A stretch of DNA of 64,000 nt. It comes from a virus (lineage: Duplodnaviria > Caudoviricetes). The stretch's first letter is position 1. Every line of letters starts with the position of its first letter. The notes beneath the pieces are model-generated. The model made no database searches. It saw only the letters and a program-made list of their open reading frames with translations, and was not told where the DNA came from. Shown piece after piece: positions 1 through 64,000 of the stretch. The position numbers were made by a program, and so were the translations under genes. The DNA lies in the IMG/VR virus record IMGVR_UViG_3300037400_002156, positions 64,001 to 128,000 of that record; one strand, written 5' to 3'.

Positions 1-758
1 AGTTCTATACCAAGACCATCTTTTACAGCTTTTATTGTTGAAATTCTAGAGTCATAATTTACTAAAACAACACCCTCTGTATCTCCATATAAAGGAGGCG
101 TAAGTTGTCCAACAGTAACTACAGAGACACTATCAAGCATTCCATCTTTAGTAAATGGAGTTGCATCAATATCTGTATTTAACTTTGTATTATTGCTATT
201 ATAAAATTCTATTTTACCAGTAGTAGAATTGTATTGTGCTGATGAAATCTGATTAGATAATTTTGCATCAACCTGAGGCTTAGAATAAACAGAATAAGAA
301 TCATCTGCTGACGTAGATTCATCCTCAATATGAACAATACCGTCTGTATTTAAAGATGCTGATGCTGGACTTGCTTGAATAGATGTTATAGAAAATCCAT
401 TTGTAAAGCAGGAAGCGTCAAAAGATAAAAATAAATTTATTTCCGAAGACGAATTTTTATTGACAATATTATTTACGTTTGAATATGCCGCTACTATCTT
501 CTTGACGTTATTCACTAACTTATAAAGTAGTATAGTTTTAGCTTGATACGAGTTAGAAGAAAGATCTCTAATTCGTAGATTAAGATAAGTACCCGTTGAA
601 TTTCCAGTTGAATCATCTTCAAATAATACTGGTAATGAAGAAAGATTTTCTAGTGAAGATATTTTTGGTATGTAAGGAGAAGTTAAAGCTATACCATCTA
701 TTTGCATATTAGTAGAAACTTGTGACTGACCATAAGTTGTTAGTGATAGGCTAAACAT
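1..758 (-). CDS. Tail fibre-like protein, truncated by window edge (not in ORF track)
   Basis: ATG at 758 with GGAG RBS, open to the edge. Hand translation MFSLSLTTYGQSQVSTNMQIDGIAL...EDDSTGNSTGTYLNLRIRD...VAAYS parallels the N-terminus of the 891-aa fibre. Confidence 0.75.
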   Translation of the reverse strand, partial: MFSLSLTTYGQSQVSTNMQIDGIALTSPYIPKISSLENLSSLPVLFEDDSTGNSTGTYLNLRIRDLSSNSYQAKTILLYKLVNNVKKIVAAYSNVNNIVNKNSSSEINLFLSFDASCFTNGFSITSIQASPASASLNTDGIVHIEDESTSADDSYSVYSKPQVDAKLSNQISSAQYNSTTGKIEFYNSNNTKLNTDIDATPFTKDGMLDSVSVVTVGQLTPPLYGDTEGVVLVNYDSRISTIKAVKDGLGIE

Positions 759-778
759 ATATTACTCCAAATAATATA

Positions 779-808
779 AATAGCAAGTAAGTCGACTTAC
801 TTGCTATT
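779..808 (-). terminator. Perfect 30-bp palindrome, probable terminator hairpin
   Basis: AATAGCAAGTAAGTC/GACTTACTTGCTATT, intergenic. Confidence 0.6.
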
Positions 809-831
809 GTGTCTACAAATATACTTAATTT

Positions 832-2010
832 TTACGATAATTTTGATATGCGTAAAGCAGATGTATAATAATTATCATTAAATTGTGATACTGACATCTC
901 TACCCAATCACCTTCACTATTTTTACAGAAAACTTGAGTACTACCTGAAATAACTATATCTTCAGAAATCTGAGTGTCTGTATTAGAATCAAACAACTGT
1001 AGATATAATAAATATTTAGGTACAAGGTCTGTACCTTCACTGTCTACATTGCAAATCATAGCTGGCATTATCATTCTGACAGGCAATCTTAGAGTATCTG
1101 CTCTAGGGCCTGGCCATGAATTAGTAAGGTAACTAGACCCCTCTTGAGAAATACAGTTAGAGTCTAAGTCTTCATAGTTATCTTCTGATACTAACTTAAT
1201 TAGCTTAAAAGAAAAAGCTCCGTATTCAGACTCATAACCATCCCAACAACTAAATAATAGAAGAGAAGACTGGAGCCATGACTCTATATTAGTATCATTA
1301 TTAAAAGTTGATGAACTAATGTAATTATTAGTTGGTTGCTCAGATAAAGGTATATAGCCAAATTTATAATATACTTCTCTATCGCCTATCTTTAGAGACG
1401 ATGTTACATAATCATACTGTACATCTAAAGTTTGACCATCCTGTAAAACAATTCCTACTTCAAAGTTTGGGTTTGCTAAGCTAATAACAGGCTTTAAGCT
1501 ACTATCACTATTTGTAGTATTTTCAATTAAAGGGTTTAACGTAATATTGTTATTTAGAATTTTATTTGCTGTTGCAGTAGTATTATCACTAGGCTCACAT
1601 CCAGATAAGACTAACTTAGATACTCTAGTCTGGGATAAGTTCATTGTGATATCTTCTATTGTCGTAAGATCATATTCATCTGGTGATAGCTTATCCAGAG
1701 AAGCTGGAAAGTTAGACACACCCTGATTTGGCTCGTTACAATAAGGAATTTCTACATATAACAACTTATCTCCATCAGAAAAATTACCCAAAGAAGCGGA
1801 AGTTACTGCGTCAGTTATAGTGTTAGTAGTTAATAGAAATGTTGCAAATTTACTTTTAATACGCGCTACTAAATGATCAAATGTACTATCATTATAAACA
1901 CCATGAAATTGAAGAACAGCATCTTTCATAAAAAAATTTATGAAAGACTGCTCTCTATTACTAAGGTTACTCCATCCATCTACTGTTATTGAAACTTTCA
2001 TATCAGGCAT
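832..2010 (-). CDS. Hypothetical protein, probably tail/virion-associated
   Basis: 392 aa, AAGGAG RBS, lies between two fibre genes. Confidence 0.55.
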   Translation of the reverse strand: MPDMKVSITVDGWSNLSNREQSFINFFMKDAVLQFHGVYNDSTFDHLVARIKSKFATFLLTTNTITDAVTSASLGNFSDGDKLLYVEIPYCNEPNQGVSNFPASLDKLSPDEYDLTTIEDITMNLSQTRVSKLVLSGCEPSDNTTATANKILNNNITLNPLIENTTNSDSSLKPVISLANPNFEVGIVLQDGQTLDVQYDYVTSSLKIGDREVYYKFGYIPLSEQPTNNYISSSTFNNDTNIESWLQSSLLLFSCWDGYESEYGAFSFKLIKLVSEDNYEDLDSNCISQEGSSYLTNSWPGPRADTLRLPVRMIMPAMICNVDSEGTDLVPKYLLYLQLFDSNTDTQISEDIVISGSTQVFCKNSEGDWVEMSVSQFNDNYYTSALRISKLS

Positions 2011-2031
2011 AATTTCTTACTCCTTATATAA

Positions 2032-2061
2032 ATTGTCCACTCTCTTAAAAGAGTGGACAAT
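2032..2061 (-). terminator. Intrinsic terminator-like hairpin
   Basis: ATTGTCCACTCT-loop-AGAGTGGACAAT. Confidence 0.65.
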
Positions 2062-2179
2062 CTACTGTAAACTTCTATAATGTATTCTAACTAACTGAGA
2101 ACGATCCAGTGCTAAAGACTCCTGCTAGTGACGGGGTTGGTTCGTCTCCACCTCCGCTAGGTTCGTCGGAGTCTGGCAG

Positions 2180-4855
2180 TCAAGCTGTTTTCATAGCTAA
2201 AACTAGACATGGCTCTGTTGCTGTACGTCTAAAAGCTACAGAAAGAAGTGTCCATGTACCTGTTCTAGCGCTACCAGACTTTAAATAAGATATTTGACCA
2301 GAATTTGGAAGAGACATTCCTACTGGGTAGAGGTTTGATCCAGAAACTGTAGATCCTATTTCTTTCTTTGCATCATCCGCAGATGTACCTGTAGCTACTA
2401 ACATAAACAAACCTATTGCTCCAATACTGTCACCACTATTTAGTGATGATATAGCATTTGTAATGCCAGCATTCACAACTTCTACAGTTGGTAATTTGGA
2501 ATTATTTGATGACGCATTCCAATTTGATGTGGATGATTGTACACCGTCACCTGTATAAGATACTGAAGATACTGAAGTTGAAGCTGTAATTGTTGGGGTA
2601 GTAATGCTATGATTAGTAGTTACTGTGATATCATTAAATGTGTTAGATCCAGTAAATACATTGTTTCCTGATAATGTTGCATAATTACCAATAGAACCAG
2701 TGTATGCTTGCATATAATCTACGGTAACCAGTCTTCCATCTGACGGTGAAGCTGGTGGATTTGTAGGTATATCAGAGTAATCAGCTACTGCGTCTCCAGT
2801 TACAGAGAAACCGTTACAGTTAGTAGAAGCATCATAAGTTGGGGATATACTTATAGCAGTTTTATTTGTATAAGTACTACTCCCAGTTTTTTCTTTTAAT
2901 ATTAAAGAAGCTGAAATATTGTTTACAGGATCTGTACCTTTTCTAAACTCAATCCAACCACTTACATTACTACCATCAAAAATACCTGCATAATTTATAC
3001 TTGTTGCAGAAGCAGATATCTGGAAACGACCGGTACCCGTAGTAGTATTAGAAATAAGTGATATATTATCATCACGAGCTATAGAAATATCATCTACGCG
3101 TAAACCACCGTCTATTGTAGACTCCCCAGCGTTACCAGAGGTAACATTTAACTTACCAGTAACACTTAAAGCAGGTGTGCCTGATATATTACCTGTAACA
3201 CTTAAACAAGAAGATATTTGTTGTACAGTTGCAGAAGATAGTTTTACATAATTATCTGAAGTATAGTCTTCTACATATCCTGTTACAGCAGATACTGTTG
3301 GAATTAAAGAATTTGATCCTGAATATCCCCACTGACCAGCAGAAGATGAACCCTCTGTATATGATGATAAAACACCGTTTCCACTATAAGACCCAGAGCT
3401 TATACTAGTTGCAGTAATAGCATCAAATTGATTTGTAGTTGCAGGATCAGAACCTGCGTGTCTAAAATCATTAGAAGCATTAGATTCTGCAAATTTATTA
3501 TCTGCTTCTGTTTTTGTGTATGAGTCACTACCGTATTTACCAATATAAGTCCATGTTCTTGGATCTGTAGTTGTCAAGTTATATACTGTTGATGCGCCAT
3601 CTTGAGTTTCATCAGCAAGTACCTGTACTTTATCTCCTGACTGAAGATTTGTAGTATCTAACGTGTCTAATGCTGCTTTTGTAGCTACCATATCAGCTAA
3701 ATTCTGGCCAGCGTTTAAAGCATCAATTTGAGACTGTAAACCGCTATCAGCAGCTTGATAAGCGCTAGTTATTGATGATGCTGTAGAATTTATAGTGCTG
3801 TTTATGGATGTTACTGTAGAATCTATAGCGCCTTTTACCGCTTTAACTGTAGGTAATTTTGTTTCATTTCCAGAATTTTCCCAGCCTGCATCACCGCTGC
3901 CTGTTACATATGTAGCATATATCCCTGATCCAGATATAGTAGAATTAGCAACTATACCACCTGTAAATGTCTTTGAGCCTGTAATTGTTTCTGCACCAGC
4001 CTTATGTACAAAATCATTACCTGTTCCATTTACTAATTCATTTACAGCATGACCACTAACTAATTTATCAGTAGCTGCATTATTAACTTTAACAGAACTA
4101 GAATAAATACTGTCTATATATTTTTCATTTACTACTTTATAAGAGGAAGAGGCTCCTGATATAGTGTGTGATGAGAAAGAAGCTGATGAGGAAACTACAT
4201 TACCTGTAAGGGTTTTATCAATAGAAAGCTGCCCTGTTTGATTTTTTATAGTAATTTCATTTGTAGACGTTCCTCTAGTAGTCTGTAATTTAATTTGATC
4301 TAAAGAAACTTTACCTGTGTTAATAACACTGCCAGATATATCCCAAGGAACATAGTTACTACCAAGATCTGTTAATTTACTATCAATGTCAGCAGCGCTA
4401 TAAACAGTATTTGCTTTTTGAATCTCTCCACTACCTCTAGCTATTCTTATAACACCTTCTCTATACTGTGTAGCATATGGTAAATTTACTACAGTTGTTA
4501 AAAAAATACACTTAGAAGCATTATCAAACTGTGCAGAAATTCTAAGAATTAAGTTTTTATTTGCTGTTTTTACTATAGAGATGTTAGTGTCAGATGAATA
4601 TGCTACCTCAGTGCTGCCACTAAACAATGATATCTTTGTTGCTGTGTAAGATGCGCTTCCATTGTCTTCAAGAGAAATAACAACACAGTCACCTACACCA
4701 GTTCCAGCGTTATCATCTTTAATAACAGCACCTTTAAAATCTGTTGATGTTAATTTAGCTGCATTAGTACTATCGTAAAGTATAACTTTATCAATTGTAA
4801 CATTTCCACCAGATAATGCTGTAGCACCTGCTGATGTAACTGTAAAGTTTAACAT
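2180..4855 (-). CDS. Tail fibre protein
   Basis: 891 aa, S/T/G-rich, fibre motifs (FVHKAGAETITGSKTF, ATLSGNNVFTGSNTF), coiled-coil segment. Ends in TGA followed by an in-frame extension to 2087. Confidence 0.85.
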   Translation of the reverse strand: MLNFTVTSAGATALSGGNVTIDKVILYDSTNAAKLTSTDFKGAVIKDDNAGTGVGDCVVISLEDNGSASYTATKISLFSGSTEVAYSSDTNISIVKTANKNLILRISAQFDNASKCIFLTTVVNLPYATQYREGVIRIARGSGEIQKANTVYSAADIDSKLTDLGSNYVPWDISGSVINTGKVSLDQIKLQTTRGTSTNEITIKNQTGQLSIDKTLTGNVVSSSASFSSHTISGASSSYKVVNEKYIDSIYSSSVKVNNAATDKLVSGHAVNELVNGTGNDFVHKAGAETITGSKTFTGGIVANSTISGSGIYATYVTGSGDAGWENSGNETKLPTVKAVKGAIDSTVTSINSTINSTASSITSAYQAADSGLQSQIDALNAGQNLADMVATKAALDTLDTTNLQSGDKVQVLADETQDGASTVYNLTTTDPRTWTYIGKYGSDSYTKTEADNKFAESNASNDFRHAGSDPATTNQFDAITATSISSGSYSGNGVLSSYTEGSSSAGQWGYSGSNSLIPTVSAVTGYVEDYTSDNYVKLSSATVQQISSCLSVTGNISGTPALSVTGKLNVTSGNAGESTIDGGLRVDDISIARDDNISLISNTTTGTGRFQISASATSINYAGIFDGSNVSGWIEFRKGTDPVNNISASLILKEKTGSSTYTNKTAISISPTYDASTNCNGFSVTGDAVADYSDIPTNPPASPSDGRLVTVDYMQAYTGSIGNYATLSGNNVFTGSNTFNDITVTTNHSITTPTITASTSVSSVSYTGDGVQSSTSNWNASSNNSKLPTVEVVNAGITNAISSLNSGDSIGAIGLFMLVATGTSADDAKKEIGSTVSGSNLYPVGMSLPNSGQISYLKSGSARTGTWTLLSVAFRRTATEPCLVLAMKTA

Positions 4856-4933
4856 ATAAATACCTCCATTGAGTTGTAATAATTAAAAATCAGCTTATGT
4901 TATAGTTCATACTAGATAACTCAAAAGAGAGGT

Positions 4934-5833
4934 TTATAAATCGTAGGATATAAATTCTGTAGCTGAGTCATGACTATCATCTTCAAGGCGATTACCTTCT
5001 TCTGTAATAATGTCTTCAACTTGTTGAACAGAATTATTTGAAGTTGCAGAAGATAATAGTTGAGCGACAGACTCTAATAAATCATTGTGATCTTCATTCG
5101 AAATCTTTGTAGCAAACACTATGCACGGTTTACTTTCAGAAGATCCGATTGTCTCAGTTAAAATTTTCCATGTACCTGTTAGCTGAATTGAATGTAGCTT
5201 TGTGTATGAAAGATCTCCGGAATCCGGAAAACTAATACTTATTGGTGTTAATCTATCTCCAGTTACAAGAGTGCCATAATGAGTTGCTGAGCCATTTTCA
5301 CTATAATAAGAAAATAATCCAGTTGCGCCAATTGTATTTATGTCACCAGAATAATCACTATAATCAGGCGGGTTGTTGTACCAATGACAAGTATCAACAT
5401 CCCAATATTGATCTATGTCTTTGTTATACCAGCATTTAATTATAGTATCTTTTATAAAATATATTGATGATGGTGTGTGCGTTACACCAAAGCTTAAATG
5501 CATATTCTGAAAAGACTGTAGACATCCGTTATATTCATACATTTCATTTCCATGAAATGTATAAACGTCTAAGTTTAGCTGATTAGAAATTAAATATGCA
5601 TTAGTAAATTTTCTATCTTGCTTTAGCCAATAAGTAAGATCATCTGGAGTATACCATTGATTGTCTCTAACAACCCAAATATTATTATCTCTATCAGCCC
5701 ACGCAGCATATCTGTTTAGATTGTAATCATACACATATATTGATGTTGATGGATATAGCGTTATACCATAGTTATCATATAAATCTGATATAGATCTCCA
5801 GTCTCCATCATAGTAATATAGTCGTTCATTCAT
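4934..5833 (-). CDS. Tyr/Trp-rich protein carrying a paralogue of the fibre C-terminal domain
   Basis: IGATGLF...LTGTWKIL...KPCIVFATKI aligns with fibre IGAIGLF...RTGTWTLL...EPCLVLAMKT. Confidence 0.65.
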   Translation of the reverse strand: MNERLYYYDGDWRSISDLYDNYGITLYPSTSIYVYDYNLNRYAAWADRDNNIWVVRDNQWYTPDDLTYWLKQDRKFTNAYLISNQLNLDVYTFHGNEMYEYNGCLQSFQNMHLSFGVTHTPSSIYFIKDTIIKCWYNKDIDQYWDVDTCHWYNNPPDYSDYSGDINTIGATGLFSYYSENGSATHYGTLVTGDRLTPISISFPDSGDLSYTKLHSIQLTGTWKILTETIGSSESKPCIVFATKISNEDHNDLLESVAQLLSSATSNNSVQQVEDIITEEGNRLEDDSHDSATEFISYDL

Positions 5834-5847
5834 AAAGGCCTCTTAAG

Positions 5848-6666
5848 TTATTTACTATGAAGGCGCAGTTGTTGCGAGCCTAAATAAAAATATGAAAAAT
5901 CATTAAAAGTAGAATATATGCTTGTAAACTCAACAGCACTCATCCACGTAGATGTAATATGAGGTATACAATATTTATCAGAAAATGAATCATAGTAACA
6001 ATCATATGTCTCATCTGGATTCTCTATTGTATATGCATACATTACATCTCTAATAATGCCATTGGTTTGATCTAGATAAAAATCATTATAAGAGATAAAA
6101 AAGTCATCAATATAAAAACAATTATTCATACTGTCTTCATATATATCTTTTATCTCGTATGTGTCTGACTTGTATGAAGTAACTTCAGTATCGTAAAGAT
6201 AGGCTATCCAGTAGTGACGGTTTAATCTATCATCAAAATAAAGAGATGTAGTGTCATCATACCACACTCTGTTTTTAATAATATCTTTACATTTATACTG
6301 TGTTAATCCATATCGTGTATATAAAGTATTTATATAATGAATAAAACCGTCATCATAAAGTAAATATCTTAACTCTCTATTTTTATCTGTGTCTGAATAA
6401 CACTTATATTTACTATAGTGCTCACCTCTGTAAAAAGTGTAATCACCAATATATGAATATAATCCAAGAAAGTTTATATCATTATACCAACTAAGAGTCT
6501 CTCTATCGTAGTATGTATCTGTGTCAATATCTTTTATTACTGTTTCAGGCTCACCATGAAGATCGTAAAGTGTAAGTGATTGTGGTGGTGATAAAGTATA
6601 TCCTAAACTATGAGCTTGAGTATAATTAAGCCATTCTCCGTTTATATAAAATAATCTTTCTGACAT
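5848..6666 (-). CDS. Tyr-rich protein, paralogue of 4934..5833 N-terminus
   Basis: MSERLFYINGEW versus MNERLYYYDGDW. Confidence 0.6.
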   Translation of the reverse strand: MSERLFYINGEWLNYTQAHSLGYTLSPPQSLTLYDLHGEPETVIKDIDTDTYYDRETLSWYNDINFLGLYSYIGDYTFYRGEHYSKYKCYSDTDKNRELRYLLYDDGFIHYINTLYTRYGLTQYKCKDIIKNRVWYDDTTSLYFDDRLNRHYWIAYLYDTEVTSYKSDTYEIKDIYEDSMNNCFYIDDFFISYNDFYLDQTNGIIRDVMYAYTIENPDETYDCYYDSFSDKYCIPHITSTWMSAVEFTSIYSTFNDFSYFYLGSQQLRLHSK

Positions 6667-6670
6667 GTAA

Positions 6671-7435
6671 CTACCTCGTATTAGTGTAGTTCCATATTTT
6701 ATTTATTTGAATGCATTTGTATTTCTTATGAAGATGTAAATCATTATCTACACCTTTAATGTATTTTAAATGAAAGTTAAATGTGTGAAGCGCAGTTCGT
6801 ATTAAATTTGAATATTCTCCATCATACCAGCTATTATCATATGATTTAAAATCAAATGAGTAGCCTAATAAAGTACATCCGTAAAGTACTCCAAGCGCAT
6901 ATGAGTACATTGCTTTATAGTCAAGTTTCTTATATACTTTACTGTAAAGCTTTTTTGTTTCGTGCTCTTCTTTTAATAAATTGTTATAGTTATCTGCTCC
7001 TGCAAGATATTTAACAGATACATCTCTTGTATCATATCCAGCATATTCAAATATCTTAATTAGTTCATCAGCTTCTTTATTAAAATCACTTATTGGCTCT
7101 TTATCAAATCCGTCATGATATATTATAGGAACTATTCTGTCTTGAGATGACCCAGAAATTTCTGATAATATCTTTTTAAGATTACCACAATAAAATTTAA
7201 TCTCACTAGAGTTAAGTGATTTATCTGTATTATTAAGATATTTATAAATCTTATCAAGAATATCTTGTGAAATAAGCGTATTGTTCAATACTATGTCGTC
7301 AAATGAATATTCATTACTTGGAGTAATCACAGCTTCTAATCCAAGTATGAATAGCATTGTAGGTTCACATAAGAATGGCTCATCATGTTGAAAATCATAG
7401 TAACAAATTGAGCCTAATCGTGACCAATATTCCAT
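6671..7435 (-). CDS. Hypothetical protein
   Basis: 254-aa ORF with GGAG RBS. Confidence 0.55.
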   Translation of the reverse strand: MEYWSRLGSICYYDFQHDEPFLCEPTMLFILGLEAVITPSNEYSFDDIVLNNTLISQDILDKIYKYLNNTDKSLNSSEIKFYCGNLKKILSEISGSSQDRIVPIIYHDGFDKEPISDFNKEADELIKIFEYAGYDTRDVSVKYLAGADNYNNLLKEEHETKKLYSKVYKKLDYKAMYSYALGVLYGCTLLGYSFDFKSYDNSWYDGEYSNLIRTALHTFNFHLKYIKGVDNDLHLHKKYKCIQINKIWNYTNTR

Positions 7436-7448
7436 AATGAGATCTCCA

Positions 7449-8312
7449 TTATGAGCAGATGAGATTAAGAATGATATTATTTATGAATGATTCATTTCTT
7501 GTTTCTATAGAAGCATTTAGTTTACTAATAAGAGATTTTACATCTGAATCAAGCATAATATTAAATCCATTCTTTTTCTGATCAATGAGCTTTAATATAT
7601 CTTGAACTGATTTAAGTTTGCCAATAAATTTATTATTGAGCGATTTAGCAACTGGTTTTGAAAGATCTTTTAACATTACACTAGGATCTTTTCCATCATA
7701 AAAGTCGCTATCTGTAAATAATGAAACTTTTGTTGGTCCAGAGTTTTTATAGCTAATATAATCTTTATATAATTTATCACAAGCTGATTTAAAGTCTGTA
7801 ATTATTTCAATGTCTGTCTCTGTAGGCACTGTACTATTACTATTATCTTTAGCACTAGTTGATTTTTGCAATTCAGACTTCTTTGGATTCTGTTCTTTAA
7901 ACATACTATATATTGCAGTGTAATCTTTTTTCATTTGATTAAGAGCAACTATAATATGCTTACAAGCCATACCTTCTTTGTTTGGATTCTTAATAACTGG
8001 AGCTCTATCTTCTTTGTTAATGCCAGCATTACTTTTATATGTAATATACTTAAATCCAGAGTATAAAAACGCAGGACAAGTGCAGTGCACACGAACAGAG
8101 CCAGAAAGAGATTGTTTTAACGACTTTAGTTTATTGCCAGTTAAATCAAGTAGCTGAACTGTTACGTAATACTGCTTATCATGCTGGCTTGAATCTACTG
8201 TGTAAATTATCTTATTATCTTCTACTTTATATAATCTTGCGCCAATACCTTGGCTGGTGGCTCTTTCTTTAGAGCCTTTATCTGATTTGTTAATAATATC
8301 AGAAGGACGCAT
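7449..8312 (-). CDS. SWIM zinc-finger protein
   Basis: VHCTCPAF...GMACKHI matches CxC-xn-CxH. Confidence 0.75.
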   Translation of the reverse strand: MRPSDIINKSDKGSKERATSQGIGARLYKVEDNKIIYTVDSSQHDKQYYVTVQLLDLTGNKLKSLKQSLSGSVRVHCTCPAFLYSGFKYITYKSNAGINKEDRAPVIKNPNKEGMACKHIIVALNQMKKDYTAIYSMFKEQNPKKSELQKSTSAKDNSNSTVPTETDIEIITDFKSACDKLYKDYISYKNSGPTKVSLFTDSDFYDGKDPSVMLKDLSKPVAKSLNNKFIGKLKSVQDILKLIDQKKNGFNIMLDSDVKSLISKLNASIETRNESFINNIILNLICS

Positions 8313-8366
8313 AGTTCATCACCTTAAATAAAGTTGTATAGTTTATAGATTAGTTGATATAAAAAC

Positions 8367-8399
8367 ACCCCATGATAGAAAGTGATACTATCATGGGGT
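8367..8399 (-). terminator. Intrinsic terminator
   Basis: ACCCCATGATAG/CTATCATGGGGT stem followed by U-tract on minus strand. Confidence 0.75.
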
Positions 8400-8420
8400 T
8401 TATTATTCCGCCTTAGAAAA

Positions 8421-8588
8421 TTAGCGGTTTCTGAAGCGCTCAACTAATGATCTCTTTTTTGGAGATTCATTATTTTCGTGTTCACGCTCAAGATCTTCAT
8501 TCATCATTTTTTCTAAACGATTCATGCGCTTTTCGATTATAAGAGCACGTTTCTCATCATCAGAAAGCTTCTCATATTTATTTGCCAT
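8421..8588 (-). CDS. 55-aa protein carrying the shared coiled-coil leader motif (not in ORF track)
   Basis: MANKYEKLSDDEKRALIIEKRMNRLEKMMNEDLEREHENNESPKKRSLVERFRNR; GAGG RBS; terminator downstream. Confidence 0.75.
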   Translation of the reverse strand: MANKYEKLSDDEKRALIIEKRMNRLEKMMNEDLEREHENNESPKKRSLVERFRNR

Positions 8589-8600
8589 AATTACGCCTCA

Positions 8601-9908
8601 TTATGAGTTTAAAATTTTTGAATAACCACATGTGTTTACTGTTATATTATTATATAGATAATTTAGCTCAACGTAACTTTCATTTTCATCTATGCTAATG
8701 TTAAGAGCTGGATAATTATTATTCATATATCCTTCTTTTAAAAAAGATAGATTATTATTTTTATTATTAAAAAGATCTCTAATGTAATCTTTAATTAAAG
8801 AATTAATTGAATTCCATTGAGATTCGAATATTGAAATAAGAGTTATCCCAATATCTCTGCACTTCTTAAATTTGTTATAATGATAATCTTTATCTTTAAA
8901 TATATTTGAATGCCAATAGTCTCCGTTAAATTCTACTGCTATGGATATATCAGGGTAGTATAAGTCAAGCTCATAAGGTGAAATTATTTCGCGAGAGTTT
9001 CTTATACATTCTCCGTTATAGAAAGTAGAAATATAATTAGCTATTTCATCTTCATATTTAGAAGTTACAAGTGATCTTAAGCATTTAAAGCATAGCGGTA
9101 TAGATTTAATCTTATTAATAGAATAGTCAATAATATTACCTATTCTGTGAAATTCATAGTTACCGCATGCTGGACATCGTGTTCTAACTTTTTCTACAGA
9201 TAAAGTATTACCAGAAACTACATTGTCTAAATCATCTTCGTGAATAAAACTAAGATCAATAGATGATACATCATTAGATCTCTTAATTATGTTAGATTTA
9301 ATAAGTGATTCACTTTGTAACTTTGATTGCTGTAATTTCTTATCATAATTATTCTTAATGTAATCAGATAGTTTCTTTCCAGCAATTTTTCCAATGTAAG
9401 GATGTTCAATGTAAAAATTATGATGCTGTACACCCTGATTAATAAGAATTTCAGGATTATCTTCTAACGTTTTCTTACGTTTTTCTGTCTTAGACTTTAC
9501 TTTATCAGGATTATTTTTACACCATTCAGAGTATCTATTTCCTTTTTCTAGAAGTTCATCTTTATGATTCTTGCACCATTCAGAATATTTCTTACCTCTT
9601 TCTTTCAACTTATCCGGATTCTGTGATATCCAGTTTCTTACTTTTTCAGATATCTTCTTACTGATGTCTGGATTGTTTTTACATAATTCTCTAAATCTGT
9701 ATGCTTTCTCTTTAGATGAGTTATAACATCCACACGATGTTGTCTTTCCACCATATACTCTTTTTAAATCTTTAACAGTAATGTTACCACATTTACATTG
9801 ACACTTACATACGCGATTTCCATGTTCATCTCTAAAAACGTCTAGTATTGTAAGCCATCCATAAGTGTGCCCAATCATCTCTGTTTTATAATCATCTAAA
9901 GTTTTCAT
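8601..9908 (-). CDS. Free-standing homing endonuclease-like protein with C-terminal Vsr/DUF559-like PD-(D/E)XK domain
   Basis: CKCQCKCG...SCGC N-terminus, repeated WCKNNPD helices, ELDLYYPDISIAVEFNGDYWHS. Confidence 0.75.
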   Translation of the reverse strand: MKTLDDYKTEMIGHTYGWLTILDVFRDEHGNRVCKCQCKCGNITVKDLKRVYGGKTTSCGCYNSSKEKAYRFRELCKNNPDISKKISEKVRNWISQNPDKLKERGKKYSEWCKNHKDELLEKGNRYSEWCKNNPDKVKSKTEKRKKTLEDNPEILINQGVQHHNFYIEHPYIGKIAGKKLSDYIKNNYDKKLQQSKLQSESLIKSNIIKRSNDVSSIDLSFIHEDDLDNVVSGNTLSVEKVRTRCPACGNYEFHRIGNIIDYSINKIKSIPLCFKCLRSLVTSKYEDEIANYISTFYNGECIRNSREIISPYELDLYYPDISIAVEFNGDYWHSNIFKDKDYHYNKFKKCRDIGITLISIFESQWNSINSLIKDYIRDLFNNKNNNLSFLKEGYMNNNYPALNISIDENESYVELNYLYNNITVNTCGYSKILNS

Positions 9909-10042
9909 ATAAATATCTTATCTCTATTATATAAAAATAGCTAACGTAGAAATTAAACAATCTCTACATTAGCTATATACATAGAATTCTAATCTATTTA
10001 CATCTCATCAAAATTAAACTCTTCATCTTCTCCACCGCCTGG

Positions 10043-11515
10043 TCATTTACTGCCTTCAGATTCTCCACCTTCTTGTATTTCACCTGTTGAAAGTTTGTGA
10101 AGATTTAAAGCATCAACAATATCTTCATCATTAGAAACACGATTAAGAAGTGCTGCCATGAGCTTTGGCTTATTTGCTACGTTAAGAGCATTCTCATCAA
10201 CACCTTTAATAAGATCAAGAATTGAATTTGTAACCTCAATCTCTGACTTTTGAATGTCTGATAAACGAGTATCTTCAGCAGTTAAGATACGAGGCATTTC
10301 AACTGTAAAACTTGGTGGAAGTATGTTGTGTATTGAACAGAACCAATAAATAAGATCCTTCAAACCTGACTTAATAATTCGTTGACACCTTTTAACAGTA
10401 CGAGCATACCTAATGTCTAATTGAGTTAACGTGGTATCACCAATACCACCAGGAGCTTCATCAGACTGTCCTAAAAACTGCTTTGGAACTTTTAATGCAC
10501 CGTAATAACGATCATCAAAGTAGTCAATATCGGCAAGAGCAGATACATTTACTTCACCGCCAACTTCTTGTACAGTTACAGCACCTTGACCATTTCTTAC
10601 AGGGAAATAAACGTTGCCGCCTGTTAAAATTGGAGATGATTTTGAACTAAATACTTCGGTACTTACATTAATTGACTGTTTCGATGAAACTGCTGTTTTT
10701 AATTCCCTCATCATTCGTGCAGTATCTTGTGAAGATGCAGCACCAACATCAACAGAGAATAAACGATAGAATGAAGATCTTGTTAAACGTGCAAGAATAA
10801 GAAGATCGTCTAGCAACTGACGTTGTTTATAATATGGTCTTGCTGCTTCAAGAAATGAAGCACCATATTGAATATATGAATCTGATGATAAATTTTCTTT
10901 GTTTGCTCTATCAGAAATGAAATGAATAAACGATCTTTCTGGTAAAAGCTTATCTGTATCTACTAAAGATTTATCTTTACTCTGTGGTCTATATAGATAG
11001 CCAAGCGGAACTCCAAAACGATATATGTGAACTACATCTTCTGGCTCTGCTATAGTAAAGAAATCGCCAACATTATACTCCTTGCGATAATCTTCGTTTG
11101 AATAATTTGTGTCAAGAAAGCACTCACCGAAAGCAACGATATTAAATGCAAGAGGATAAATAATATCGTTTATACGAAGTTTGTTCTTTAAAAAGTCTGT
11201 TACCATCTCTGCAAAATCAGGATTATCTGCTGATTCAACCCATGCAGCTAATCCTGTATCAGCATCAATCAATGATGCATCTTCAGAAATTAATTCTACT
11301 GCGCTCATCGTGACGCCGTCTTTCAACATCTCACGATAATCTGCGATACGAGAAAGTCTATCATTAGAAAACTCTCTCAATGATGTTAGAATATTATTGT
11401 CTCTATTTAAAAATAAATTTTCTAATTTATCATCTCTTGCGTCATTTGTATCTTTAATGACTTCAACTTTATTTGAGAGGCCAAATAAATTTTTAAAAAA
11501 TGATTTAAGGCTCAT
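10043..11515 (-). CDS. Portal protein, T4 gp20-like
   Basis: DYREM, LARLTRSSFYRLFSVDVG, DIDYF...ALKVPKQFL, DIRYARTVKRCQ motifs. Confidence 0.9.
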   Translation of the reverse strand: MSLKSFFKNLFGLSNKVEVIKDTNDARDDKLENLFLNRDNNILTSLREFSNDRLSRIADYREMLKDGVTMSAVELISEDASLIDADTGLAAWVESADNPDFAEMVTDFLKNKLRINDIIYPLAFNIVAFGECFLDTNYSNEDYRKEYNVGDFFTIAEPEDVVHIYRFGVPLGYLYRPQSKDKSLVDTDKLLPERSFIHFISDRANKENLSSDSYIQYGASFLEAARPYYKQRQLLDDLLILARLTRSSFYRLFSVDVGAASSQDTARMMRELKTAVSSKQSINVSTEVFSSKSSPILTGGNVYFPVRNGQGAVTVQEVGGEVNVSALADIDYFDDRYYGALKVPKQFLGQSDEAPGGIGDTTLTQLDIRYARTVKRCQRIIKSGLKDLIYWFCSIHNILPPSFTVEMPRILTAEDTRLSDIQKSEIEVTNSILDLIKGVDENALNVANKPKLMAALLNRVSNDEDIVDALNLHKLSTGEIQEGGESEGSK

Positions 11516-11733
11516 CTTTTCTTCCTAAAATATGTGAATATCCTGTTTCTATAATATAATTTATGTTCAGAATATGATGCTTCTGTTATAGCATTATGAT
11601 AATTGTTGTTCATTGTAAAATCATCAATGACTGAAAGTTTGTTACTTCTATTATTAAACAAGTCATATAAGTATTGTTTAATTTCGGTTTGACGATTAAT
11701 CAACTCAGACTCAAATATTGATATTAATGTACA
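11512..11733 (-). pseudogene. C-terminal remnant of the homing endonuclease family at 8601 and 13103
   Basis: Frame extended upstream reads CTLISIFESELINRQTEIKQYLYDLFNN...MNNNY, matching TLISIFESQW...IKDYIRDLFNN...MNNNY; catalytic core missing. Confidence 0.75.
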
Positions 11734-11750
11734 CAGTAGTCTGTAAATTG

Positions 11751-13091
11751 TTAATCTGTAACTATAGGTTGTGGGTGTTGTAAGCCTACTGGAAGTAACT
11801 CATTTTTAAGAAATATTTTACTTTTAATTAAACTGATGTCATCTGTAGAAAATAAGTTATTATCTCCACCATCTAAATATAATAAGTTAATTATCCAATA
11901 TAAAGCGCTATTTTTATCTTCATCTAATAATAAACTTGCATTATTACATTCAATGTACTGCTTTCTAAAGTTTTTACATATAGGGTATTTATCTTCATTA
12001 TTTAAAAATAAACTATAGAAATTTTCTGAAATCTCTGTTTGACTTTTACAGCCAGATTCATTTTTAATATAACTATCAAACTCATCACCGATATAAAGAG
12101 TAGTCTCAGAATCAGTACTATAATCAAATCTTGTAAACACTGATGTTATATAATTATACATATTAAATGATTCATTCTTTAAAGCCGTATCTATTTGACG
12201 ATATAACTCTGTTTTATTATATCTGCTATAATAATATTCTATTGCGGTCATAAAAATACCATAGTTTAGAAATTTGCTTATTAAGCCATCATCTTCTAAG
12301 TCTGCTGCAATAGAAAAAGCAGATTGAGATTCTCCATTTATTGGCTTATTTGTATATTCAATTGCTCTTTTACAATTATCATTATCACTTATTTTAGATA
12401 GAATAAGGTCAACAGATTCATAACATTGTGCTTTTGTTGCAGCTATTAGTGGAGTGTTTCCGTATATGTCAAATTTCTGGCATAAGCCGCCGTTGTATTT
12501 ATTCTTTGGAGCATCTTCTTCATTGTAAAATAAAGTTCCTTTGTATTGCTTAAGAAGTGAATTTAATACATCACTGCTATTAGCACTTGCTGCATTATAT
12601 ATACATTTTTCATCTAACAATGTTTTTAAATCATCTTCACTTAGTTCTCTAGCGTAAACTGTCTTTGTCTGAAACTCAACATTGCCTTTATCATCTAAGA
12701 CAAGCATTCCATCATTATTTTTAGGTATTTTTCTACCAGTAGACTTATCCCAATCATTAACAGTGACACCAGTATTCCCTAAAAGAATATCTATAGCAAC
12801 AATGTTTCCTGACATTATTGCTATTTGTAGAGGTGTTTTACCTTTATTGCATTTTTGTGTAATTGATGCACCTTTACATTTTCTATCATACTCTATTTCT
12901 GTATCTTTACTACCAGTGATATATACTAATACTAGAGGATCTGCATTATTCATAATTGCAGCACATAATAGTGTATATCCTTCTTTATCATTATAATAAT
13001 CTAGTGATGATATACTTTTAATAATCTCATTAACTGAGTCTAGATCTTTGAAATTATCTGATGAAAATTTAATTTTATCTGATGACGACAT
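11751..13091 (-). CDS. Ankyrin-repeat protein
   Basis: GYTLLCAA, GKTPLQIA, GNTPLIAA repeats. Confidence 0.8.
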   Translation of the reverse strand: MSSSDKIKFSSDNFKDLDSVNEIIKSISSLDYYNDKEGYTLLCAAIMNNADPLVLVYITGSKDTEIEYDRKCKGASITQKCNKGKTPLQIAIMSGNIVAIDILLGNTGVTVNDWDKSTGRKIPKNNDGMLVLDDKGNVEFQTKTVYARELSEDDLKTLLDEKCIYNAASANSSDVLNSLLKQYKGTLFYNEEDAPKNKYNGGLCQKFDIYGNTPLIAATKAQCYESVDLILSKISDNDNCKRAIEYTNKPINGESQSAFSIAADLEDDGLISKFLNYGIFMTAIEYYYSRYNKTELYRQIDTALKNESFNMYNYITSVFTRFDYSTDSETTLYIGDEFDSYIKNESGCKSQTEISENFYSLFLNNEDKYPICKNFRKQYIECNNASLLLDEDKNSALYWIINLLYLDGGDNNLFSTDDISLIKSKIFLKNELLPVGLQHPQPIVTD

Positions 13092-13102
13092 TTTTTAACT
13101 CA

Positions 13103-14203
13103 CTATAATGAATATCCACATGTGTAAACTACATTATCTCTAAATGTATAATAAAGATCATTATAATTTACACATTTAATATTCTTAAATGGCAATGGAT
13201 AGTTGTTATTCATTCCTAACTTATATATTGATAGACTATTTTCTTTATCATTAAAGAGATCTGTAATATAAAATTTTATGGCATCTTTATTGCGTAGCCA
13301 CTCAGATTCGAATATACTTACAAGTGTGATATTATTCTTATGACATTCAACAAATTTATTATAATGATACATCTCATCTTTAAATAAGCTAGAATGCCAA
13401 TAATCACCGTTAAATTCAATAGCAATCTTCTTTTCAGGATAATAAAGATCTAATTCAAACGGTGATATTATATTCCTTGAGTTTTTGATAAGAGTTCCAT
13501 TATAAAAAGTAGAAATGTAATCTATTATTTCAGACTCATATGATGAAGTTGAAAAGCATTTATCACATAAACGAAAACACTTTAACATCTTTTCAGATAT
13601 GTTAAATATATCTCTAACGTTATGCTCTGAAAAGTTTCCACATTGAGGACATCTTGTTTTTATCTTATCTGAAGATACTAGACTACCAGATAATAATTTA
13701 ACAAGGTCGTCTTCTTCTATCATATCACGAATATTATTATTCTCTACTATCTCACGTAAAGAGTTGACTCTATTAATCTTAGACAGCTCTTTATTTTTGT
13801 TAACATTTAATTCAATCATTCTCTGACGATTATTGTTTCTAATGTCTTCATGAGAATAAAACCATTCATGATGTCTCAGTGCTTGTTCTGCAATCTTATC
13901 AGGGTTGTTTTTGCACCATTGCTTATATTTATGAGATCTCTGTATAAGAATGTCTGGGTTATCTTTATATATCTGCTTACATTGATTAGAATATTCTTCT
14001 GATTTATTAAAACATCCACAAGATTTTATTTCACCTTTACGAATAACCTTAAGTAAATATTCTTTTACTGATCCACATCTGCATTGGCATTTACAAACAG
14101 TTCTATTATTTGAATTTGTATACACATCTAACACAGTTAACCAATTTATAGATTTACCAACTAATTCTGTTTTAAGATCATCAATGTTATATTTAATAGG
14201 CAT
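13103..14203 (-). CDS. Homing endonuclease-like protein, paralogue of 8601..9908
   Basis: CKCQCRCG...SCGC; ELDLYYPEKKIAIEFNGDYWHS. Confidence 0.75.
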   Translation of the reverse strand: MPIKYNIDDLKTELVGKSINWLTVLDVYTNSNNRTVCKCQCRCGSVKEYLLKVIRKGEIKSCGCFNKSEEYSNQCKQIYKDNPDILIQRSHKYKQWCKNNPDKIAEQALRHHEWFYSHEDIRNNNRQRMIELNVNKNKELSKINRVNSLREIVENNNIRDMIEEDDLVKLLSGSLVSSDKIKTRCPQCGNFSEHNVRDIFNISEKMLKCFRLCDKCFSTSSYESEIIDYISTFYNGTLIKNSRNIISPFELDLYYPEKKIAIEFNGDYWHSSLFKDEMYHYNKFVECHKNNITLVSIFESEWLRNKDAIKFYITDLFNDKENSLSIYKLGMNNNYPLPFKNIKCVNYNDLYYTFRDNVVYTCGYSL

Positions 14204-14220
14204 AATTACATTTACAAATC

Positions 14221-14256
14221 AACCCTCTATAGATTTATTTAGCTCTATAGAGGGTT
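14221..14256 (-). terminator. Terminator-like hairpin after recA
   Basis: AACCCTCTATAGA/TCTATAGAGGGTT. Confidence 0.65.
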
Positions 14257-14265
14257 ATTATTTAA

Positions 14266-15348
14266 TTACTCATCTTCTTCAGAAACTTCATCCGGATCGT
14301 AAGTTGCATCAGTAGATAGCTCTGATTCTGAATCAACTACTTCGTCCTCTTCATTTGGGATAAGAGCAATTCCACCAAGTCCATCTGCAACTTCTGCAAA
14401 ATATTTTAAATGATCTTTAATAAAGCCTTCAACCTCATCTACTTTTACATATATATCTTCATTTTGATATTTAACACGATATCCTTTTCTTGGAACTCTC
14501 TCAACTACACCGTGATATTCAAGTACAGAACGAATCGCGCCTGCATTAGAAATGCCTTTACCAAAATGTACTGTAATAACTTTCTTTAATAATGGACGAG
14601 CATAACGGTTCTTATCAGTCCAAATTGCAAGATCACATCCGTATGGGACAGGTTTTTCGTAACCAGGTAATGTTTGTTCAAGCATCTTAACTTTCTTCAT
14701 CATAATTCGAACATCCATATAATAACCTAATGCCTGTCCACCAGCCTGAGTAAGTTTAGTAACCTGACCATAACCCATTGCAATTTTTGTTCTTAATTGA
14801 TTTACAAAAATCACAGTTTTATTTGAGTTCTTAAAACGTGATTTAAATTTCTGCATGAAGTTTGATTGAATACGAGCTGCAACACCTGGTTCATTCATTT
14901 CATCTACATTCTTTTCAGTTAATTTACCAGGTACTGTTGCTGTAATACTATCATAAATGATAAGTGCAACCTCTTTATCTTCTAGAACCTGCATTAAAAA
15001 GTTGTCAACTTCACCATATGTCTGAAGTCTAACTGGAATGAATAGCATCTCTTCTACGTATTGTCTTAAACCGAAACAATCAATCTGATTTCCATTTAAG
15101 CCTGATTCAGTGTCAATATATATTACTCGTCTTCCTTGTGAGCAATACTTTTTTGTAATGTGCAAACACATTGTAGATTTACCACATCCTGATTCAGATG
15201 CAATTTCAATAAATGTGCCTTCTGGAATACCTCTACCATTTGAAATTACTGCGTCTAAAATGATGCTACCGCTAGGTGAGAAATTTTCTTCCTTTGCTGT
15301 TAAATCAATCATCTGAGAATAGAGCGCAGTGAAGTCGATTTTAGCCAT
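14266..15348 (-). CDS. recA: RecA/UvsX recombinase
   Basis: Walker A SESGCGKST, YIDTE, IIYDS, FVNQLR, GGQALGYY. Start reassigned to MAKIDF behind AGGAG. Confidence 0.9.
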   Translation of the reverse strand: MAKIDFTALYSQMIDLTAKEENFSPSGSIILDAVISNGRGIPEGTFIEIASESGCGKSTMCLHITKKYCSQGRRVIYIDTESGLNGNQIDCFGLRQYVEEMLFIPVRLQTYGEVDNFLMQVLEDKEVALIIYDSITATVPGKLTEKNVDEMNEPGVAARIQSNFMQKFKSRFKNSNKTVIFVNQLRTKIAMGYGQVTKLTQAGGQALGYYMDVRIMMKKVKMLEQTLPGYEKPVPYGCDLAIWTDKNRYARPLLKKVITVHFGKGISNAGAIRSVLEYHGVVERVPRKGYRVKYQNEDIYVKVDEVEGFIKDHLKYFAEVADGLGGIALIPNEEDEVVDSESELSTDATYDPDEVSEEDE

Positions 15349-15678
15349 AAATAAACAGCTCCTATGATATAATCTATTGTAATTAAATGCTAAATTAAAT
15401 ATACATGCCAGTTGCACTGCTTTTAATTGTTTTTGAAATTCATTCTATGACAAAATGCAATGTATTAAGTTAATCAGCAGAACTCATGTTATGTGTTTAT
15501 ATTCAGTGTCGTATATGAAGCAATATAGTAGTGTATTGATTAGAATTGTATTTAAGATGTTTTAATTTCTTTACAGAGTGTATTGCAAATTGCAATTGAT
15601 CATTCTTGTTGATTCACATTTATATTAATTAAACACCCAGATTGAAGCAAAAATCAATCTGGGTTTACTTATATTACA

Positions 15679-16296
15679 TTACATATTAGACAAAATTGCT
15701 GCTACTACAATATTTACAGCTTTTGTAATGTCGTTTAAAAACGCATAACTAACGATGCTATTATTTTTATTACAAATAATTTTCATTTTAAAATCTTTAT
15801 CATTATCTCTAATAATCATAAATAGCTGAGGCTCTGTACTAGTTAATGAAGATACTGAAATCTCTACAACATCTGTTCCTGTTCTCTTATAAGCGTCATC
15901 AATACGAAGGCTTAACAGCTTATTTGGTGATACTGTACCATCCGCATTATTAACTGGACGTGTTAATTGGCATAGCTCTTTTTCTAATAAAGACATAAAT
16001 TGTTTTCTTAACTCATCATAATCTGATGAAATCTTTTTAATAAGTTTATTGAGCTGATTAAGTTTATTATTAAAACGATCTGCAAATGAGCTTATCTGTT
16101 TTGCTGTCTTTAAAAGATTTTCAAAATGTTCTTCTGCTAATGGCTGTAATGATAATATCTCTCCAGTACTATCATCAATTTTGTCTGTACAAACAAATCC
16201 AAGTAATCTATCTGCATATTCAGAACATGATTGAAGAGATTCAAGTAAAATTACACATTCAGATTGGACATCACAAAAATCATTAGTTGTTACCAT
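15679..16296 (-). CDS. Hypothetical protein
   Basis: 205 aa, AGGAG RBS. Confidence 0.6.
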   Translation of the reverse strand: MVTTNDFCDVQSECVILLESLQSCSEYADRLLGFVCTDKIDDSTGEILSLQPLAEEHFENLLKTAKQISSFADRFNNKLNQLNKLIKKISSDYDELRKQFMSLLEKELCQLTRPVNNADGTVSPNKLLSLRIDDAYKRTGTDVVEISVSSLTSTEPQLFMIIRDNDKDFKMKIICNKNNSIVSYAFLNDITKAVNIVVAAILSNM

Positions 16297-16402
16297 GTTT
16301 TATTCTCCTTATATTTGTTAACCATTAAGTTGCAATGACCTATTCACTACACCATAAATGATTACCGCTTGAGATTATGTATACATTATTATATAAGAAT
16401 AT

Positions 16403-16693
16403 TTAACATCTGCATGGAGTTGAATCAGAAATAACTAAGCCAGTATCATCATTTGTACCTGCTTTTATAAAATCAACTTCTGCATATCGTGTTAAATGTA
16501 ATGTGTTATCTTCATCAGCAGATCCTGTTGCCATATACAATCTGTATTGACCACATGGTGTTTTAAGTAGTATTAGATCACCTAATGAAACATCTGAAGC
16601 TTCAACCTCAGTTAATTTATATATCTTACTGTATTTTGACTTATTGTCTAATAAAGTATGATTAGCGTAGTCTGTAGTAAAATCAAGAGACAT
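16403..16693 (-). CDS. Hypothetical protein
   Basis: 96 aa, coupled to upstream stop. Confidence 0.55.
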   Translation of the reverse strand: MSLDFTTDYANHTLLDNKSKYSKIYKLTEVEASDVSLGDLILLKTPCGQYRLYMATGSADEDNTLHLTRYAEVDFIKAGTNDDTGLVISDSTPCRC

Positions 16694-17445
16694 TATGTTA
16701 ACCTCATTCTCCAGTTATATAAAGAAACGTACATCATCTTAACTGCAAATAAGAAAATAAGAAATATCTCATATAGTGAGTACTTATATGAAATAGGCTT
16801 TATTTCTAACTTATCTGGTTTATAGATAGGAGGTCTTAGTCCATTATAATATTCTAATGAAGTGTTAAATTCATAATTAATAAAATCATTAGAAAAGTCA
16901 GATTGAATCTTTACAGCTAAAGGACTCTTAACATAACACTGACATGTTGAGTTATTCACTGCGTCTGTGATATTTTTAAATGGAACTATAATTAATCTAT
17001 TATCTAAACCAACATGAAATAGAAGTGAATAAAGCTTATCTCTATATGGAAGTTCATCTATATAGTCAACTATAACTACTGGCATATCACTTGCCAGCTG
17101 CATTAGAATTTCAGTAAGAACTAGATCTTCTTTACTGAGTTGGTAGAAATGTAGCCATAAAAAGTGATTTATGCTAAAATAACTTAAGTACTCTATGAAT
17201 TTATCTTGATTTATATGTCTACATTTCTTTATATAGCGAAAAATATTCTTATATATGTTATAGTCTTTTCTAATATAACTAATAAATGATTCAGATAATA
17301 CATGATGCTTATTGATGATATACTCAGAATGTTTAAGCTTTCTAATAAAAGCTTCTAAATACTCAGTATTTGTTGAGTATACAGACATAACATTTCTAGT
17401 TATAAATCTAAGATTTAATTTATCATCAACTAAATCAGCTATCAT
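16693..17445 (-). CDS. Hypothetical protein with degenerate ABC-ATPase C-lobe and C-terminal hydrophobic helix
   Basis: QLSKED...LASDMPVVIVDY resembles signature/Walker B spacing; no Walker A. Confidence 0.45.
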   Translation of the reverse strand: MIADLVDDKLNLRFITRNVMSVYSTNTEYLEAFIRKLKHSEYIINKHHVLSESFISYIRKDYNIYKNIFRYIKKCRHINQDKFIEYLSYFSINHFLWLHFYQLSKEDLVLTEILMQLASDMPVVIVDYIDELPYRDKLYSLLFHVGLDNRLIIVPFKNITDAVNNSTCQCYVKSPLAVKIQSDFSNDFINYEFNTSLEYYNGLRPPIYKPDKLEIKPISYKYSLYEIFLIFLFAVKMMYVSLYNWRMRLT

Positions 17446-17448
17446 AAT

Positions 17449-17898
17449 TTACTCTTCAGAAGTATCATCGTCATCAGGCTCAGCAAGTGCTTCTTGTAAT
17501 TGCTGAAGTGTTTCTGCTGACATGTTCTTTAACAGATTATACACAGTGTCAATACGAGCGGTGTTCTCAGTCTCAACAGCTTGTTTAGATACCTGACTAC
17601 AAATAGTCATAATCTCTGCCTGAGCTTTCTTTGCTTCTTTATAACGTGCATTAAGTTCTTTCATGTCAAGCTTCTGAACATCTACATTATATAAACGATC
17701 TTCTGCTTCTGAAATAAATTTATTAAGATTTGCTAGACGTGATAAAGATGCTGCTGAGAAATATGATAAATATGCATAAATTTTACGAGACAAAAGAGTA
17801 AGATTTTCACTTAGCTCTACTGGCATATCTGCTACTACTGCAGCATCAATTACTTCAAGAGCAGAATCTTTTTTCTTTTTTACAATATTATTACTCAT
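17449..17898 (-). CDS. Helical coiled-coil protein (terminase small subunit is one possibility)
   Basis: All-helical sequence with acidic tail. Confidence 0.4.
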   Translation of the reverse strand: MSNNIVKKKKDSALEVIDAAVVADMPVELSENLTLLSRKIYAYLSYFSAASLSRLANLNKFISEAEDRLYNVDVQKLDMKELNARYKEAKKAQAEIMTICSQVSKQAVETENTARIDTVYNLLKNMSAETLQQLQEALAEPDDDDTSEE

Positions 17899-17914
17899 TA
17901 TAATCACCTAAAGA

Positions 17915-18787
17915 TCAAATAACATCTCGCGAGTTAATGATTCTCTTAATAGACGCTACTGAATTTCCATACTTATTAGAAAGATCTTCTACTGATGAGC
18001 CATTATTATAGTCATCACAGATAGATATATCATTGAGAAGATGTTTAACCAATATTGTAGAAGGAATATTAAACTTGTCTTCCTGAAATACATCTAAGAA
18101 AGCAAGAAATTTGTCACCTAACAATTGGTATAGAGTGTTAAAGTAATTCTGACCAGTTACTGAATCAAGCTTATCTGCAAGTGTTTCAATTTGATCTTCT
18201 GTATATTTATCATAGCAAGGAAGTAAATCGCATGGATTTTTCATATTTTTAGCCTCTGAATAAGATTCCCATTCTTTTAAGTCATCATTCGAATCATTAA
18301 TAGTATATTTTCTTTTTGCACCGTTCGTTTTAAACAGTTTCCATGTTCTTAAAGATACTGTGCGAAATGAATCTATTGAATCTATTGAAAGATCATGCAT
18401 GTCAATAAGATCTGATTTCATTTCAAATAACTTTGGATATACTGTTTGCTTATCCAATATATCATCTTCTGTAGAGATTAACTTATTAGATCTGAAAATG
18501 AAATTAGATAAAGTATTACGAATACGAGTAAAAAGAACATTACGAATATTCTTTATATCTTCATCTGTCTGTAATGTAGAAACTTTAATAATAAAAGCAA
18601 CTGCGTCTGAAGTAGCCAATGAAGCAAGATCGTCTTTATCAAAATGCTCAGCATATTTACTGAAGTATTTAGAAATAACTACTTTTGATAAAGTAGAAAT
18701 GTAATCCCAGCATAGCTGGGTTGGCTTTCCACTTATAACAAATTCACTTAGCTTAGGCATTGGCGGATGATTACTACGTCTTGGCAT
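17915..18787 (-). CDS. Sigma factor-like transcription regulator with C-terminal HTH
   Basis: DDLASLA...LFTRIRNTLSNF resembles sigma region 2; SVEDLSNKYGNSVASIKRII is HTH-like. Confidence 0.5.
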   Translation of the reverse strand: MPRRSNHPPMPKLSEFVISGKPTQLCWDYISTLSKVVISKYFSKYAEHFDKDDLASLATSDAVAFIIKVSTLQTDEDIKNIRNVLFTRIRNTLSNFIFRSNKLISTEDDILDKQTVYPKLFEMKSDLIDMHDLSIDSIDSFRTVSLRTWKLFKTNGAKRKYTINDSNDDLKEWESYSEAKNMKNPCDLLPCYDKYTEDQIETLADKLDSVTGQNYFNTLYQLLGDKFLAFLDVFQEDKFNIPSTILVKHLLNDISICDDYNNGSSVEDLSNKYGNSVASIKRIINSRDVI

Positions 18788-18859
18788 AATATAATGAACT
18801 CCTTTAAATATAAATATTACGTATGTTTGATGTGATATTATATACATGAATATACTATA

Positions 18860-19531
18860 TTACTGAAGACATATAAGAGAGTTTTTTACTGACGTGACAT
18901 AGTAATCATAATCGTCTATTTTGTTCTTATATAAACAATCTAAAACATCACCAAAGTCCTTCAGATAATCACCTTCTAAGCTCATTGGTGGTTTTAACCG
19001 CTTTATACGAAAACCATCACGAGAGTGTTTTCTACATATGTTATGAAATGAACTTTCACCAGCTTCATCATTATCAAATGCACAGTACACTGTAGAAGAT
19101 GTTCCTTCAAGAAAAGACATAATATTCTTTGAAACTGCTACTCCATTTGTTGCTATTACAAATGGATAAAAATTTCTTAAAAAATCAGAATCTAATACAG
19201 ATTCAACAATAATCCATGGTTTATAATAAGGCTTCTCATTAAACCCAGCGCCATAAGGGATATATTGACATGTATTATAATATCTGAATTGCTTTTCAGA
19301 ACATGATCTTAACATAATAGCAATTACTTCATTGTTCATAATATTAGGCATTGCAATGCATTTACCTTGCTCTGCTATGAACTGTTTTATATAAGTATCA
19401 AAATCATATCTGAATGCATCATAGCCAGTAACTAGTCTATATGGATTATTAAATGCAAGTGAATATGATGCATACTTATTGTAAGAGTGATCTATTTTAG
19501 GTAGTGAATAAAAATACTCAGTTAGGTTCAT
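18860..19531 (-). CDS. DNA primase (TOPRIM domain, no zinc-binding domain)
   Basis: IIVESVLD, CAFDNDEAG, KDFGD motifs. Confidence 0.8.
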   Translation of the reverse strand: MNLTEYFYSLPKIDHSYNKYASYSLAFNNPYRLVTGYDAFRYDFDTYIKQFIAEQGKCIAMPNIMNNEVIAIMLRSCSEKQFRYYNTCQYIPYGAGFNEKPYYKPWIIVESVLDSDFLRNFYPFVIATNGVAVSKNIMSFLEGTSSTVYCAFDNDEAGESSFHNICRKHSRDGFRIKRLKPPMSLEGDYLKDFGDVLDCLYKNKIDDYDYYVTSVKNSLICLQ

Positions 19532-19535
19532 ATCA

Positions 19536-20174
19536 TCACTCTCGGGTGTTCTCTTGCTCTTGAAGAGTGAAATTACCCTTGTCAGCTACATATATTCTAT
19601 CTCCATATTCAATGAACTTATTATCGTGTGTGATAAGAACTATAGATAATCCTGTTTCATCACATAGTGTTTTAATAAATTCCATGAACTGAGGAACATA
19701 CAATTTAGAAAGCTGACTTAATTGCTCATCAAGAAATAAATATTTCTGAACGTCTGTATTTATAATAAAGAAGATCTGAATAATAGTTGCAATTACAACT
19801 AATATTCCACCAGCAACATTTGAGTTCTTAATAGGAATAAGATTTCCATTATCATTTAACAGAAGTTCTACACATTTTGAATTTCTCTTATCTGTAACTT
19901 TAATCTGAACAGAATAGTCTCTATCATAGAATATCTGTTTTAGACCAAGTGTTAAAAGCTCTTCTAGCTTTCTTAGAAGTGAATCAGAGAATTTACTAAT
20001 AATATCATCAATAATTGGTTTGCATAATCGTAGAGTGTTTTTCTCACATTCTAGATCACTTATTTTAGATTCAATATCTTCAATAGAATGTTTCGTATTT
20101 TCAATTGAAGACTGAATGCCACGATATTTAATTAGAAGATTTGTTAGTTCACTCTCAAAATTTTGGTCAATCAT
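19536..20174 (-). CDS. SbcC/Rad50-like ATPase, C-terminal half
   Basis: Coiled coil, then VAGG signature, YLFLDE Walker B, ITHD H-loop; no Walker A. Confidence 0.85.
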   Translation of the reverse strand: MIDQNFESELTNLLIKYRGIQSSIENTKHSIEDIESKISDLECEKNTLRLCKPIIDDIISKFSDSLLRKLEELLTLGLKQIFYDRDYSVQIKVTDKRNSKCVELLLNDNGNLIPIKNSNVAGGILVVIATIIQIFFIINTDVQKYLFLDEQLSQLSKLYVPQFMEFIKTLCDETGLSIVLITHDNKFIEYGDRIYVADKGNFTLQEQENTRE

Positions 20175-20440
20175 ACTTAAGCACTTTTTATAATAGAAGT
20201 TCTTAATTGCTTACACAACCGGCTGCGCTGGGTTGTTCTGCAAAAGTTTATTGTTTATTGAAGTTCATAATAGAAGTTTAATGATGAAGATTGTAATCGG
20301 AATTTTTTAATAAAAAGTTTTTATTGAAGATCTCATAGAGATTTTTATAATAGAGAAGTTCTTATTTGAAGATTTATTAGATTGAAGATCATAAAATAGG
20401 AATCATTTAGATTCATTGAATACAGATTCAGATTAAGATC

Positions 20441-20509
20441 TTATTTAAATAATAAATATTATTTTATATTATATAATAAATAAATATATATATATTTTAT
20501 TATTTTATT
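20441..20509. other. 69-bp A/T-only tract, candidate DNA-unwinding element
   Basis: No G or C from 20441 to 20509; abuts the tandem repeats. Confidence 0.6.
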
Positions 20510-20605
20510 GATTAGAATTTTGATTAGAATTTTGATTAGAATTTTGATTAGAATTTTGATTAGAATTTTGATTAGAATTTTGATTAGAATTTTGATTAGA
20601 ATTTT
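20510..20605. repeat. 8 perfect tandem copies of GATTAGAATTTT (candidate iterons)
   Basis: Counted directly at 20510, 20522 ... 20594. Confidence 0.95.
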
Positions 20606-20684
20606 GATTTTGAGTTTCAGCTTCTTTAGTTCATAAACGACTTATTTCAATCTTATGAACCTTCAATAATGAACTTCTTAGAAA

Positions 20685-20965
20685 GAAAAGAGTGGAAAAA
20701 GCGGCTCACTCTTTTGAGTTCATCATTGAAGATACCCTGCCGTCCGGGTTTATTGCTTGTATGTCTCATATCCTTCTGTTGTTGATGGACCATACGAAAT
20801 GTGCTTATTCAGTCGATGAACAGTTCAACATCTCTATTTAATAGAAGCTGCAGTCTTCAATTAAACTGGTAAGAAGGCTTAGGGCAGATATGGCAATCGC
20901 CAGTTGTACAAACGATATATAGCAGTATCTCCAACCAGGACATCGTGGTGCGTTATTGGCTACAC
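20685..20965 (-). ncRNA. Candidate structured ncRNA A (~280 nt)
   Basis: GC-richer, no ORF, five nested long-range helices, TATAAT upstream, hairpin at the 3' end. Confidence 0.6.
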
Positions 20966-21132
20966 AAGTAATTATATACATTTAAGTATTTAGCAATTTA
21001 ATTTAGATATAAAAATATTCCTAATAATGATTGTAATTCACTATTAGGAATATTCAATTCTAATAATTGATTCAGCTATTAGCAAACTGTCATACCGATC
21101 TAGAACAGTATGAAGCAACCTATTCGTTGCCA

Positions 21133-21209
21133 TTAAACGACTGGAATCGAACCAGTTTCTATATTAGAATATATTCTAATATATGCTTTACCTAATAAGC
21201 TACATTCAA
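21133..21209 (-). tRNA. tRNA-like element with no anticodon loop
   Basis: Acceptor TTGAATG/CGTTTAA, D arm GCTT/AAGC, T arm ACTGG-TTCGATT-CCAGT; anticodon arm is a 24-nt palindrome. Confidence 0.65.
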
Positions 21210-21279
21210 CATATACTTTGATATATGATTCTATATTCTAATCAAGAAGTCTATTATAATCTTGATTAGAATACAAGAA

Positions 21280-21309
21280 AAGCTATTCTAATAGAGATTA
21301 GAATAGCTT
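21280..21309 (-). terminator. Intrinsic terminator after tRNA-His-like gene
   Basis: AAGCTATTCTAAT/ATTAGAATAGCTT followed by U-rich tract on minus strand. Confidence 0.7.
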
Positions 21310-21314
21310 ATTAA

Positions 21315-21388
21315 GTTAGGCGATAAGATTAGAGTTTACGACTTCAAAAACCATAATCTTATGTTCTACTAACTGAACTACACCTAAC
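21315..21388 (-). tRNA. Degenerate tRNA-His-like gene, anticodon ATG
   Basis: G-1:C73 pair, acceptor TTAGGTG/CGCCTAA, D arm GTTC/GAAC, loop TT-ATG-GT, decayed T loop CTCTAAT. Confidence 0.6.
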
Positions 21389-21394
21389 AAAGAA

Positions 21395-21670
21395 TTATCT
21401 TCATGAGATAACCTTTTAAATCTGATGCCTCACCTTAATTGGCAATCTGGATTATCACCCACTAGTGAATGACCTCTAGAAAGTCTCCTAGCTGCTAAAG
21501 GACTACCTTTTGAGTAGTAGGTGTTCCAAGTGCAGAATTACCTATATCACTATAGGTTACGATAATCCTAAGCGGCCGTGTACTTAAGTCCCATACGGGA
21601 TTATCGACTTCATCGAGTCTTCTGGTTGAGCATTATCTGAGGTACCAAGTAAGAGGCTTGAAGACTACTA
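21395..21670 (-). ncRNA. Candidate structured ncRNA B (~270 nt); strand inferred from context
   Basis: Dense series of hairpins, e.g. CGATAATCC/GGATTATCG, AGTCTTC/GAAGACT, ACCTATA-GTGA-TATAGGT (GNRA loop on minus strand); no ORF. Confidence 0.55.
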
Positions 21671-21700
21671 TTAATTATTTAGATATAATAAGTTAGTTTA

Positions 21701-21862
21701 TTACATAGGAATCTTTTCTTTCTTAAATCCATGAATTTTATATTCAGAGAACTCATCGTGTACATGATCTTCTTTAATTTGATTTTTTCGACGTTTATAA
21801 TCTTTTGACTTATTACGATTATTGTTCTCAGAAAAATTTTCCTTCCTAAAAGACTTTCCCAT
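21701..21862 (-). CDS. 53-aa basic protein (not in ORF track)
   Basis: MGKSFRKENFSENNNRNKSKDYKRRKNQIKEDHVHDEFSEYKIHGFKKEKIPM; AGAGG RBS. Confidence 0.65.
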   Translation of the reverse strand: MGKSFRKENFSENNNRNKSKDYKRRKNQIKEDHVHDEFSEYKIHGFKKEKIPM

Positions 21863-21883
21863 AACCTCTATTTACTATCCTTA

Positions 21884-22993
21884 TTATCTGTTATAAATAT
21901 TAATGATTGCCTGTGTATTGCTGTCAAATAGAATAATGCTATTCTGATTACTCAGCATTTCATCAGAAATATAGATATTGATATCTCTAGATCGCTTATC
22001 TTGAAATAGTTTTAACGCCTTTAGTAAATTATGTGATGATACTTCAGCCTCACTAGATGTGTCTTGTACGTCACCTACAGGCGTAGATTTTACGATCGAG
22101 CTATGCTTTGCTGCAAGAACATTTTTAATGCTCACATTAAGTTTACCATTTTTAATAGACATTCCTATAATATGCTTAGAAGCAGAATACTCTTCTGAAA
22201 ACATTGTTAACTTAAATAACTCATCTCCATTTATGCTTAGATAATTATTTAAGTTATTATTATATTCTAGATTATTCGAATCAATTCCAGCTGCAATTAC
22301 AGTAAATTTAAAATTTGGACCTACAAATAATAGTTTTTCTGCAATAGAAGATTCTATTTTACATATTCTAAGATCAAAATTATCCTTTAATAATAATCTT
22401 AGCATAGAAGCATCATCCCTATGCAGAGTCATTTCAACAAAATCATCTGACATAATAACACTAGACAATCTAGAAGTTACTACCATTTGAGTCTTGCTAA
22501 ATTGAATATACTTATCACGAGCATATGTATATTCCTGAGTATAACCTAAAACAGATGATATAGCATTTCTTAATTTTACAGAGTTTATAGTACCGAGCTC
22601 AGTCTGAATACCATCAACTTTGTATTTGTTAATGTCTACGTCAACTGATCTAAAAGGAATCCATCCATTACCTATTACATTGAACTCATACTGGTTGTAA
22701 CTTTTACGAATAGTAAATTTATCATTATCAGTACTCTTAATAAGAGCATATAAATCAGTAACTGGTGCTGCTATAACTTCATTTATCTGATCACTAGTAT
22801 CATACAATTCTACATTATACTCTATTATATTAGAGACGTCATCTACAGCTCTGCATACCAACTTACTATCTTCAACAGATAACGTAGCAATTCTAGATCC
22901 TTTTACTTTATCTCTAGTGTTCATTGATTTTACAAATAATATGAAATTAGTAAAATCATTCCCATTAAATTTCAAATAATATACTTTATCCAT
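21884..22993 (-). CDS. Probable sliding clamp (DnaN/beta-like)
   Basis: 369 aa (beta-clamp length), three repeats of a strand-helix pattern (FNGNDF, INSVKL, INGDEL), replication context. Confidence 0.6.
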   Translation of the reverse strand: MDKVYYLKFNGNDFTNFILFVKSMNTRDKVKGSRIATLSVEDSKLVCRAVDDVSNIIEYNVELYDTSDQINEVIAAPVTDLYALIKSTDNDKFTIRKSYNQYEFNVIGNGWIPFRSVDVDINKYKVDGIQTELGTINSVKLRNAISSVLGYTQEYTYARDKYIQFSKTQMVVTSRLSSVIMSDDFVEMTLHRDDASMLRLLLKDNFDLRICKIESSIAEKLLFVGPNFKFTVIAAGIDSNNLEYNNNLNNYLSINGDELFKLTMFSEEYSASKHIIGMSIKNGKLNVSIKNVLAAKHSSIVKSTPVGDVQDTSSEAEVSSHNLLKALKLFQDKRSRDINIYISDEMLSNQNSIILFDSNTQAIINIYNR

Positions 22994-22995
22994 AA

Positions 22996-23892
22996 TTAAG
23001 CTCCAACTGCATCAAGATATTTTGCTATTTTTTCTTTACATTCATACGGAATTTGGAGTTCATTAAAATAGTCTCTTATATTCATATCAGAAGAAGAGTA
23101 CGATGTAGAAATAAATTGTATTAAGTCTCTCATTGAGAATGAAGCTTGATCATTTCCATCTATTTGAGCCACAAACACATTCTCTGCAGGTTCACACGCG
23201 ACTTCAATATAACACGCCTTGTGATTAACACAGTTAAATAAAAGTGCACGTGGTGTTCTTAACTTATTATATGCTTCTGATGTATTTCTTGACAATGAGC
23301 CTGGTCTATATAGTTTAGTGTTATGTACTGTAATAGTATCACATGGATTATGAAGGTGTCCTAGAATCATAGCATCATAGTTTAGCCGTTTTAAATCATC
23401 AGATTTAAGAGAATCATTTGTTGCTAGATTAAATTCATAATACAAATGAGCAACACATACTTCATAGTTGTCAGATAATTTAGGATCAAGTGTCTCAGTA
23501 TAATTATAACACTTAAACGTAGTATTATCAACAACTAATTCTCTAGGTGCTAACTGAACATACCCTGTTGAAATTAGAATGCCAAGCGCCGTTTGTTGAA
23601 GACTGTCCATACGATTATTTTTAAGATCATGGTTGCCAACAATAGTATATACAGTTATACCTTTTTCTTTAACATCTTTAAACGTATTAATCACTTCTGC
23701 TAAATACGGTAATGATGTAATAGGTGAATCAAACACATCACCAAGTAGCATAAATGTATTACACTTATAAGTGCTAGCCACATTTGCAAGATATTTTATC
23801 TTGTTTAATATAGCAATTGGAAAATCATCACGTCTAGAAACTGGTGGCTTACATTTTAAATGTAGATCACCAATAAAAATAATGTTGCACAC
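22996..23892 (-). CDS. SbcD/Mre11-like nuclease
   Basis: GDLH, GDVFD, GNHD, GHLH, PGS metallophosphoesterase motifs. Confidence 0.9.
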   Translation of the reverse strand: MCNIIFIGDLHLKCKPPVSRRDDFPIAILNKIKYLANVASTYKCNTFMLLGDVFDSPITSLPYLAEVINTFKDVKEKGITVYTIVGNHDLKNNRMDSLQQTALGILISTGYVQLAPRELVVDNTTFKCYNYTETLDPKLSDNYEVCVAHLYYEFNLATNDSLKSDDLKRLNYDAMILGHLHNPCDTITVHNTKLYRPGSLSRNTSEAYNKLRTPRALLFNCVNHKACYIEVACEPAENVFVAQIDGNDQASFSMRDLIQFISTSYSSSDMNIRDYFNELQIPYECKEKIAKYLDAVGA

Positions 23893-23894
23893 GA

Positions 23895-24146
23895 TTATAC
23901 CGCCTTAAGCTTAGCATATTGCTCATTAATATTTGCTAACTCTGACTCTAGCTGACTTGTAAGATCAGCAATAATATGCTCAACTGAATCTACTGAAGAT
24001 AGATCATATTGAGGATATTTATCCTGAATAGACTTAATTTCTGAAGCAAGCTGTTCTTTCTTAGCTTCATATTTTAATTTTTCATTTATTAGCTCTGTAT
24101 GCTTTGCTTTAAGTTCTTGAAATTTGCTGACGAGATCATCATTCAT
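23895..24146 (-). CDS. Small coiled-coil protein
   Basis: Heptad pattern; directly upstream of sbcD. Confidence 0.6.
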   Translation of the reverse strand: MNDDLVSKFQELKAKHTELINEKLKYEAKKEQLASEIKSIQDKYPQYDLSSVDSVEHIIADLTSQLESELANINEQYAKLKAV

Positions 24147-24249
24147 AGTTAACTCCATATACATATAAAAATATCCCCAAGCATCTATAGAACACTTGAG
24201 GATTTAGTGTCCATGTATAATATACATGGAAATTATATTTTGTTATAAA

Positions 24250-24531
24250 TTATTTATCATTAAGATTCTTCTTAAAAGCACCTGATGTTTTAAATTTAAG
24301 AACTTTCTTTGCTGGAATATCCATTGCCTCTCCAGTACGTGGATTATGTCCTTTGCGTGGAGCACTCTCTGTAACAACAAATTTACCGAGTGTGCCTAGC
24401 TGAACTTCTTCACCAGCTTTAACAAGATCTGCAACCAAAGTTGTAAACTTATCAAGCATATCTTCAGTAGCTTTAATTGAATTAAGTTCAAGTGCTTCTT
24501 TAACTTTCTTTACAAACTCTGCTTTTAACAT
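24250..24531 (-). CDS. hup: HU-like DNA-binding protein
   Basis: LGKFVV...RKGHNPRTGEAMDIPAKKVLKFK. Confidence 0.95.
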   Translation of the reverse strand: MLKAEFVKKVKEALELNSIKATEDMLDKFTTLVADLVKAGEEVQLGTLGKFVVTESAPRKGHNPRTGEAMDIPAKKVLKFKTSGAFKKNLNDK

Positions 24532-24594
24532 ACTAGTAACTCCTTTTGTTAATAAATAACTAGCTTAACGCCAACAAATAATATAGATATTAAG

Positions 24595-25026
24595 CTAAAA
24601 TAGTGATTCAAATGCAAAACTGATATTAGTAGAGTAGTATATTCTACGAATGCCAGTATTGAGAATTAAATTCATACACGCAGCACATGGACGAGCTAAA
24701 CCATAATCGCGATCTCTTCTAAGTCTAACTATATAAAGTTCAACATCTTTATAATTAATATCTCTTTCTTTTATCATACTAAGACATGCTATCTCAGCAT
24801 GCAAACTATGTATATTCTTTGGATCACTTCTTAAATTGTTATTAAACTCTCTATATTTATCATATTCTGCTTGTTTTGGGTGAGTTTTTAATTTGTTTGA
24901 AGAAGCAGATATTATACGATTTTTTAGAACAGCAATACATCCAACATGATACTGCTCAAAATCAGACTGTGCAGCAACTTCTGCTGCCTTATCAAAAAAT
25001 CTCATCTGCTGTTTAGAAAACTGCAT
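24595..25026 (-). CDS. Zn-dependent cytidine/dCMP deaminase-family protein
   Basis: HVGC, LHAEI, RPCAAC. Confidence 0.85.
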   Translation of the reverse strand: MQFSKQQMRFFDKAAEVAAQSDFEQYHVGCIAVLKNRIISASSNKLKTHPKQAEYDKYREFNNNLRSDPKNIHSLHAEIACLSMIKERDINYKDVELYIVRLRRDRDYGLARPCAACMNLILNTGIRRIYYSTNISFAFESLF

Positions 25027-25104
25027 AAAAACTCCAGTAAGCCACATAGTTTCACGTATAGCATAAAAGCCACATACTATATTTACATAGTATGTGGCTT
25101 TTCT

Positions 25105-25410
25105 TTAACTAATTAAAGAATCATAATCATCTTCAACTGGCTCTTCTACATAGTCATTTACATCATCAGATTGTGTTACAAGTTGATTAGAATCACTTCG
25201 TTTACATATTCCAAATAATTCGTAGTATTTCTTTTTAGCTAATCTCCACTCGTAATATGAGTTCATTATTTCTTTACAAGAATTTGTTTTAAATGATGAT
25301 CTATAACGCTCTTCACATTCTTCAATATGTTGTTTTAGATCATCTGCATTAATATCTTTAATATCGTCTTTTACAAGACATGTATTTTTACTTTTCTTAT
25401 TATGTTTCAT
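25105..25410 (-). CDS. Hypothetical protein
   Basis: 101 aa, ATGA-coupled to upstream gene. Confidence 0.55.
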   Translation of the reverse strand: MKHNKKSKNTCLVKDDIKDINADDLKQHIEECEERYRSSFKTNSCKEIMNSYYEWRLAKKKYYELFGICKRSDSNQLVTQSDDVNDYVEEPVEDDYDSLIS

Positions 25411-26669
25411 TTATGTTCCTGAATAGCAAGATGATTTCCACAGAGAGGGCATACATCGAATTGTGATAACCGTTTATTGACTGACACACATTTCTTTTCA
25501 GTATTGTTAATATCTTTGTTTACGTTATCTAGCAATAATAGTTTATCATTTAAAATTAGCATATCATCAATATACGATATCTTACAGCTATTAATACTAT
25601 TAATAAGAGATACAATAAGTGAACATTTATTATAATTCATGTTATTATATTTTTGTTTTACAACATCATTAACTAGTGATTCTCTTAACTCAGTATTTTT
25701 AGGTATGCATTTTTCTATAATTTCTCTGTTATAAGAGACAGTATCATAATATTTCATTAGATGATTAAGCTTACTAAATAACTGTATTTCTTGAACTTTA
25801 TCTATAGCCTTCTCATAACTATTTATTAGATTATTATAAATTTCTATAGATAGAATAACTCCATCATAGAGTGATTTCGTAACTTCATACGATTTAATAT
25901 CATTTAGTGATAATATTAAATCTAAAACATGTTGAATACTATTTATAGTATTGCTAACATTGTAAATATATTTAGAAGACGCATCTAACGATATCATCAT
26001 ATCACGCAAATTACTTATTTTACTAAGTAACTCACTCTTATGCTTATAAGCCATATAATCACTGTATAAAGTTTCAACAGGCCGTAACAATTCAGCATGA
26101 GTCTCTAATGAAGCTAGACTACTTTCTAACTGTTCTTTTAGCTTTGTATTTGCTGCTAGGTCTGACGCATTACTTTTAATATCAGCTACGTAATAATCAT
26201 TTATTGACGAGATGTCAAACGTACTACGATAAGTTAAAACATTATACAGTGTTGATTGACTACCAAGAATAAGAAATGGTGAAGAAAATTGCAGATTAAA
26301 ATTAAAGTTAATTTCTTCACCATTAATATTTACATTGCCTATCTTTAAAACATTACTAACAGCTGGTAGTGCTGTTCTACCAACTTTAGTATATACCTCG
26401 TTGTTAACAGTATAATAAAATCTCTCTCCTTTTGCCTTTAAGCTTCTACTGTACTCTATAACATTGTTGTCAACAGTGATATTAACATTCATAGTGTTGC
26501 TACCAAATGCGATATCACTGTCTGAAAACTCATTCACTGCCATATTATATAGACAGCGCATTAGTGTTGATTTTCCTGATCCTGATGATCCTATTATAAG
26601 ATTAATCCCAGGATTAAACTCAACGTCACAGCTTTTTATAATACCTACATTACTTAACTGTACTCTCAT
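25407..26669 (-). CDS. SbcC/Rad50-like ATPase, N-terminal half
   Basis: GINLIIGSSGSGKST Walker A, Q-loop, coiled coil, ends at zinc hook CPLCG. Confidence 0.85.
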   Translation of the reverse strand: MRVQLSNVGIIKSCDVEFNPGINLIIGSSGSGKSTLMRCLYNMAVNEFSDSDIAFGSNTMNVNITVDNNVIEYSRSLKAKGERFYYTVNNEVYTKVGRTALPAVSNVLKIGNVNINGEEINFNFNLQFSSPFLILGSQSTLYNVLTYRSTFDISSINDYYVADIKSNASDLAANTKLKEQLESSLASLETHAELLRPVETLYSDYMAYKHKSELLSKISNLRDMMISLDASSKYIYNVSNTINSIQHVLDLILSLNDIKSYEVTKSLYDGVILSIEIYNNLINSYEKAIDKVQEIQLFSKLNHLMKYYDTVSYNREIIEKCIPKNTELRESLVNDVVKQKYNNMNYNKCSLIVSLINSINSCKISYIDDMLILNDKLLLLDNVNKDINNTEKKCVSVNKRLSQFDVCPLCGNHLAIQEHK

Positions 26670-26971
26670 AATTCTCTCAATAGAGCTTTAAGCTCATCAG
26701 CAATTTTATTTTTATTTTCATCAGCAGCTAATAATCTATCGTACAAATTAGATAATAAAGGTTCTTTATTTCCATTGTTATATATATAAATCATCTTTTC
26801 ATATCGCTCAGATAAATCTTCACTCAACGTATTAATTGTTTTGTTAATAAACTCTATATATGAATCAAGAGATTTAGTTTTATTATACACATCAACAAAA
26901 CTCTTATACTCATTATATTTTTCAATTGCTAATTTTAAGCTTTTGCTTTTCTTATCAAGTTTGCTATTCAT
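26666..26971 (-). CDS. Small coiled-coil protein
   Basis: ATGA-coupled to the SbcC N-half. Confidence 0.55.
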   Translation of the reverse strand: MNSKLDKKSKSLKLAIEKYNEYKSFVDVYNKTKSLDSYIEFINKTINTLSEDLSERYEKMIYIYNNGNKEPLLSNLYDRLLAADENKNKIADELKALLREL

Positions 26972-26973
26972 GA

Positions 26974-27315
26974 TTATTTCCTTTTACTAATCTTAAATGG
27001 ATTTTCAAACGTACTAATATATAAAATATACGAATATGCTTTCTGTATTCTAGAAGCAAGTGATTTATATTTCTTTAGTGTATCAATATCAAATCCACTC
27101 GGTGGAATTTCATTATCACTATTAATCACCATAACATAATCATTGAAGAGCATTTCATAAAAAGATGTAACAGTGTAATTTGCTTTTTCCAACTTTACTA
27201 AAAGTTCTTTAAGCTCTTTACAATTACTGATATTATTTAATGAAATAGAGTTTATAAAATCTTCATCATATTCATTTATAAGTTCAGATACATTTAAATT
27301 TTTAACCTTGCTCAT
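26974..27315 (-). CDS. Hypothetical protein
   Basis: GGAG RBS before MSKVKN. Confidence 0.55.
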   Translation of the reverse strand: MSKVKNLNVSELINEYDEDFINSISLNNISNCKELKELLVKLEKANYTVTSFYEMLFNDYVMVINSDNEIPPSGFDIDTLKKYKSLASRIQKAYSYILYISTFENPFKISKRK

Positions 27316-27402
27316 ACTATCTCCAGTGTAAAATAAAACCATATATAGAAAGCATCTATATATGGTTATTAGTACATAAAAATTACACTATATTTAATCA
27401 GT

Positions 27403-28095
27403 TTAGTGCCATACTACTGATATTCTGTTGTCCATATTGATATAAACAGTTCCATATTCTATATTACGTTTCTGACTATCTTCGTCCATTTTAATAATTA
27501 GTCCAACTGGCACATTCTCTTCTTTCTTTCTACGAATATTTATCGCTACAAAGTCTTTTGACTTTAAGAAATCTGAATTTTGTAGTTTGTATGGAAGATC
27601 ATATTTTGATGATTTAAATAATGCATCGTATAACTTACGTCTGTCATATATACACTGCTTTACTGTATATTCATTAAATAGCGTAATATATAGACGATAT
27701 TCGTTTACGGAAATATCCTCATTTATACCGTTAAATGCCGGTAAACAAGTCGCATCTATGACTCCACCAACACACTTACCAACATTACTATCTACCTGTT
27801 TAACACATTTTAATTTTTTGCTTTTCTTACATGGCGTAAAGTTATTTGAAACATTTATAATATGAGCTGGAAACCAGTCAGCAACACTATTAAGATCTTC
27901 ATTTGTATAATAGAATCTATTTTCTTTGCTTATAATGTTTCTAGAGCTTACGCTTGTAATACAAAATGGCTCATTTTCTTTAAAGCATTTACTAGAATTA
28001 TAGCACTCTACACCTTCTCTTAATGGCTCTTTAGAGTATACTTTATATTTACGATCTAATAACTCATTTATTTTATTGAATGATAATACTAGCAT
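27403..28095 (-). CDS. Hypothetical protein
   Basis: 230-aa ORF. Confidence 0.55.
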   Translation of the reverse strand: MLVLSFNKINELLDRKYKVYSKEPLREGVECYNSSKCFKENEPFCITSVSSRNIISKENRFYYTNEDLNSVADWFPAHIINVSNNFTPCKKSKKLKCVKQVDSNVGKCVGGVIDATCLPAFNGINEDISVNEYRLYITLFNEYTVKQCIYDRRKLYDALFKSSKYDLPYKLQNSDFLKSKDFVAINIRRKKEENVPVGLIIKMDEDSQKRNIEYGTVYINMDNRISVVWH

Positions 28096-28280
28096 AATAA
28101 ACTCTCGCTTAAATATATGTTAAAACATCTTCCTAATATTAATATTAGGAAGATGCAAAAGGAGCTTATAGTATGAACTCATTATCACTATGGATAACGG
28201 ACTTAATTCTAAACTTAAATCAGTAAAGAAGCAAATGATATCTCTTATATTATCACAACATTAGTGATATCACCAATCAG

Positions 28281-28562
28281 TCAAATATCTAGATATTTTC
28301 TACTATCTTTGAATATCACAAGATTCTCAAAATCAGGCGTAAACTTAAATTCTTGTTTAACATAAAAAGACCATGCAATTGGAAAGCTTTCTATATCCTC
28401 TAATATAGAATCAAGCTCGTTTACTTTTGCGTCTGCGATTGGCTTCTTATATGCATTTTCTGTAGCTATTTTTATTGCTGACTTAAATCTTGAGTATAAC
28501 TTACAAAGAATCTTATACTTTTCTTCATCAGATAAATTACATAAATTTAAGCTTTGATACAT
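28281..28562 (-). CDS. Hypothetical protein
   Basis: 93-aa ORF. Confidence 0.5.
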   Translation of the reverse strand: MYQSLNLCNLSDEEKYKILCKLYSRFKSAIKIATENAYKKPIADAKVNELDSILEDIESFPIAWSFYVKQEFKFTPDFENLVIFKDSRKYLDI

Positions 28563-29166
28563 TTGTTTGTTTCACTTCATTGAAGATGTTAAGCTTAGAA
28601 ATTGTTGCAGTTGCTTTATTAGAATGACTAAATTCAAATTCACAGTCATGATCAGCAAACCACACAATAATGTTTCCACTATCATCCTTTATTCGATATA
28701 GATAATATTTACTAGATCCGCTGTTGAACTTAGAAGTGCCTGATTTAACTAATTTATATTCTGCTATTGTAAAAGTTACTTTATCTCCCTCTTCACCTAA
28801 GAAATTAGATGATTTATCTGCATCATTCTTCACTTTATACGATCTGTATCTATCGTAAGATGCAAATGAACTAGCAATTAATCCGATTTTCATTTCATCT
28901 ATCGTAGGCTTGCATGCTTCAATACGTAAATTATCAAAATATTCTCCAGTCTGATGATCAATATCATTTATATAATTAAACCAACCAGACACTCTATCTT
29001 TAACATCTTCTAAATCTGAATCTGCTATAGAATTTAGTTCAATAGCATCTATTACTTTATCAGCAGTACATTCTACATTTGGATTATCAGATCTTTTAAT
29101 ATATCCTTCTTTATCAGTTAAATAAGCACTAATTCTTATTACATCTTTAGTAGAAATTTTAGACAT
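28537..29166 (-). CDS. Hypothetical protein, possible C-terminal OB fold
   Basis: FLGEEGDKVTFTI...YRIKDDSGNIIVW beta-rich pattern. Confidence 0.5.
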   Translation of the reverse strand: MSKISTKDVIRISAYLTDKEGYIKRSDNPNVECTADKVIDAIELNSIADSDLEDVKDRVSGWFNYINDIDHQTGEYFDNLRIEACKPTIDEMKIGLIASSFASYDRYRSYKVKNDADKSSNFLGEEGDKVTFTIAEYKLVKSGTSKFNSGSSKYYLYRIKDDSGNIIVWFADHDCEFEFSHSNKATATISKLNIFNEVKQTNVSKLKFM

Positions 29167-29237
29167 AGTATATCTCTAATAAATGTTTTGCTATATAGAC
29201 AGTAAATTATATTTACACAAAATAGTACATAAATGTA

Positions 29238-29263
29238 AAGCGGTATTCATATGAATACCGCTT
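29238..29263 (-). terminator. Palindromic terminator-like hairpin
   Basis: AAGCGGTATTCAT/ATGAATACCGCTT. Confidence 0.65.
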
Positions 29264-29269
29264 ATTTTA

Positions 29270-29483
29270 TTATTGCATATCTTTCAATGACGCTCCACTT
29301 TCTTTTATATATTCTGAAGAAAGACGAACTACATTAGTAAACTCATGAAAAGACATGCTATCACTTTCTGAGAAAGAAATACTAAGGTGTCTCGACAGGA
29401 ATATCTGGTTCTTTAACAGCGCCTGCCAAATTTCCCTTCTTGCTTGTAATGCCGAGAGACTTGCATTTTGTGGAGCGAAAAAA
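29270..29483 (-). CDS. Probable frameshift extension (gp51/GT-like chaperone domain) of 29382..30188
   Basis: LLKNQIFLSRHLSISFSESDSMSFHEF in an overlapping frame entered at TTT TTT C; no good RBS or start. Confidence 0.6.
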
Positions 29484-30188
29484 GTCAGATCCAATGTCAA
29501 TATAAGTTGTAAATAGCTTATCACATTTAGAGCATTTAACTTCATGTGTCATCTTTACGCCAAATGAAGCTCCCATTTCAGAAAATGCATCATCAATATA
29601 AATAGCATCGCATGGATTAAGATTTTCATACCATTCTGCTTTTTCTACAATGTCTTTACCATCAACATCAATAAGTGAAACAGTAGTATAAATTTGTAAA
29701 AACTCAGACATTGGCTTTTTAAATTTACTTGCACGACGATCAGCTTCTTGTTTTGCTTTGTTAATATCTGCGCCAGTTGGAAAACGAATAGAAATTTCTT
29801 TTCCACATTTAGGTAACGTGATTGGAATAGGATATTTGTCTACATATAAATAATTAATCTCTAGATCTCCAAGATCCCAATCAAGATTTTCTATGCTATT
29901 ACATTCTGGGCATTTAATTTCCATTTTAATAATATTACCAAGAGTCATCTCACGAGTTTTAAATAAAATAGCAAGAATATCTTCTTGATGCATATCTTTC
30001 GCTTTAACTGGACAATCTACTAAGCAAGTGTCAACAAATTGGCGGATTCCGGTTTCGGATGCGTTCGCTGAGAGTAAATCTTTATATGACTTTGTAGTAA
30101 AAGGCTTAACTTTTACATTACCATCAAATTCTGGTAAACGATAAATTATTCCCCTTGAAGGTAGAAGTAACTCTTCTGTAAAAGACAT
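29382..30188 (-). CDS. T4 gp26-like baseplate hub/tail assembly chaperone
   Basis: LPSRGIIY, VKPFT, CPEC, CSKC...DFF. Confidence 0.8.
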   Translation of the reverse strand: MSFTEELLLPSRGIIYRLPEFDGNVKVKPFTTKSYKDLLSANASETGIRQFVDTCLVDCPVKAKDMHQEDILAILFKTREMTLGNIIKMEIKCPECNSIENLDWDLGDLEINYLYVDKYPIPITLPKCGKEISIRFPTGADINKAKQEADRRASKFKKPMSEFLQIYTTVSLIDVDGKDIVEKAEWYENLNPCDAIYIDDAFSEMGASFGVKMTHEVKCSKCDKLFTTYIDIGSDFFRSTKCKSLGITSKKGNLAGAVKEPDIPVETP

Positions 30189-30297
30189 AACGTAAGCTCC
30201 TATAGCTAATTAAGTTAATAGACTAAATCATTTTAAATAGATATAATTTATATACACATTATGTATGTAAAATAAATAACTTTATTCTACTTTAGCA

Positions 30298-31146
30298 TTA
30301 TTTCCATTTAGCAATTACACCACGATCTCTGTAATATCTTACTTTTTCTTTAAACTCTTCCCATTTAGCATCACCTTTTTCAGGCGGCCACACAAACGGT
30401 TGTGGACATAACTTTCCTGTAGCCATGCAATGAGTTATTATATGTGAATCATCAATCTTATAAACATTTGCTAAATAAGCAACTGTCTTTGCAACATTTT
30501 CAATAGTCTCATCTTCAAAATACCAGTCAGTATCTGTTGCTTTTTTAGAAGCTGTGCTTTTCTTTTTAACACAGAAATCAATGCCAAGTGAATAATAGTT
30601 ACCTTTAAAATCATCACCTTCAGATTGCCATTTTAAATGGCTCTTTGCGGCAAGATCATATCTCCAGCCATTAGTTTTATAATTAGCAAGCTGCTCCAAT
30701 GTCATCTCTTTATCTTTCTTTGGTTGTTGAACTTTACCACCACACACATGCCAGGCCGCATACTTTAATGGAACAGCTGCATAAATGTCTTTTTCATCAA
30801 TATAGAAATGTGACGATGCACCTGTATTGTTTTTCATTGCTTTGCACATAGATTTTGCACTGACATTAGCGCATGCTGTGTAATGTACAACGATCCAAGT
30901 TGGTGGGTTACTGAATTTCTTTCCATGGGCATATTCATATATTGAATTATGAATAGTTATTTCAATAGGTTCTTTCTTTTCTGATTTAATCTCTTCAGTT
31001 TCAACTGCTATCGTAGGTTCTTCTGTTTTAGAAGATTCAAATAAATCTGCGTCAGAAGTAGCTGCACTCGTAACTTTCTTTTCTATTCTAATATCACCTA
31101 TAACTGATTTAAGCGCACATCCAATTTTACTACACCAATCAAACAT
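30298..31146 (-). CDS. Endolysin, N-acetylmuramoyl-L-alanine amidase (Amidase_2)
   Basis: IVVHYTA, SSHFYID, AWH, IITH...KLCP zinc ligands. Confidence 0.9.
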   Translation of the reverse strand: MFDWCSKIGCALKSVIGDIRIEKKVTSAATSDADLFESSKTEEPTIAVETEEIKSEKKEPIEITIHNSIYEYAHGKKFSNPPTWIVVHYTACANVSAKSMCKAMKNNTGASSHFYIDEKDIYAAVPLKYAAWHVCGGKVQQPKKDKEMTLEQLANYKTNGWRYDLAAKSHLKWQSEGDDFKGNYYSLGIDFCVKKKSTASKKATDTDWYFEDETIENVAKTVAYLANVYKIDDSHIITHCMATGKLCPQPFVWPPEKGDAKWEEFKEKVRYYRDRGVIAKWK

Positions 31147-31222
31147 AATAAATTCTCCTAAAATAAAAGCTGTAAATATGGGTCTAATTTATAGATAACA
31201 TATTTACAGCTTTAATATTAAG

Positions 31223-32458
31223 TTACTTATTATCTCTGAATGATGTAACTAGTTTTGCTACTTCGTCTTTTATAGTTGCTAACACATCATCTTTATCATA
31301 GTTGTCCAACACTTTATTGATATACGCAGCAACTGTATTCATATCATCCTCTTTCATACCGATCGTTGTTAGAATAGAAGTACCTAATCTAATTCCAGAT
31401 GACTTAGATGGAGGTAATGGATCGTATGGGATTTGGTTTGCATTACATTCAATGCCAGCTTTTTCTAATGCAATAGCCGCTGTTTTTCCGTCAATTCCTT
31501 TTGAAGTTAAATCAACAACCATTAAATGCGAATCGGTACCACCAGATACTATCTCTAAACTGTACACATGCTGTAACACATCTGCAAGCTTTTTTGCATT
31601 CTTAATAACCTGTTCTGCATAATCTTTAAATTCTTCAGTTGTAGCTTCTTTTAATGCAACAGCAATTCCAGCAATATTATTCATATGCGGTCCACCCTGA
31701 CATCCACCAGGAAACACTGATCTGTCAATTTTCTTTGCAAACTCATTTCTACACAAAATAATAGCGCCTCTCGCTCCACGAAGAGTTTTATGTGTAGTCA
31801 TAGTAACTACATCAGCATATGGAACCGGTGAAGGATAAACACCACCAGCAATTAGTCCAGCAACGTGGGCTACGTCTGCAACAAAGTAGCATCCAGCTTT
31901 ATTTGAAATTTCTCTTAATCGTTTCCAGTCAAGAACTCTACTGTATGCAGTTGTTCCAATCAACATTATTTTTGGGTGAACATTGTATACAAAATCTTCA
32001 AGTGTATCATAGTTAATTAGCTGTGTTTTCTCATCTACATCAAACTGATGGACTTCATACAAAATGCCACTTAGATTAACTTTATGTCCGTGGCTCAAAT
32101 GGCCACCAGAATTTAATCCTAAGCCAACAACTTTATCACCTGGATTGCATAAAGCAAAATATACAGCCATATTACACGGACTACCTGAATATGGTTGGAC
32201 ATTTACATGCCAATCATCTGGCAGATTAAAAGCTTCTCTTGCTCTTTCTATGCAGAGATTCTCAATCTTATCTGAGTTTTCTTGCCCTTGATAATATCTT
32301 TTTCCTGGATATCCCTCACTATATTTTGAAGTAAAAACACTCGAAAGAGCTTCTCTTACGTCACTAGAAGGTTCACTTTCTGATGCAATCATCCTAAGAG
32401 TATTTCTTTGTCTTTTTTCTTCAGCTTCAATAATAAATTTAACTTCTTTATCTTTCAT
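31223..32458 (-). CDS. glyA: Serine hydroxymethyltransferase
   Basis: IASE, KYSEGYPGKRYY, GGHLSHG, TTHKTLRG, SGIRLGT. Confidence 0.98.
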   Translation of the reverse strand: MKDKEVKFIIEAEEKRQRNTLRMIASESEPSSDVREALSSVFTSKYSEGYPGKRYYQGQENSDKIENLCIERAREAFNLPDDWHVNVQPYSGSPCNMAVYFALCNPGDKVVGLGLNSGGHLSHGHKVNLSGILYEVHQFDVDEKTQLINYDTLEDFVYNVHPKIMLIGTTAYSRVLDWKRLREISNKAGCYFVADVAHVAGLIAGGVYPSPVPYADVVTMTTHKTLRGARGAIILCRNEFAKKIDRSVFPGGCQGGPHMNNIAGIAVALKEATTEEFKDYAEQVIKNAKKLADVLQHVYSLEIVSGGTDSHLMVVDLTSKGIDGKTAAIALEKAGIECNANQIPYDPLPPSKSSGIRLGTSILTTIGMKEDDMNTVAAYINKVLDNYDKDDVLATIKDEVAKLVTSFRDNK

Positions 32459-32481
32459 ATACTATAATAATCTCCAAAAAA

Positions 32482-32796
32482 TTAAAGACTTTCAATCATA
32501 TTCTTAATGCCTACTTGATTAAACCCTACAATACGATTTGTCTCTAATCCATTCTTGAAAACAGTTACACATGGCACAGACTGAATAGCTAGCTTCTCTG
32601 CAGTGTTAGAAGCTTCTTCTATATTAGCTTTGCAAAATAATGCTTTATCTTCATATGTATCTGATAATTTCTCAATAAACGGAGATAAAGCTCTGCAAGG
32701 TCCACACCATGTAGCCCAAAAATCAATAACAACTACTTCATTTTCTTTAATAACTTCATTAAAGTTATTATCAGTTATGTTCACATTTATGCTCAT
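32482..32796 (-). CDS. trxA: Thioredoxin
   Basis: DFWATWCGPC. Confidence 0.97.
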   Translation of the reverse strand: MSINVNITDNNFNEVIKENEVVVIDFWATWCGPCRALSPFIEKLSDTYEDKALFCKANIEEASNTAEKLAIQSVPCVTVFKNGLETNRIVGFNQVGIKNMIESL

Positions 32797-32808
32797 ACTA
32801 ATTTCTCC

Positions 32809-33441
32809 TTATAGATAGTTTATATTAAAATCAGACATTTTTTCTTTATAATTATTTATAATACCTGACACTTCATTATATACATCGTCAGCCGATTTAT
32901 TTGCATCAACGTAAATTATATTAGTGTGCTTACTTAATTTATTTAAAATAGTATGATAAGCTTCATTAAGATCTTTTAAATACTGAATTGGTATATTGTT
33001 CTCGCAATCTCTAGATCTCTTATTTATTCTGTTAAGTGACTCTTCTACAGATAGTTCTAGTTTAATAACAATATCTGGATATGCTGTTTTAGACGCAAGA
33101 ATAGAATGCATATTTAAATACGTTTTATACTCATCATTAGTAAAGTAATGTGAATCATATTGTAGAATAGCAAATGCAGCGTCAGAGTAAATTGAACTGT
33201 CAAGAATAACAATTTCACCTCGCAATGATCTCATATATGCTTCTTGAGTTTGTTTGTATCTTTCCCATAAATAATATGTCTGTAATGTAAAACTCCATCG
33301 TGCAGGATCTTTGTAGTAGTCAACTAAAAATGGATTATTATCAACAGGTTCCTCAAATATAGTATAATTATCTCTTAGAGCTAAATTATTAACGAGAGTA
33401 CTTTTACCAGAACCAATTAAGCCGATTACACATACTATCAT
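32809..33441 (-). CDS. Deoxynucleoside kinase
   Basis: GLIGSGKST, EEPV, RINKRSRDCE, YLKDLNEAY. Confidence 0.9.
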   Translation of the reverse strand: MIVCVIGLIGSGKSTLVNNLALRDNYTIFEEPVDNNPFLVDYYKDPARWSFTLQTYYLWERYKQTQEAYMRSLRGEIVILDSSIYSDAAFAILQYDSHYFTNDEYKTYLNMHSILASKTAYPDIVIKLELSVEESLNRINKRSRDCENNIPIQYLKDLNEAYHTILNKLSKHTNIIYVDANKSADDVYNEVSGIINNYKEKMSDFNINYL

Positions 33442-33526
33442 AGCCATACCTTTATGTAAAGAAAAATAAAAGATGTACACTCAATAATGAATATACATCT
33501 TTTATTTATAAGTTTAAATAGTGCTG

Positions 33527-34648
33527 CTATTTAGCGTAATTTTTATTAAAATGTCTCGCTAACATATCAGCAGCGTCTCTAAATGATTTCGCAGTGCCTA
33601 CTTTTTTATCATTATTTTCTAATTCAATAGAATTAGACTCATTCACTATAAGATCATAATCAGTTACATAGTCTGGGTTATATACACTTACATTTAAGAA
33701 GCCGTAGTCAGCATTATCATCTGCAATGTCAACTTCTAACTCTGGTAAATCGTATTCTGTAAAAGCTTTTTCTACCAATGATTGAATATTCTTACAATCA
33801 AAAGTAGTCAATGGAACATTTTCAAATTTACGACGTTTGCTCTCTAGTTTGCCGTTAAGAGTCTGTAATATAAACTTAGCGCATTTATTTATATCATCAA
33901 AATGAAATGGCTTTAAGCACCCAATCTTAACATTGTTATCGTTAAGTGCAGAGCAATACATATCACTACGCTTACCAGTTGTCGATGCAATTATAAAATG
34001 AATATTATTAGAGCTAGCATTATCGCGATTAGTAAGAATTATATGAAATGGTTTCTTTGATGATTTATTTACATTATCATTTGGCTCTAATCTACGTTTA
34101 ATTGACGGATATTTTGAAAAAAGCTGCTTTAACCAAGCAGCTTCATCAGTCTCTTTAGGTTTATTAAATACTTCTAAAAATTCGTCACACCTATTAGATT
34201 CTGATTTATTACGTCGTTTTAATGCAGCGTTTATTTGATCTCTTATAAACTTAGCAATCTTGTCAAGATCTTTGTCAATATTTACAGGATTCAGTACAGC
34301 TATTGGCTTAGACTTATGATCATCATCAACTACAGAGCAATACATATTATTTTTATTACTAGGAGTAGAGATTATAAAGCGTAAATTATTAAGATTTCCG
34401 TATTCTTTATCTTTAACATACAAGAATAAATGAAACACGTTATCTGGCTTGCTAGATGGAGATGAGACATTAAGATATTTACTTAAATCCGGATCTTTTT
34501 TAAATAACTTCTTTACAAATTCAGCTTGATCTTTTACTTTTGGTTTTTCTAATCCAAAGAACTTAAATTCGTTCTTAACATCATCTCTATCTTGAAGAGT
34601 TAATCTTTCAAGACGAGATAATCTCTCTTCAAGAGTAGACTTACTCAT
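33527..34648 (-). CDS. Leader-family protein with tandem duplicated domain
   Basis: LEERLSRLERL leader; two copies of a FH...FII...MYCS...AKFI domain. Confidence 0.7.
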   Translation of the reverse strand: MSKSTLEERLSRLERLTLQDRDDVKNEFKFFGLEKPKVKDQAEFVKKLFKKDPDLSKYLNVSSPSSKPDNVFHLFLYVKDKEYGNLNNLRFIISTPSNKNNMYCSVVDDDHKSKPIAVLNPVNIDKDLDKIAKFIRDQINAALKRRNKSESNRCDEFLEVFNKPKETDEAAWLKQLFSKYPSIKRRLEPNDNVNKSSKKPFHIILTNRDNASSNNIHFIIASTTGKRSDMYCSALNDNNVKIGCLKPFHFDDINKCAKFILQTLNGKLESKRRKFENVPLTTFDCKNIQSLVEKAFTEYDLPELEVDIADDNADYGFLNVSVYNPDYVTDYDLIVNESNSIELENNDKKVGTAKSFRDAADMLARHFNKNYAK

Positions 34649-34658
34649 ATGGCACCTC

Positions 34659-35102
34659 TTATCGTCTATATAACTTCTTTTCTAGTTTACGAACACGTGA
34701 CTCTAATGAAGCAGTATATTCTACATTATCTCTATAGCGATCCATCCAATCTGAATTATTTCTATTGAATGAAACGTTATCGCATTCTCCATTTTCTATA
34801 CAGTCTAAACTATCATTTACTAATTTTTCAAGATCATACTCAATCTGATCTCTCTGATTTTCAATGTCTTCAATGTCTACACCATATTGAGCAGCTAAAT
34901 CAGCAATACACTCATCAGCGTACACACTTACGTCAGTATCTTCTAAATCATATTTAAGATCTTTAATGTCATTATCATTTTTATCTAAAAAATCATTACA
35001 GTAACTATTAAACCAATTATATACATCAGCAGAAATATCATAGTTTTCATTCTTTAATAACTTTTCGAGTCTAGATATTCTTGCTTCTAATTTCTTATCC
35101 AT
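34659..35102 (-). CDS. Leader-family acidic protein
   Basis: LEARISRLEKLLKNE at N-terminus, LESRVRKLEKKL at C-terminus. Confidence 0.7.
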   Translation of the reverse strand: MDKKLEARISRLEKLLKNENYDISADVYNWFNSYCNDFLDKNDNDIKDLKYDLEDTDVSVYADECIADLAAQYGVDIEDIENQRDQIEYDLEKLVNDSLDCIENGECDNVSFNRNNSDWMDRYRDNVEYTASLESRVRKLEKKLYRR

Positions 35103-35104
35103 AA

Positions 35105-36181
35105 TTAAATCCCCATAAGTAATCTCTGATATATTGAAAACAATGCTGTTTGAAATCTTATATCACTATCAAATGAACTCATTGAAAAGTCATCCAATGC
35201 AACTTTATATAAATTCATTATTGAACGCACGTCGAATTGCTTAACAATAGCTTCAATAATAGGCTCAACTTTATATTCAGAATTAAAGCATTTCTTTGCA
35301 AGATCCAAAAATAGATTCTGATAATCATCTTTCAATAATGCAATTGGGATTCTCATAATTCTGTCAACTAATTCCATCATTACTTCTTTATGCTTTTTAA
35401 TATCTTCTGATGAAGCTCTAATATTTTTAATGAGCCATAACACTTGCGCAAAATATTTTGCTAAATATACATATCCTGACTCTTCAAGATTTAAGAAATC
35501 CTTTTCGCCAATTAACAAATATTTTTCAAATAATTTATGAGCATCTCTCATGTGCCCTTTAGAACGTAGTGCTATTAAATTAGCTACCGCTTCTGGTAAA
35601 TTGATATTCCGCTCATTAGCTATCTTATTAAGATTACTTATAACTTCTTCTTTTGACTTTGTGTGAAACTCTAATGTCAAAGATCTCGAGATAATAGTAG
35701 GTAGTATAGCACTTTTATCTGTTGTGCAGAGAACATAATAAATATTAGGCGGAGCATCCTCAAATAGTTTAAGTAGAGCAGACTGTGCTGCACGCGATGT
35801 TAAATGAAATTCGTCAAATGTAATAACACGCTTCTTACCCCTTGGGACCCATGTAAGATCTTCGTATAAATCTCTAATGTTCTCAACACGATTTACTAAA
35901 GACGAATCAAACTCGCTGTAAAATTGCGAGTTATCCAAATCCATGGTGCATGCTTCACATTTACCACATATATCGTCTGTTAAATTTTCGCATAAACACA
36001 TTCTTACAAAACATCTAGCCATTGTTGTTTTGCCACATCCATAATCTCCATTAAAGATATATACAGACGGGCCTGAATTTTTAGCTACAGATAGTAAGAG
36101 TTTTTTGTTTACATCACATCCAACAATATCTTTTAGATTTCTAGGTCTATATTCGTATGTACTACTCATATAATTTGCCAT
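35105..36181 (-). CDS. dnaX: DNA polymerase III gamma/tau-like clamp loader subunit
   Basis: YRPRNLKDIVG, GDYGCGKTT, C4 zinc module, DEFH, ALLKLFE, TIISR, GHMRDA. Confidence 0.9.
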   Translation of the reverse strand: MANYMSSTYEYRPRNLKDIVGCDVNKKLLLSVAKNSGPSVYIFNGDYGCGKTTMARCFVRMCLCENLTDDICGKCEACTMDLDNSQFYSEFDSSLVNRVENIRDLYEDLTWVPRGKKRVITFDEFHLTSRAAQSALLKLFEDAPPNIYYVLCTTDKSAILPTIISRSLTLEFHTKSKEEVISNLNKIANERNINLPEAVANLIALRSKGHMRDAHKLFEKYLLIGEKDFLNLEESGYVYLAKYFAQVLWLIKNIRASSEDIKKHKEVMMELVDRIMRIPIALLKDDYQNLFLDLAKKCFNSEYKVEPIIEAIVKQFDVRSIMNLYKVALDDFSMSSFDSDIRFQTALFSIYQRLLMGI

Positions 36182-36242
36182 ATAAAAATAATGTACTGTA
36201 TATTAAACACAGTACATTATATACACGATTATAATAGTTAAG

Positions 36243-37448
36243 TTAAACTGGCATGTTTGCTGAATCTATTGAAGCAGCACTCTTTAATAAAGAAGAAATC
36301 TTTTTATTAGATGACAGTGAAATAGCAGTATCACCATTTTTGTTAGTAATATTAGTATCTGCTCCTAACTTAACAAGCAGTTTAACTGTATCGTAATCTC
36401 CATTCTTAACGGCGATCATTAGAGCAGTGTTTCCATTTTTATCTTGCGCATCAATATTAGCACCAGCTTTTATAATCCGTTTAGTAACGTCATCATTAAT
36501 TCCAGCATCTACAGCGTGCATTAGCGCATTCATTCCTTTATTATCTGTTGCATTAACATCAGCGTTAGCTCTAATTAAAACAGAAGCAATGTTGTTACAC
36601 CAATTATCTATAGCATAACATAATAAAGGCATTTCATTATGTGTAATATTTGGATTAGCACCAGCTTTTAAAAGAACTCGAACAATAGGTACACTATCAT
36701 CATCTTCACTGTAGTATACTAATGGATAGCCATCTGCATCACTTTTCTTGTTTACATCAGCACCAGCTTCAATAGCTTTCTTTATTTTTGAAATGCTGTA
36801 TGAGAATAGCATTTCCTGAATACTTTCTTGTGATTTCCATTCATCTAATACAGACATTGCTATATTGAAAGATGTACCAGACTCACATCCTATATTTGCA
36901 CTTCTAGTTTTTAAGAATTTATAATACACTAGATTTTGTAATTTATCTGCATTTTTCTTTAGAGTAACAAGATCTTTTTCTTTTGTTAAGTCATGACAAG
37001 CAGCAATGTCAAATCTTATTTCTTTAATATATTTTGAAATATTTTTAATCGGGCCCTTTACAGCTTCTTCCATTTCTCTTCTTTTAGGATCATCATAATC
37101 TTTTAAATTACCATCTTCATCAAAGCCAAAATCATTATACGGACCAATTTTATAGTTTTCAGATAGTTTATCACCATCAACAACAAGCTGTACTAAAACG
37201 GTATCATCATCGCGTGAGTCAAGCACAAATGTTCCACTGCGTGTAAATGAAACATATTTATCACTATTATGAATCCAGTTTTGATATTTACCAGAGGCAG
37301 CCAGTTGATCATGTGGTAGAATATATTTTAAATATGAATCTAAAGTACATACGTGATATAGAGTACCAACTTGTTTTGCTTCAAATTTTCTTAATAGAGT
37401 ATTTTCTATTCTATCAAGTTTCTTTTCTAATAACAGTAATCTATTCAT
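36243..37448 (-). CDS. Leader-family protein: ART-like domain plus ankyrin repeats
   Basis: LYHVCT...VSFTR...EMEE, then about 5 ankyrin repeats (GNTALMIA). Confidence 0.75.
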   Translation of the reverse strand: MNRLLLLEKKLDRIENTLLRKFEAKQVGTLYHVCTLDSYLKYILPHDQLAASGKYQNWIHNSDKYVSFTRSGTFVLDSRDDDTVLVQLVVDGDKLSENYKIGPYNDFGFDEDGNLKDYDDPKRREMEEAVKGPIKNISKYIKEIRFDIAACHDLTKEKDLVTLKKNADKLQNLVYYKFLKTRSANIGCESGTSFNIAMSVLDEWKSQESIQEMLFSYSISKIKKAIEAGADVNKKSDADGYPLVYYSEDDDSVPIVRVLLKAGANPNITHNEMPLLCYAIDNWCNNIASVLIRANADVNATDNKGMNALMHAVDAGINDDVTKRIIKAGANIDAQDKNGNTALMIAVKNGDYDTVKLLVKLGADTNITNKNGDTAISLSSNKKISSLLKSAASIDSANMPV

Positions 37449-37554
37449 TTATTTTCTCCATATAATTAAGTATGGTAGAATTAATTTAATTATTTAACAA
37501 ATTAAATAGATATATAAAAGCGCATAGATTTAAATCTATGCGCTAAACTTATAA

Positions 37555-38841
37555 TTAGTCTACCTTAATTTTAAGAAGTTTAACAACTTTCTGGTATGCT
37601 GCCATATCATTATCATCAATATAATCGATAATCATATCTCTCTTATTAGCTGAGCAATTTGCAAATGCTTTCTTTGCGGCAGCATTATTTTTATTACTTA
37701 AACACATAATAACAAAATCACCAATTATACGAGAGCTTAACTTCTTAGTGTCCATTCTTTCTGCAATTACTTCAATAAGCTTCTTTGGAACATCATCGTA
37801 GTTTTTAATACGAGTTAATAGTCCACGTGAACCGGTTAAAAAGCCTTCATCAAATTTAACATCATCCATTTCACTACTTAAATAGCTTGCTACATCATAA
37901 AGACGTCTTGTCATTGAACCTCTAAAGTAAATTGGCATAATTGGAAGATTGCACCAAGTAACTAAGAAGTCAATTATGTTTATGCATTTAATCTGATCTT
38001 CTGGTGAACATGATACTATAGCATTCGGTATAAGGCCATAAGTATTATTTTCACCAGTAAGTGTAGAAGCTATAGATTTAAACCGAGCTAACGCGTCTTT
38101 AATGTCATTTCTATCAATAAATCCAAGCTCTTTTTCTTTTGCAGTTAACGTGACTTTCATATCACCACACATAACTCTTAAGCTATCATAGTTTAATTTA
38201 ACTGCATGTGCTAACATAATTTCTTTAATTTTTTCTTTATCTGTGATATCGCTAGCGTATCGTTTTATCATTGCTTTTACAGTCTTAGGATCTTCACTTG
38301 CAAGAGCAACATAAACATCTTCAATAGAAGCCGCTAGTTTTGATGTATCGATGTCATCATCATAGTCAAGAGCACCAATAGCTCCAACATTTGATTTCTT
38401 ATCTTTTACATCTTTACCTTTATCATCTAAATCTAGCTCACGTATGTCATCATCTTCTTTATCTGTAGAAGCTTTATTGCCATTTTTACTAGGATTATCA
38501 TCTAAATCTAACCCAGCTATACGGGCATCAGCTTTATCTGATGTACCTATTACATTTCTACTTTTTTTACTAGGATTATCATCAAAGTCAAGCAGTCGAA
38601 GCTTACCATCGCCTCCAACTTCAACATCTCCGGCACCAGTTTTTACAGCAGCATCATCAAATAAATCTAGTTCGCGAACTGCTGCATCAACTTCACCTTC
38701 AGATGGGACATTAACATCAGCAGTAATATCATCAAGATCTAATGTGTCAAATCGGTCTTCAAAACGTCGACCTCTACCACGAGTTATGTAATCGATATAT
38801 TTCTCAAAAGACTCATTTGTAACTACTTTATATTTTTTCAT
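37555..38841 (-). CDS. Hypothetical protein with acidic LD(L/F/Y)DD repeats
   Basis: Six motif copies in the N-terminal third. Confidence 0.65.
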   Translation of the reverse strand: MKKYKVVTNESFEKYIDYITRGRGRRFEDRFDTLDLDDITADVNVPSEGEVDAAVRELDLFDDAAVKTGAGDVEVGGDGKLRLLDFDDNPSKKSRNVIGTSDKADARIAGLDLDDNPSKNGNKASTDKEDDDIRELDLDDKGKDVKDKKSNVGAIGALDYDDDIDTSKLAASIEDVYVALASEDPKTVKAMIKRYASDITDKEKIKEIMLAHAVKLNYDSLRVMCGDMKVTLTAKEKELGFIDRNDIKDALARFKSIASTLTGENNTYGLIPNAIVSCSPEDQIKCINIIDFLVTWCNLPIMPIYFRGSMTRRLYDVASYLSSEMDDVKFDEGFLTGSRGLLTRIKNYDDVPKKLIEVIAERMDTKKLSSRIIGDFVIMCLSNKNNAAAKKAFANCSANKRDMIIDYIDDNDMAAYQKVVKLLKIKVD

Positions 38842-38859
38842 ATTTAATTCTCCAACAAA

Positions 38860-40749
38860 TTATAAATCATACTTATCTTTAGGTTGATTTTGAGCTACTC
38901 TAGCAGCACGCTGCTTTAATTGTCTAGCAGTAAGGTTACTTGCATTATTAGGATCATTTATCGCTTCTTGAATATCTTCATCCAATAGAATTTCTGGGTG
39001 TTGTGTAATATACTGCTCGCAATCACGTGACCATTCATCTTCACTAATTTTACGCAGTATTTTATCAATCATGTAATCATCATCATCTGAAAGACGATAT
39101 GGATTATTATTGCGATTATTTTGAATAGCTGCGTCTATATCATAGCCTAGTCTAGTAGCAACCTGTCTAAATATGTCTGACGCAGGAATATTTGTCATAC
39201 CGTCAATAACCTGCTGGCCAAGTCCAATGTCGAAGATATACTCAATAAAATATTCATTTGAAGATGTTATAATATCACGTACAGTTAAAGGCGACATATG
39301 ATATCTTGATTTAAGATTGTTACCAAGTATTCTACATAATGCTCGCGTAGTTGCTTCATCTCGTGTATGAGCTATAGTGTCAATAATATCTGAAAAATCA
39401 TTATTATTTTCTAAAAATCGTCTATGTGATTTTGCGATCTTATTTAAAACTGAGATATTACCATTATTTTTTGCTGAGTACATTAGATTTTTTAATTGAT
39501 TTTTGTTAGCATCTTTAATAAAATCATCAGTAACAAAATCGTATATAACATCTAGTGGCTTATTTAAAGCAAGACATATATTACTAGCTTGAGTTAAGAA
39601 GTTTTCAACGTTAACTACTTTTAAAGTACCATTACTGACTAATTCTATAAGATCATATAGCTTCCGAGTTACTCCGATATTTTCACGATAATCTGCAGTA
39701 GCGTAGCCTCTAAAGTTAGGTAAAGGTGGCATTACACCAGCATTTTTGAATTTATCTGCTAATATACTAAAGCCTTTTGCAAATTCTTTCATAATAGAGT
39801 CAGATCTGACAGATAAGTATAAATTTTCAGGATTGTCTGCGACTATTAGCTTATCAACTATACTTCTATATGCTGATTCTTTGATGTGACCTAATAAAAA
39901 GTATGGCAATATAGTATTATTAAAAATATCAAACCATAAGCTATATTGGCGATACAATGATCTAGCACCATCTGGAATTAATGATAATAAAATATCATCT
40001 TCGTATATACCACGTTTAATAGCGCAAACTATTAAAGGATCGCCACGATTTAAATCAAACAAAGATCCTGCTGCTCCAGCGCCGTGACTAATAAGTTCAC
40101 GTAGACCATCAAGATTTTTACGATCCATTGCGACAATTACAACAGGTTTGTTTCCATCTTTCTGATTAGGATTAGCGCCATTATCTAGTAATAGCTTAAT
40201 AATTTGGCCAGTTATATTCTTAGAATCTCTACATGCATAAACAAGTGGCGTAACACCTTTCTCATTTGGCTGATCAACTGGCTGTCCAGCATCAACTGCC
40301 GCTTTCACTTCTTCATATTTTCTTGAATATAAGTTAGGTGTTACCGTTCTCTGTCTTGGCTCACGTGGAGCTCTTGGTAAACGTCTTGCACGAGTTGGTG
40401 CTGGCTCTTCATTAGCAACAGTGTTATCTGCGTTAGAATTAGCATTAGTACTATCTCTCTGTATAACACCAGCATCTTCCCATTCATAGTTTGGATTAGC
40501 TGAGTACATGCCATTCTGTCTAAATAGGCATCTTTCTCTAATACCATCGCTTAAAAATCTTGCTGCAGATGTATTAAAGTGATTAAGAATATCTTCAAAT
40601 GATTTTGGACCTTCATCCATTAACCATTGCCATACTTTAAAAGCAGTGCTTGGGTTTGTACCGCGACCAACTGTCTTTTCGTATACATATCTTTCTAGTC
40701 TTGCTACTCTTCTTTGTAGAGCATTTTCATATAAAGTACTGTATTTCAT
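38860..40749 (-). CDS. Leader-family ankyrin-repeat protein
   Basis: LQRRVARLERYVYE; GVTPLVYAC; ends KYDL. Confidence 0.8.
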   Translation of the reverse strand: MKYSTLYENALQRRVARLERYVYEKTVGRGTNPSTAFKVWQWLMDEGPKSFEDILNHFNTSAARFLSDGIRERCLFRQNGMYSANPNYEWEDAGVIQRDSTNANSNADNTVANEEPAPTRARRLPRAPREPRQRTVTPNLYSRKYEEVKAAVDAGQPVDQPNEKGVTPLVYACRDSKNITGQIIKLLLDNGANPNQKDGNKPVVIVAMDRKNLDGLRELISHGAGAAGSLFDLNRGDPLIVCAIKRGIYEDDILLSLIPDGARSLYRQYSLWFDIFNNTILPYFLLGHIKESAYRSIVDKLIVADNPENLYLSVRSDSIMKEFAKGFSILADKFKNAGVMPPLPNFRGYATADYRENIGVTRKLYDLIELVSNGTLKVVNVENFLTQASNICLALNKPLDVIYDFVTDDFIKDANKNQLKNLMYSAKNNGNISVLNKIAKSHRRFLENNNDFSDIIDTIAHTRDEATTRALCRILGNNLKSRYHMSPLTVRDIITSSNEYFIEYIFDIGLGQQVIDGMTNIPASDIFRQVATRLGYDIDAAIQNNRNNNPYRLSDDDDYMIDKILRKISEDEWSRDCEQYITQHPEILLDEDIQEAINDPNNASNLTARQLKQRAARVAQNQPKDKYDL

Positions 40750-40870
40750 TTATATCATCTCCATTTAGTATGTGAATATGATAGATAACTCTAACCTATA
40801 TATTGATAATAGAAAACCATACTAATTAAAATACACTCTAATTAGTATGGTTTTAATTTATTCATGTTTA

Positions 40871-42442
40871 CTACATATCATAAAGCTCATCATTGTCTTT
40901 ATTTTTATTTGCGTTATTTCTTTTATAGTTGTCTAAATAACGTATTAAAAGTCTTGCATTTGTTGATGACGAAGTAAGCTTCTTAGCCATATCATAAAAC
41001 CTTTGATCTGTTAAAAATTCTGGAAACTGTTCTGTTAATGATGCTATATTTGACACATAATGATCAGTTTCTAAAAGATTTTCAGCATCTTTAAGTCTAC
41101 GATTAATATCATAATTTAAGTCATTAAGAAGCTTATCAGCTTTAGCAGAAGACTCATCATCTTTAAGTAATTCTTTTAATTCATAAGACACTTTACTATC
41201 ATCTTGTATACAATTTGAAATGTCTTTTCCGTAACCATTATCTATAAACCACTCTAATAATTTTTTATTATGTGTCTTTAAAAGATCACGACAAATCGTA
41301 GAATCTTTCGTGATAATTATTTTATCAGAATCTTGTACAATATTTAGTATTTTACATACTAATCTAGTAATCTTACTGTTATCAGGCACATTTGCGGCGA
41401 AATGAATAACATCTTTCAAATCATATCCTAAATTTACATTTGTCTTCTTAATAATATCTCTACCATTATTGATCAGTGACTGTGCTAAGTCAATACTATC
41501 CATCACAAATGCAGATAGAATCATATCATATAAAGAGCTAGTACTTACTCGTGACAGTGCTTCTGATGTAATAATATCTGCAAGAAAGTCTATAGGTAAA
41601 ACAAGATTGTTTGCAGCATTTATAACATCACGCATGAAACAATCTGCATTATAAATGTAGCAATCATGTGCTTCTTTAGCAGCACTATATATTTTAGTAT
41701 ACACTGCTTGTGTCTTCATTCCTTCTGCATATTCACTGCATTCATAAAAAGGCCATACTTTATATTTCATTATAGCATCAAATAGATATGATGTCTTAGC
41801 AATTGCTATTTCTTCTGCTATAGGATAATCAGAATCACGACTAAAATAATTGTGTAACATTCCATTATTATTCATAATAGAAATGTATTTATTTATAAGT
41901 GCAGAATAAACTTTCTCATCTAACTTACCCCAAGAATAAATATGAACTATTCTTGCAATTACTGTAAAGTTAGATTTAGCACTTCTTCCAGCTACAAAAT
42001 CATTATCTACTAATGATAATAGTAAATTATCTTTAATACCACCATCTATCGCATAAAATAAAACTGGCTTATTTTTATATTCACTGTCTTTAAGAGAAGT
42101 GCCATATTCTAATAATAAATTTAATAGTTCTTTATTACCTTCTAGCGCAAATAAAGCAAGATATGGAGCTCCCTTTTTATCCGCTACATTCGGATTAGCT
42201 CCATTTTCAAGTAATAAAGTTATAATACCACTATCATGGTTACTACATGCTATTTGTAATGGAGTTCTTCCAAATCTGTCTACACTATTAACATCAATGC
42301 CAGCTTCAATAGCGGCTTTAACTTCTTCTATCTTTTTTGAAAAAATATTTGCTTTTGGCTTTTTAGAGCGAGAAGTAGTCTCATCTTCAAAAATAAGTCT
42401 TTCTAATATTCTAACTCTTTTTTCTAATGATATCATTTTCAC
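40871..42442 (-). CDS. Leader-family ankyrin-repeat protein
   Basis: LEKRVRILERLIFE; GRTPLQIAC; ends LYDM. Confidence 0.8.
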   Translation of the reverse strand: MKMISLEKRVRILERLIFEDETTSRSKKPKANIFSKKIEEVKAAIEAGIDVNSVDRFGRTPLQIACSNHDSGIITLLLENGANPNVADKKGAPYLALFALEGNKELLNLLLEYGTSLKDSEYKNKPVLFYAIDGGIKDNLLLSLVDNDFVAGRSAKSNFTVIARIVHIYSWGKLDEKVYSALINKYISIMNNNGMLHNYFSRDSDYPIAEEIAIAKTSYLFDAIMKYKVWPFYECSEYAEGMKTQAVYTKIYSAAKEAHDCYIYNADCFMRDVINAANNLVLPIDFLADIITSEALSRVSTSSLYDMILSAFVMDSIDLAQSLINNGRDIIKKTNVNLGYDLKDVIHFAANVPDNSKITRLVCKILNIVQDSDKIIITKDSTICRDLLKTHNKKLLEWFIDNGYGKDISNCIQDDSKVSYELKELLKDDESSAKADKLLNDLNYDINRRLKDAENLLETDHYVSNIASLTEQFPEFLTDQRFYDMAKKLTSSSTNARLLIRYLDNYKRNNANKNKDNDELYDM

Positions 42443-42560
42443 ATTCCTATATTAAGAGTGCATAAACTTATTAGTTACACTATTAAAATAATTACACTTA
42501 TTTGATATTTCTTTATACACAAAAACTCCATAACTAATTAGTTATGGAGTTTAAACATAA

Positions 42561-44039
42561 TTACATATCGTATATATCTTCTTTTTGAGTTGAAGCTATT
42601 TTGCGTTTTAATTGTCGTGATGTAGTTGTATTGTTGTTTTCTATTGCATCTAATACTAAATCATTTCTAAGAATATCTGGGTTATCTGTAACAGCTTTTT
42701 CTAAAGCTCTGTTCCATAAATCATATTTAATCGCACGTAGCAATTTATTTATAAGTGTATTATCATCATTAGCATTTGAAATAGCTCCGTAATCATTAAG
42801 TATCTCTAGACAATATTTTGCAGAAGGTTTACCAGCTAAATAATAATCTTCATCTGTACATTGTCTATATAGCTCATCAGAGAATCCTTCTTCTATAAAG
42901 TACAAAATTAAGTACTCGTCTTTTGATTCTATTACACCTGTAATTAAATTATCTAAATCCAGATCATCAAGCTCTGATATTGAATTTTTATTTATTAGTT
43001 TAACTAATAATCGTGACATTCCATAATATCGTATATCGCGTATAATATCATCAATGTCAAATTTTAATCCAGCATTAATCATACTCTGTATGATGGCTTT
43101 ATTTTTTGTATGAGCTGCATTTTCTAATAAATCTAGTAACTCATTTTCTGAAAACTCTAATAAAAATTTAGGAGTAAACATGTGATCTAAGAACTCTGTA
43201 GAATCTCCAGTTATTTTACATAGATCTCTGCATGTCTCCATAAAATACTGTATGTTGAATATAATCTTTATTTTGCCCTCTGCTGCATCTTTATAGTATT
43301 TCAATAACTCAGTTGCAGTTTCTTTGCTTATTACTCTTGTGTCTATAGATATTGTTGGAATAACATTGTACTTATCAACAATACATTTAAATGTATTCAT
43401 AATGCCATCACTGAGTTCGTATTTCATAGATGTTACATCATCTACACTATTAAACTCTGATGAGTTGTCAACGATCATCTTAATAAGATTTTCATATTGA
43501 TCTAGAGAAATTCTCTTTCTGTAATAAGCATCATAATAAAAGCTATGCACCAATGAGTTAAACTCTTGCTTCTCTTTAGAAGCAGCTAATCTAATAAGCT
43601 CACTATCTTTAGGTACATAGTCACTTTGTGAGCCTTGTGCTTGACGCATTATATAACTTGGATTTGTAATTGTATTATTAACATCATTAGCAAGAATAGC
43701 CTTCATCGCAGGCTCATTTTTTAGCTTACACGCATAGTAAAACGCATCCCACTGGCCATAGTAATTTTTATATATATCCGCACCGTGCTGCAGAAGATAT
43801 GCAATTACGTCACTATAATCTTTATCACTTGAATTTATAGTGTATGTTAATGGAGTAAAGCCCTTATCGTTCTTCTGATTTATATTTTCACCAGCATCTA
43901 ATGCAGCTTTAATTTCATCAATATTTCTTGAGAATAAGCCGGTAGATTTTTCTTTTTTAGCTTCTGCTAAAAGACATTCCAACTTTAAAAGTCTTCTTTC
44001 TAAGTTAATAAGTTTATATTCAAACATGCTATATTTCAT
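42561..44039 (-). CDS. Leader-family ankyrin-repeat protein
   Basis: LERRLLKLECLLAE; GFTPLTYT; ends IYDM. Confidence 0.8.
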   Translation of the reverse strand: MKYSMFEYKLINLERRLLKLECLLAEAKKEKSTGLFSRNIDEIKAALDAGENINQKNDKGFTPLTYTINSSDKDYSDVIAYLLQHGADIYKNYYGQWDAFYYACKLKNEPAMKAILANDVNNTITNPSYIMRQAQGSQSDYVPKDSELIRLAASKEKQEFNSLVHSFYYDAYYRKRISLDQYENLIKMIVDNSSEFNSVDDVTSMKYELSDGIMNTFKCIVDKYNVIPTISIDTRVISKETATELLKYYKDAAEGKIKIIFNIQYFMETCRDLCKITGDSTEFLDHMFTPKFLLEFSENELLDLLENAAHTKNKAIIQSMINAGLKFDIDDIIRDIRYYGMSRLLVKLINKNSISELDDLDLDNLITGVIESKDEYLILYFIEEGFSDELYRQCTDEDYYLAGKPSAKYCLEILNDYGAISNANDDNTLINKLLRAIKYDLWNRALEKAVTDNPDILRNDLVLDAIENNNTTTSRQLKRKIASTQKEDIYDM

Positions 44040-44045
44040 AGATCA

Positions 44046-46022
44046 TCATCCGTCATACTTGTTTAAATAATGTGAAACATCTTCTAAGCTGTCTAAAGAA
44101 ACTCTCTTTATTCCATTATTTTCATAATCAAAATCGTCAGCAATTACATCAGAATAGCTGCTGTTAATATCTCCAGAGTTAAATTGTGAGAGGTTAAGTA
44201 TGTCGTCAGGGTTAAATATTGTTTCTTGAGTCGTGTAGGCGTTGTATAAAGCACCTACAACTGCATCGCAACGGTCTTTCATTCCACCTGTTTTAGTCGA
44301 ACCAGGATGATCAACTTTTTGCTTCTGTCTAAACCATATAAGATCAAACAGCTCTTTTTTTATTGCGTCTGCAAACTCCTGACTAAAGTGTACTATATTC
44401 TTATAAAGACAGTCTACAAAGAACAAATACTGAGTATCTGTTTTATCAACTGATTGATATTTTACATTGAATCCATTCTCTGTTAAGAACTGTCTGCTTG
44501 CTTCACTTTGAAATTGATCAAAGCTAACTAAACCTATTCTTAACCCTAGTACATCTCGCATATATTTAATGAACTCATGACATCTTGCGATAGACACACG
44601 TTTTGGCGGAGGCGGTGGTACTATTCTTAAAGAGAAATCATAATAATATTCAGGAGTTTCAACACCGTCAACTAGCTTAGTTCCATTTTTATAACAACAA
44701 GCAATGCCGTAAGCATCTGTCGCTACACCAATATCAATATGCAAATACCTCGGACATTCTTTGTGTGGAAATTCAACACCATTAAGATAGTACTGAATGC
44801 TATTATAAAGCTCATCATTGCACGTCTCAACAGTGAATTCATTCTTAGAAAATAATGGCTGTATAGTATTATCAATACAAGATTCAAATGTTGATCTCGA
44901 TGAGAATAGTTTACCAGTAGAGCTTACACTCATTCCTGAGAAATCTTGAAGAGCTTGTATTACATTGTTTGCATAATTAGGATAAAAATCTATAGGAACT
45001 TCGTCAATTAAATTTCTATACTCCTGTGATAATTTCGCAACCGCTTCTTTTACTGTTAAACTTGGATCAAGACTTATACCTAATTTAACACTTAAATCAG
45101 ATGTGTCTTTAATGATAAACGGATCAAATTTATCATTGCCGGCAAATACAAAGAATGTCTCGTCTTTATACGTACCAGCTGGTTTAATATCCCATAATCT
45201 AGCTCTTGCATACTTGATAGAAGGATCTGTTAATGACTTTTCATATAATTTAGAAGTCATTGATGTTTTAAACGTTGAAGATGATATAACAAGATTTAAT
45301 GAATTATTAACACCGTTTGATGTAAAACGCGATGATGTTCTTGATAGTACTGCATTATATAGTTCTTCAACAGACCCTAAATCAACTTCAGAACCAGAGC
45401 TATCACCAAAGAAATTAGCCTCATCAATTACACAGCTAATACAGTTTAAACCAATCATATCTGATGTTGAACTTCCGTAGAATATTCGAATATTTTCAGG
45501 AAAATCCAACGTAGAATTTCTATACTGATTACGTCTAAATAGCTCTTTAAAATATGGAACACCATCTATTATTGAGCGTAACTGAGAAAATCCTGATCTT
45601 TCAGCTTGATACTTAGTTAAACTGAAATATAAGAACGCTGTCATTGTATTTGACATTAAACCAAATAACCCAGCAACATTTTCATAGCATGAAAGCTCAT
45701 ATAATTTTCTTAATATAATATAGAGCCCACATGTGGATTTTCCAGTTCCGATTCCGCCAGTTAATACAATTTGATTGTAGTTTTGTTTCCCATCTTTAAA
45801 TATATCACAAATTAAATCTTTCCAAAATGGATATAATTTCTTAACACAGTCATCTCCGCAGTAATATGGGTCACGTATCCATTTCTCAATTGGCACAATT
45901 TCTCTAACCTGTGTATAGTCTGATATTTTTACTTTGTCAATCACATTTGCAATTGAATCAATCTTTTTATCGCCTCTTATAATCTTTAATAATTTTTGTA
46001 CTTTTTTACTTTCTTTGCTCAT
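44046..46022 (-). CDS. terL: Terminase large subunit
   Basis: GGIGTGKS Walker A, CVIDEANF Walker B, ISS motif, HIDIG and KDRCDAV nuclease residues. Confidence 0.9.
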   Translation of the reverse strand: MSKESKKVQKLLKIIRGDKKIDSIANVIDKVKISDYTQVREIVPIEKWIRDPYYCGDDCVKKLYPFWKDLICDIFKDGKQNYNQIVLTGGIGTGKSTCGLYIILRKLYELSCYENVAGLFGLMSNTMTAFLYFSLTKYQAERSGFSQLRSIIDGVPYFKELFRRNQYRNSTLDFPENIRIFYGSSTSDMIGLNCISCVIDEANFFGDSSGSEVDLGSVEELYNAVLSRTSSRFTSNGVNNSLNLVISSSTFKTSMTSKLYEKSLTDPSIKYARARLWDIKPAGTYKDETFFVFAGNDKFDPFIIKDTSDLSVKLGISLDPSLTVKEAVAKLSQEYRNLIDEVPIDFYPNYANNVIQALQDFSGMSVSSTGKLFSSRSTFESCIDNTIQPLFSKNEFTVETCNDELYNSIQYYLNGVEFPHKECPRYLHIDIGVATDAYGIACCYKNGTKLVDGVETPEYYYDFSLRIVPPPPPKRVSIARCHEFIKYMRDVLGLRIGLVSFDQFQSEASRQFLTENGFNVKYQSVDKTDTQYLFFVDCLYKNIVHFSQEFADAIKKELFDLIWFRQKQKVDHPGSTKTGGMKDRCDAVVGALYNAYTTQETIFNPDDILNLSQFNSGDINSSYSDVIADDFDYENNGIKRVSLDSLEDVSHYLNKYDG

Positions 46023-46086
46023 AATAAAAGCCCTATTATATATAAAACAAGTATATTACTTTGTTAGATATATAATAGGGCTTTTA

Positions 46087-46338
46087 TTATTTATAGTCTT
46101 TTGGATCTGGAAAACAATCAAGAAAATCAAGTTTACCTTGCTCAGTCATTATATCGTATGACCATTCTCCATCTTCATAAAAATATAATTTAGTAAAGTC
46201 ACTAGATAAAATAAAACAGAATTCTTTTATAAGTAATAAGTCAGCAGACATTTTAGCCATTTGTAATGTTGGAAACTTAGCATATATGCTAGCATCTGCA
46301 TTCTCATCTATTCTATAGAGATAATAATATTCATTCAT
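46087..46338 (-). CDS. Hypothetical protein
   Basis: 83 aa, GGAG RBS. Confidence 0.55.
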   Translation of the reverse strand: MNEYYYLYRIDENADASIYAKFPTLQMAKMSADLLLIKEFCFILSSDFTKLYFYEDGEWSYDIMTEQGKLDFLDCFPDPKDYK

Positions 46339-46360
46339 TCTAGTGACTCCAAGCTATAAA

Positions 46361-47404
46361 CTATTTAATATGAAGACTTCCACAATGTTCACAGCCATCA
46401 TGTTTCATGCAAATAGAAAAAGCAATTAACAACCCTAGATTTTTCATAAATTTCTTTTTCTTTGCTGGCTTAAATGAAGCAGATAATGTAATAGCTTCAT
46501 TTAGTATATCTTTGATAGGCTGATTAATATTGATAGTGCTATTTACAAGAATGTCTGTAATAAAATTTTGCACCATAGGTGGAGTATCTTTTGATGCAGC
46601 TAATTCATTTACCTCACGGAAAATGTAATCATCCAAGTCAAACGTCTCATATATATGAGTTACTTTACGCCAAAGATCATCAAATGTAGCTCCTTCGTCT
46701 TTTGCATAATTCATTGGAAATGTTATATAAACGCCTGATGTAGGATCATATAGAGTAGGATGAATTTCAGAAAATCCATTCATATTAGAAAACCAGCTAT
46801 TAAACGTTAGCATTGGTTGTAGATTTGCTCCAGTAACTTCTTTAAATAGATTCATTGTTACTTTGCCATGTGAAAACAACTCGTCTGCTTTAACTAATAA
46901 ATTAGAATCTACTTTATTATCAATCGAATATCTGTCTTTAAAATCTGTGAAGCATGTGTAAGATGACGGCGATTTCTTTATGTCAATCTTCCATGGACTA
47001 GGGCCATTTTCATAACGAGTACCCTCAGTACCCTTTTCCATATTTACATTCAAGTCAATAATAGTTAGAGCATCATCATGAGTAGCATAAAAAACAAAGC
47101 AATCTGCAAAGCATTTAAATAGTTTATCTACAGCAGGAAGTACAAGATCAATAACGTCTGCTTCTTCACATACTGTGGACAATAATTTAATTTTTACACC
47201 GAGAGCGTCGACTAATTTCTTAACTGAAGCTTTTGACAATGTATAATTTTTTGTTTTTGTTACAATAGAATATTCATCATGTCCTGGCTCAGACGCGTTT
47301 TTAATAAGATTTACTACATCTTCACTCTTAATAATAAATGGCTGAGGAATATAATTTTTCATATAATCAAAGTGTTCAATAAAACCATAATTTTCAATAG
47401 TCAT
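46361..47404 (-). CDS. Hypothetical protein with C-terminal CxxC
   Basis: 347 aa, AAGGAG RBS. Confidence 0.6.
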   Translation of the reverse strand: MTIENYGFIEHFDYMKNYIPQPFIIKSEDVVNLIKNASEPGHDEYSIVTKTKNYTLSKASVKKLVDALGVKIKLLSTVCEEADVIDLVLPAVDKLFKCFADCFVFYATHDDALTIIDLNVNMEKGTEGTRYENGPSPWKIDIKKSPSSYTCFTDFKDRYSIDNKVDSNLLVKADELFSHGKVTMNLFKEVTGANLQPMLTFNSWFSNMNGFSEIHPTLYDPTSGVYITFPMNYAKDEGATFDDLWRKVTHIYETFDLDDYIFREVNELAASKDTPPMVQNFITDILVNSTININQPIKDILNEAITLSASFKPAKKKKFMKNLGLLIAFSICMKHDGCEHCGSLHIK

Positions 47405-47485
47405 TCTATAAACTCCTTATGTTAAAATATAATGACATTAACAAACACTACTATAATTATTATACACTTTCATTAGATAAAATTA

Positions 47486-47507
47486 AACCCAGCTAATTAG
47501 CTGGGTT
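47486..47507 (-). terminator. Palindromic terminator-like hairpin
   Basis: AACCCAGCTAA/TTAGCTGGGTT. Confidence 0.6.
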
Positions 47508-47536
47508 ATTTACTCATCTACTACTATTTAAATAGA

Positions 47537-48418
47537 TCATAAATCATCTTCATTTATACTGAACGTTTCACCACATTCACTTGCTTCTTTATTAAGTAAA
47601 TCAGCAATATGCATCATTGTTTGCTTATAAAACTTATTAAAAATTTGATTACTAACTAGCTTATTATTTGACAGGTTATACATCATCTTAGAGAGTTCTT
47701 TCTTTCCAAGTTGATAAACCATAAATAATTTTGCAAGCGAATATTCACTAAATGGAATTACAGCATTACCAGCTTTAAACGCGATCCTACTATGAACAGT
47801 TTTATCCATATTTGAAAGAAGCCACTCTATTCTTTTATTAGAATCTATGCTACCTTCATGAGACATATAGCTGTCATCTTTAAGCATTAAATCACCAACA
47901 GTAGTGCTAGTATCATCTCCGCATGGCTTATCTAAAATTGTTACTTCATCTGCTTGTGAAACTTTTTTATAAGATTGCCACATTGCAGTTCTAAGCAGCC
48001 AGCAATGAATTGCTGGCTCTAATTTATAGTTAGCATTAAATCGTAAAATACCATCATTAAGTAATAATTTATAAGCGCATATTTGATAAAAGTCATTGAA
48101 CGACATAAGCCATCTCAGTCTTCCTTCTTGCGGCTTATAATAAATACTTTTTGCTTTTCTCTTTAGAACATCTAGCAATTCTTCTGTAGACATTACAAGA
48201 TATTTAAGATTTGCTCTTTCTATTTCAGTCATATTTTCAATATCAAACTTGCGAGCATTTATCATTATATCAGATAACTTACGGATTGAATGAGATCCAC
48301 TATCACTTGAAGTAAGCAGATTTAACTGTTTTCTTGTACAGGTTGTCATGTTTATGTTATACTTGTTTTCAATATCGCGAATAGAACTGGATTTAGAAGT
48401 TGACACATTCTTCTTCAT
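47537..48418 (-). CDS. Sigma70-family-like factor
   Basis: DFYQICAYKLL...RFNANYKLEPAIHCWL resembles region 2; ILDKPCGDDTSTTVGDLM resembles region 3.2. Confidence 0.6.
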   Translation of the reverse strand: MKKNVSTSKSSSIRDIENKYNINMTTCTRKQLNLLTSSDSGSHSIRKLSDIMINARKFDIENMTEIERANLKYLVMSTEELLDVLKRKAKSIYYKPQEGRLRWLMSFNDFYQICAYKLLLNDGILRFNANYKLEPAIHCWLLRTAMWQSYKKVSQADEVTILDKPCGDDTSTTVGDLMLKDDSYMSHEGSIDSNKRIEWLLSNMDKTVHSRIAFKAGNAVIPFSEYSLAKLFMVYQLGKKELSKMMYNLSNNKLVSNQIFNKFYKQTMMHIADLLNKEASECGETFSINEDDL

Positions 48419-48448
48419 ACATAACTCCTTAAGCTATTAGACAAGTAA

Positions 48449-48477
48449 ATTATAACACATGTAATATTAGATGTAAA
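48449..48477 (-). promoter_or_regulatory. Sigma70-type promoter
   Basis: TTTACA-17 bp-TATAAT with extended TG. Confidence 0.8.
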
Positions 48478-48481
48478 CAAA

Positions 48482-48724
48482 TTAAGATTCTTTTACTACT
48501 TCATTTGTAACTGTGACCTTCACTATTCTCCATTTACAATTCTTATAGTCATCGCTTGCACGAATAACTGATTCAGCATCTTCAGCAGAGTTAAACATCA
48601 TTGGTGAACTGTTCCACCAATCGTAGCCCAAACCTTCTCCACGATACTCAATAAACAGCTCACTTCCGAGCTTATTATAAGGAACTTCTACAATATAATG
48701 ATAATGAGTTTTTGATTCAACCAT
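48482..48724 (-). CDS. Hypothetical protein
   Basis: 80 aa, AGGAG RBS. Confidence 0.6.
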   Translation of the reverse strand: MVESKTHYHYIVEVPYNKLGSELFIEYRGEGLGYDWWNSSPMMFNSAEDAESVIRASDDYKNCKWRIVKVTVTNEVVKES

Positions 48725-48828
48725 ATAAGCTCCTATTAGTGGTTAATCATTGTTTCACAATTGTAAATGATATTGACAGCACACTTTTACAGTTTCTTTA
48801 ATAACTAAAGTCTACTATATCATGCACG

Positions 48829-49200
48829 TTAGTCAATAATAATCCAAGACTCGCCATCCGGTGTAATTACGTCTTCAGCACCGTCATATTCGTCAATACG
48901 ATATTGACGGCCGTAAATTTCTGCAATATCCAAATAGGCACATTCACCGTTAGCTTCATCACCCAAAGCTTCAACTACAGCAACTAAATCTTTATGGTGC
49001 CGCTTATCCTCAAACCAACTAGATACATCATAACAAAGACATTCATCTTTTGATGAAAATGAGTATTCTTTACCGGCCAAACGTAGTGATTTAATAAAAT
49101 CACGAAGCTCATTATCTTTGCAATTTGCTTCAAGCCACTCAACAGCTTTTAATGAAATTGAAAACCCGCCGTAGTTGTTATTGTATACTACTTTATTCAT
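48829..49200 (-). CDS. Hypothetical phage protein
   Basis: KVVYNxxYGGF...YRIDEYDGAE pattern; GAGGAG RBS. Confidence 0.65.
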   Translation of the reverse strand: MNKVVYNNNYGGFSISLKAVEWLEANCKDNELRDFIKSLRLAGKEYSFSSKDECLCYDVSSWFEDKRHHKDLVAVVEALGDEANGECAYLDIAEIYGRQYRIDEYDGAEDVITPDGESWIIID

Positions 49201-49317
49201 TTAAGCGCTCCTCTACAGTGTCCAATAAGAAGTCAACATTAAATCCTACTGTACGAAGACTCTTCATACTGAACATCGATTAAATGGAAGGAATCATTCC
49301 ATCCATTTTGTAAGTAT

Positions 49318-49346
49318 ATAGTAACACAAATTTTTAAGTATGTAAA
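49318..49346 (-). promoter_or_regulatory. Sigma70-type early promoter, module A
   Basis: TTTACA-17-TACTAT; second promoter TTTACA-17-TATAAT at 49427-49455. Confidence 0.75.
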
Positions 49347-49516
49347 CAAAAATAGTGTATTAAGTGTGTATTATAAAGTATCACAATGTATCATATGTAA
49401 TATAATGCATTACATATTAAATTTTAATTATAACATGTTTTGCTATAAATGTAAATAGAAAAAGTGTATCAAAAAGTAACTAACAATTTGATACACTTTT
49501 ATTTATTTTATTTGTA

Positions 49517-49810
49517 CTATTTAGATTCTAGCAAAGTCTGATTTGTATATATCGAATCATACGATTCTAATATATTAGCAATTGATGTTACTTTTGATGC
49601 ACATATAACATACGATGATTGCAATGATATATATGACATTAAAAGATCACCATTTGTTTGTATTGTCGATGTTTGTATTGGATCGCACGGAGAAATTATA
49701 GAATCAGGTATTTCAGGTTTTATATAAGATACTTCAGTTCTTGTTTCAACTGTTTTGCATCCTACAAATATAAAGCTTAATAATATAAATAATGTTATAA
49801 CTTTGCACAT
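49517..49810 (-). CDS. o-spanin (Rz1-like lipoprotein)
   Basis: Start reassigned to MCKVITL (GAGG RBS); lipobox FVGC; Pro-rich KPEIPDSIISPC; follows i-spanin. Confidence 0.8.
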   Translation of the reverse strand: MCKVITLFILLSFIFVGCKTVETRTEVSYIKPEIPDSIISPCDPIQTSTIQTNGDLLMSYISLQSSYVICASKVTSIANILESYDSIYTNQTLLESK

Positions 49811-49869
49811 AAAAACCTCACTGTGTCTAATGTGAACTAACATCAAATTAGATATAGTGAGGTTAAATG

Positions 49870-50265
49870 CTAATCTGTGCAAGCTAAATCATTTGATTCA
49901 TTAATTAACAAATCAATAAGTGACTGAGGTATAGATTCATTATACCAATCTTGAGCAACTGGATCTTCAACGATTGTTTCATAAATCTCTTGTTTAAGAT
50001 TCATTTCTTCCAATCGTGTCTTTTCCATATTCTCAATGTAATCATTTGTTACATTTATTGTTTCACGAAAAGATTCTACATTTTTCTCTAATGATTCTAT
50101 TTGACAGTTAAGTGCCTGAATTTCATTTTTCTGTTCAGTTAAAGTAACATTTAAATCAGCAATCTTATTATTAAGATGATTAATATAAACAAATATACTG
50201 ACAACTGATGCAACAGTAGCAATAATTATCACTGCTGCAATAATGACTTTAATCTTTAAACTCAT
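49870..50265 (-). CDS. i-spanin (Rz-like)
   Basis: N-terminal TM helix, coiled coil, WYNESIP motif. Confidence 0.8.
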   Translation of the reverse strand: MSLKIKVIIAAVIIIATVASVVSIFVYINHLNNKIADLNVTLTEQKNEIQALNCQIESLEKNVESFRETINVTNDYIENMEKTRLEEMNLKQEIYETIVEDPVAQDWYNESIPQSLIDLLINESNDLACTD

Positions 50266-50462
50266 AGGCAATATTCCACAACATTATATTTATCTTTTGT
50301 ATCTTCTTTAACATCTTTTACAATAACGTAGTGAAGAGTTTTAGTTTCTGCTACTGGTAAAATATAATCACATGATTCACTGCCGTTATACCATTCATTT
50401 GCACTAGCTACTACATCTTCAGCAACATTTTTAGCTTCGTCTTTTACAATAGTGATATCCAT
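50262..50462 (-). CDS. Hypothetical protein
   Basis: 66 aa, AGGAG RBS. Confidence 0.55.
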   Translation of the reverse strand: MDITIVKDEAKNVAEDVVASANEWYNGSESCDYILPVAETKTLHYVIVKDVKEDTKDKYNVVEYCL

Positions 50463-50473
50463 AATAGTCTCCT

Positions 50474-51082
50474 TTAAGGTTGTTTTCCAGACATTAACAA
50501 TCTTTCTCTTCGTTTAAGCTCTTTCTGTCGCTGCTTAAATGCAGCGACATCTTCTGAATTGTCAAATTGAAAATCCTCATGATTGTTATCTTTTAAATAT
50601 AACCAAGAATATAAAAAGGCCTCACAACAATCATGCGGGATTTTCTTTTTAGTACCAAATACAGATAATATTTTATACCCAGATTTAAAAAGATTATTAA
50701 GATATTTTGTAGCTAACTCAACAGAATCTTCTTTACTATATTTATGCTGATGTATACGAGATCTCAGTGTAGCTGGGTTATAAGTAGTTTTTATATGAGA
50801 TTCGAATTTATTATATATCAGTGAATCTAATGAATATAACGCAGCGCTCATTGATGAACATGGAAGTGGGCTCTCATGAATTAATTCATAGTCATCATAT
50901 CTGCTAAAAATATTCTCTAGCTGTTTAATAATATTTTGAGCAGCATGAACTACATTCTCAAATTGTTTTTCACCAATCTTACATGATGCAGTATCGAAAT
51001 ATATTTCTTTACTTTCTAAATTTATTATACATATTCCAGTTCTAGTAAATGAAGGATCAAGTGAAATTAAAACATTACTCAT
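50474..51082 (-). CDS. RuvC-like Holliday junction resolvase
   Basis: ISLDPSFTRTG, IHE, HDCCEA. Confidence 0.75.
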   Translation of the reverse strand: MSNVLISLDPSFTRTGICIINLESKEIYFDTASCKIGEKQFENVVHAAQNIIKQLENIFSRYDDYELIHESPLPCSSMSAALYSLDSLIYNKFESHIKTTYNPATLRSRIHQHKYSKEDSVELATKYLNNLFKSGYKILSVFGTKKKIPHDCCEAFLYSWLYLKDNNHEDFQFDNSEDVAAFKQRQKELKRRERLLMSGKQP

Positions 51083-51091
51083 ACAAACTCA

Positions 51092-51586
51092 TTAAAACAT
51101 TATGAGACATCCATTTGTTGTAACTGCACAGTCACTAAACTCAAATCTAATAAGATCATCATTAAATTTAAAGAATACGTCTTTAAGCAAAATTGAATCA
51201 GTATTTTCATATATATTGTTAAGTTTATCAGCTACTACTTCTAATAACACTAATAATCTACTAGTTTCATTTATATTTTCTTTTGTGTCTATATAGTGCA
51301 TAATAATATCATTTTTATCTAGTGAGTTCTCTTCTGCCAATTCAGAAAATGTTCGTTTATCATTCTTATAATATGAATCTATTAAGAAAACATTTACTGA
51401 TACAGATAAAGCTAAATCACCAGTTTCCATAAAAGGCCCATTTGAAAATACAAATGTAATCTTCTCTGGATTATCTTCATCAGGTAAGTATAAATCTCCA
51501 AGATATACTTTTGGCCAATCACTGACTTTTTCACATACACTAGCCAGTGCAACTTTATATGCCTTTATAAATGATGTAAATTTCAT
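51092..51586 (-). CDS. Hypothetical protein
   Basis: 164-aa ORF. Confidence 0.55.
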   Translation of the reverse strand: MKFTSFIKAYKVALASVCEKVSDWPKVYLGDLYLPDEDNPEKITFVFSNGPFMETGDLALSVSVNVFLIDSYYKNDKRTFSELAEENSLDKNDIIMHYIDTKENINETSRLLVLLEVVADKLNNIYENTDSILLKDVFFKFNDDLIRFEFSDCAVTTNGCLIMF

Positions 51587-51595
51587 AGATTTTTC

Positions 51596-52600
51596 CTACA
51601 AGTCGTCTTTATCACTGTAAACATCTACACCCTTATTATTATATACATCTGGAAATTTCTCTTTTAAATGATTTATAATATCATTTGTAGACATTGATTC
51701 ATACTCTTTAGCTTTATTTTTCTGCTGCTCTTTTAATCTGCGAATATACATTTGTTTATATGATAGTTTATTTTCAGAGTTAGCGGAATCACTTACACTA
51801 AACTCTGGCTTAAGCATGTCGTATGGTCTTCTTGTAAAACCATGAGCAGCATTACTTGAGTAATGCATTCTGCTAATGTAAGTTGATCTAGAAACATCTT
51901 TCTCTGTGGCTACAGAGTCATAAAACTTACGAGGAGAAAATACGATATTATTTATATAACTATAGCCATATAGTATACATGGGTAATTTAATGAATCTTC
52001 AAGATTCATATCATACACATAGTATCTCGTATAAGCAGTTGTATATGAAACAGTCTTTTCATGGTTTTCTTCATATCGCTTTGCCAAATATAAGCTACCA
52101 AGTGATGTATATAGATCTTTACCGCTAATAATATCTTTCTCAGTAATAGAGAAGCAGTTATCAGAAGAATATTCTTTTGTTTTATCTTTTCTCTGTATAT
52201 AAGTCGTATACATCCCAAGTCGCGATGTTACATTATTTTCAAGACACCATATACAGAATTTCTTTGTATCAAGAAAATCTTCAGATACAGTTATTCCATG
52301 CATGCCAAAAAACTTATATGCATAAAAACTTTCATCATAGCAACTTAACACAATAAATTTCCATCTACTATAAATATTCTTATATAGTGATGCAAATGAA
52401 CGAAACATCTTTGGCTTATACGGAATTATGCCATCATTATACAGTGTAATTATATTCTTAATGAGATGATGCTCATCATTTAGATACTCATCGTTGTATA
52501 CATACGATTTATGTTTTTCAAGTGTGTCATCGTCAATAGGCGATTTATCAAGCAATGCAGTTAATTGAGAAATAAGTTTTTTATCTATTAGAGTACTCAT
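51596..52600 (-). CDS. Protein with degenerate HNH homing-endonuclease-derived domain
   Basis: YSRW...SCY...FGMHGITVSEDF...IQRKD...YSSDNC mirrors YGGRGIxVCxEW...IDRID...YxPxNC. Confidence 0.55.
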   Translation of the reverse strand: MSTLIDKKLISQLTALLDKSPIDDDTLEKHKSYVYNDEYLNDEHHLIKNIITLYNDGIIPYKPKMFRSFASLYKNIYSRWKFIVLSCYDESFYAYKFFGMHGITVSEDFLDTKKFCIWCLENNVTSRLGMYTTYIQRKDKTKEYSSDNCFSITEKDIISGKDLYTSLGSLYLAKRYEENHEKTVSYTTAYTRYYVYDMNLEDSLNYPCILYGYSYINNIVFSPRKFYDSVATEKDVSRSTYISRMHYSSNAAHGFTRRPYDMLKPEFSVSDSANSENKLSYKQMYIRRLKEQQKNKAKEYESMSTNDIINHLKEKFPDVYNNKGVDVYSDKDDL

Positions 52601-52628
52601 ATTATTTACAATTTATATGTATTAAAAA

Positions 52629-52646
52629 AGGGAGCTTAAGCTCCCT
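52629..52646 (-). terminator. Intrinsic terminator
   Basis: AGGGAGCTT/AAGCTCCCT with U-tract on minus strand. Confidence 0.8.
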
Positions 52647-52671
52647 AATTTATTTAGTTATATTTATAAAT

Positions 52672-53382
52672 TTAAATTTTATAAATATCAGCAACAGCAT
52701 CAGCAGAAATAAATTTCTGCTCTGCAATAGGTGCGTTTGGATCACCAATCTTTGCTGCTAACTCTTCTGCTGTATATGTACGACCCATTGCATCAAGAAC
52801 TTTTTCACCATTTGTATTCATATACTCAGTAACGTATGCAACAGTATTTTCATTTGTTAACCACTGAGCAGCAGATGCCTGAGTTACTTGGCATTTCTGA
52901 TACTGCGTTGAATTACATGAGAATAGCAAATCAACATTTGTTATTGAACCGCTAATTTCAGAAAGTAATGAAATCTGATCGTACATTTCACCACCAAGAA
53001 CAAGAAGTTTTGGCTCAACTTTTGGTGAAACTACGCGTCCAGCGTTATCTGTCTCATATACAATGCATGGGTAACAGTACTTTATACTAACTTTATCACA
53101 ATACTTACAACAAGCGCCACCATCACAAAGAATGTAACCAACCTCTGGATGATAATGTAGCTTGATCATGATAACATCTTCAGTTAGAATAGCAACTCTA
53201 CAACGACGACCTTCTTCAAATTTAAGCTTTGGAAAAGGATATCGTGAAAGTTTAGAACCTGTCGAAGCTACTACGACGGCTGGACAGTTTTGAGCAAGAT
53301 TCAATGACTTTAATGAAAATGCTGGTTTATTTGTTGCAATAGCAGTACCATTAGAATTTGTTACATCAATTTCGTTTGCCAT
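52672..53382 (-). CDS. Probable ssDNA-binding protein (gp32-like, Zn-binding)
   Basis: LHYH...LCDGGACCKYC...CIVYETD; start reassigned to MANEID. Confidence 0.6.
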   Translation of the reverse strand: MANEIDVTNSNGTAIATNKPAFSLKSLNLAQNCPAVVVASTGSKLSRYPFPKLKFEEGRRCRVAILTEDVIMIKLHYHPEVGYILCDGGACCKYCDKVSIKYCYPCIVYETDNAGRVVSPKVEPKLLVLGGEMYDQISLLSEISGSITNVDLLFSCNSTQYQKCQVTQASAAQWLTNENTVAYVTEYMNTNGEKVLDAMGRTYTAEELAAKIGDPNAPIAEQKFISADAVADIYKI

Positions 53383-53505
53383 AATTTGTTTCCTTTTTAG
53401 ATTGTTGTTAATGACGTTGGATGCTAGATCCATGTCGGAACATATAATATATACAAAGAATGATAGTTGTGTTTAACGAATCATTCAAATAAATAGATAT
53501 TTAAC

Positions 53506-53784
53506 TTACATAAGAGGTATATCTCTTAAGTGCATCTTTTCTATAATAGATTCACTTTCGTCTTCTATTCTCTCTTCTACGTTAGCAATTATGTCTTCTA
53601 CATCACACCACTTATCATATTTTCCGCAGATAATTCTATTCCCATTATTTGTTTCCCAATATGAATCAAGTCCATTAAAATGATAAGTCCATAAACCTGT
53701 CATTGGCTTATTTTTAGTAGGATGTACCACTACACAAGTTATACCGTCAGACGGAGATCTTCTATTGAGACGTTCCCAGTGCAT
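53506..53784 (-). CDS. Hypothetical protein
   Basis: 92 aa, GGAG RBS. Confidence 0.55.
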   Translation of the reverse strand: MHWERLNRRSPSDGITCVVVHPTKNKPMTGLWTYHFNGLDSYWETNNGNRIICGKYDKWCDVEDIIANVEERIEDESESIIEKMHLRDIPLM

Positions 53785-53844
53785 TTTGGCTCCATTAATT
53801 TATATAGTAAGAAGATAAAGATTAAAAAATTGTAATTATAAAAT

Positions 53845-54414
53845 TTATTTACAATCCCAAAACGAAGATTCAGAGTCAGCTGACTGGAGTTTAAGTACAA
53901 GTTTATATTTATGAAGCGCGTTAGTAATCGCTGGTCTTTCGTACATAGGCTCAAGTACATAACCGCTCATATGCCATCGTATAGCACACGCTTCTTCATC
54001 AGTTAATTGCATATACTTCATAACTAAATACATCGACTTTTCACCATGGCCAAGTGGAACTGATGTCTCGTTATACTCATATGAAGGTACTCGTTCCCAT
54101 TTTCCAGTTACTTCATTCTTAACATTACGAAATGAAGGCTTATAGAAATTTACTTTACATAGATCATGAAACAGTGCAGTAATAGCAATTGTCTCATCTG
54201 ACTCATCAACTTGCTTCTCTTTTAATCGTTTATATACTTGTAAAGAATGAGCCAACAGTCCGCCAGGCTCAGACCCGTGATATCGCACTGAAGATGGAGC
54301 TTCATAGAAGTCTGTAGACTCGAGCCACAGCATCAAATTAGTAATGCCATCACGATGTATATTTGACTGTACTATACTTTTAAATTCTTGTTTAAGAGTA
54401 CTTATATCATTCAT
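53845..54414 (-). CDS. HD-domain phosphohydrolase
   Basis: APSSVRYH, GGLLAHS, FHDLCK, GHGEKS, IRWHM, AD. Confidence 0.9.
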   Translation of the reverse strand: MNDISTLKQEFKSIVQSNIHRDGITNLMLWLESTDFYEAPSSVRYHGSEPGGLLAHSLQVYKRLKEKQVDESDETIAITALFHDLCKVNFYKPSFRNVKNEVTGKWERVPSYEYNETSVPLGHGEKSMYLVMKYMQLTDEEACAIRWHMSGYVLEPMYERPAITNALHKYKLVLKLQSADSESSFWDCK

Positions 54415-54427
54415 ATATTAATCTCCT

Positions 54428-54613
54428 TTAGTCATCATATTCAATCTCTTCAATATCATAGTACTCATCGAAAGGCATTCCATATTCTTCTTCCATGGAA
54501 GACTCATAATCATCAGAAAAACTTAAATAACATTCTTCACAAAGACGAAGATTAGAGTTCTTGGATTCGTAAGCTGCAGGATTAAAACAACACATACATA
54601 ATTTACGTTTCAT
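54428..54613 (-). CDS. Small Zn-finger acidic protein
   Basis: CMCC...LCEEC; AGGAG RBS before MKRKLC. Confidence 0.6.
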   Translation of the reverse strand: MKRKLCMCCFNPAAYESKNSNLRLCEECYLSFSDDYESSMEEEYGMPFDEYYDIEEIEYDD

Positions 54614-54660
54614 ATTATCTCCTTTAATGAATGGATCCATTCCATCCATTTTGTAAGATA

Positions 54661-54689
54661 ATAATACAATAGAATCACATAAATGTAAA
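54661..54689 (-). promoter_or_regulatory. Sigma70-type early promoter, module B
   Basis: TTTACA-17-TATTAT. Confidence 0.7.
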
Positions 54690-54854
54690 TAGAAAAAGTG
54701 TATCATTTAGTATCTGATTCTGTATAAAGTGTATTATTTATTGTATCAAATTGTATTTTATATAGTAGTTTTTATAGAACACATTATATAATATACAAAA
54801 ATCCCATCATATATTATATATAATATATGATGGGATATATTATTTAACTATATG

Positions 54855-55748
54855 TTAAATAGAGTCTGGCCAATTAAACTTTATTACAAGATTACGTGCT
54901 GGAGAATCTCCACCAGAAATAGGATATAGTGTTAAACTACATTTTGTCTGTCCATCAATATTACCAATGAAGAACTTTGCAGCGCCACGTCCATTACCAA
55001 TTTCATCATTCCAGCATTCATCGATAGCATCAGCAACATCATCAGCAGTTGGGTACCAACGATTAATCGCAGCATCAAGAATACCCATAGCATCAAGCTC
55101 TGCAATAGCGCGATCTGATTTATAAGACGGAGTATCTGTAAATGATGATAAAACATCTGCTACTGTATTAGCTCTAGCACCATTAGGTAGAACGCTTGCA
55201 CCTTCATTACGAATGCCGCGACTATTTCGTTTAACAGATTCAAGTCCTCTTAGCTGACGCTGTCTCTTAGCCCATGCAGCTAAACCTTTTATATCAGCTT
55301 CTCGTTGTTCACGCTCTTCATCTGTTTCGTCATCGTCATCATCTTCATCTTCGTCATCATCGTCATCCCAAGTGTCTCCCCAGTCTTCAATGAAGTCACT
55401 TGCCATATATGAAAGCATTCTTTTTATATCATTACGTCTATCTTCTAACTCAATTTCGTCATAACCAAAATCACCAATCAACCATTCAATAGCAGAATCA
55501 ACCATTGCGTCATTACGGCCTCTTGCCATTGAATACATATTCTCTCTAAACTCTTCTTCACTATCATAGTAATCTTCACCACAGAAACGATTATCAAAAA
55601 CGTCTCTAAGATCATTTTCTAATGATGAGCTACGTTTACGATGCTTTCTAATCTTATCCATATCAACATAGTCCCACATATTTTCATTTTTATGTGATAG
55701 TAATTTTTCAAGACGTTTTATTCTTTTTTCTAATGTTATATTACGCAT
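54855..55748 (-). CDS. Leader-family acidic protein
   Basis: Start MRNITLEKRIKRLEKLLSHKNE behind GGAGG; poly-D/E tract. Confidence 0.7.
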   Translation of the reverse strand: MRNITLEKRIKRLEKLLSHKNENMWDYVDMDKIRKHRKRSSSLENDLRDVFDNRFCGEDYYDSEEEFRENMYSMARGRNDAMVDSAIEWLIGDFGYDEIELEDRRNDIKRMLSYMASDFIEDWGDTWDDDDDEDEDDDDDETDEEREQREADIKGLAAWAKRQRQLRGLESVKRNSRGIRNEGASVLPNGARANTVADVLSSFTDTPSYKSDRAIAELDAMGILDAAINRWYPTADDVADAIDECWNDEIGNGRGAAKFFIGNIDGQTKCSLTLYPISGGDSPARNLVIKFNWPDSI

Positions 55749-55817
55749 GTTAAATAATACCTCCATATAATATCTGTGAACAAATATACAACTTAACAAG
55801 TAATAGATATGTTGCAT

Positions 55818-56264
55818 TTAATAGCTTGCTGATGTGCTATCAAAATAACGACTATTGCATATTACAAATTGTGCACTATTAAAATATTTAACAATTGACT
55901 CTGCAGATGTTTTAGCAGTTTCATACCCTGCAATTAAAGCAGCGCATTCTGTTTTAGAGTTTGTAAAGTTTTTAATATATTGATTTTTAATATTAAATGA
56001 TTCTCTACATTCTGGATTCATTAAATCATTCAGTATCTTTACAAGCATTGCATTTGCATGTTGTAATTTCTGAAGGGTATCACATATAACGTTGTATTTA
56101 TAGGTTGCTTCAGAAAACAACTCATAAAATCTATCTGGCGTTTTCTTTAATTCTGAGAAAGAAGGAAGAATACCTGCTGTTGGGATAACTTCACAGCTCT
56201 CTATTAAAGATCTTACATATGTATATAACTTTTGTAAAGCACTTGAGTTTGATGTAGCTATCAT
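55818..56264 (-). CDS. Hypothetical helical protein
   Basis: 148-aa ORF. Confidence 0.55.
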   Translation of the reverse strand: MIATSNSSALQKLYTYVRSLIESCEVIPTAGILPSFSELKKTPDRFYELFSEATYKYNVICDTLQKLQHANAMLVKILNDLMNPECRESFNIKNQYIKNFTNSKTECAALIAGYETAKTSAESIVKYFNSAQFVICNSRYFDSTSASY

Positions 56265-56265
56265 A

Positions 56266-56970
56266 CTATTTAGACCTATTCAAATTTGTTAGTAGATGAT
56301 ACAATGAAATTTCCTTATTAGCTTTCGATTTAACAAATTCACTTATTGCTTGCTTAATTCTTTTACCGTATCGTTTGTTTGATTGTGTAATTAATCTAGC
56401 ATAATATACTGAAGCGCCTCTTATATTCTGTGACTGAACTTTATTAAGAAATGTTAACAATGACGAAGTTATCATTGATACATTATTCTTATTAACAAGA
56501 TTAAAGAATATAGTATTTAAAACATCTGGTGTTCCAAGTATTGCCTGATATAGACTATACACAGATTGATCATCTTCTTCACTGTAAGTTAGTGGTAAGT
56601 TACTAATCAAAGATATCTTTATTTTTTCCAATAAAGCATCATAGCTCATACTGTTAAACACAGGTAACTCATTTTTATTTTTCATCTGTATATAATGAAT
56701 AGGAAGTAAATTCTTTATCAGCCCCTCATTAGTAGTAAGATCCAAATCAAAATGATGCGCATTTACTATAATCCAGTTTTGAGTAATGCTTTTAACAATG
56801 TCCAACGTATCACTCTCAAACTGTCCAGTATATATAATTCCGGAAGAGTATGGATTATACTCCTTTGTAAGATCATCTATAATTTCAAAATTTGGATGAA
56901 TAAAGTTTAAGAATTCAATGTAATCTTTATTGAAATTTATTCTCTTACACAATAGAAGATGACTATTCAT
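56266..56970 (-). CDS. Hypothetical protein, possible clamp-loader delta-like subunit
   Basis: Coupled to the delta-prime-like gene; inference from context only. Confidence 0.35.
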   Translation of the reverse strand: MNSHLLLCKRINFNKDYIEFLNFIHPNFEIIDDLTKEYNPYSSGIIYTGQFESDTLDIVKSITQNWIIVNAHHFDLDLTTNEGLIKNLLPIHYIQMKNKNELPVFNSMSYDALLEKIKISLISNLPLTYSEEDDQSVYSLYQAILGTPDVLNTIFFNLVNKNNVSMITSSLLTFLNKVQSQNIRGASVYYARLITQSNKRYGKRIKQAISEFVKSKANKEISLYHLLTNLNRSK

Positions 56971-57550
56971 AGTTAAACTCTAGCATATTTAACAACTTAC
57001 ACTGATCATTTTTTCTATATGATTTCACAAGACTATTATCGTATGCAATCAATGGATTATATTTATTATATACAAGTAATTTATCTTCATATGAAGTATC
57101 ATCAGACAGTGATGCTCCGCAGTCATTGTTAAACATCTCGCGAGCTTTACTAATATTTATAAAGCCAGCTCTATTGCCTCTATCTTGTATATAGAACTTT
57201 CTAAACTCATTTGTACGAGAAATAATAGTGTCAAGAATATTATCTCTACTTGCTAGTAATATAATATTAAGAGATGTATCATCCATAAATTTTAATAGTA
57301 ATGATTGATCTCTTTTACTCAAATATGATATATCGCTAATTATTACAGGCAGTGAATAATTTTTATAATGAGAGTACTTATCAATCAATGATATTAAATC
57401 GTCTCTATCTGTAATGTAATCAATATCATAATTGTAATTATTCTTTTTTAAATAATTTTTAAATGATAAAGATGCGCCTCCGACAAAGAGTTTATGATAG
57501 CCATGTCTTTTATTTAAAGGTAACTTATTACTATCATCTTTTATTTGCAT
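56963..57550 (-). CDS. Degenerate clamp-loader subunit (delta-prime-like)
   Basis: QSLLLKFMDD...IILLA...ILDTIISR matches the DnaX paralogue; no Walker A. Confidence 0.7.
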   Translation of the reverse strand: MQIKDDSNKLPLNKRHGYHKLFVGGASLSFKNYLKKNNYNYDIDYITDRDDLISLIDKYSHYKNYSLPVIISDISYLSKRDQSLLLKFMDDTSLNIILLASRDNILDTIISRTNEFRKFYIQDRGNRAGFINISKAREMFNNDCGASLSDDTSYEDKLLVYNKYNPLIAYDNSLVKSYRKNDQCKLLNMLEFNYE

Positions 57551-57556
57551 ACAAGT

Positions 57557-57781
57557 CTACGCCTTATTAAGCTTATTTAGTCTCTCAATTTCCATTTGAC
57601 AGTAACGAATTGCTTTCTGTAGATCTTGAATCTCTGTGTCTTTACTTTTCTTTCCACTTCTTAGAACATACTTGATGATATTACCCTTATTGAAATTGAG
57701 TTCATACTCATCAACAATATCACTAACACTCATGTTTGTTTTATTATAGTACGAAGGGACTAACACTGAATCATCTTTCAT
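57557..57781 (-). CDS. DUF3310-like protein
   Basis: PSYY, FNKGNIIKYVLRSGKK...DLQKA. Confidence 0.8.
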   Translation of the reverse strand: MKDDSVLVPSYYNKTNMSVSDIVDEYELNFNKGNIIKYVLRSGKKSKDTEIQDLQKAIRYCQMEIERLNKLNKA

Positions 57782-57879
57782 AATAAACACTCCTATAAAA
57801 ATTGTAATAACACTAACTTTACATATATACAAATAAAGAGCATTGAACTTAATCAATGCTCTTTTGATATGTGTATTAA

Positions 57880-58293
57880 CTAGTCCTCTCGACTAAGTTC
57901 AATAATGAACTGAGGCTTATTGTCTTTATCGTAAAATAGAATCTTTGGAATTTCTTGATCTTTAAAAACTTCTACAGAATTACAATTATCATCAATAATA
58001 CAATCTAAAAACTGTCCCCACGTGAATCCTTCGCCATAAGCATATTCCCATGTCCCATAGCTGCCAATCCACCATGGAGTAAGCAATCTTCTCCATCCCG
58101 AAAAGAAATCTCTACATCCCAAAGATTCTGCTTCTGTAAAAGCATCAGCTGTAATTTTGCCAATACTTTTACATACAGTGTTAAACACATCTTTGTTGTC
58201 AGTAGAAATATAGTTAGGAAGTAAAACTAATAAACCACGCACACGATCAAGAATTGACTTTTCAAGTTTTTCTGCGATTGTCTGCTTATTCAT
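57880..58293 (-). CDS. Hypothetical protein
   Basis: AGGTG RBS before MNKQTIA. Confidence 0.55.
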   Translation of the reverse strand: MNKQTIAEKLEKSILDRVRGLLVLLPNYISTDNKDVFNTVCKSIGKITADAFTEAESLGCRDFFSGWRRLLTPWWIGSYGTWEYAYGEGFTWGQFLDCIIDDNCNSVEVFKDQEIPKILFYDKDNKPQFIIELSRED

Positions 58294-58309
58294 AATGTCA
58301 CCTTTCATA

Positions 58310-58756
58310 CTACGTCTCACTCCAGTGATCGTCAAGTTCACAAATCCGCTGCGCAATCTTTTTGTCAAATGCAAACAGATCGTCAAGCCCAATCTTTTCA
58401 CGATAATCTTTAGGTGTTGCAATGCAATCAGTAAGCAATAATTGAATAAGATTCTTTACATGTGAGACAGCCGCACTTATTACTTCAAGCGCCTGCTCCT
58501 CTTCGATAATATCATCATCTTCTTCAATATATGCCCACCTAATTAGCAAATCAGGTCTTAATCCGTGTATGCCCTTAAGATCATCTTGTTTAGAGAATGT
58601 ATTAGAGTATTTATGAAATAGCATAACTTCATAGTATGTTTCATAAATATGCTCATCTTCATTAACAGGATACTTGTACTGAACTACGCAAAGTGCCGTC
58701 TCAGTTTCAATGTCTGGTAAATCTTGTCCGAAGGCTGTTACATTATGCCATTTCAT
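58310..58756 (-). CDS. Hypothetical protein
   Basis: MKW...LP...RWAY pattern; GGAGG RBS. Confidence 0.6.
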   Translation of the reverse strand: MKWHNVTAFGQDLPDIETETALCVVQYKYPVNEDEHIYETYYEVMLFHKYSNTFSKQDDLKGIHGLRPDLLIRWAYIEEDDDIIEEEQALEVISAAVSHVKNLIQLLLTDCIATPKDYREKIGLDDLFAFDKKIAQRICELDDHWSET

Positions 58757-58768
58757 AATATACCTCCA

Positions 58769-59263
58769 TTAAACCTGACTTTCTGACCCGCTTGAAGTTC
58801 TTTCTGGATTAACCATAGTAGAGTCTGCTAATACTTTAAAATCATTATAAATAGTATTATTTTTATCTGTATCATCGTGCAGCATTTCTTGCAGCTTTGC
58901 TTCTGCAAAAGCAAGTAAATCTTCTGGTGTATCTACTAAATCTACGTCATTCTGAGAATCACACATCGCTCGATAAGTTGAAACTACCAGTTTGTTTAAC
59001 TCATCACTATCAATGAAGTCTGATTCATTAGTAATCTGCTTACACTTATCTCCACTCCAGATAAACTTATTATCAGCTAATTTAAATTTTGTATAATGTC
59101 CATTATGAACATAACAATCAATAGTAAAATCTTTCATTGAAGGGAATTTCTTTATCATTCTTTTAATCTGTCTTCCGCAGACAACACTTGTACACATAAC
59201 ATCGTCGAGCTTACGAAGGTCAATTTTGTTTTCTACATTTTTCTTAGTATTATCTTTTTTCAT
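58769..59263 (-). CDS. Hypothetical protein
   Basis: 164 aa, GGAG RBS. Confidence 0.6.
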   Translation of the reverse strand: MKKDNTKKNVENKIDLRKLDDVMCTSVVCGRQIKRMIKKFPSMKDFTIDCYVHNGHYTKFKLADNKFIWSGDKCKQITNESDFIDSDELNKLVVSTYRAMCDSQNDVDLVDTPEDLLAFAEAKLQEMLHDDTDKNNTIYNDFKVLADSTMVNPERTSSGSESQV

Positions 59264-59274
59264 AAATAAACTCC

Positions 59275-59472
59275 CTATGCTGAAATGAACTCACTAAACG
59301 CCATTTTGCAATTATAGTCAAAAGTTATTCTACGATTATTAGGTGTAATAATTAAACACTGCAACGGATTTAAATTACTGCTCTTAATATAATTTAAGCA
59401 CGGTTCTAAATCAAAGTCAGTAAACATCAACTCAGGCGTTGAATTATAAAAATAATAGTATAATTTAAACAT
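59275..59472 (-). CDS. Hypothetical protein
   Basis: 65-aa ORF. Confidence 0.5.
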   Translation of the reverse strand: MFKLYYYFYNSTPELMFTDFDLEPCLNYIKSSNLNPLQCLIITPNNRRITFDYNCKMAFSEFISA

Positions 59473-59477
59473 ATGTT

Positions 59478-59603
59478 CTATCCTAAGTTAATAAAAAGTT
59501 TATTTAGAATAAGGCCTACGATATCAGCAAGCTCTTCATGGTATAAGCATCCAATAAGTACAAATATCATAAGAACTACAATGTGAAATACATCTTTTGT
59601 CAT
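59478..59603 (-). CDS. 41-aa membrane peptide or lipoprotein (not in ORF track)
   Basis: MTKDVFHIVVLMIFVLIGCLYHEELADIVGLILNKLFINLG; AAGGAGG RBS. Confidence 0.65.
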   Translation of the reverse strand: MTKDVFHIVVLMIFVLIGCLYHEELADIVGLILNKLFINLG

Positions 59604-59651
59604 CGTCGGCCTCCTTATTAAATGGATCCTTTCCATTTAATTTATAAGTTA

Positions 59652-59784
59652 TTTATAACACATAATCAATGGTTTGTAAATAGAAAAATGCAAATCCTTG
59701 AAATTTTTTAAAGATCATTGAATGGATGTACTTAATCCATTCAATTTATGAGTATATAGTAACACAAGACACATAAAAAGTAAA
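59652..59784 (-). promoter_or_regulatory. Tandem sigma70-type early promoters, modules C and D
   Basis: TTTACA-17-TATAAA (59652-59680) and TTTACT-17-TACTAT (59756-59784). Confidence 0.7.
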
Positions 59785-59886
59785 CATAAAAAGTGTATCA
59801 TTTAGTATCACTTCTTAGATACATAGTGATAAAAATTTAGCCGTAGATTATTATATATATAATAATCTACGGCTTTATTTTATATA

Positions 59887-59967
59887 TTATAAATATCTGT
59901 CTAAATTATAACTGAAATATATTAGCAATGAAAACACTATTATTGAGGTAGCTATTAAATGAAACAT
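59887..59967 (-). CDS. 26-aa hydrophobic peptide (not in ORF track)
   Basis: MFHLIATSIIVFSLLIYFSYNLDRYL; GGAG RBS. Confidence 0.5.
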   Translation of the reverse strand: MFHLIATSIIVFSLLIYFSYNLDRYL

Positions 59968-59985
59968 TGTAATTTCTCCATATAT

Positions 59986-60075
59986 TTAATCTCCGCTCTT
60001 AAACCATAAAATTATACTAGCGAAGAATATGAAGCATATTACAATCACATTAAAATATGATATATCTGTGTACAT
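59986..60075 (-). CDS. 29-aa hydrophobic peptide (not in ORF track)
   Basis: MYTDISYFNVIVICFIFFASIILWFKSGD; GGAG RBS. Confidence 0.5.
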   Translation of the reverse strand: MYTDISYFNVIVICFIFFASIILWFKSGD

Positions 60076-60104
60076 ATATGCTCCATTATAAATTAATGTA
60101 AATC

Positions 60105-60143
60105 ATGTAATACTATGTAATACTATGTAATACATGTAATACT
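60105..60143. repeat. About 4 tandem copies of ATGTAATACT
   Basis: Seen directly. Confidence 0.85.
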
Positions 60144-60176
60144 TAATTAGATATATAGTAAGACGTGTTTGCTTAA

Positions 60177-60839
60177 TTACCAGTCGGCATTCATAAATAT
60201 TGCTTCTTTTGTGAAATCAGTATCATTCAATATTCTACTAAATTGAATATATATTTCGCATACTTTATAAAATAAGAAGTCATCCAACACACCAAGTGCT
60301 TTAGAACATATGCTGCCTGCTTCTTCTATCATTTTATCTGTAAACAGACTATTTTTAAATACAAGATAGTCAGATCTATCTCCACCCCATCGAATTGTAT
60401 CACCGCTATAATTAATAGGAGATTGTTCTATTTCTAATCCTTTATCAGTAAAATGCTTTTCAACTGTAAGGATTAATTTCTTTGACACTGTAACAAGGTC
60501 TTCAATTTGAGCCTTTGCTATTTCAACATCTTTACCATAATCTTCATCACTATAATTGAAATGATTAACTATCCACCATAACTCTCTGAAATAAGCTACT
60601 TCATCACCATCTTTATAAGTATAATACAAGCGGCTGTTACGATACAAGTAATTTGTTATAATGCCGATAAGACAATTTTCAAAATTTAGGTGATTCTCTG
60701 TTGTATAATAATAAAGGTCCTCAATCGCAGTTTTCAAATCTTTACTAGTTGAATTCTGTAACTCTGCAGTAATATCTGAAAATGGCTTTGAAGTATGACG
60801 ATGCTTAGGTTTCCTTATAAAATAAACATCAAGTCCCAC
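60177..60839 (-). CDS. Hypothetical phage protein (MGLD family)
   Basis: MGLDVYF...EVAYFR...ADW. Confidence 0.65.
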   Translation of the reverse strand: MGLDVYFIRKPKHRHTSKPFSDITAELQNSTSKDLKTAIEDLYYYTTENHLNFENCLIGIITNYLYRNSRLYYTYKDGDEVAYFRELWWIVNHFNYSDEDYGKDVEIAKAQIEDLVTVSKKLILTVEKHFTDKGLEIEQSPINYSGDTIRWGGDRSDYLVFKNSLFTDKMIEEAGSICSKALGVLDDFLFYKVCEIYIQFSRILNDTDFTKEAIFMNADW

Positions 60840-60879
60840 ATTATGCCTCTTATAAAATATGTTATCTTGTTGATAATGT

Positions 60880-61407
60880 TTAAGACACTGAATGAGTCTC
60901 AGAAGTCAAATCACATTTATTATAACTAAAGTCATTCTCACGTTTTTTCTGTGTAATTAAATTTCTTTCTCTAATCTCTCCTTGTTTACGTATAGTTACA
61001 AATGCCTTAATCTCATCAGTTATACTAACATCTTCTTCTTGACTATGTATTTCATGATGCGCTTTTTCACACAACCACTGCAGATTCTGTGGCCGATTGT
61101 CAAATATATTATGGTTTATATGATGACAATGAAGCTCACCCTCACATATATGATTAGGATCAGTGCATGAACACTTTTTAATTAAACACATCTTTGCTAC
61201 TTCACGTGCTAAATGATATGCAGTACTCATCAGATTTTCAATTTCTTTATCATCACCACGGCGAACCGCATTTATATGTTTCATTTTACGAGACCTATAA
61301 GATTTTTTCGCGCCTCGTTTTGCACATTTATCAGAACAATAAATAGTATTTCTTGCGTCTGATTCAAATGTTGCACCACATATTTTACAGGTCTTCGTAA
61401 ATGACAT
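60880..61407 (-). CDS. HNH endonuclease with N-terminal zinc ribbon
   Basis: CKICG...YCSDKC; HHINHNIFDNRPQNLQWLCEKAHHEIH. Confidence 0.85.
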   Translation of the reverse strand: MSFTKTCKICGATFESDARNTIYCSDKCAKRGAKKSYRSRKMKHINAVRRGDDKEIENLMSTAYHLAREVAKMCLIKKCSCTDPNHICEGELHCHHINHNIFDNRPQNLQWLCEKAHHEIHSQEEDVSITDEIKAFVTIRKQGEIRERNLITQKKRENDFSYNKCDLTSETHSVS

Positions 61408-61422
61408 ACTAACCTCACAAGA

Positions 61423-61719
61423 TTAATCAACGTAATCAAAAATTACACTTTCAGGAATTTCAAAAGCTGATCCACAGAATTTCATGCAGTCTTCTTCTTC
61501 GTTGTATTTAAAGAACTTACGAACTTTAAGTACCTTCATAAGTCTCATTGTAGGAATAACTTTATTAAAAGTACGCCCACATTTTGTATATGAAAAGTAA
61601 ATCAGTGGTGATTGCATTATATGATTTGTAAGTAAGAAATTTTTAAACTGAGGTCGATGACTCACCACAGGAGTCATCATTTTAAATCCTTTGTAATTCA
61701 CAAGCACTGTATGTTTCAT
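61423..61719 (-). CDS. Hypothetical protein
   Basis: 98 aa, GAGG RBS. Confidence 0.55.
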   Translation of the reverse strand: MKHTVLVNYKGFKMMTPVVSHRPQFKNFLLTNHIMQSPLIYFSYTKCGRTFNKVIPTMRLMKVLKVRKFFKYNEEEDCMKFCGSAFEIPESVIFDYVD

Positions 61720-61771
61720 AGTAACCTCACGTATTATTAAATGGATCCATTTCCATTTAATTTATGAGTAT

Positions 61772-61800
61772 ATAATAACAAATTCTGTGATTGATGTAAA
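61772..61800 (-). promoter_or_regulatory. Sigma70-type early promoter, module E
   Basis: TTTACA-17-TATTAT; second promoter TTTACA-17-TATAAT at 61864-61892. Confidence 0.75.
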
Positions 61801-62097
61801 TAGAAAAAGTGTATTAAATTTGTAATAGACTGTATCAAACTGTAACTGAAATTTTGCTGCTATATTATATCACAATTATCACTGTATGTAAATAGAAAAC
61901 TTAAAAATTTAGTTTATATAAATACACAAAAAGAAGATTATATACTAATTACTTAATATATAATCTTCAGATATATTATTTTATAGTCAGTCTAATTTAA
62001 TATATTTAAATTAAAATTTGTATTTATATAAATTATGAATTTTATTAAGAACACAAAGATAAGTGTATTATGTCAATATTATTAAATATATTTATAA

Positions 62098-62469
62098 CTA
62101 AATATCATACGGTTCACGTACATTTTGAATCATGCAATCCAAAGTATCTATTGCAACTTCTATTGCTTTCCAAAGTTCAGTAGGATTTACCATTTCATAT
62201 TTATTTGGTACATGATTATCACGGCGCCATTTATTATGTTGAATAAGAATCTTCATTGCATCTCGCATTGACATCTTTGGATGATCACTTTCTACAAACC
62301 AAAAATCATTTTTATTAAAAACGTCTTCACTAAGTGTTTCAATATTAGGTATACCAAAGTCTACGTCAAATAGCATACATACGTCACTGCAGTATATGTC
62401 ATTATTATAGACAACGTATTCAGCATTAGTATCATACTTAAGTTTCTTTCCGCAATGTTTACAACGCAT
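62098..62469 (-). CDS. Zn-finger hypothetical protein
   Basis: CKHCG...YCSDVC. Confidence 0.6.
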   Translation of the reverse strand: MRCKHCGKKLKYDTNAEYVVYNNDIYCSDVCMLFDVDFGIPNIETLSEDVFNKNDFWFVESDHPKMSMRDAMKILIQHNKWRRDNHVPNKYEMVNPTELWKAIEVAIDTLDCMIQNVREPYDI

Positions 62470-62481
62470 ATTGTTAGACTC

Positions 62482-62784
62482 CTATTCAACTACTTCACGT
62501 GTGTCAAGACGCTTATGTATAATAAGTTTTATTTTTCTGTCAGAATATTTTTCTTTAAGATAATCCAAATGCTTTATTGCCTTCTCATCGCTATCAAACT
62601 CTGGATCATTTTCATATAATGGGCACCAATAGTTTTCATTGCAAGCGTAACCACCATTTTCTACATACTGAAAATAATGGTAACCAACCAAGCTAAATTC
62701 AACTTTTGCATTGCCTTCAACAAAAGGTAACATTTGATTAAGTATTGAATCCTTTGTTACTACTGAACCATTTTTATGATGCAT
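62482..62784 (-). CDS. Hypothetical protein
   Basis: 100-aa ORF. Confidence 0.5.
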   Translation of the reverse strand: MHHKNGSVVTKDSILNQMLPFVEGNAKVEFSLVGYHYFQYVENGGYACNENYWCPLYENDPEFDSDEKAIKHLDYLKEKYSDRKIKLIIHKRLDTREVVE

Positions 62785-62796
62785 GTTATATACCTA

Positions 62797-63969
62797 TTAT
62801 CGGTGATATTTTAGAAGGAAGTTTGGAGATACGCATTTGAAGTTCTGTTGACCATCTTGTGAATAGAAAACAAACCCTTCAATATCACCGCCATCAATTG
62901 CAGATTTGCATGAATCTACATAATCAACAATTTCTTCTACTGATTTTGGAATTTTATAATCATAATCGTAAACATGAACATGTGGTAATTCGCGATCTTC
63001 ACAGATCTTAATCATTTCTTTAATTGGCAGTCGTTTACCATCAAACCAAATATGAAATACCACAAAGTCGTGTTTATTGTTATTCAATGAGTAATTACGT
63101 TTTTGTACTTTATCACCGTAAGTCTCACCTTGAATTGCAACAGTCTTTAAGCCATGTACAGTTTTTAGAGACTTAAGCAATTCTTCCATATTGTATTTAG
63201 CACCTGATTCGGCCCAAATATTATTTTTAAAATAATCGCCGCCATCTGAACCTTCTTCAGGATTTTTAATTACATTATGAGAACCTACAAAGTAATTATT
63301 TTTCTCATCGAGAATGAATGAGGTTGAAGCACCATCAACCTTTTCAGTAATAATATATACATCATCACTTCCCAATAAGCAAGGGATATTTTGAATTCTT
63401 TCAGACCCAGTCTTTGGTAACCACTCTGGCCATTTACATTTTGCTTTATCTTTTTTATGTGCAAATAGTTTTGAAAGTACCCACCGTACAGGTTTGTATT
63501 TCATTAAATATTTGACGATTGGATTTTTAAAGAATTTCTTATGACGATCCACTGCACGTTGAAAATCAGAGATTTTAGGTTTAGAACATACGTTTTCTTG
63601 TACAGGCTCAGGATCATACTTTTCTACGTGTAATTTATCGGTTACAAAATCACCTTCTTTACAAGCTTTTAATTCAGGGAAATCTGATAATGGAAGTACA
63701 AGTCCCTGTGATACAACACCACAAATTTTAATTGGTTTAACAAGGTATTTACGTTTTGCCATAAATGCAAATCGAGAATCATTTACAGGCAACTTAGAAT
63801 CAATCTCGAAATAAACGGCAAGATCACCTTCTTTAATGTCTTTAGACGCAACGCACCACCATCCCAAAACTCTCACGTAGTGCACGTTAGTATAATTAGG
63901 CAATTCCTTAGTTTCAAGTACTTTGACGATATATGCTAGTTCTCGCTCATTAGTTTTTTGATTTAACAT
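62797..63969 (-). CDS. RNA ligase (Rnl2/DRB0094-like) with N-terminal OB domain
   Basis: YFEIDS, SQGL, TEKVDG (motif I), QGE, EGFVF, FKCVS. Confidence 0.9.
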   Translation of the reverse strand: MLNQKTNERELAYIVKVLETKELPNYTNVHYVRVLGWWCVASKDIKEGDLAVYFEIDSKLPVNDSRFAFMAKRKYLVKPIKICGVVSQGLVLPLSDFPELKACKEGDFVTDKLHVEKYDPEPVQENVCSKPKISDFQRAVDRHKKFFKNPIVKYLMKYKPVRWVLSKLFAHKKDKAKCKWPEWLPKTGSERIQNIPCLLGSDDVYIITEKVDGASTSFILDEKNNYFVGSHNVIKNPEEGSDGGDYFKNNIWAESGAKYNMEELLKSLKTVHGLKTVAIQGETYGDKVQKRNYSLNNNKHDFVVFHIWFDGKRLPIKEMIKICEDRELPHVHVYDYDYKIPKSVEEIVDYVDSCKSAIDGGDIEGFVFYSQDGQQNFKCVSPNFLLKYHR

Positions 63970-64000
63970 GTTAAGCTCCCTATTTATTTAAGTCCATCTT

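Follow-up and report, generated by a model that had tools for sequence, protein, structure and literature searches.

A structured RNA of about 340 nt, encoded on the minus strand of an uncultured phage genome, maintains its fold through compensatory base changes in related uncultured jumbo phages of gut and rumen, and we are highly confident that it represents a real and new RNA family. It lies directly upstream of a tandem array of short direct repeats, which is followed by an A/T-only tract. Our favoured reading, still a tentative one, is that RNA, repeats and tract form a single iteron-type replication origin module resembling T4 oriE, in which the folded RNA would be the origin transcript. 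The sequence analysed (the window) is a stretch of 64,000 nt comprising bases 64001–128000 of an IMG/VR virus record of 204,068 bp that is estimated to be 95% complete. The genome is AT-rich, with about 30% G+C in the window, where every non-nested open reading frame (ORF) of at least 100 aa lies on the minus strand. Coordinates of the features discussed below are collected in Table 1; L-numbers denote loci in related phage contigs that were compared with the window.

The RNA is located within a 1.7-kb gap bounded by a 369-aa ORF (21884–22993) and a 212-aa ATPase fragment (19536–20174). Genes nearby include a Toprim primase-like gene, a Metallophos (SbcD-like) gene, an AAA_23 gene (similar to the N-half of SbcC/Rad50), HU-like and RecA-like genes, and a dCMP deaminase gene. 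Read along the minus strand, the gap contains a conserved 53-aa ORF, an element designated RNA2 (21390–21700), two tRNA-like genes, hairpins of an 8-mer word, the stretch flagged for study, the 12-bp repeats and the A/T tract. The 369-aa ORF is strongly conserved, with about 100 relatives at 41–72% identity, and has no Pfam or PHROG match. RNA2, also on the minus strand, is 80–92% conserved in L156, L152, L151, L007, L009 and L006, with a weaker, partial match (71%) in L155, and is interrupted by an insert of ca. 400 nt in L151, L007 and L009. At the position corresponding to RNA2, just after the small conserved ORF, L159 carries a true tmRNA (8568–8937, 172 bits). L151 harbors a HEARO RNA (9301–9514, 87 bits, above threshold) followed by a 420-aa RRXRR+HNH ORF (9592–10854); the two make up an IscB-like element that has inserted into this island in one relative. 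The tRNA-like gene at 21132–21209 contains a 16-nt insert in its anticodon arm that is an inverted pair of the repeat word, and ARAGORN assigns it no anticodon identity; the one at 21315–21387 is not called by ARAGORN, which found no tmRNA in the window. Reading the window with genetic-code table 4 gave no notable longer ORF. A blastn search of INPHARED phage records returned no match, and relatives of the window's RecA-like protein reach only about 28% identity.

The first-pass annotation had proposed, from the window alone, an RNA of about 280 nt at 20685–20965 with five nested long-range helices and several side hairpins. All of the short complementary words that it listed are present on the minus strand of this stretch. 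The window sequence alone would establish no structure: the minimum free energy (MFE) of the flagged stretch on the minus strand is −62.9 kcal/mol versus −60.8 ± 4.6 kcal/mol for shuffles (z = −0.46), and the plus strand gives z = −0.58. A fold no better than that of shuffled sequences, together with small ORFs of 46–49 aa that overlap the RNA region, is what would be expected of chance complementarity in an AT-rich spacer or of a decayed or short protein-coding gene, and homologous sequences speak to both.

Relatives of the adjacent 369-aa protein provided the entry to syntenic viral contigs. Two of these (L002 and L005) contain a stretch that shares 52–58% identity with the flagged region; in it, identical blocks alternate with variable segments. 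The most conserved block, the core of a stem termed Pu, was used as a search pattern on metagenome contigs, where it revealed four more loci and about 80 of 89 matches were due to chance, and on prokaryote species genomes. Contigs of ten further relatives of the 369-aa protein contributed six more loci. The homologues obtained with nhmmer and covariance models comprise 13 loci with 11 distinct sequences, which are 51–84% identical to one another apart from near-duplicates and come from related phage contigs in rumen and gut metagenome assemblies. In 185,579 prokaryote species genomes (one genome each), the core pattern occurred at 44 places, which we regard as chance matches because none fits the family profile. 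Covariance models R1 and R2 detected no further members in L003, L006–L014, L151, L156 and L158–L160. The family thus seems to be restricted to a single clade of uncultured phages.

For the covariation analysis, two covariance models were built, one for a 3' domain and one for a 5' domain, and all members were realigned to them; alignments with the 3' partners slid by 1–3 columns and 500 shuffles served as controls. The analysis supports twelve helices with 81 pairs overall, in which 86–93% of cells are paired versus 34–45% in the slid controls. In the 3' domain, 43 pairs in six helices are formed in 86.4% of cells (37–45% slid), 31 of them change on both sides (11–17 slid), and the covariation score of 0.545 (0.12–0.16 slid) was reached by none of the 500 shuffles. 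The 5' domain contributes 38 pairs, likewise in six helices, with 93.0% of cells paired (34–43% slid), 21 pairs changing on both sides (5–9 slid) and a score of 0.415 (0.05–0.12 slid), again reached by 0 of 500 shuffles. Alignments fitted to models somewhat favour structure, but the margin is large, and unaided single-sequence MFE folding of each homologue's 3' domain gives the same layout. Eleven distinct homologues thus keep 81 pairs via compensatory changes; moreover, indel lengths in the region are not divisible by three, and the homologues do not retain the small ORFs. For practical purposes, the domain covariation refutes a stretch without function, to which we assign a negligible probability.

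Across the alignment there are 101 G·U cells versus 18 A·C cells, an excess that assigns the fold to the minus strand of the window. Covariation by itself would be equal for an RNA and for DNA of the same strand, and the element adjoins an origin-like array, so that the structure could in principle form in single-stranded DNA, either in the displaced strand of an opened origin or as a priming signal of the single-strand-origin type. We consider this very improbable, as G·U-type pairs are abundant and in several cases invariant, RNA tertiary folds typically combine loop–loop contacts with long joining strands that do not vary, as seen here, and a terminator-like hairpin and a likely promoter box lie directly upstream.

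Table 1. Features of the RNA and its surroundings. Positions refer to the window unless a locus in a relative is named.
Feature	Position	Strand	Remarks
tRNA-like genes	21315-21387 and 21132-21209	-	Rfam tRNA matches; sole Rfam matches in the window
Terminator-like hairpin with T run	21013-21055	-	Stem of 18 pairs with a loop of 7, then a T-rich tail; marks the end of the tRNA-like unit upstream
TGTATATAAT box, likely extended -10 promoter element	20971-20980	-	Just after the terminator-like hairpin
Structured RNA, minimum extent	20625-20965	-	5' domain 20753-20947 and 3' domain 20614-20761; from nhmmer and covariance-model matches, covariation and strand test
Helix H1, one bulge	20932-20941 with 20896-20906	-	10 bp; encloses Pz
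Hairpin Pz	20926-20929 with 20914-20917	-	Inside H1; 5' domain helix 2
Long-range helix Pe	20882-20886 with 20762-20766	-	Closes three-way junction (Pv, Pu)
Inner helix Pc	20872-20877 with 20772-20777	-	Within Pe; window and L152 only
Variable hairpin Pv	20837-20865	-	All 6 pairs change on both sides; sequence different in every lineage
Stem Pu	20796-20834 (core 20802-20827)	-	Invariant internal loop and conserved apical hairpin; 5' domain helices 5 and 6
Single-stranded motif UACAARCAA	20753-20761	-	Invariant in 11 of 11 sequences; joins the two domains
Hairpin Px	20735-20748	-	3' domain helix 1; loop pairs with Pt loop
Helix Ps	20717-20730 with 20662-20675	-	14 bp in the window (7-14 bp in members); encloses Pt
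Hairpin Pt	20707-20715 with 20686-20694, loop 20695-20706 (12 nt)	-	The downstream hairpin of the first-pass annotation; 3' domain helix 4
Hairpin Ph2, 8 + 4 bp	20629-20660	-	Conserved GAAAKA hexaloop; 3' domain helices 5 and 6
A-rich tail	20612-20628	-	After Ph2; no U run
Eight 12-bp direct repeats	20510-20611	.	Begin a few bases after the RNA
A/T-only tract, 69 bp	20441-20509	.	Comparable tracts in L005, L003 and L007
95-102-aa ORF directly upstream of the RNA	L002 8645-8932; L149 8334-8633; L152 8287-8574; L153 8894-9190; L155 9991-10299
Non-coding inserts between repeat copies or blocks	L002 ~9340-9540; L005 8910-9520; L059 6095-6600; L093 7960-8610; L003 ~10950-11390
Class-2 RNA candidate, ~400 nt	L003 10470-10880; L159 10585-10935; L006 7848-8273; L007, L008, L009 8425-8850

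Set against the alignment of 11 sequences (A9), the observation is confirmed in part, but most of the structure drawn in the first-pass annotation proves wrong. Four of its five nested helices were tested and show no covariation; 57.7% of their cells are paired versus 34–49% when slid, and their score of 0.052 was reached by 266 of 500 shuffles. TTGTA/TACAA is invariant in A9 and uninformative because it never varies. CATATC/GATATG, with pairing in 42% of cells, and TGTTGA/TCAACA, for which 9 of 11 sequences have gaps, are window-specific. For CCTTCT/AGAAGG, compensatory changes preserve the pairing in the window and L152 but in no other sequence. GAGATAC/GTATCTT, the outermost of the five, is not retained in L005, L157 and L102 in the alignment as read by eye; its 5' strand instead forms the local covarying hairpin Pz. 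Among the side hairpins, TTCA-TCGAC-TGAA belongs to the conserved fold as helix 6 of the 5' domain, and the other listed ones fall outside it. TTGTA/TACAA and a 3-bp CCC/GGG pairing represent candidate helices beyond the twelve supported.

Within the 5' domain, all pairs of H1 and Pz are formed in the window, 96–98% of cells are paired across the family, and 5 of 10 and 2 of 4 pairs, respectively, change on both sides. Only the first two of the words CCUGG, CUGG and CCAG, which make up H1, hold in L152 and L149. Two positions of the long-range helix Pe covary perfectly in all 11 sequences (C-G/U-A and G-C/A-U); the window itself forms three of the five pairs, with two C·A oppositions, and an alternative 3-bp register is compensated. 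Pu with its apical hairpin is the best-conserved part of the family. In the 3' domain, helices 2–4 (Ps and Pt) change on both sides at 9 of 10, 3 of 4 and 8 of 11 pairs, and Ph2 at 7 of 8 pairs, with 98–100% of its cells paired. In each of the 11 sequences, the Px loop is able to pair with the Pt loop through a run of 4–9 lineage-specific Watson-Crick pairs, i.e., four G-C pairs in the window and 5–9 pairs in the others, and none of 2000 shuffles of the Pt loop reached the observed sum. As far as the sequences indicate, this contact could form equally within one molecule or between molecules.

Upstream of the RNA, the presence of TGTATATAAT, which the first-pass annotation had pointed out, was confirmed. 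This box occurs 16 times in the 204-kb genome, 12 times on the minus and four times on the plus strand, where about two copies per strand are expected, corresponding to a roughly 5-fold enrichment on the gene strand. Several copies elsewhere are located between a terminator hairpin and a ribosome-binding site with ATG. These features suggest that TGTATATAAT is probably a promoter element of the phage. L005 and L157 likewise have the box ahead of the RNA, and terminator-like hairpins equivalent to that in the window occur upstream of the RNA in L005, L157, L102 and L059. A consensus scan gave no −35 match for the box at the RNA, whose first conserved bases are at about 20964, and no promoter-like site on the plus strand within 20625–20965. 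In five other lineages, the RNA follows about 15–40 nt after an ORF of ca. 95 aa. This 95–102-aa ORF, of which the window's genome has no copy, gives consistent, sub-threshold matches to AsiA (anti-sigma factor A; E 0.008–0.04, residues 4–28).

A hairpin formed by AAAAGAGTG and CACTCTTTT that the first-pass annotation had listed downstream, a candidate terminator, is here termed Pt. The hairpin is real and covaries, but it is not the 3' end, since it is enclosed by the covarying helix Ps. Pt has a 12-nt loop and was not called by the terminator scan. Its position inside Ps, with the covarying Ph2 following, implies that the functional RNA reaches at least to about 20625, which replaces the proposed length of ca. 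280 nt by ca. 340 nt. By eye, a U run follows Pt in the window and in about half of the homologues, with none in L102, L059, L005 and L157, and a shorter form of the RNA ending at Pt may therefore also be made; Pt would at most be a leaky stop. Between Ph2 and the repeats, the scan revealed no terminator-like site.

Searches of the window against Rfam 15, at gathering thresholds and at E up to 10, returned nothing on the RNA, including ROOL, GOLLD, HEARO, pRNA and introns. At gathering thresholds, none of the homologues was matched in searches of 16 relatives' loci, in which tRNA, tmRNA and HEARO were detected elsewhere. Together with the strong covariation among homologues, these results bear out the suggestion of a novel non-coding RNA unlike tmRNA, RNase P RNA, 6S RNA or introns, for which an Rfam search and a covariation analysis had been named as checks. 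The RNA is not in Rfam 15 and did not surface in a literature search, which did not target this RNA directly. Ornate phage RNAs and origin transcripts both provide precedents for an RNA of this kind; what is new is the combination of this fold with an adjoining repeat array and with the two exchangeable classes described below. Two other candidates were rejected. A CAGACUA-like word resembles, by eye, the R element of group I introns, but there is no P7 partner, no flanking exons and no model match. For an orphan omega/HEARO-type guide RNA, the window provides neither an adjacent IscB or TnpB gene nor a HEARO match, whereas L151 does contain a true HEARO.

The position of the RNA relative to the repeats is fixed. 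Wherever the DNA downstream of a homologue was examined, the RNA lies directly upstream of the first copy of a lineage-specific repeat, while its upstream neighbours vary between tRNA-like genes, the ca. 95-aa ORF and a bare terminator. In five lineages, period-12 arrays with units specific to each lineage begin 1–5 nt past the end of the modelled RNA; these are the window, L153, L152 and L155, in which the arrays are perfect, and the class-2 relative L159. L002 contains two array blocks about 270 nt apart. In L005, L157, L102, L059 and L093, two copies of a ca. 50-nt repeat flank 480–650 nt of unrelated, G+C-richer non-coding DNA, after which an A/T-rich tract follows. No relationship links the inserts between repeats (270–650 nt) of different lineages, and none has an Rfam match; the array apparently serves as their landing site. 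Single copies of the repeat word TTGATTAGAA also occur outside the island, in one orientation, at genome positions 77982, 79536 and 89183 (window 13982, 15536 and 25183); one of these precedes the RecA-like gene by about 110 nt. The contigs of L152, L156, L157, L158, L159 and L160 end at, or close to, repeat arrays, 0.4–2.9 kb downstream of the 369-aa ORF, most simply because assemblies break at tandem repeats.

This close junction might also mean that RNA and repeats are one functional molecule, in which a tail of eight identical 12-nt units would bind many copies of a protein, as a sponge or an assembly platform. In line with this idea, body and array are not separated by a terminator, the arrays begin within the few nucleotides given above, and a semi-conserved short motif occurs at the junction in both RNA classes. 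We nevertheless regard such a tail as improbable. The near-perfect identity of the units points to slippage at the DNA level, the word is also found elsewhere, both in inverted pairs and singly (e.g., near the RecA-like gene), which suits a DNA-binding protein, and some lineages have only two dispersed copies of ca. 50 nt.

More distant relatives without the RNA carry a second, class-2 RNA candidate in the same slot, in the order terminator, TGTATAT-type box, RNA and 12-nt array; the TGTATATAAT box itself precedes it in L003 and L007. The candidate shows some covariation with five sequences. It has in common with the RNA studied here only UACAARCAA, present in L003, L159 and L007, and the short motif at the array junction. 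The two classes never co-occur in the loci examined.

Several features, taken from sequence comparison, argue for an origin. The junction between RNA and array is strict despite variable surroundings and lacks a terminator, and a second RNA class would occupy the same slot. The genes around the evenly spaced 12-bp direct repeats and the A/T tract include those for primase, SbcCD-like, HU-like and RecA-like proteins, and a terminator-like hairpin and an enriched promoter-type box are found upstream. The RNA would probably be transcribed from its own TGTATATAAT-type promoter just after the terminator. As there is no terminator after the last hairpin, transcription should continue into the eight 12-bp repeats and the 69-bp A/T tract. 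The folded origin transcript would then open or activate the origin, and it may become the leading-strand primer, as the R-loop RNAs at T4 oriF and oriG and RNA II at ColE1 do. The conserved fold with its loop–loop contact might place the 3' part of the transcript on the repeats and the A/T tract and thereby trigger or prime initiation. Doubtful, if possible, is the more specific proposal that the RNA is an exchangeable, integral origin component in a clade of T4-like jumbo phages, in which fold and loop–loop contact position the 3' part in this manner and two unrelated-looking classes fill the same slot.

The arrangement resembles T4 oriE, where evenly spaced 12-nt iterons are combined with a transcript from an early promoter (PMC3016281), as compared to eight units at 12-bp spacing here. 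T4-type genes are present, namely T4_baseplate in relatives and those for primase, SbcCD-like and RecA-like proteins in the window; a candidate promoter of host type upstream points into the repeats, and relatives have syntenic arrays, each with its own unit. In contrast to oriE, for which no conserved ornate RNA has been described, the origin here is putative, and the role of the iterons is undefined even for T4 oriE (PMC3016281). The locus resembles those of ColE1 RNA II and the T4 oriF and oriG R-loop primers in that the transcript would start a few hundred nucleotides upstream of an easily melted region, and RNA II likewise needs a specific fold to act at its origin; these primers share no sequence or structural similarity with the RNA described here.

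Other observations count against an origin. The genome shows no turn of GC skew at the locus (84.7 kb); the skew changes sign at about 136 kb and tracks gene direction. The T4 origin transcripts known so far need no ornate fold. Inserts in L002, L003, L005, L102, L059 and L093 split the repeats and displace the A/T tract far from the RNA. As a whole, the earlier interpretation of the flagged stretch is partly supported; that the RNA would be a primer or R-loop RNA is a reasonable hypothesis. The argument from the direction of the RNA fails, because every gene in the window shares the strand of the RNA and direction therefore carries no information, and the GC-skew switch lies elsewhere. What speaks for the idea is position, in that a repeat array follows within a few bases of the RNA and no terminator appears to intervene.

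The island also fits a plain island of non-coding RNAs, the setting of ROOL and GOLLD, which are phage RNAs found near tRNA islands. It contains the two tRNA-like genes and another conserved non-coding element, to which relatives add a tmRNA (L159) and HEARO (L151). The RNA could accordingly be an ornate, trans-acting phage RNA of the ROOL/GOLLD kind, with loops that possibly multimerise molecules and an array that is unrelated or a recombination hot spot for cassettes. Its multi-helix fold with invariant joining strands and the unrelated inserts that split arrays in several lineages would agree with this alternative, which we consider possible but rather unlikely. It is at odds with the absence of any defined 3' end, such as a terminator, downstream of Ph2, with the strict link between the 3' end of the RNA and the first repeat while upstream neighbours vary, with a second RNA class in the same array-adjacent slot of other relatives, and with the absence of a match to the ROOL or GOLLD models.

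ROOL (RF03087) and GOLLD (RF01998) are, like the RNA reported here, phage-encoded, located in or beside tRNA islands and found in rumen and gut samples, and they have many covarying helices with covarying loop–loop contacts. The present RNA differs in giving no covariance-model match even at E up to 10, in its restriction to one phage clade and in its tie to a repeat array. It is also smaller, with ca. 340 nt versus over 800 nt for GOLLD; ROOL measures roughly 580 nt. Lineage-specific complementary loops are also known from phi29 pRNA (RF00044), a phage RNA in which two such loops covary between relatives despite drift of the primary sequence. The RNA described here does not match the pRNA model, is twice the size, and is found among replication and recombination genes of a T4-like phage, with no phi29-type packaging motor. 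A kissing loop of ROOL that covariation had predicted to be intramolecular proved to be intermolecular (10.1101/2024.12.08.627333).

Large RNA classes with comparable covariation support are uncommon, and OLE, ROOL, GOLLD and HEARO/omega RNA each led to new biology. The present family offers experimental handles in the attached origin-like array, a testable loop–loop contact and a second RNA class in the same slot. Should the link to an origin be false, it would still be a new ornate phage RNA that adds to the problem posed by ROOL and GOLLD. If the link is true, it would provide a concrete RNA partner for the long-unexplained iterons of the T4 oriE type and would place a structured RNA in the initiation of phage replication, outside plasmids.

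Follow-up and report, generated by a model that had tools for sequence, protein, structure and literature searches.

A recurrent coiled-coil leader on diverse proteins of an uncultured T4-like jumbo phage: a candidate capsid-targeting tag

Genes at the locus

The genome considered here (G000; 204,068 bp) is that of an uncultured, T4-like jumbo phage; among cultured phages, Thornevirus SP-15 and LIS04 (~30%) are closest to it. It was compared with three close relatives (G001, G002 and G003) and two more distant ones (G004 and G005). The locus lies in a stretch of 64,000 nucleotides (the window), to which all coordinates below refer unless marked as genome positions. A first-pass annotation had reported eight proteins of the window that carry one heptad motif, six of them clustered after the terminase gene terL. 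All eight exist and all have the motif. Six do follow terL, but not in an unbroken row: a clamp-loader gene that has no motif and the gene of an acidic protein lie among them. From terL onward, the genes are:

44046..46022, minus strand: large terminase gene (terL), heading the cluster, recognised by tblastn to annotated terminases
42561..44039, minus strand: 492-residue leader protein with ankyrin repeats; coil core 43968-44003, junction L-A-E
40871..42442, minus strand: 523-residue leader protein with ankyrin repeats and a paralogous C-terminal domain; core 42392-42427, junction I-F-E
38860..40749, minus strand: 629-residue leader protein with ankyrin repeats and a large C-terminal domain; core 40684-40719, junction V-Y-E
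37555..38841, minus strand: 428-residue acidic repeat protein without a coil; conserved 10-residue N-terminal peptide ending in T-N-E, with Ser next
36243..37448, minus strand: 401-residue protein with a leader, an ADP-ribosyltransferase (ART) fold and ankyrin repeats; core 37395-37430, junction Glu23
35105..36181, minus strand: clamp-loader-type AAA+ gene without a leader (Pfam DNA_pol3_delta2, E 2e-23)
34659..35102, minus strand: 147-residue protein with a coil at both ends; cores 35055-35090 (N-terminal) and 34671-34706 (C-terminal)
33527..34648, minus strand: 373-residue leader protein with two copies of one orphan domain; core 34598-34633, K-N-E at residues 25-27

The gene at 42561..44039 begins 7 nt after terL and is therefore probably co-transcribed with it. 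Its product and those of 40871..42442 and 38860..40749 are paralogues, and the ankyrin repeats claimed for the cluster are found by Pfam. The duplicated domains reported for the 33527..34648 protein are borne out by an internal duplication (E 2e-17); its single-domain orthologues in G001-G003 all keep K-N-E ahead of the body. In the 147-residue protein K-N-E directly follows the N-terminal core, and a three-residue basic tail follows the C-terminal one. In G003, the homologue of this C-terminal coil lies inside the protein, with K-N-E and then another domain after it. The acidic 37555..38841 protein has no Pfam or PHROG family. Its orthologues in G001 and G002 carry x-N-E, followed by Ser or Thr, at residues 8-10, and from this pattern the protein may be a cargo with a short leader. 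The clamp-loader gene is a negative example inside the cluster, the core replication enzymes there being untagged. Its upstream motif is of the TGTGTATA type, not ATATC(A/T)A. The latter is found 50 nt upstream of terL, 66 nt upstream of 36243..37448 and 67 nt upstream of 40871..42442. Some leader genes share ATATC(A/T)A with the protease, terL, tape-measure and fibre genes, and some lie after the clamp-loader gene with its other promoter-like motif. About 5 of 15 leader genes have ATATC(A/T)A upstream versus ~13% of other genes, a link that is suggestive but statistically weak and confounded by operon structure.

Two tagged genes lie elsewhere in the window, one of them beside the portal gene:

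54855..55748, minus strand: 297-residue orphan leader protein; core 55698-55733, then H-K-N-E
10043..11515, minus strand: portal gene of the T4 gp20 type (Pfam Portal_T4, E 3e-36; phrog_213)
8421..8588, minus strand: 55-residue ORF whose coil has the highest score, with a basic tail at the C-terminus; core 8502-8537, then M-N-E

The 54855 reading frame has the motif as reported, but its start had been set too far upstream; the real start is 55748, with GGAGG 8 nt before it, and the leader then begins at residue 6. No Pfam or PHROG family was found for this protein. The motif of the 8421..8588 ORF is likewise present but starts at residue 18, and so is not N-terminal. If an HNH insert is left out of account, this ORF is next to follow the portal gene, where T4 has genes 67/68. 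A coil gene also directly follows the portal gene in G002 and G003, and the G002 protein has the same basic tail.

The coil motif and the proteins that carry it

The motif has the consensus L-E-x-R-[ILV]-x-[RK]-L-E-x-L and the geometry of a two-heptad amphipathic helix, with hydrophobic residues at positions 1, 5, 8 and 12 flanked by Glu and Arg. A profile made from the motif copies and run on the gene set of the genome (threshold score 5 or more) finds 16 copies in ~15 proteins, versus ~0.3 in shuffled proteomes (20 residue shuffles, each with 0 or 1 matches). A strict DNA pattern matches 8 times in G001, 5 times in G002 and 10 times in G003, with no match in G004 or G005, and the reversed pattern used as a control has none in the five relatives. 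The motif is thus specific to this clade and far above chance expectation.

Placement of the motif is restricted to protein ends or domain junctions: every strong copy is either near the start (5-18 residues away) or near the C-terminus (at most 14 residues away), stands in tandem, or is found where two domains meet. The description of the motif as an N-terminal leader thus holds for most copies, but C-terminal ones occur too, inside and outside the window, and internal ones outside it. C-terminal copies, including one on a cytidylyltransferase-like enzyme, usually have no downstream Glu and could not be taken off in the way of N-terminal ones. Their layout is an acidic stretch, the helix and then a basic tail. 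Two coil copies are found in proteins of 147 and 217 residues. In metagenomic fusions and in G001 and G003, the coil and Glu link two domains, as at polyprotein junctions; in one metagenomic fusion a cytidylyltransferase-like domain is joined via the coil to an ART-ankyrin body.

The bodies that follow the tag are diverse. Across four genomes at least 20 unrelated bodies, with no detectable mutual similarity, bear it, in line with the modular tag that had been proposed; seven tagged members are ankyrin proteins of one superfamily. Most tagged bodies have no Pfam or PHROGs family, those recognised being ankyrin, CTP_transf_like and DUF6273, with weak hints of nucleotidyltransferase or metalloprotease. 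The genome scan had been expected to hit only the scaffold and other head proteins. Instead, most of the tagged proteins are orphans, ankyrin proteins or enzymes; two head-module proteins are tagged as well, at the C-terminus, and the motif is absent from the recognised major capsid protein (MCP) and portal. In about half of cases, copies that agree in a motif residue encode it by different codons (for Arg, 18 AGA and 17 CGT), indicating that selection acts at the protein level. The motif weakly matches the trimerisation coiled coil TolA_bind_tri (E 0.006), and in this respect shows some resemblance to a generic oligomerisation helix.

The Glu junction and the head module

Leader statistics were taken from 34 N-terminal copies pooled from four genomes, 12 of them in G000. 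A Glu lies within 12 residues of the helix in all 34 leaders. In 24 of them N-E occurs within 12 residues after the helix, versus a background of 5% (binomial p ~1e-23). It is mostly present as K-N-E: P3 is Lys in 21 of the 34, Lys-Asn occupies P3-P2 in most, and Ile, Val or Leu is found at P3 in a minority only. The T4-type expectation of aliphatic-x-Glu thus fails, K-N-E being the commonest site. Since K-N-E departs from that rule, we only infer that the prohead protease is specific for it. Across the whole proteome, the tripeptide [KR]-N-E occurs 31 times, just as often as expected (31), so that only its placement is informative.

The head genes recognised in the genome are of the T4 type. 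A gp21-type (S77) protease gene (genome 56488-57501; Pfam Peptidase_S77, E 5.6e-14; BLASTP to T4 gp21, 2.7e-8) adjoins a gp23-type capsid gene, whose product is the MCP (Pfam Gp23, E 1.4e-35), and the portal match listed above confirms the T4-like portal noted at first pass. K-N-E followed by Ser, or x-N-E followed by Ser or Gly, is kept in 11 of 11 MCP orthologues. The site is 16 residues ahead of the first conserved block; T4 gp23 and gp24 are cut 26 and 9 residues ahead of that same block. The conserved K-N-E of the MCP is therefore predicted to be at the expected position of the maturation cut. An acidic head-module protein of 154 residues (genome 50238-50702) has K-N-E-S in each of the four genomes, once or twice and at positions that vary. 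By size, charge and position, both this protein and the small coil gene beside the portal gene are reminiscent of T4 gp67/gp68. In its C-terminal extension the protease retains x-N-E; the loosely motif-like helix of that extension, which is also kept in the leader-less G004 and G005, was dropped as evidence. The clade's protease is without the ~200-residue coiled-coil extension present in G004, G005 and Listeria phage LIS04. No homologue of a scaffold came up in BLASTP, whether the query was T4 gp22, gp67 or gp68 or the LIS04 protease's C-terminal extension.

The junction Glu is also conserved in evolution. Among 120 homologues of the ART-ankyrin protein it is unchanged in all 120, and never Asp, with leaders of 14 to 30 residues; in other tagged families the junction Glu and the leader length behave likewise. 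Together with the enrichment and the match in the MCP, this invariance suggests that the Glu said to end the leader does act like a protease site. Alternatively, the invariant Glu of the ART-ankyrin homologues may have a structural role near the first strand of the ART domain.

The ART-ankyrin protein

The product of 36243..37448 consists of a leader, a DarT/Tpt1-like ADP-ribosyltransferase fold at about residues 24-200, and ankyrin repeats (Pfam). In the AF2 model of the 401 residues (mean pLDDT 93) the leader is a helix, residues 2-22. Foldseek with the full model returned ankyrin and DARPin chains only, and the N-domain was therefore folded separately (pLDDT 89). In searches with the N-domain alone, the best 50 VIA-align rows and all listed Foldseek rows are ART-superfamily chains, with DarT (Z 8.5, 140 residues aligned) and Tpt1 (Z 8.4) the best matches, although a Z near 8 is moderate. 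The ART-like domain seen at first pass thus appears sound, as judged from the predicted fold; the domain has no Pfam match. Its invariant residues include His32, Ser67, Thr69, Arg70, Tyr104 and Glu127-Glu128. The fold recalls that of T4 Alt.

Proposed mechanism and alternatives

We consider it reasonably likely that the motif is a coiled-coil counterpart, particular to this lineage, of the T4 capsid-targeting sequence, and that the phage probably loads the tagged proteins into its capsid and injects them with its DNA, T4-style. The steps that we infer are docking, cleavage, virion retention and injection. The tag, mostly N-terminal and less frequently C-terminal or interdomain, would attach its protein to a coiled-coil part of the prohead core during assembly of the gp23-type shell. 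Candidate partners for the helix are the C-terminal extension of the protease, the acidic 154-residue protein, a 315-residue protein encoded after the MCP gene, and the inner face of the MCP. Next, the S77 protease would cut after the Glu 0-10 residues past the helix, mostly at K-N-E and otherwise at hydrophobic-x-E, and the freed proteins would remain in the head and exit with the DNA at infection. The cargo would comprise the DarT/Tpt1-like ADP-ribosyltransferase-ankyrin fusion, other ankyrin proteins, small orphans and nucleotidyltransferases.

In the alternative that survives best, which we nevertheless consider unlikely, the helix would be a coiled coil for oligomerisation or docking in general. 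It would bring tagged proteins together in the infected cell, for instance the nucleotidyltransferase and the ART-ankyrin protein, independently of the capsid, and no cut would be made at the Glu. The motif suits such a role in being a canonical two-heptad amphipathic helix with a weak match to a trimerisation domain, and in working at either end of a protein. The fusion of a cytidylyltransferase-like domain to an ART-ankyrin body via the coil suggests joint action, and the two-copy proteins (147 and 217 residues) could be adaptors. However, two heptads are short for a stable free-standing coiled coil, and oligomerisation leaves unexplained K-N-E after the helix at variable spacing (p ~1e-23), the same tripeptide at the MCP propeptide boundary and in the acidic head-module protein, and a junction Glu never replaced, even by Asp, in 120 homologues.

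A bolder form of capsid targeting, which we consider distinctly improbable, makes the cargo itself the scaffold. The coil would be a universal plug at either end as well as a cleavable joint. Tagged proteins, two-coil adaptors and the coil-ended acidic protein would form the prohead core, replacing the lost scaffold-like extension of the protease, and new cargo would be recruited by gaining a module of 14-30 residues. Less probable still is that the tagged proteins are blocks of the prohead core that are cut up and expelled in maturation, and not delivered cargo. The absence of the ~200-residue coiled-coil extension from the clade's protease speaks for this, as do the lack of a separate recognised scaffold gene in the genome and the gp67/gp68-like size, charge and position of the acidic 154-residue protein and the portal-adjacent coil gene. 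But many tagged proteins are large and folded (400-630 residues), with ankyrin or enzyme folds and a single site at the leader junction, as is the case for T4 Alt and the internal proteins, whereas a scaffold gets cut many times. Finally, that the repeated stretch is a DNA- or RNA-level element (a recombination joint or translation signal), or reflects the ancestry of one paralogue family, is hardly credible: seven members do form one ankyrin superfamily and the leader is located where domains were swapped, but the differing codons largely refute it, and the tag is carried by at least 20 bodies without detectable similarity.

If the tag does direct proteins to the capsid, T4's load-then-clip route would have been rebuilt in a lineage of gut and rumen jumbo phages with a different, recognisable tag, which serves roughly four times as many clients as in T4 and is freer in position (N-terminus, C-terminus or domain junction). 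It would offer a sequence rule to predict the injected proteome of uncultured phages. The orphan, ankyrin and NAD-linked proteins (the ART fold and nucleotidyltransferases) would become candidates for host takeover or counter-defence in the first minute of infection, and a compact tag of this kind could serve for packaging foreign proteins in non-model phages.

Comparison with known systems

A literature search found precedents in T4, phiKZ, SPN3US and P1, and no description of a coiled-coil leader of this kind; a paper on NAD in gut jumbo phages makes no mention of the tagged proteins. Outside phage heads, the encapsulation helices of bacterial microcompartments and the encapsulin peptides, N- or C-terminal and with a variable linker, direct diverse cargo into a protein shell. 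Their likeness to the tag is a functional analogy only: the sequences are unrelated, as are the shell proteins of microcompartments, and the tag is not removed by proteolysis. The scaffolding protein of P22 binds coat through a C-terminal helix-turn-helix with a basic end, which the C-terminal copies here resemble in their acidic stretch, helix and basic tail, although there is no sequence relation and no demonstrated structural one.

In phiKZ, 201phi2-1 and SPN3US, a diverged homologue of gp21, gp175/gp245, cleaves many of the internal head proteins behind a Glu (PMC5694885, PMC10052503, PMC9026906). These giant phages, which have paralogous families of ejection proteins (PMC5694885, PMC10052503, PMC9026906), offer a parallel to the cutting after Glu that is predicted for the present one. 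However, their sites are S/A/G-x-Glu and no common helical address tag has been described there, and the present phage is outside that lineage, its MCP and portal being of the T4 type.

The closest parallel is with T4, where a capsid-targeting sequence of 10 residues suffices for packaging and Glu is required at P1 (PMC9026906, PMC3012670). The tag here consists of a heptad helix of 12 residues and a linker, which together span 14-30 residues, and it is unrelated in sequence, as the first-pass annotation had stated. Its commonest predicted site is K-N-E rather than the aliphatic-x-Glu of T4, ~15 proteins per genome carry it versus ~4 in T4, and it is found also at C-termini and internal junctions. 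In spite of these differences, both are short N-terminal peptides that end in Glu and are borne by unrelated, fast-evolving proteins, and in both cases a gp21-family protease and gp20- and gp23-type head genes are in the same genome. The likeness extends to the cargo. T4 Alt is a packaged ADP-ribosyltransferase processed at both ends (PMC9026906, PMC3012670), thus at its C-terminus too (PMC9026906), and one candidate cargo of the present phage has an ADP-ribosyltransferase fold.

The tag in the genome

The window covers bases 64001-128000 of an IMG/VR virus record. The record is 204,068 bp long (completeness about 95%), with a GC content of about 30% and nearly all genes on the minus strand; a GGAG-type ribosome-binding site precedes most of them. 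The first-pass annotation had listed eight proteins sharing a short heptad helix that ends in a junction Glu, and L-E-x-R-[ILV]-x-[RK]-L-E-x-L is indeed present in all eight. A whole-genome scan with a profile built from the copies of the motif gives 16 hits that score at least 5, spread over about 15 genes, against 0 or 1 in each of 20 shuffled proteomes. The tagged proteins encoded outside the window include:

Three further ankyrin proteins
217-aa protein with two tandem copies
106-aa orphan
Cytidylyltransferase-like enzyme (genome 179818-180435), motif four residues from the C-terminus
Acidic 145-aa protein, C-terminal copy
Two head/neck-module proteins, weaker C-terminal copies

No copy lies inside a folded domain: each is at a protein end, in tandem or where two domains meet. 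In the leader gene at window position 54855 the annotated start is too long; with an internal ATG preceded by GGAGG 8 nt upstream, the leader begins at residue 6 there too. Codons for the same residues differ between copies about half the time, so the conserved object is the peptide; a nucleic-acid element is excluded by this codon usage.

Relatives were retrieved through the capsid protein: three large contigs, G001-G003, at 69-82% capsid identity, and two, G004 and G005, at about 36%. Among cultured phages, Thornevirus SP-15 and Listeria phage LIS04 come closest by capsid protein, at about 30% identity. A strict back-translated pattern gives 8, 5 and 10 hits in G001, G002 and G003, respectively, with none in backwards-read controls and none in G004 and G005; a looser pattern stays near the control level in G004, G005 and LIS04. 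The tag thus belongs to one clade. Its four genomes hold 49 strong copies (34 N-terminal, 8 C-terminal, 7 internal or tandem) on more than 20 protein families between which similarity is undetectable. They also share a gene order: behind terL come two or three large leader-ankyrin genes, then the gene for an acidic protein, the ART-ankyrin gene and the clamp loader, with more leader genes after that. Two domains that the genome under study encodes as separate genes are connected by the coil in G001 and G003.

The tagged proteins

Ankyrin repeats are found on seven tagged proteins, and most of the others are orphans. The tag is absent from the clamp loader, kinase, thioredoxin and SHMT genes of the same cluster. 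In an AF2 model of the 401-aa ART-ankyrin protein at window position 36243 (pLDDT 93), the leader is a separate helix (residues 2-22), followed by a short loop from Glu23 and then the body. The N-domain modelled alone (pLDDT 89) matches only ADP-ribosyltransferase (ART) superfamily structures, the best being DarT (Z 8.5) and Tpt1/KptA (Z 8.4; Foldseek E 2e-3), which supports at the fold level its earlier description as ART-like. The predicted fold recalls T4 Alt.

The cytidylyltransferase-like enzyme is of the NMNAT-type fold family, and its C-terminal coil is conserved in G003. In one metagenomic protein such a domain is fused through the coil to an ART-ankyrin body; the fusion may link a possible NAD-making enzyme to a NAD-using one. 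Three large leader-ankyrin paralogues (window 38860-44039) and their G001 and G002 orthologues share a tail with an S-R-Q-L-K-R-like stretch, Y-D and a final L, M or F, which may be a second signal or a binding site.

The head module

Judged from its genes, the head module is T4-like:

Portal, window 10043-11515 (Pfam Portal_T4, E 3e-36)
Major capsid protein, genome 55002-56495 (Pfam Gp23, E 1.4e-35)
S77 prohead protease, genome 56488-57501, directly upstream of the capsid gene (Pfam Peptidase_S77, E 5.6e-14; phrog_207; BLASTP to T4 gp21, 2.7e-8)

The Pfam match bears out the T4-like portal proposed earlier. Here (with an HNH insert in between) and likewise in G002 and G003, a coil gene comes directly 3' of the portal gene, a position matching that of T4 genes 67/68. 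No separate scaffold gene was recognised in the genome under study. The protease has 327-350 residues in this clade versus 508-530 in G004, G005 and LIS04, where it bears a long helical C-terminal extension, scaffold-like in look.

The head region carries inserted homing endonuclease genes of the HNH type at window 8601-9908 and 13103-14203, one of them between the portal gene and the 55-aa coil gene. In G001-G003 the portal protein is 16-18 residues longer, with an acidic D-F-D-F-N-M end absent from the ORF studied here. Just upstream of the portal gene (window 11751-13091) is a 446-aa ankyrin protein without the coil; its residues 20-22 are V-N-E, and K-N-E occurs three times within the C-terminal third.

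The motif ATATC(A/T)A occurs 50-80 nt ahead of terL and of the genes for the protease, tape measure and fibre; the leader genes at 36243 and 40871 and three others have it upstream too. TGTGTATA, also as TGTGTATA(T), precedes homing endonuclease and clamp-loader/replication genes. The tie of leader genes to virion genes through ATATC(A/T)A is suggestive only.

The junction Glu and a candidate protease site

Among 120 metagenomic homologues of the ART-ankyrin protein the leader is highly divergent and 14 to 30 residues long, yet every one of the 120 has Glu before [A/G/S]-K-Q-V-G, with no case of Asp. In T4, an Asp at the corresponding position prevents processing (PMC9026906). The Glu is also kept among orthologues in other families, despite changing linker length. 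In some homologues coil and Glu are internal, following a cytidylyltransferase-like or another domain; such an arrangement resembles a polyprotein joint that can be cleaved, from which the C-terminal copies could have arisen. One tagged orphan body starts with G-G-A-S-G-H-M right after the Glu (genome 1-621; G003 19381-20634), with differing linkers; all that Pfam offers for it is a metalloprotease match below threshold.

In 24 of the 34 N-terminal copies, N-E occurs no more than 12 residues beyond the helix, versus 5% at random positions (binomial p ~1e-23), with Lys at P3 in 21 of the 34; the remaining copies end in hydrophobic-x-Glu (h-x-E). Residues 52-55 of the capsid protein read K-N-E|S, and x-N-E|S/G occupies the same column in 11/11 orthologues, distant ones included. 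This site precedes the first conserved capsid block by 16 residues, and the known T4 cuts precede that block by 26 (gp23) and 9 (gp24). An acidic 154-aa head-module protein, ending in a coil and basic tail, retains K-N-E-S once or twice in 4/4 genomes, though the positions shift, and x-N-E is kept in the C-terminal extension of the S77 protease itself. Proteome-wide, [KR]-N-E is not enriched (31 observed, 31 expected), so the signal is the location of the sites and not their frequency.

Most economically, and probably correctly, the coiled coil is read as a capsid-targeting tag that carries a K-N-E or h-x-E protease site and serves the same function as the T4 capsid-targeting sequence (for the precedent, see PMC3012670; PMC9026906). 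The tag would bind a partner and so bring proteins into the capsid, the prohead protease would cut at K-N-E or h-x-E, and the packaged proteins would be injected. A plain oligomerisation helix, the main rival, would account for use at either terminus and for the nucleotidyltransferase-ART fusion but leaves the protease-site evidence unexplained, and we consider it rather unlikely. That tagged proteins serve only as scaffold suits those members that are small and acidic but not the large bodies with enzyme folds or ankyrin repeats, and is improbable.

Comparison with known systems

No leader of this coiled-coil kind was found described in the literature searched. The tag principle is already known from T4, and in phiKZ-like phages many internal head proteins are known to be cut after Glu. 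The novelty of the capsid-targeting tag proposed here lies in the type of leader, the scale of its use, the K-N-E site and the fact that the tag can sit at either terminus or between domains.
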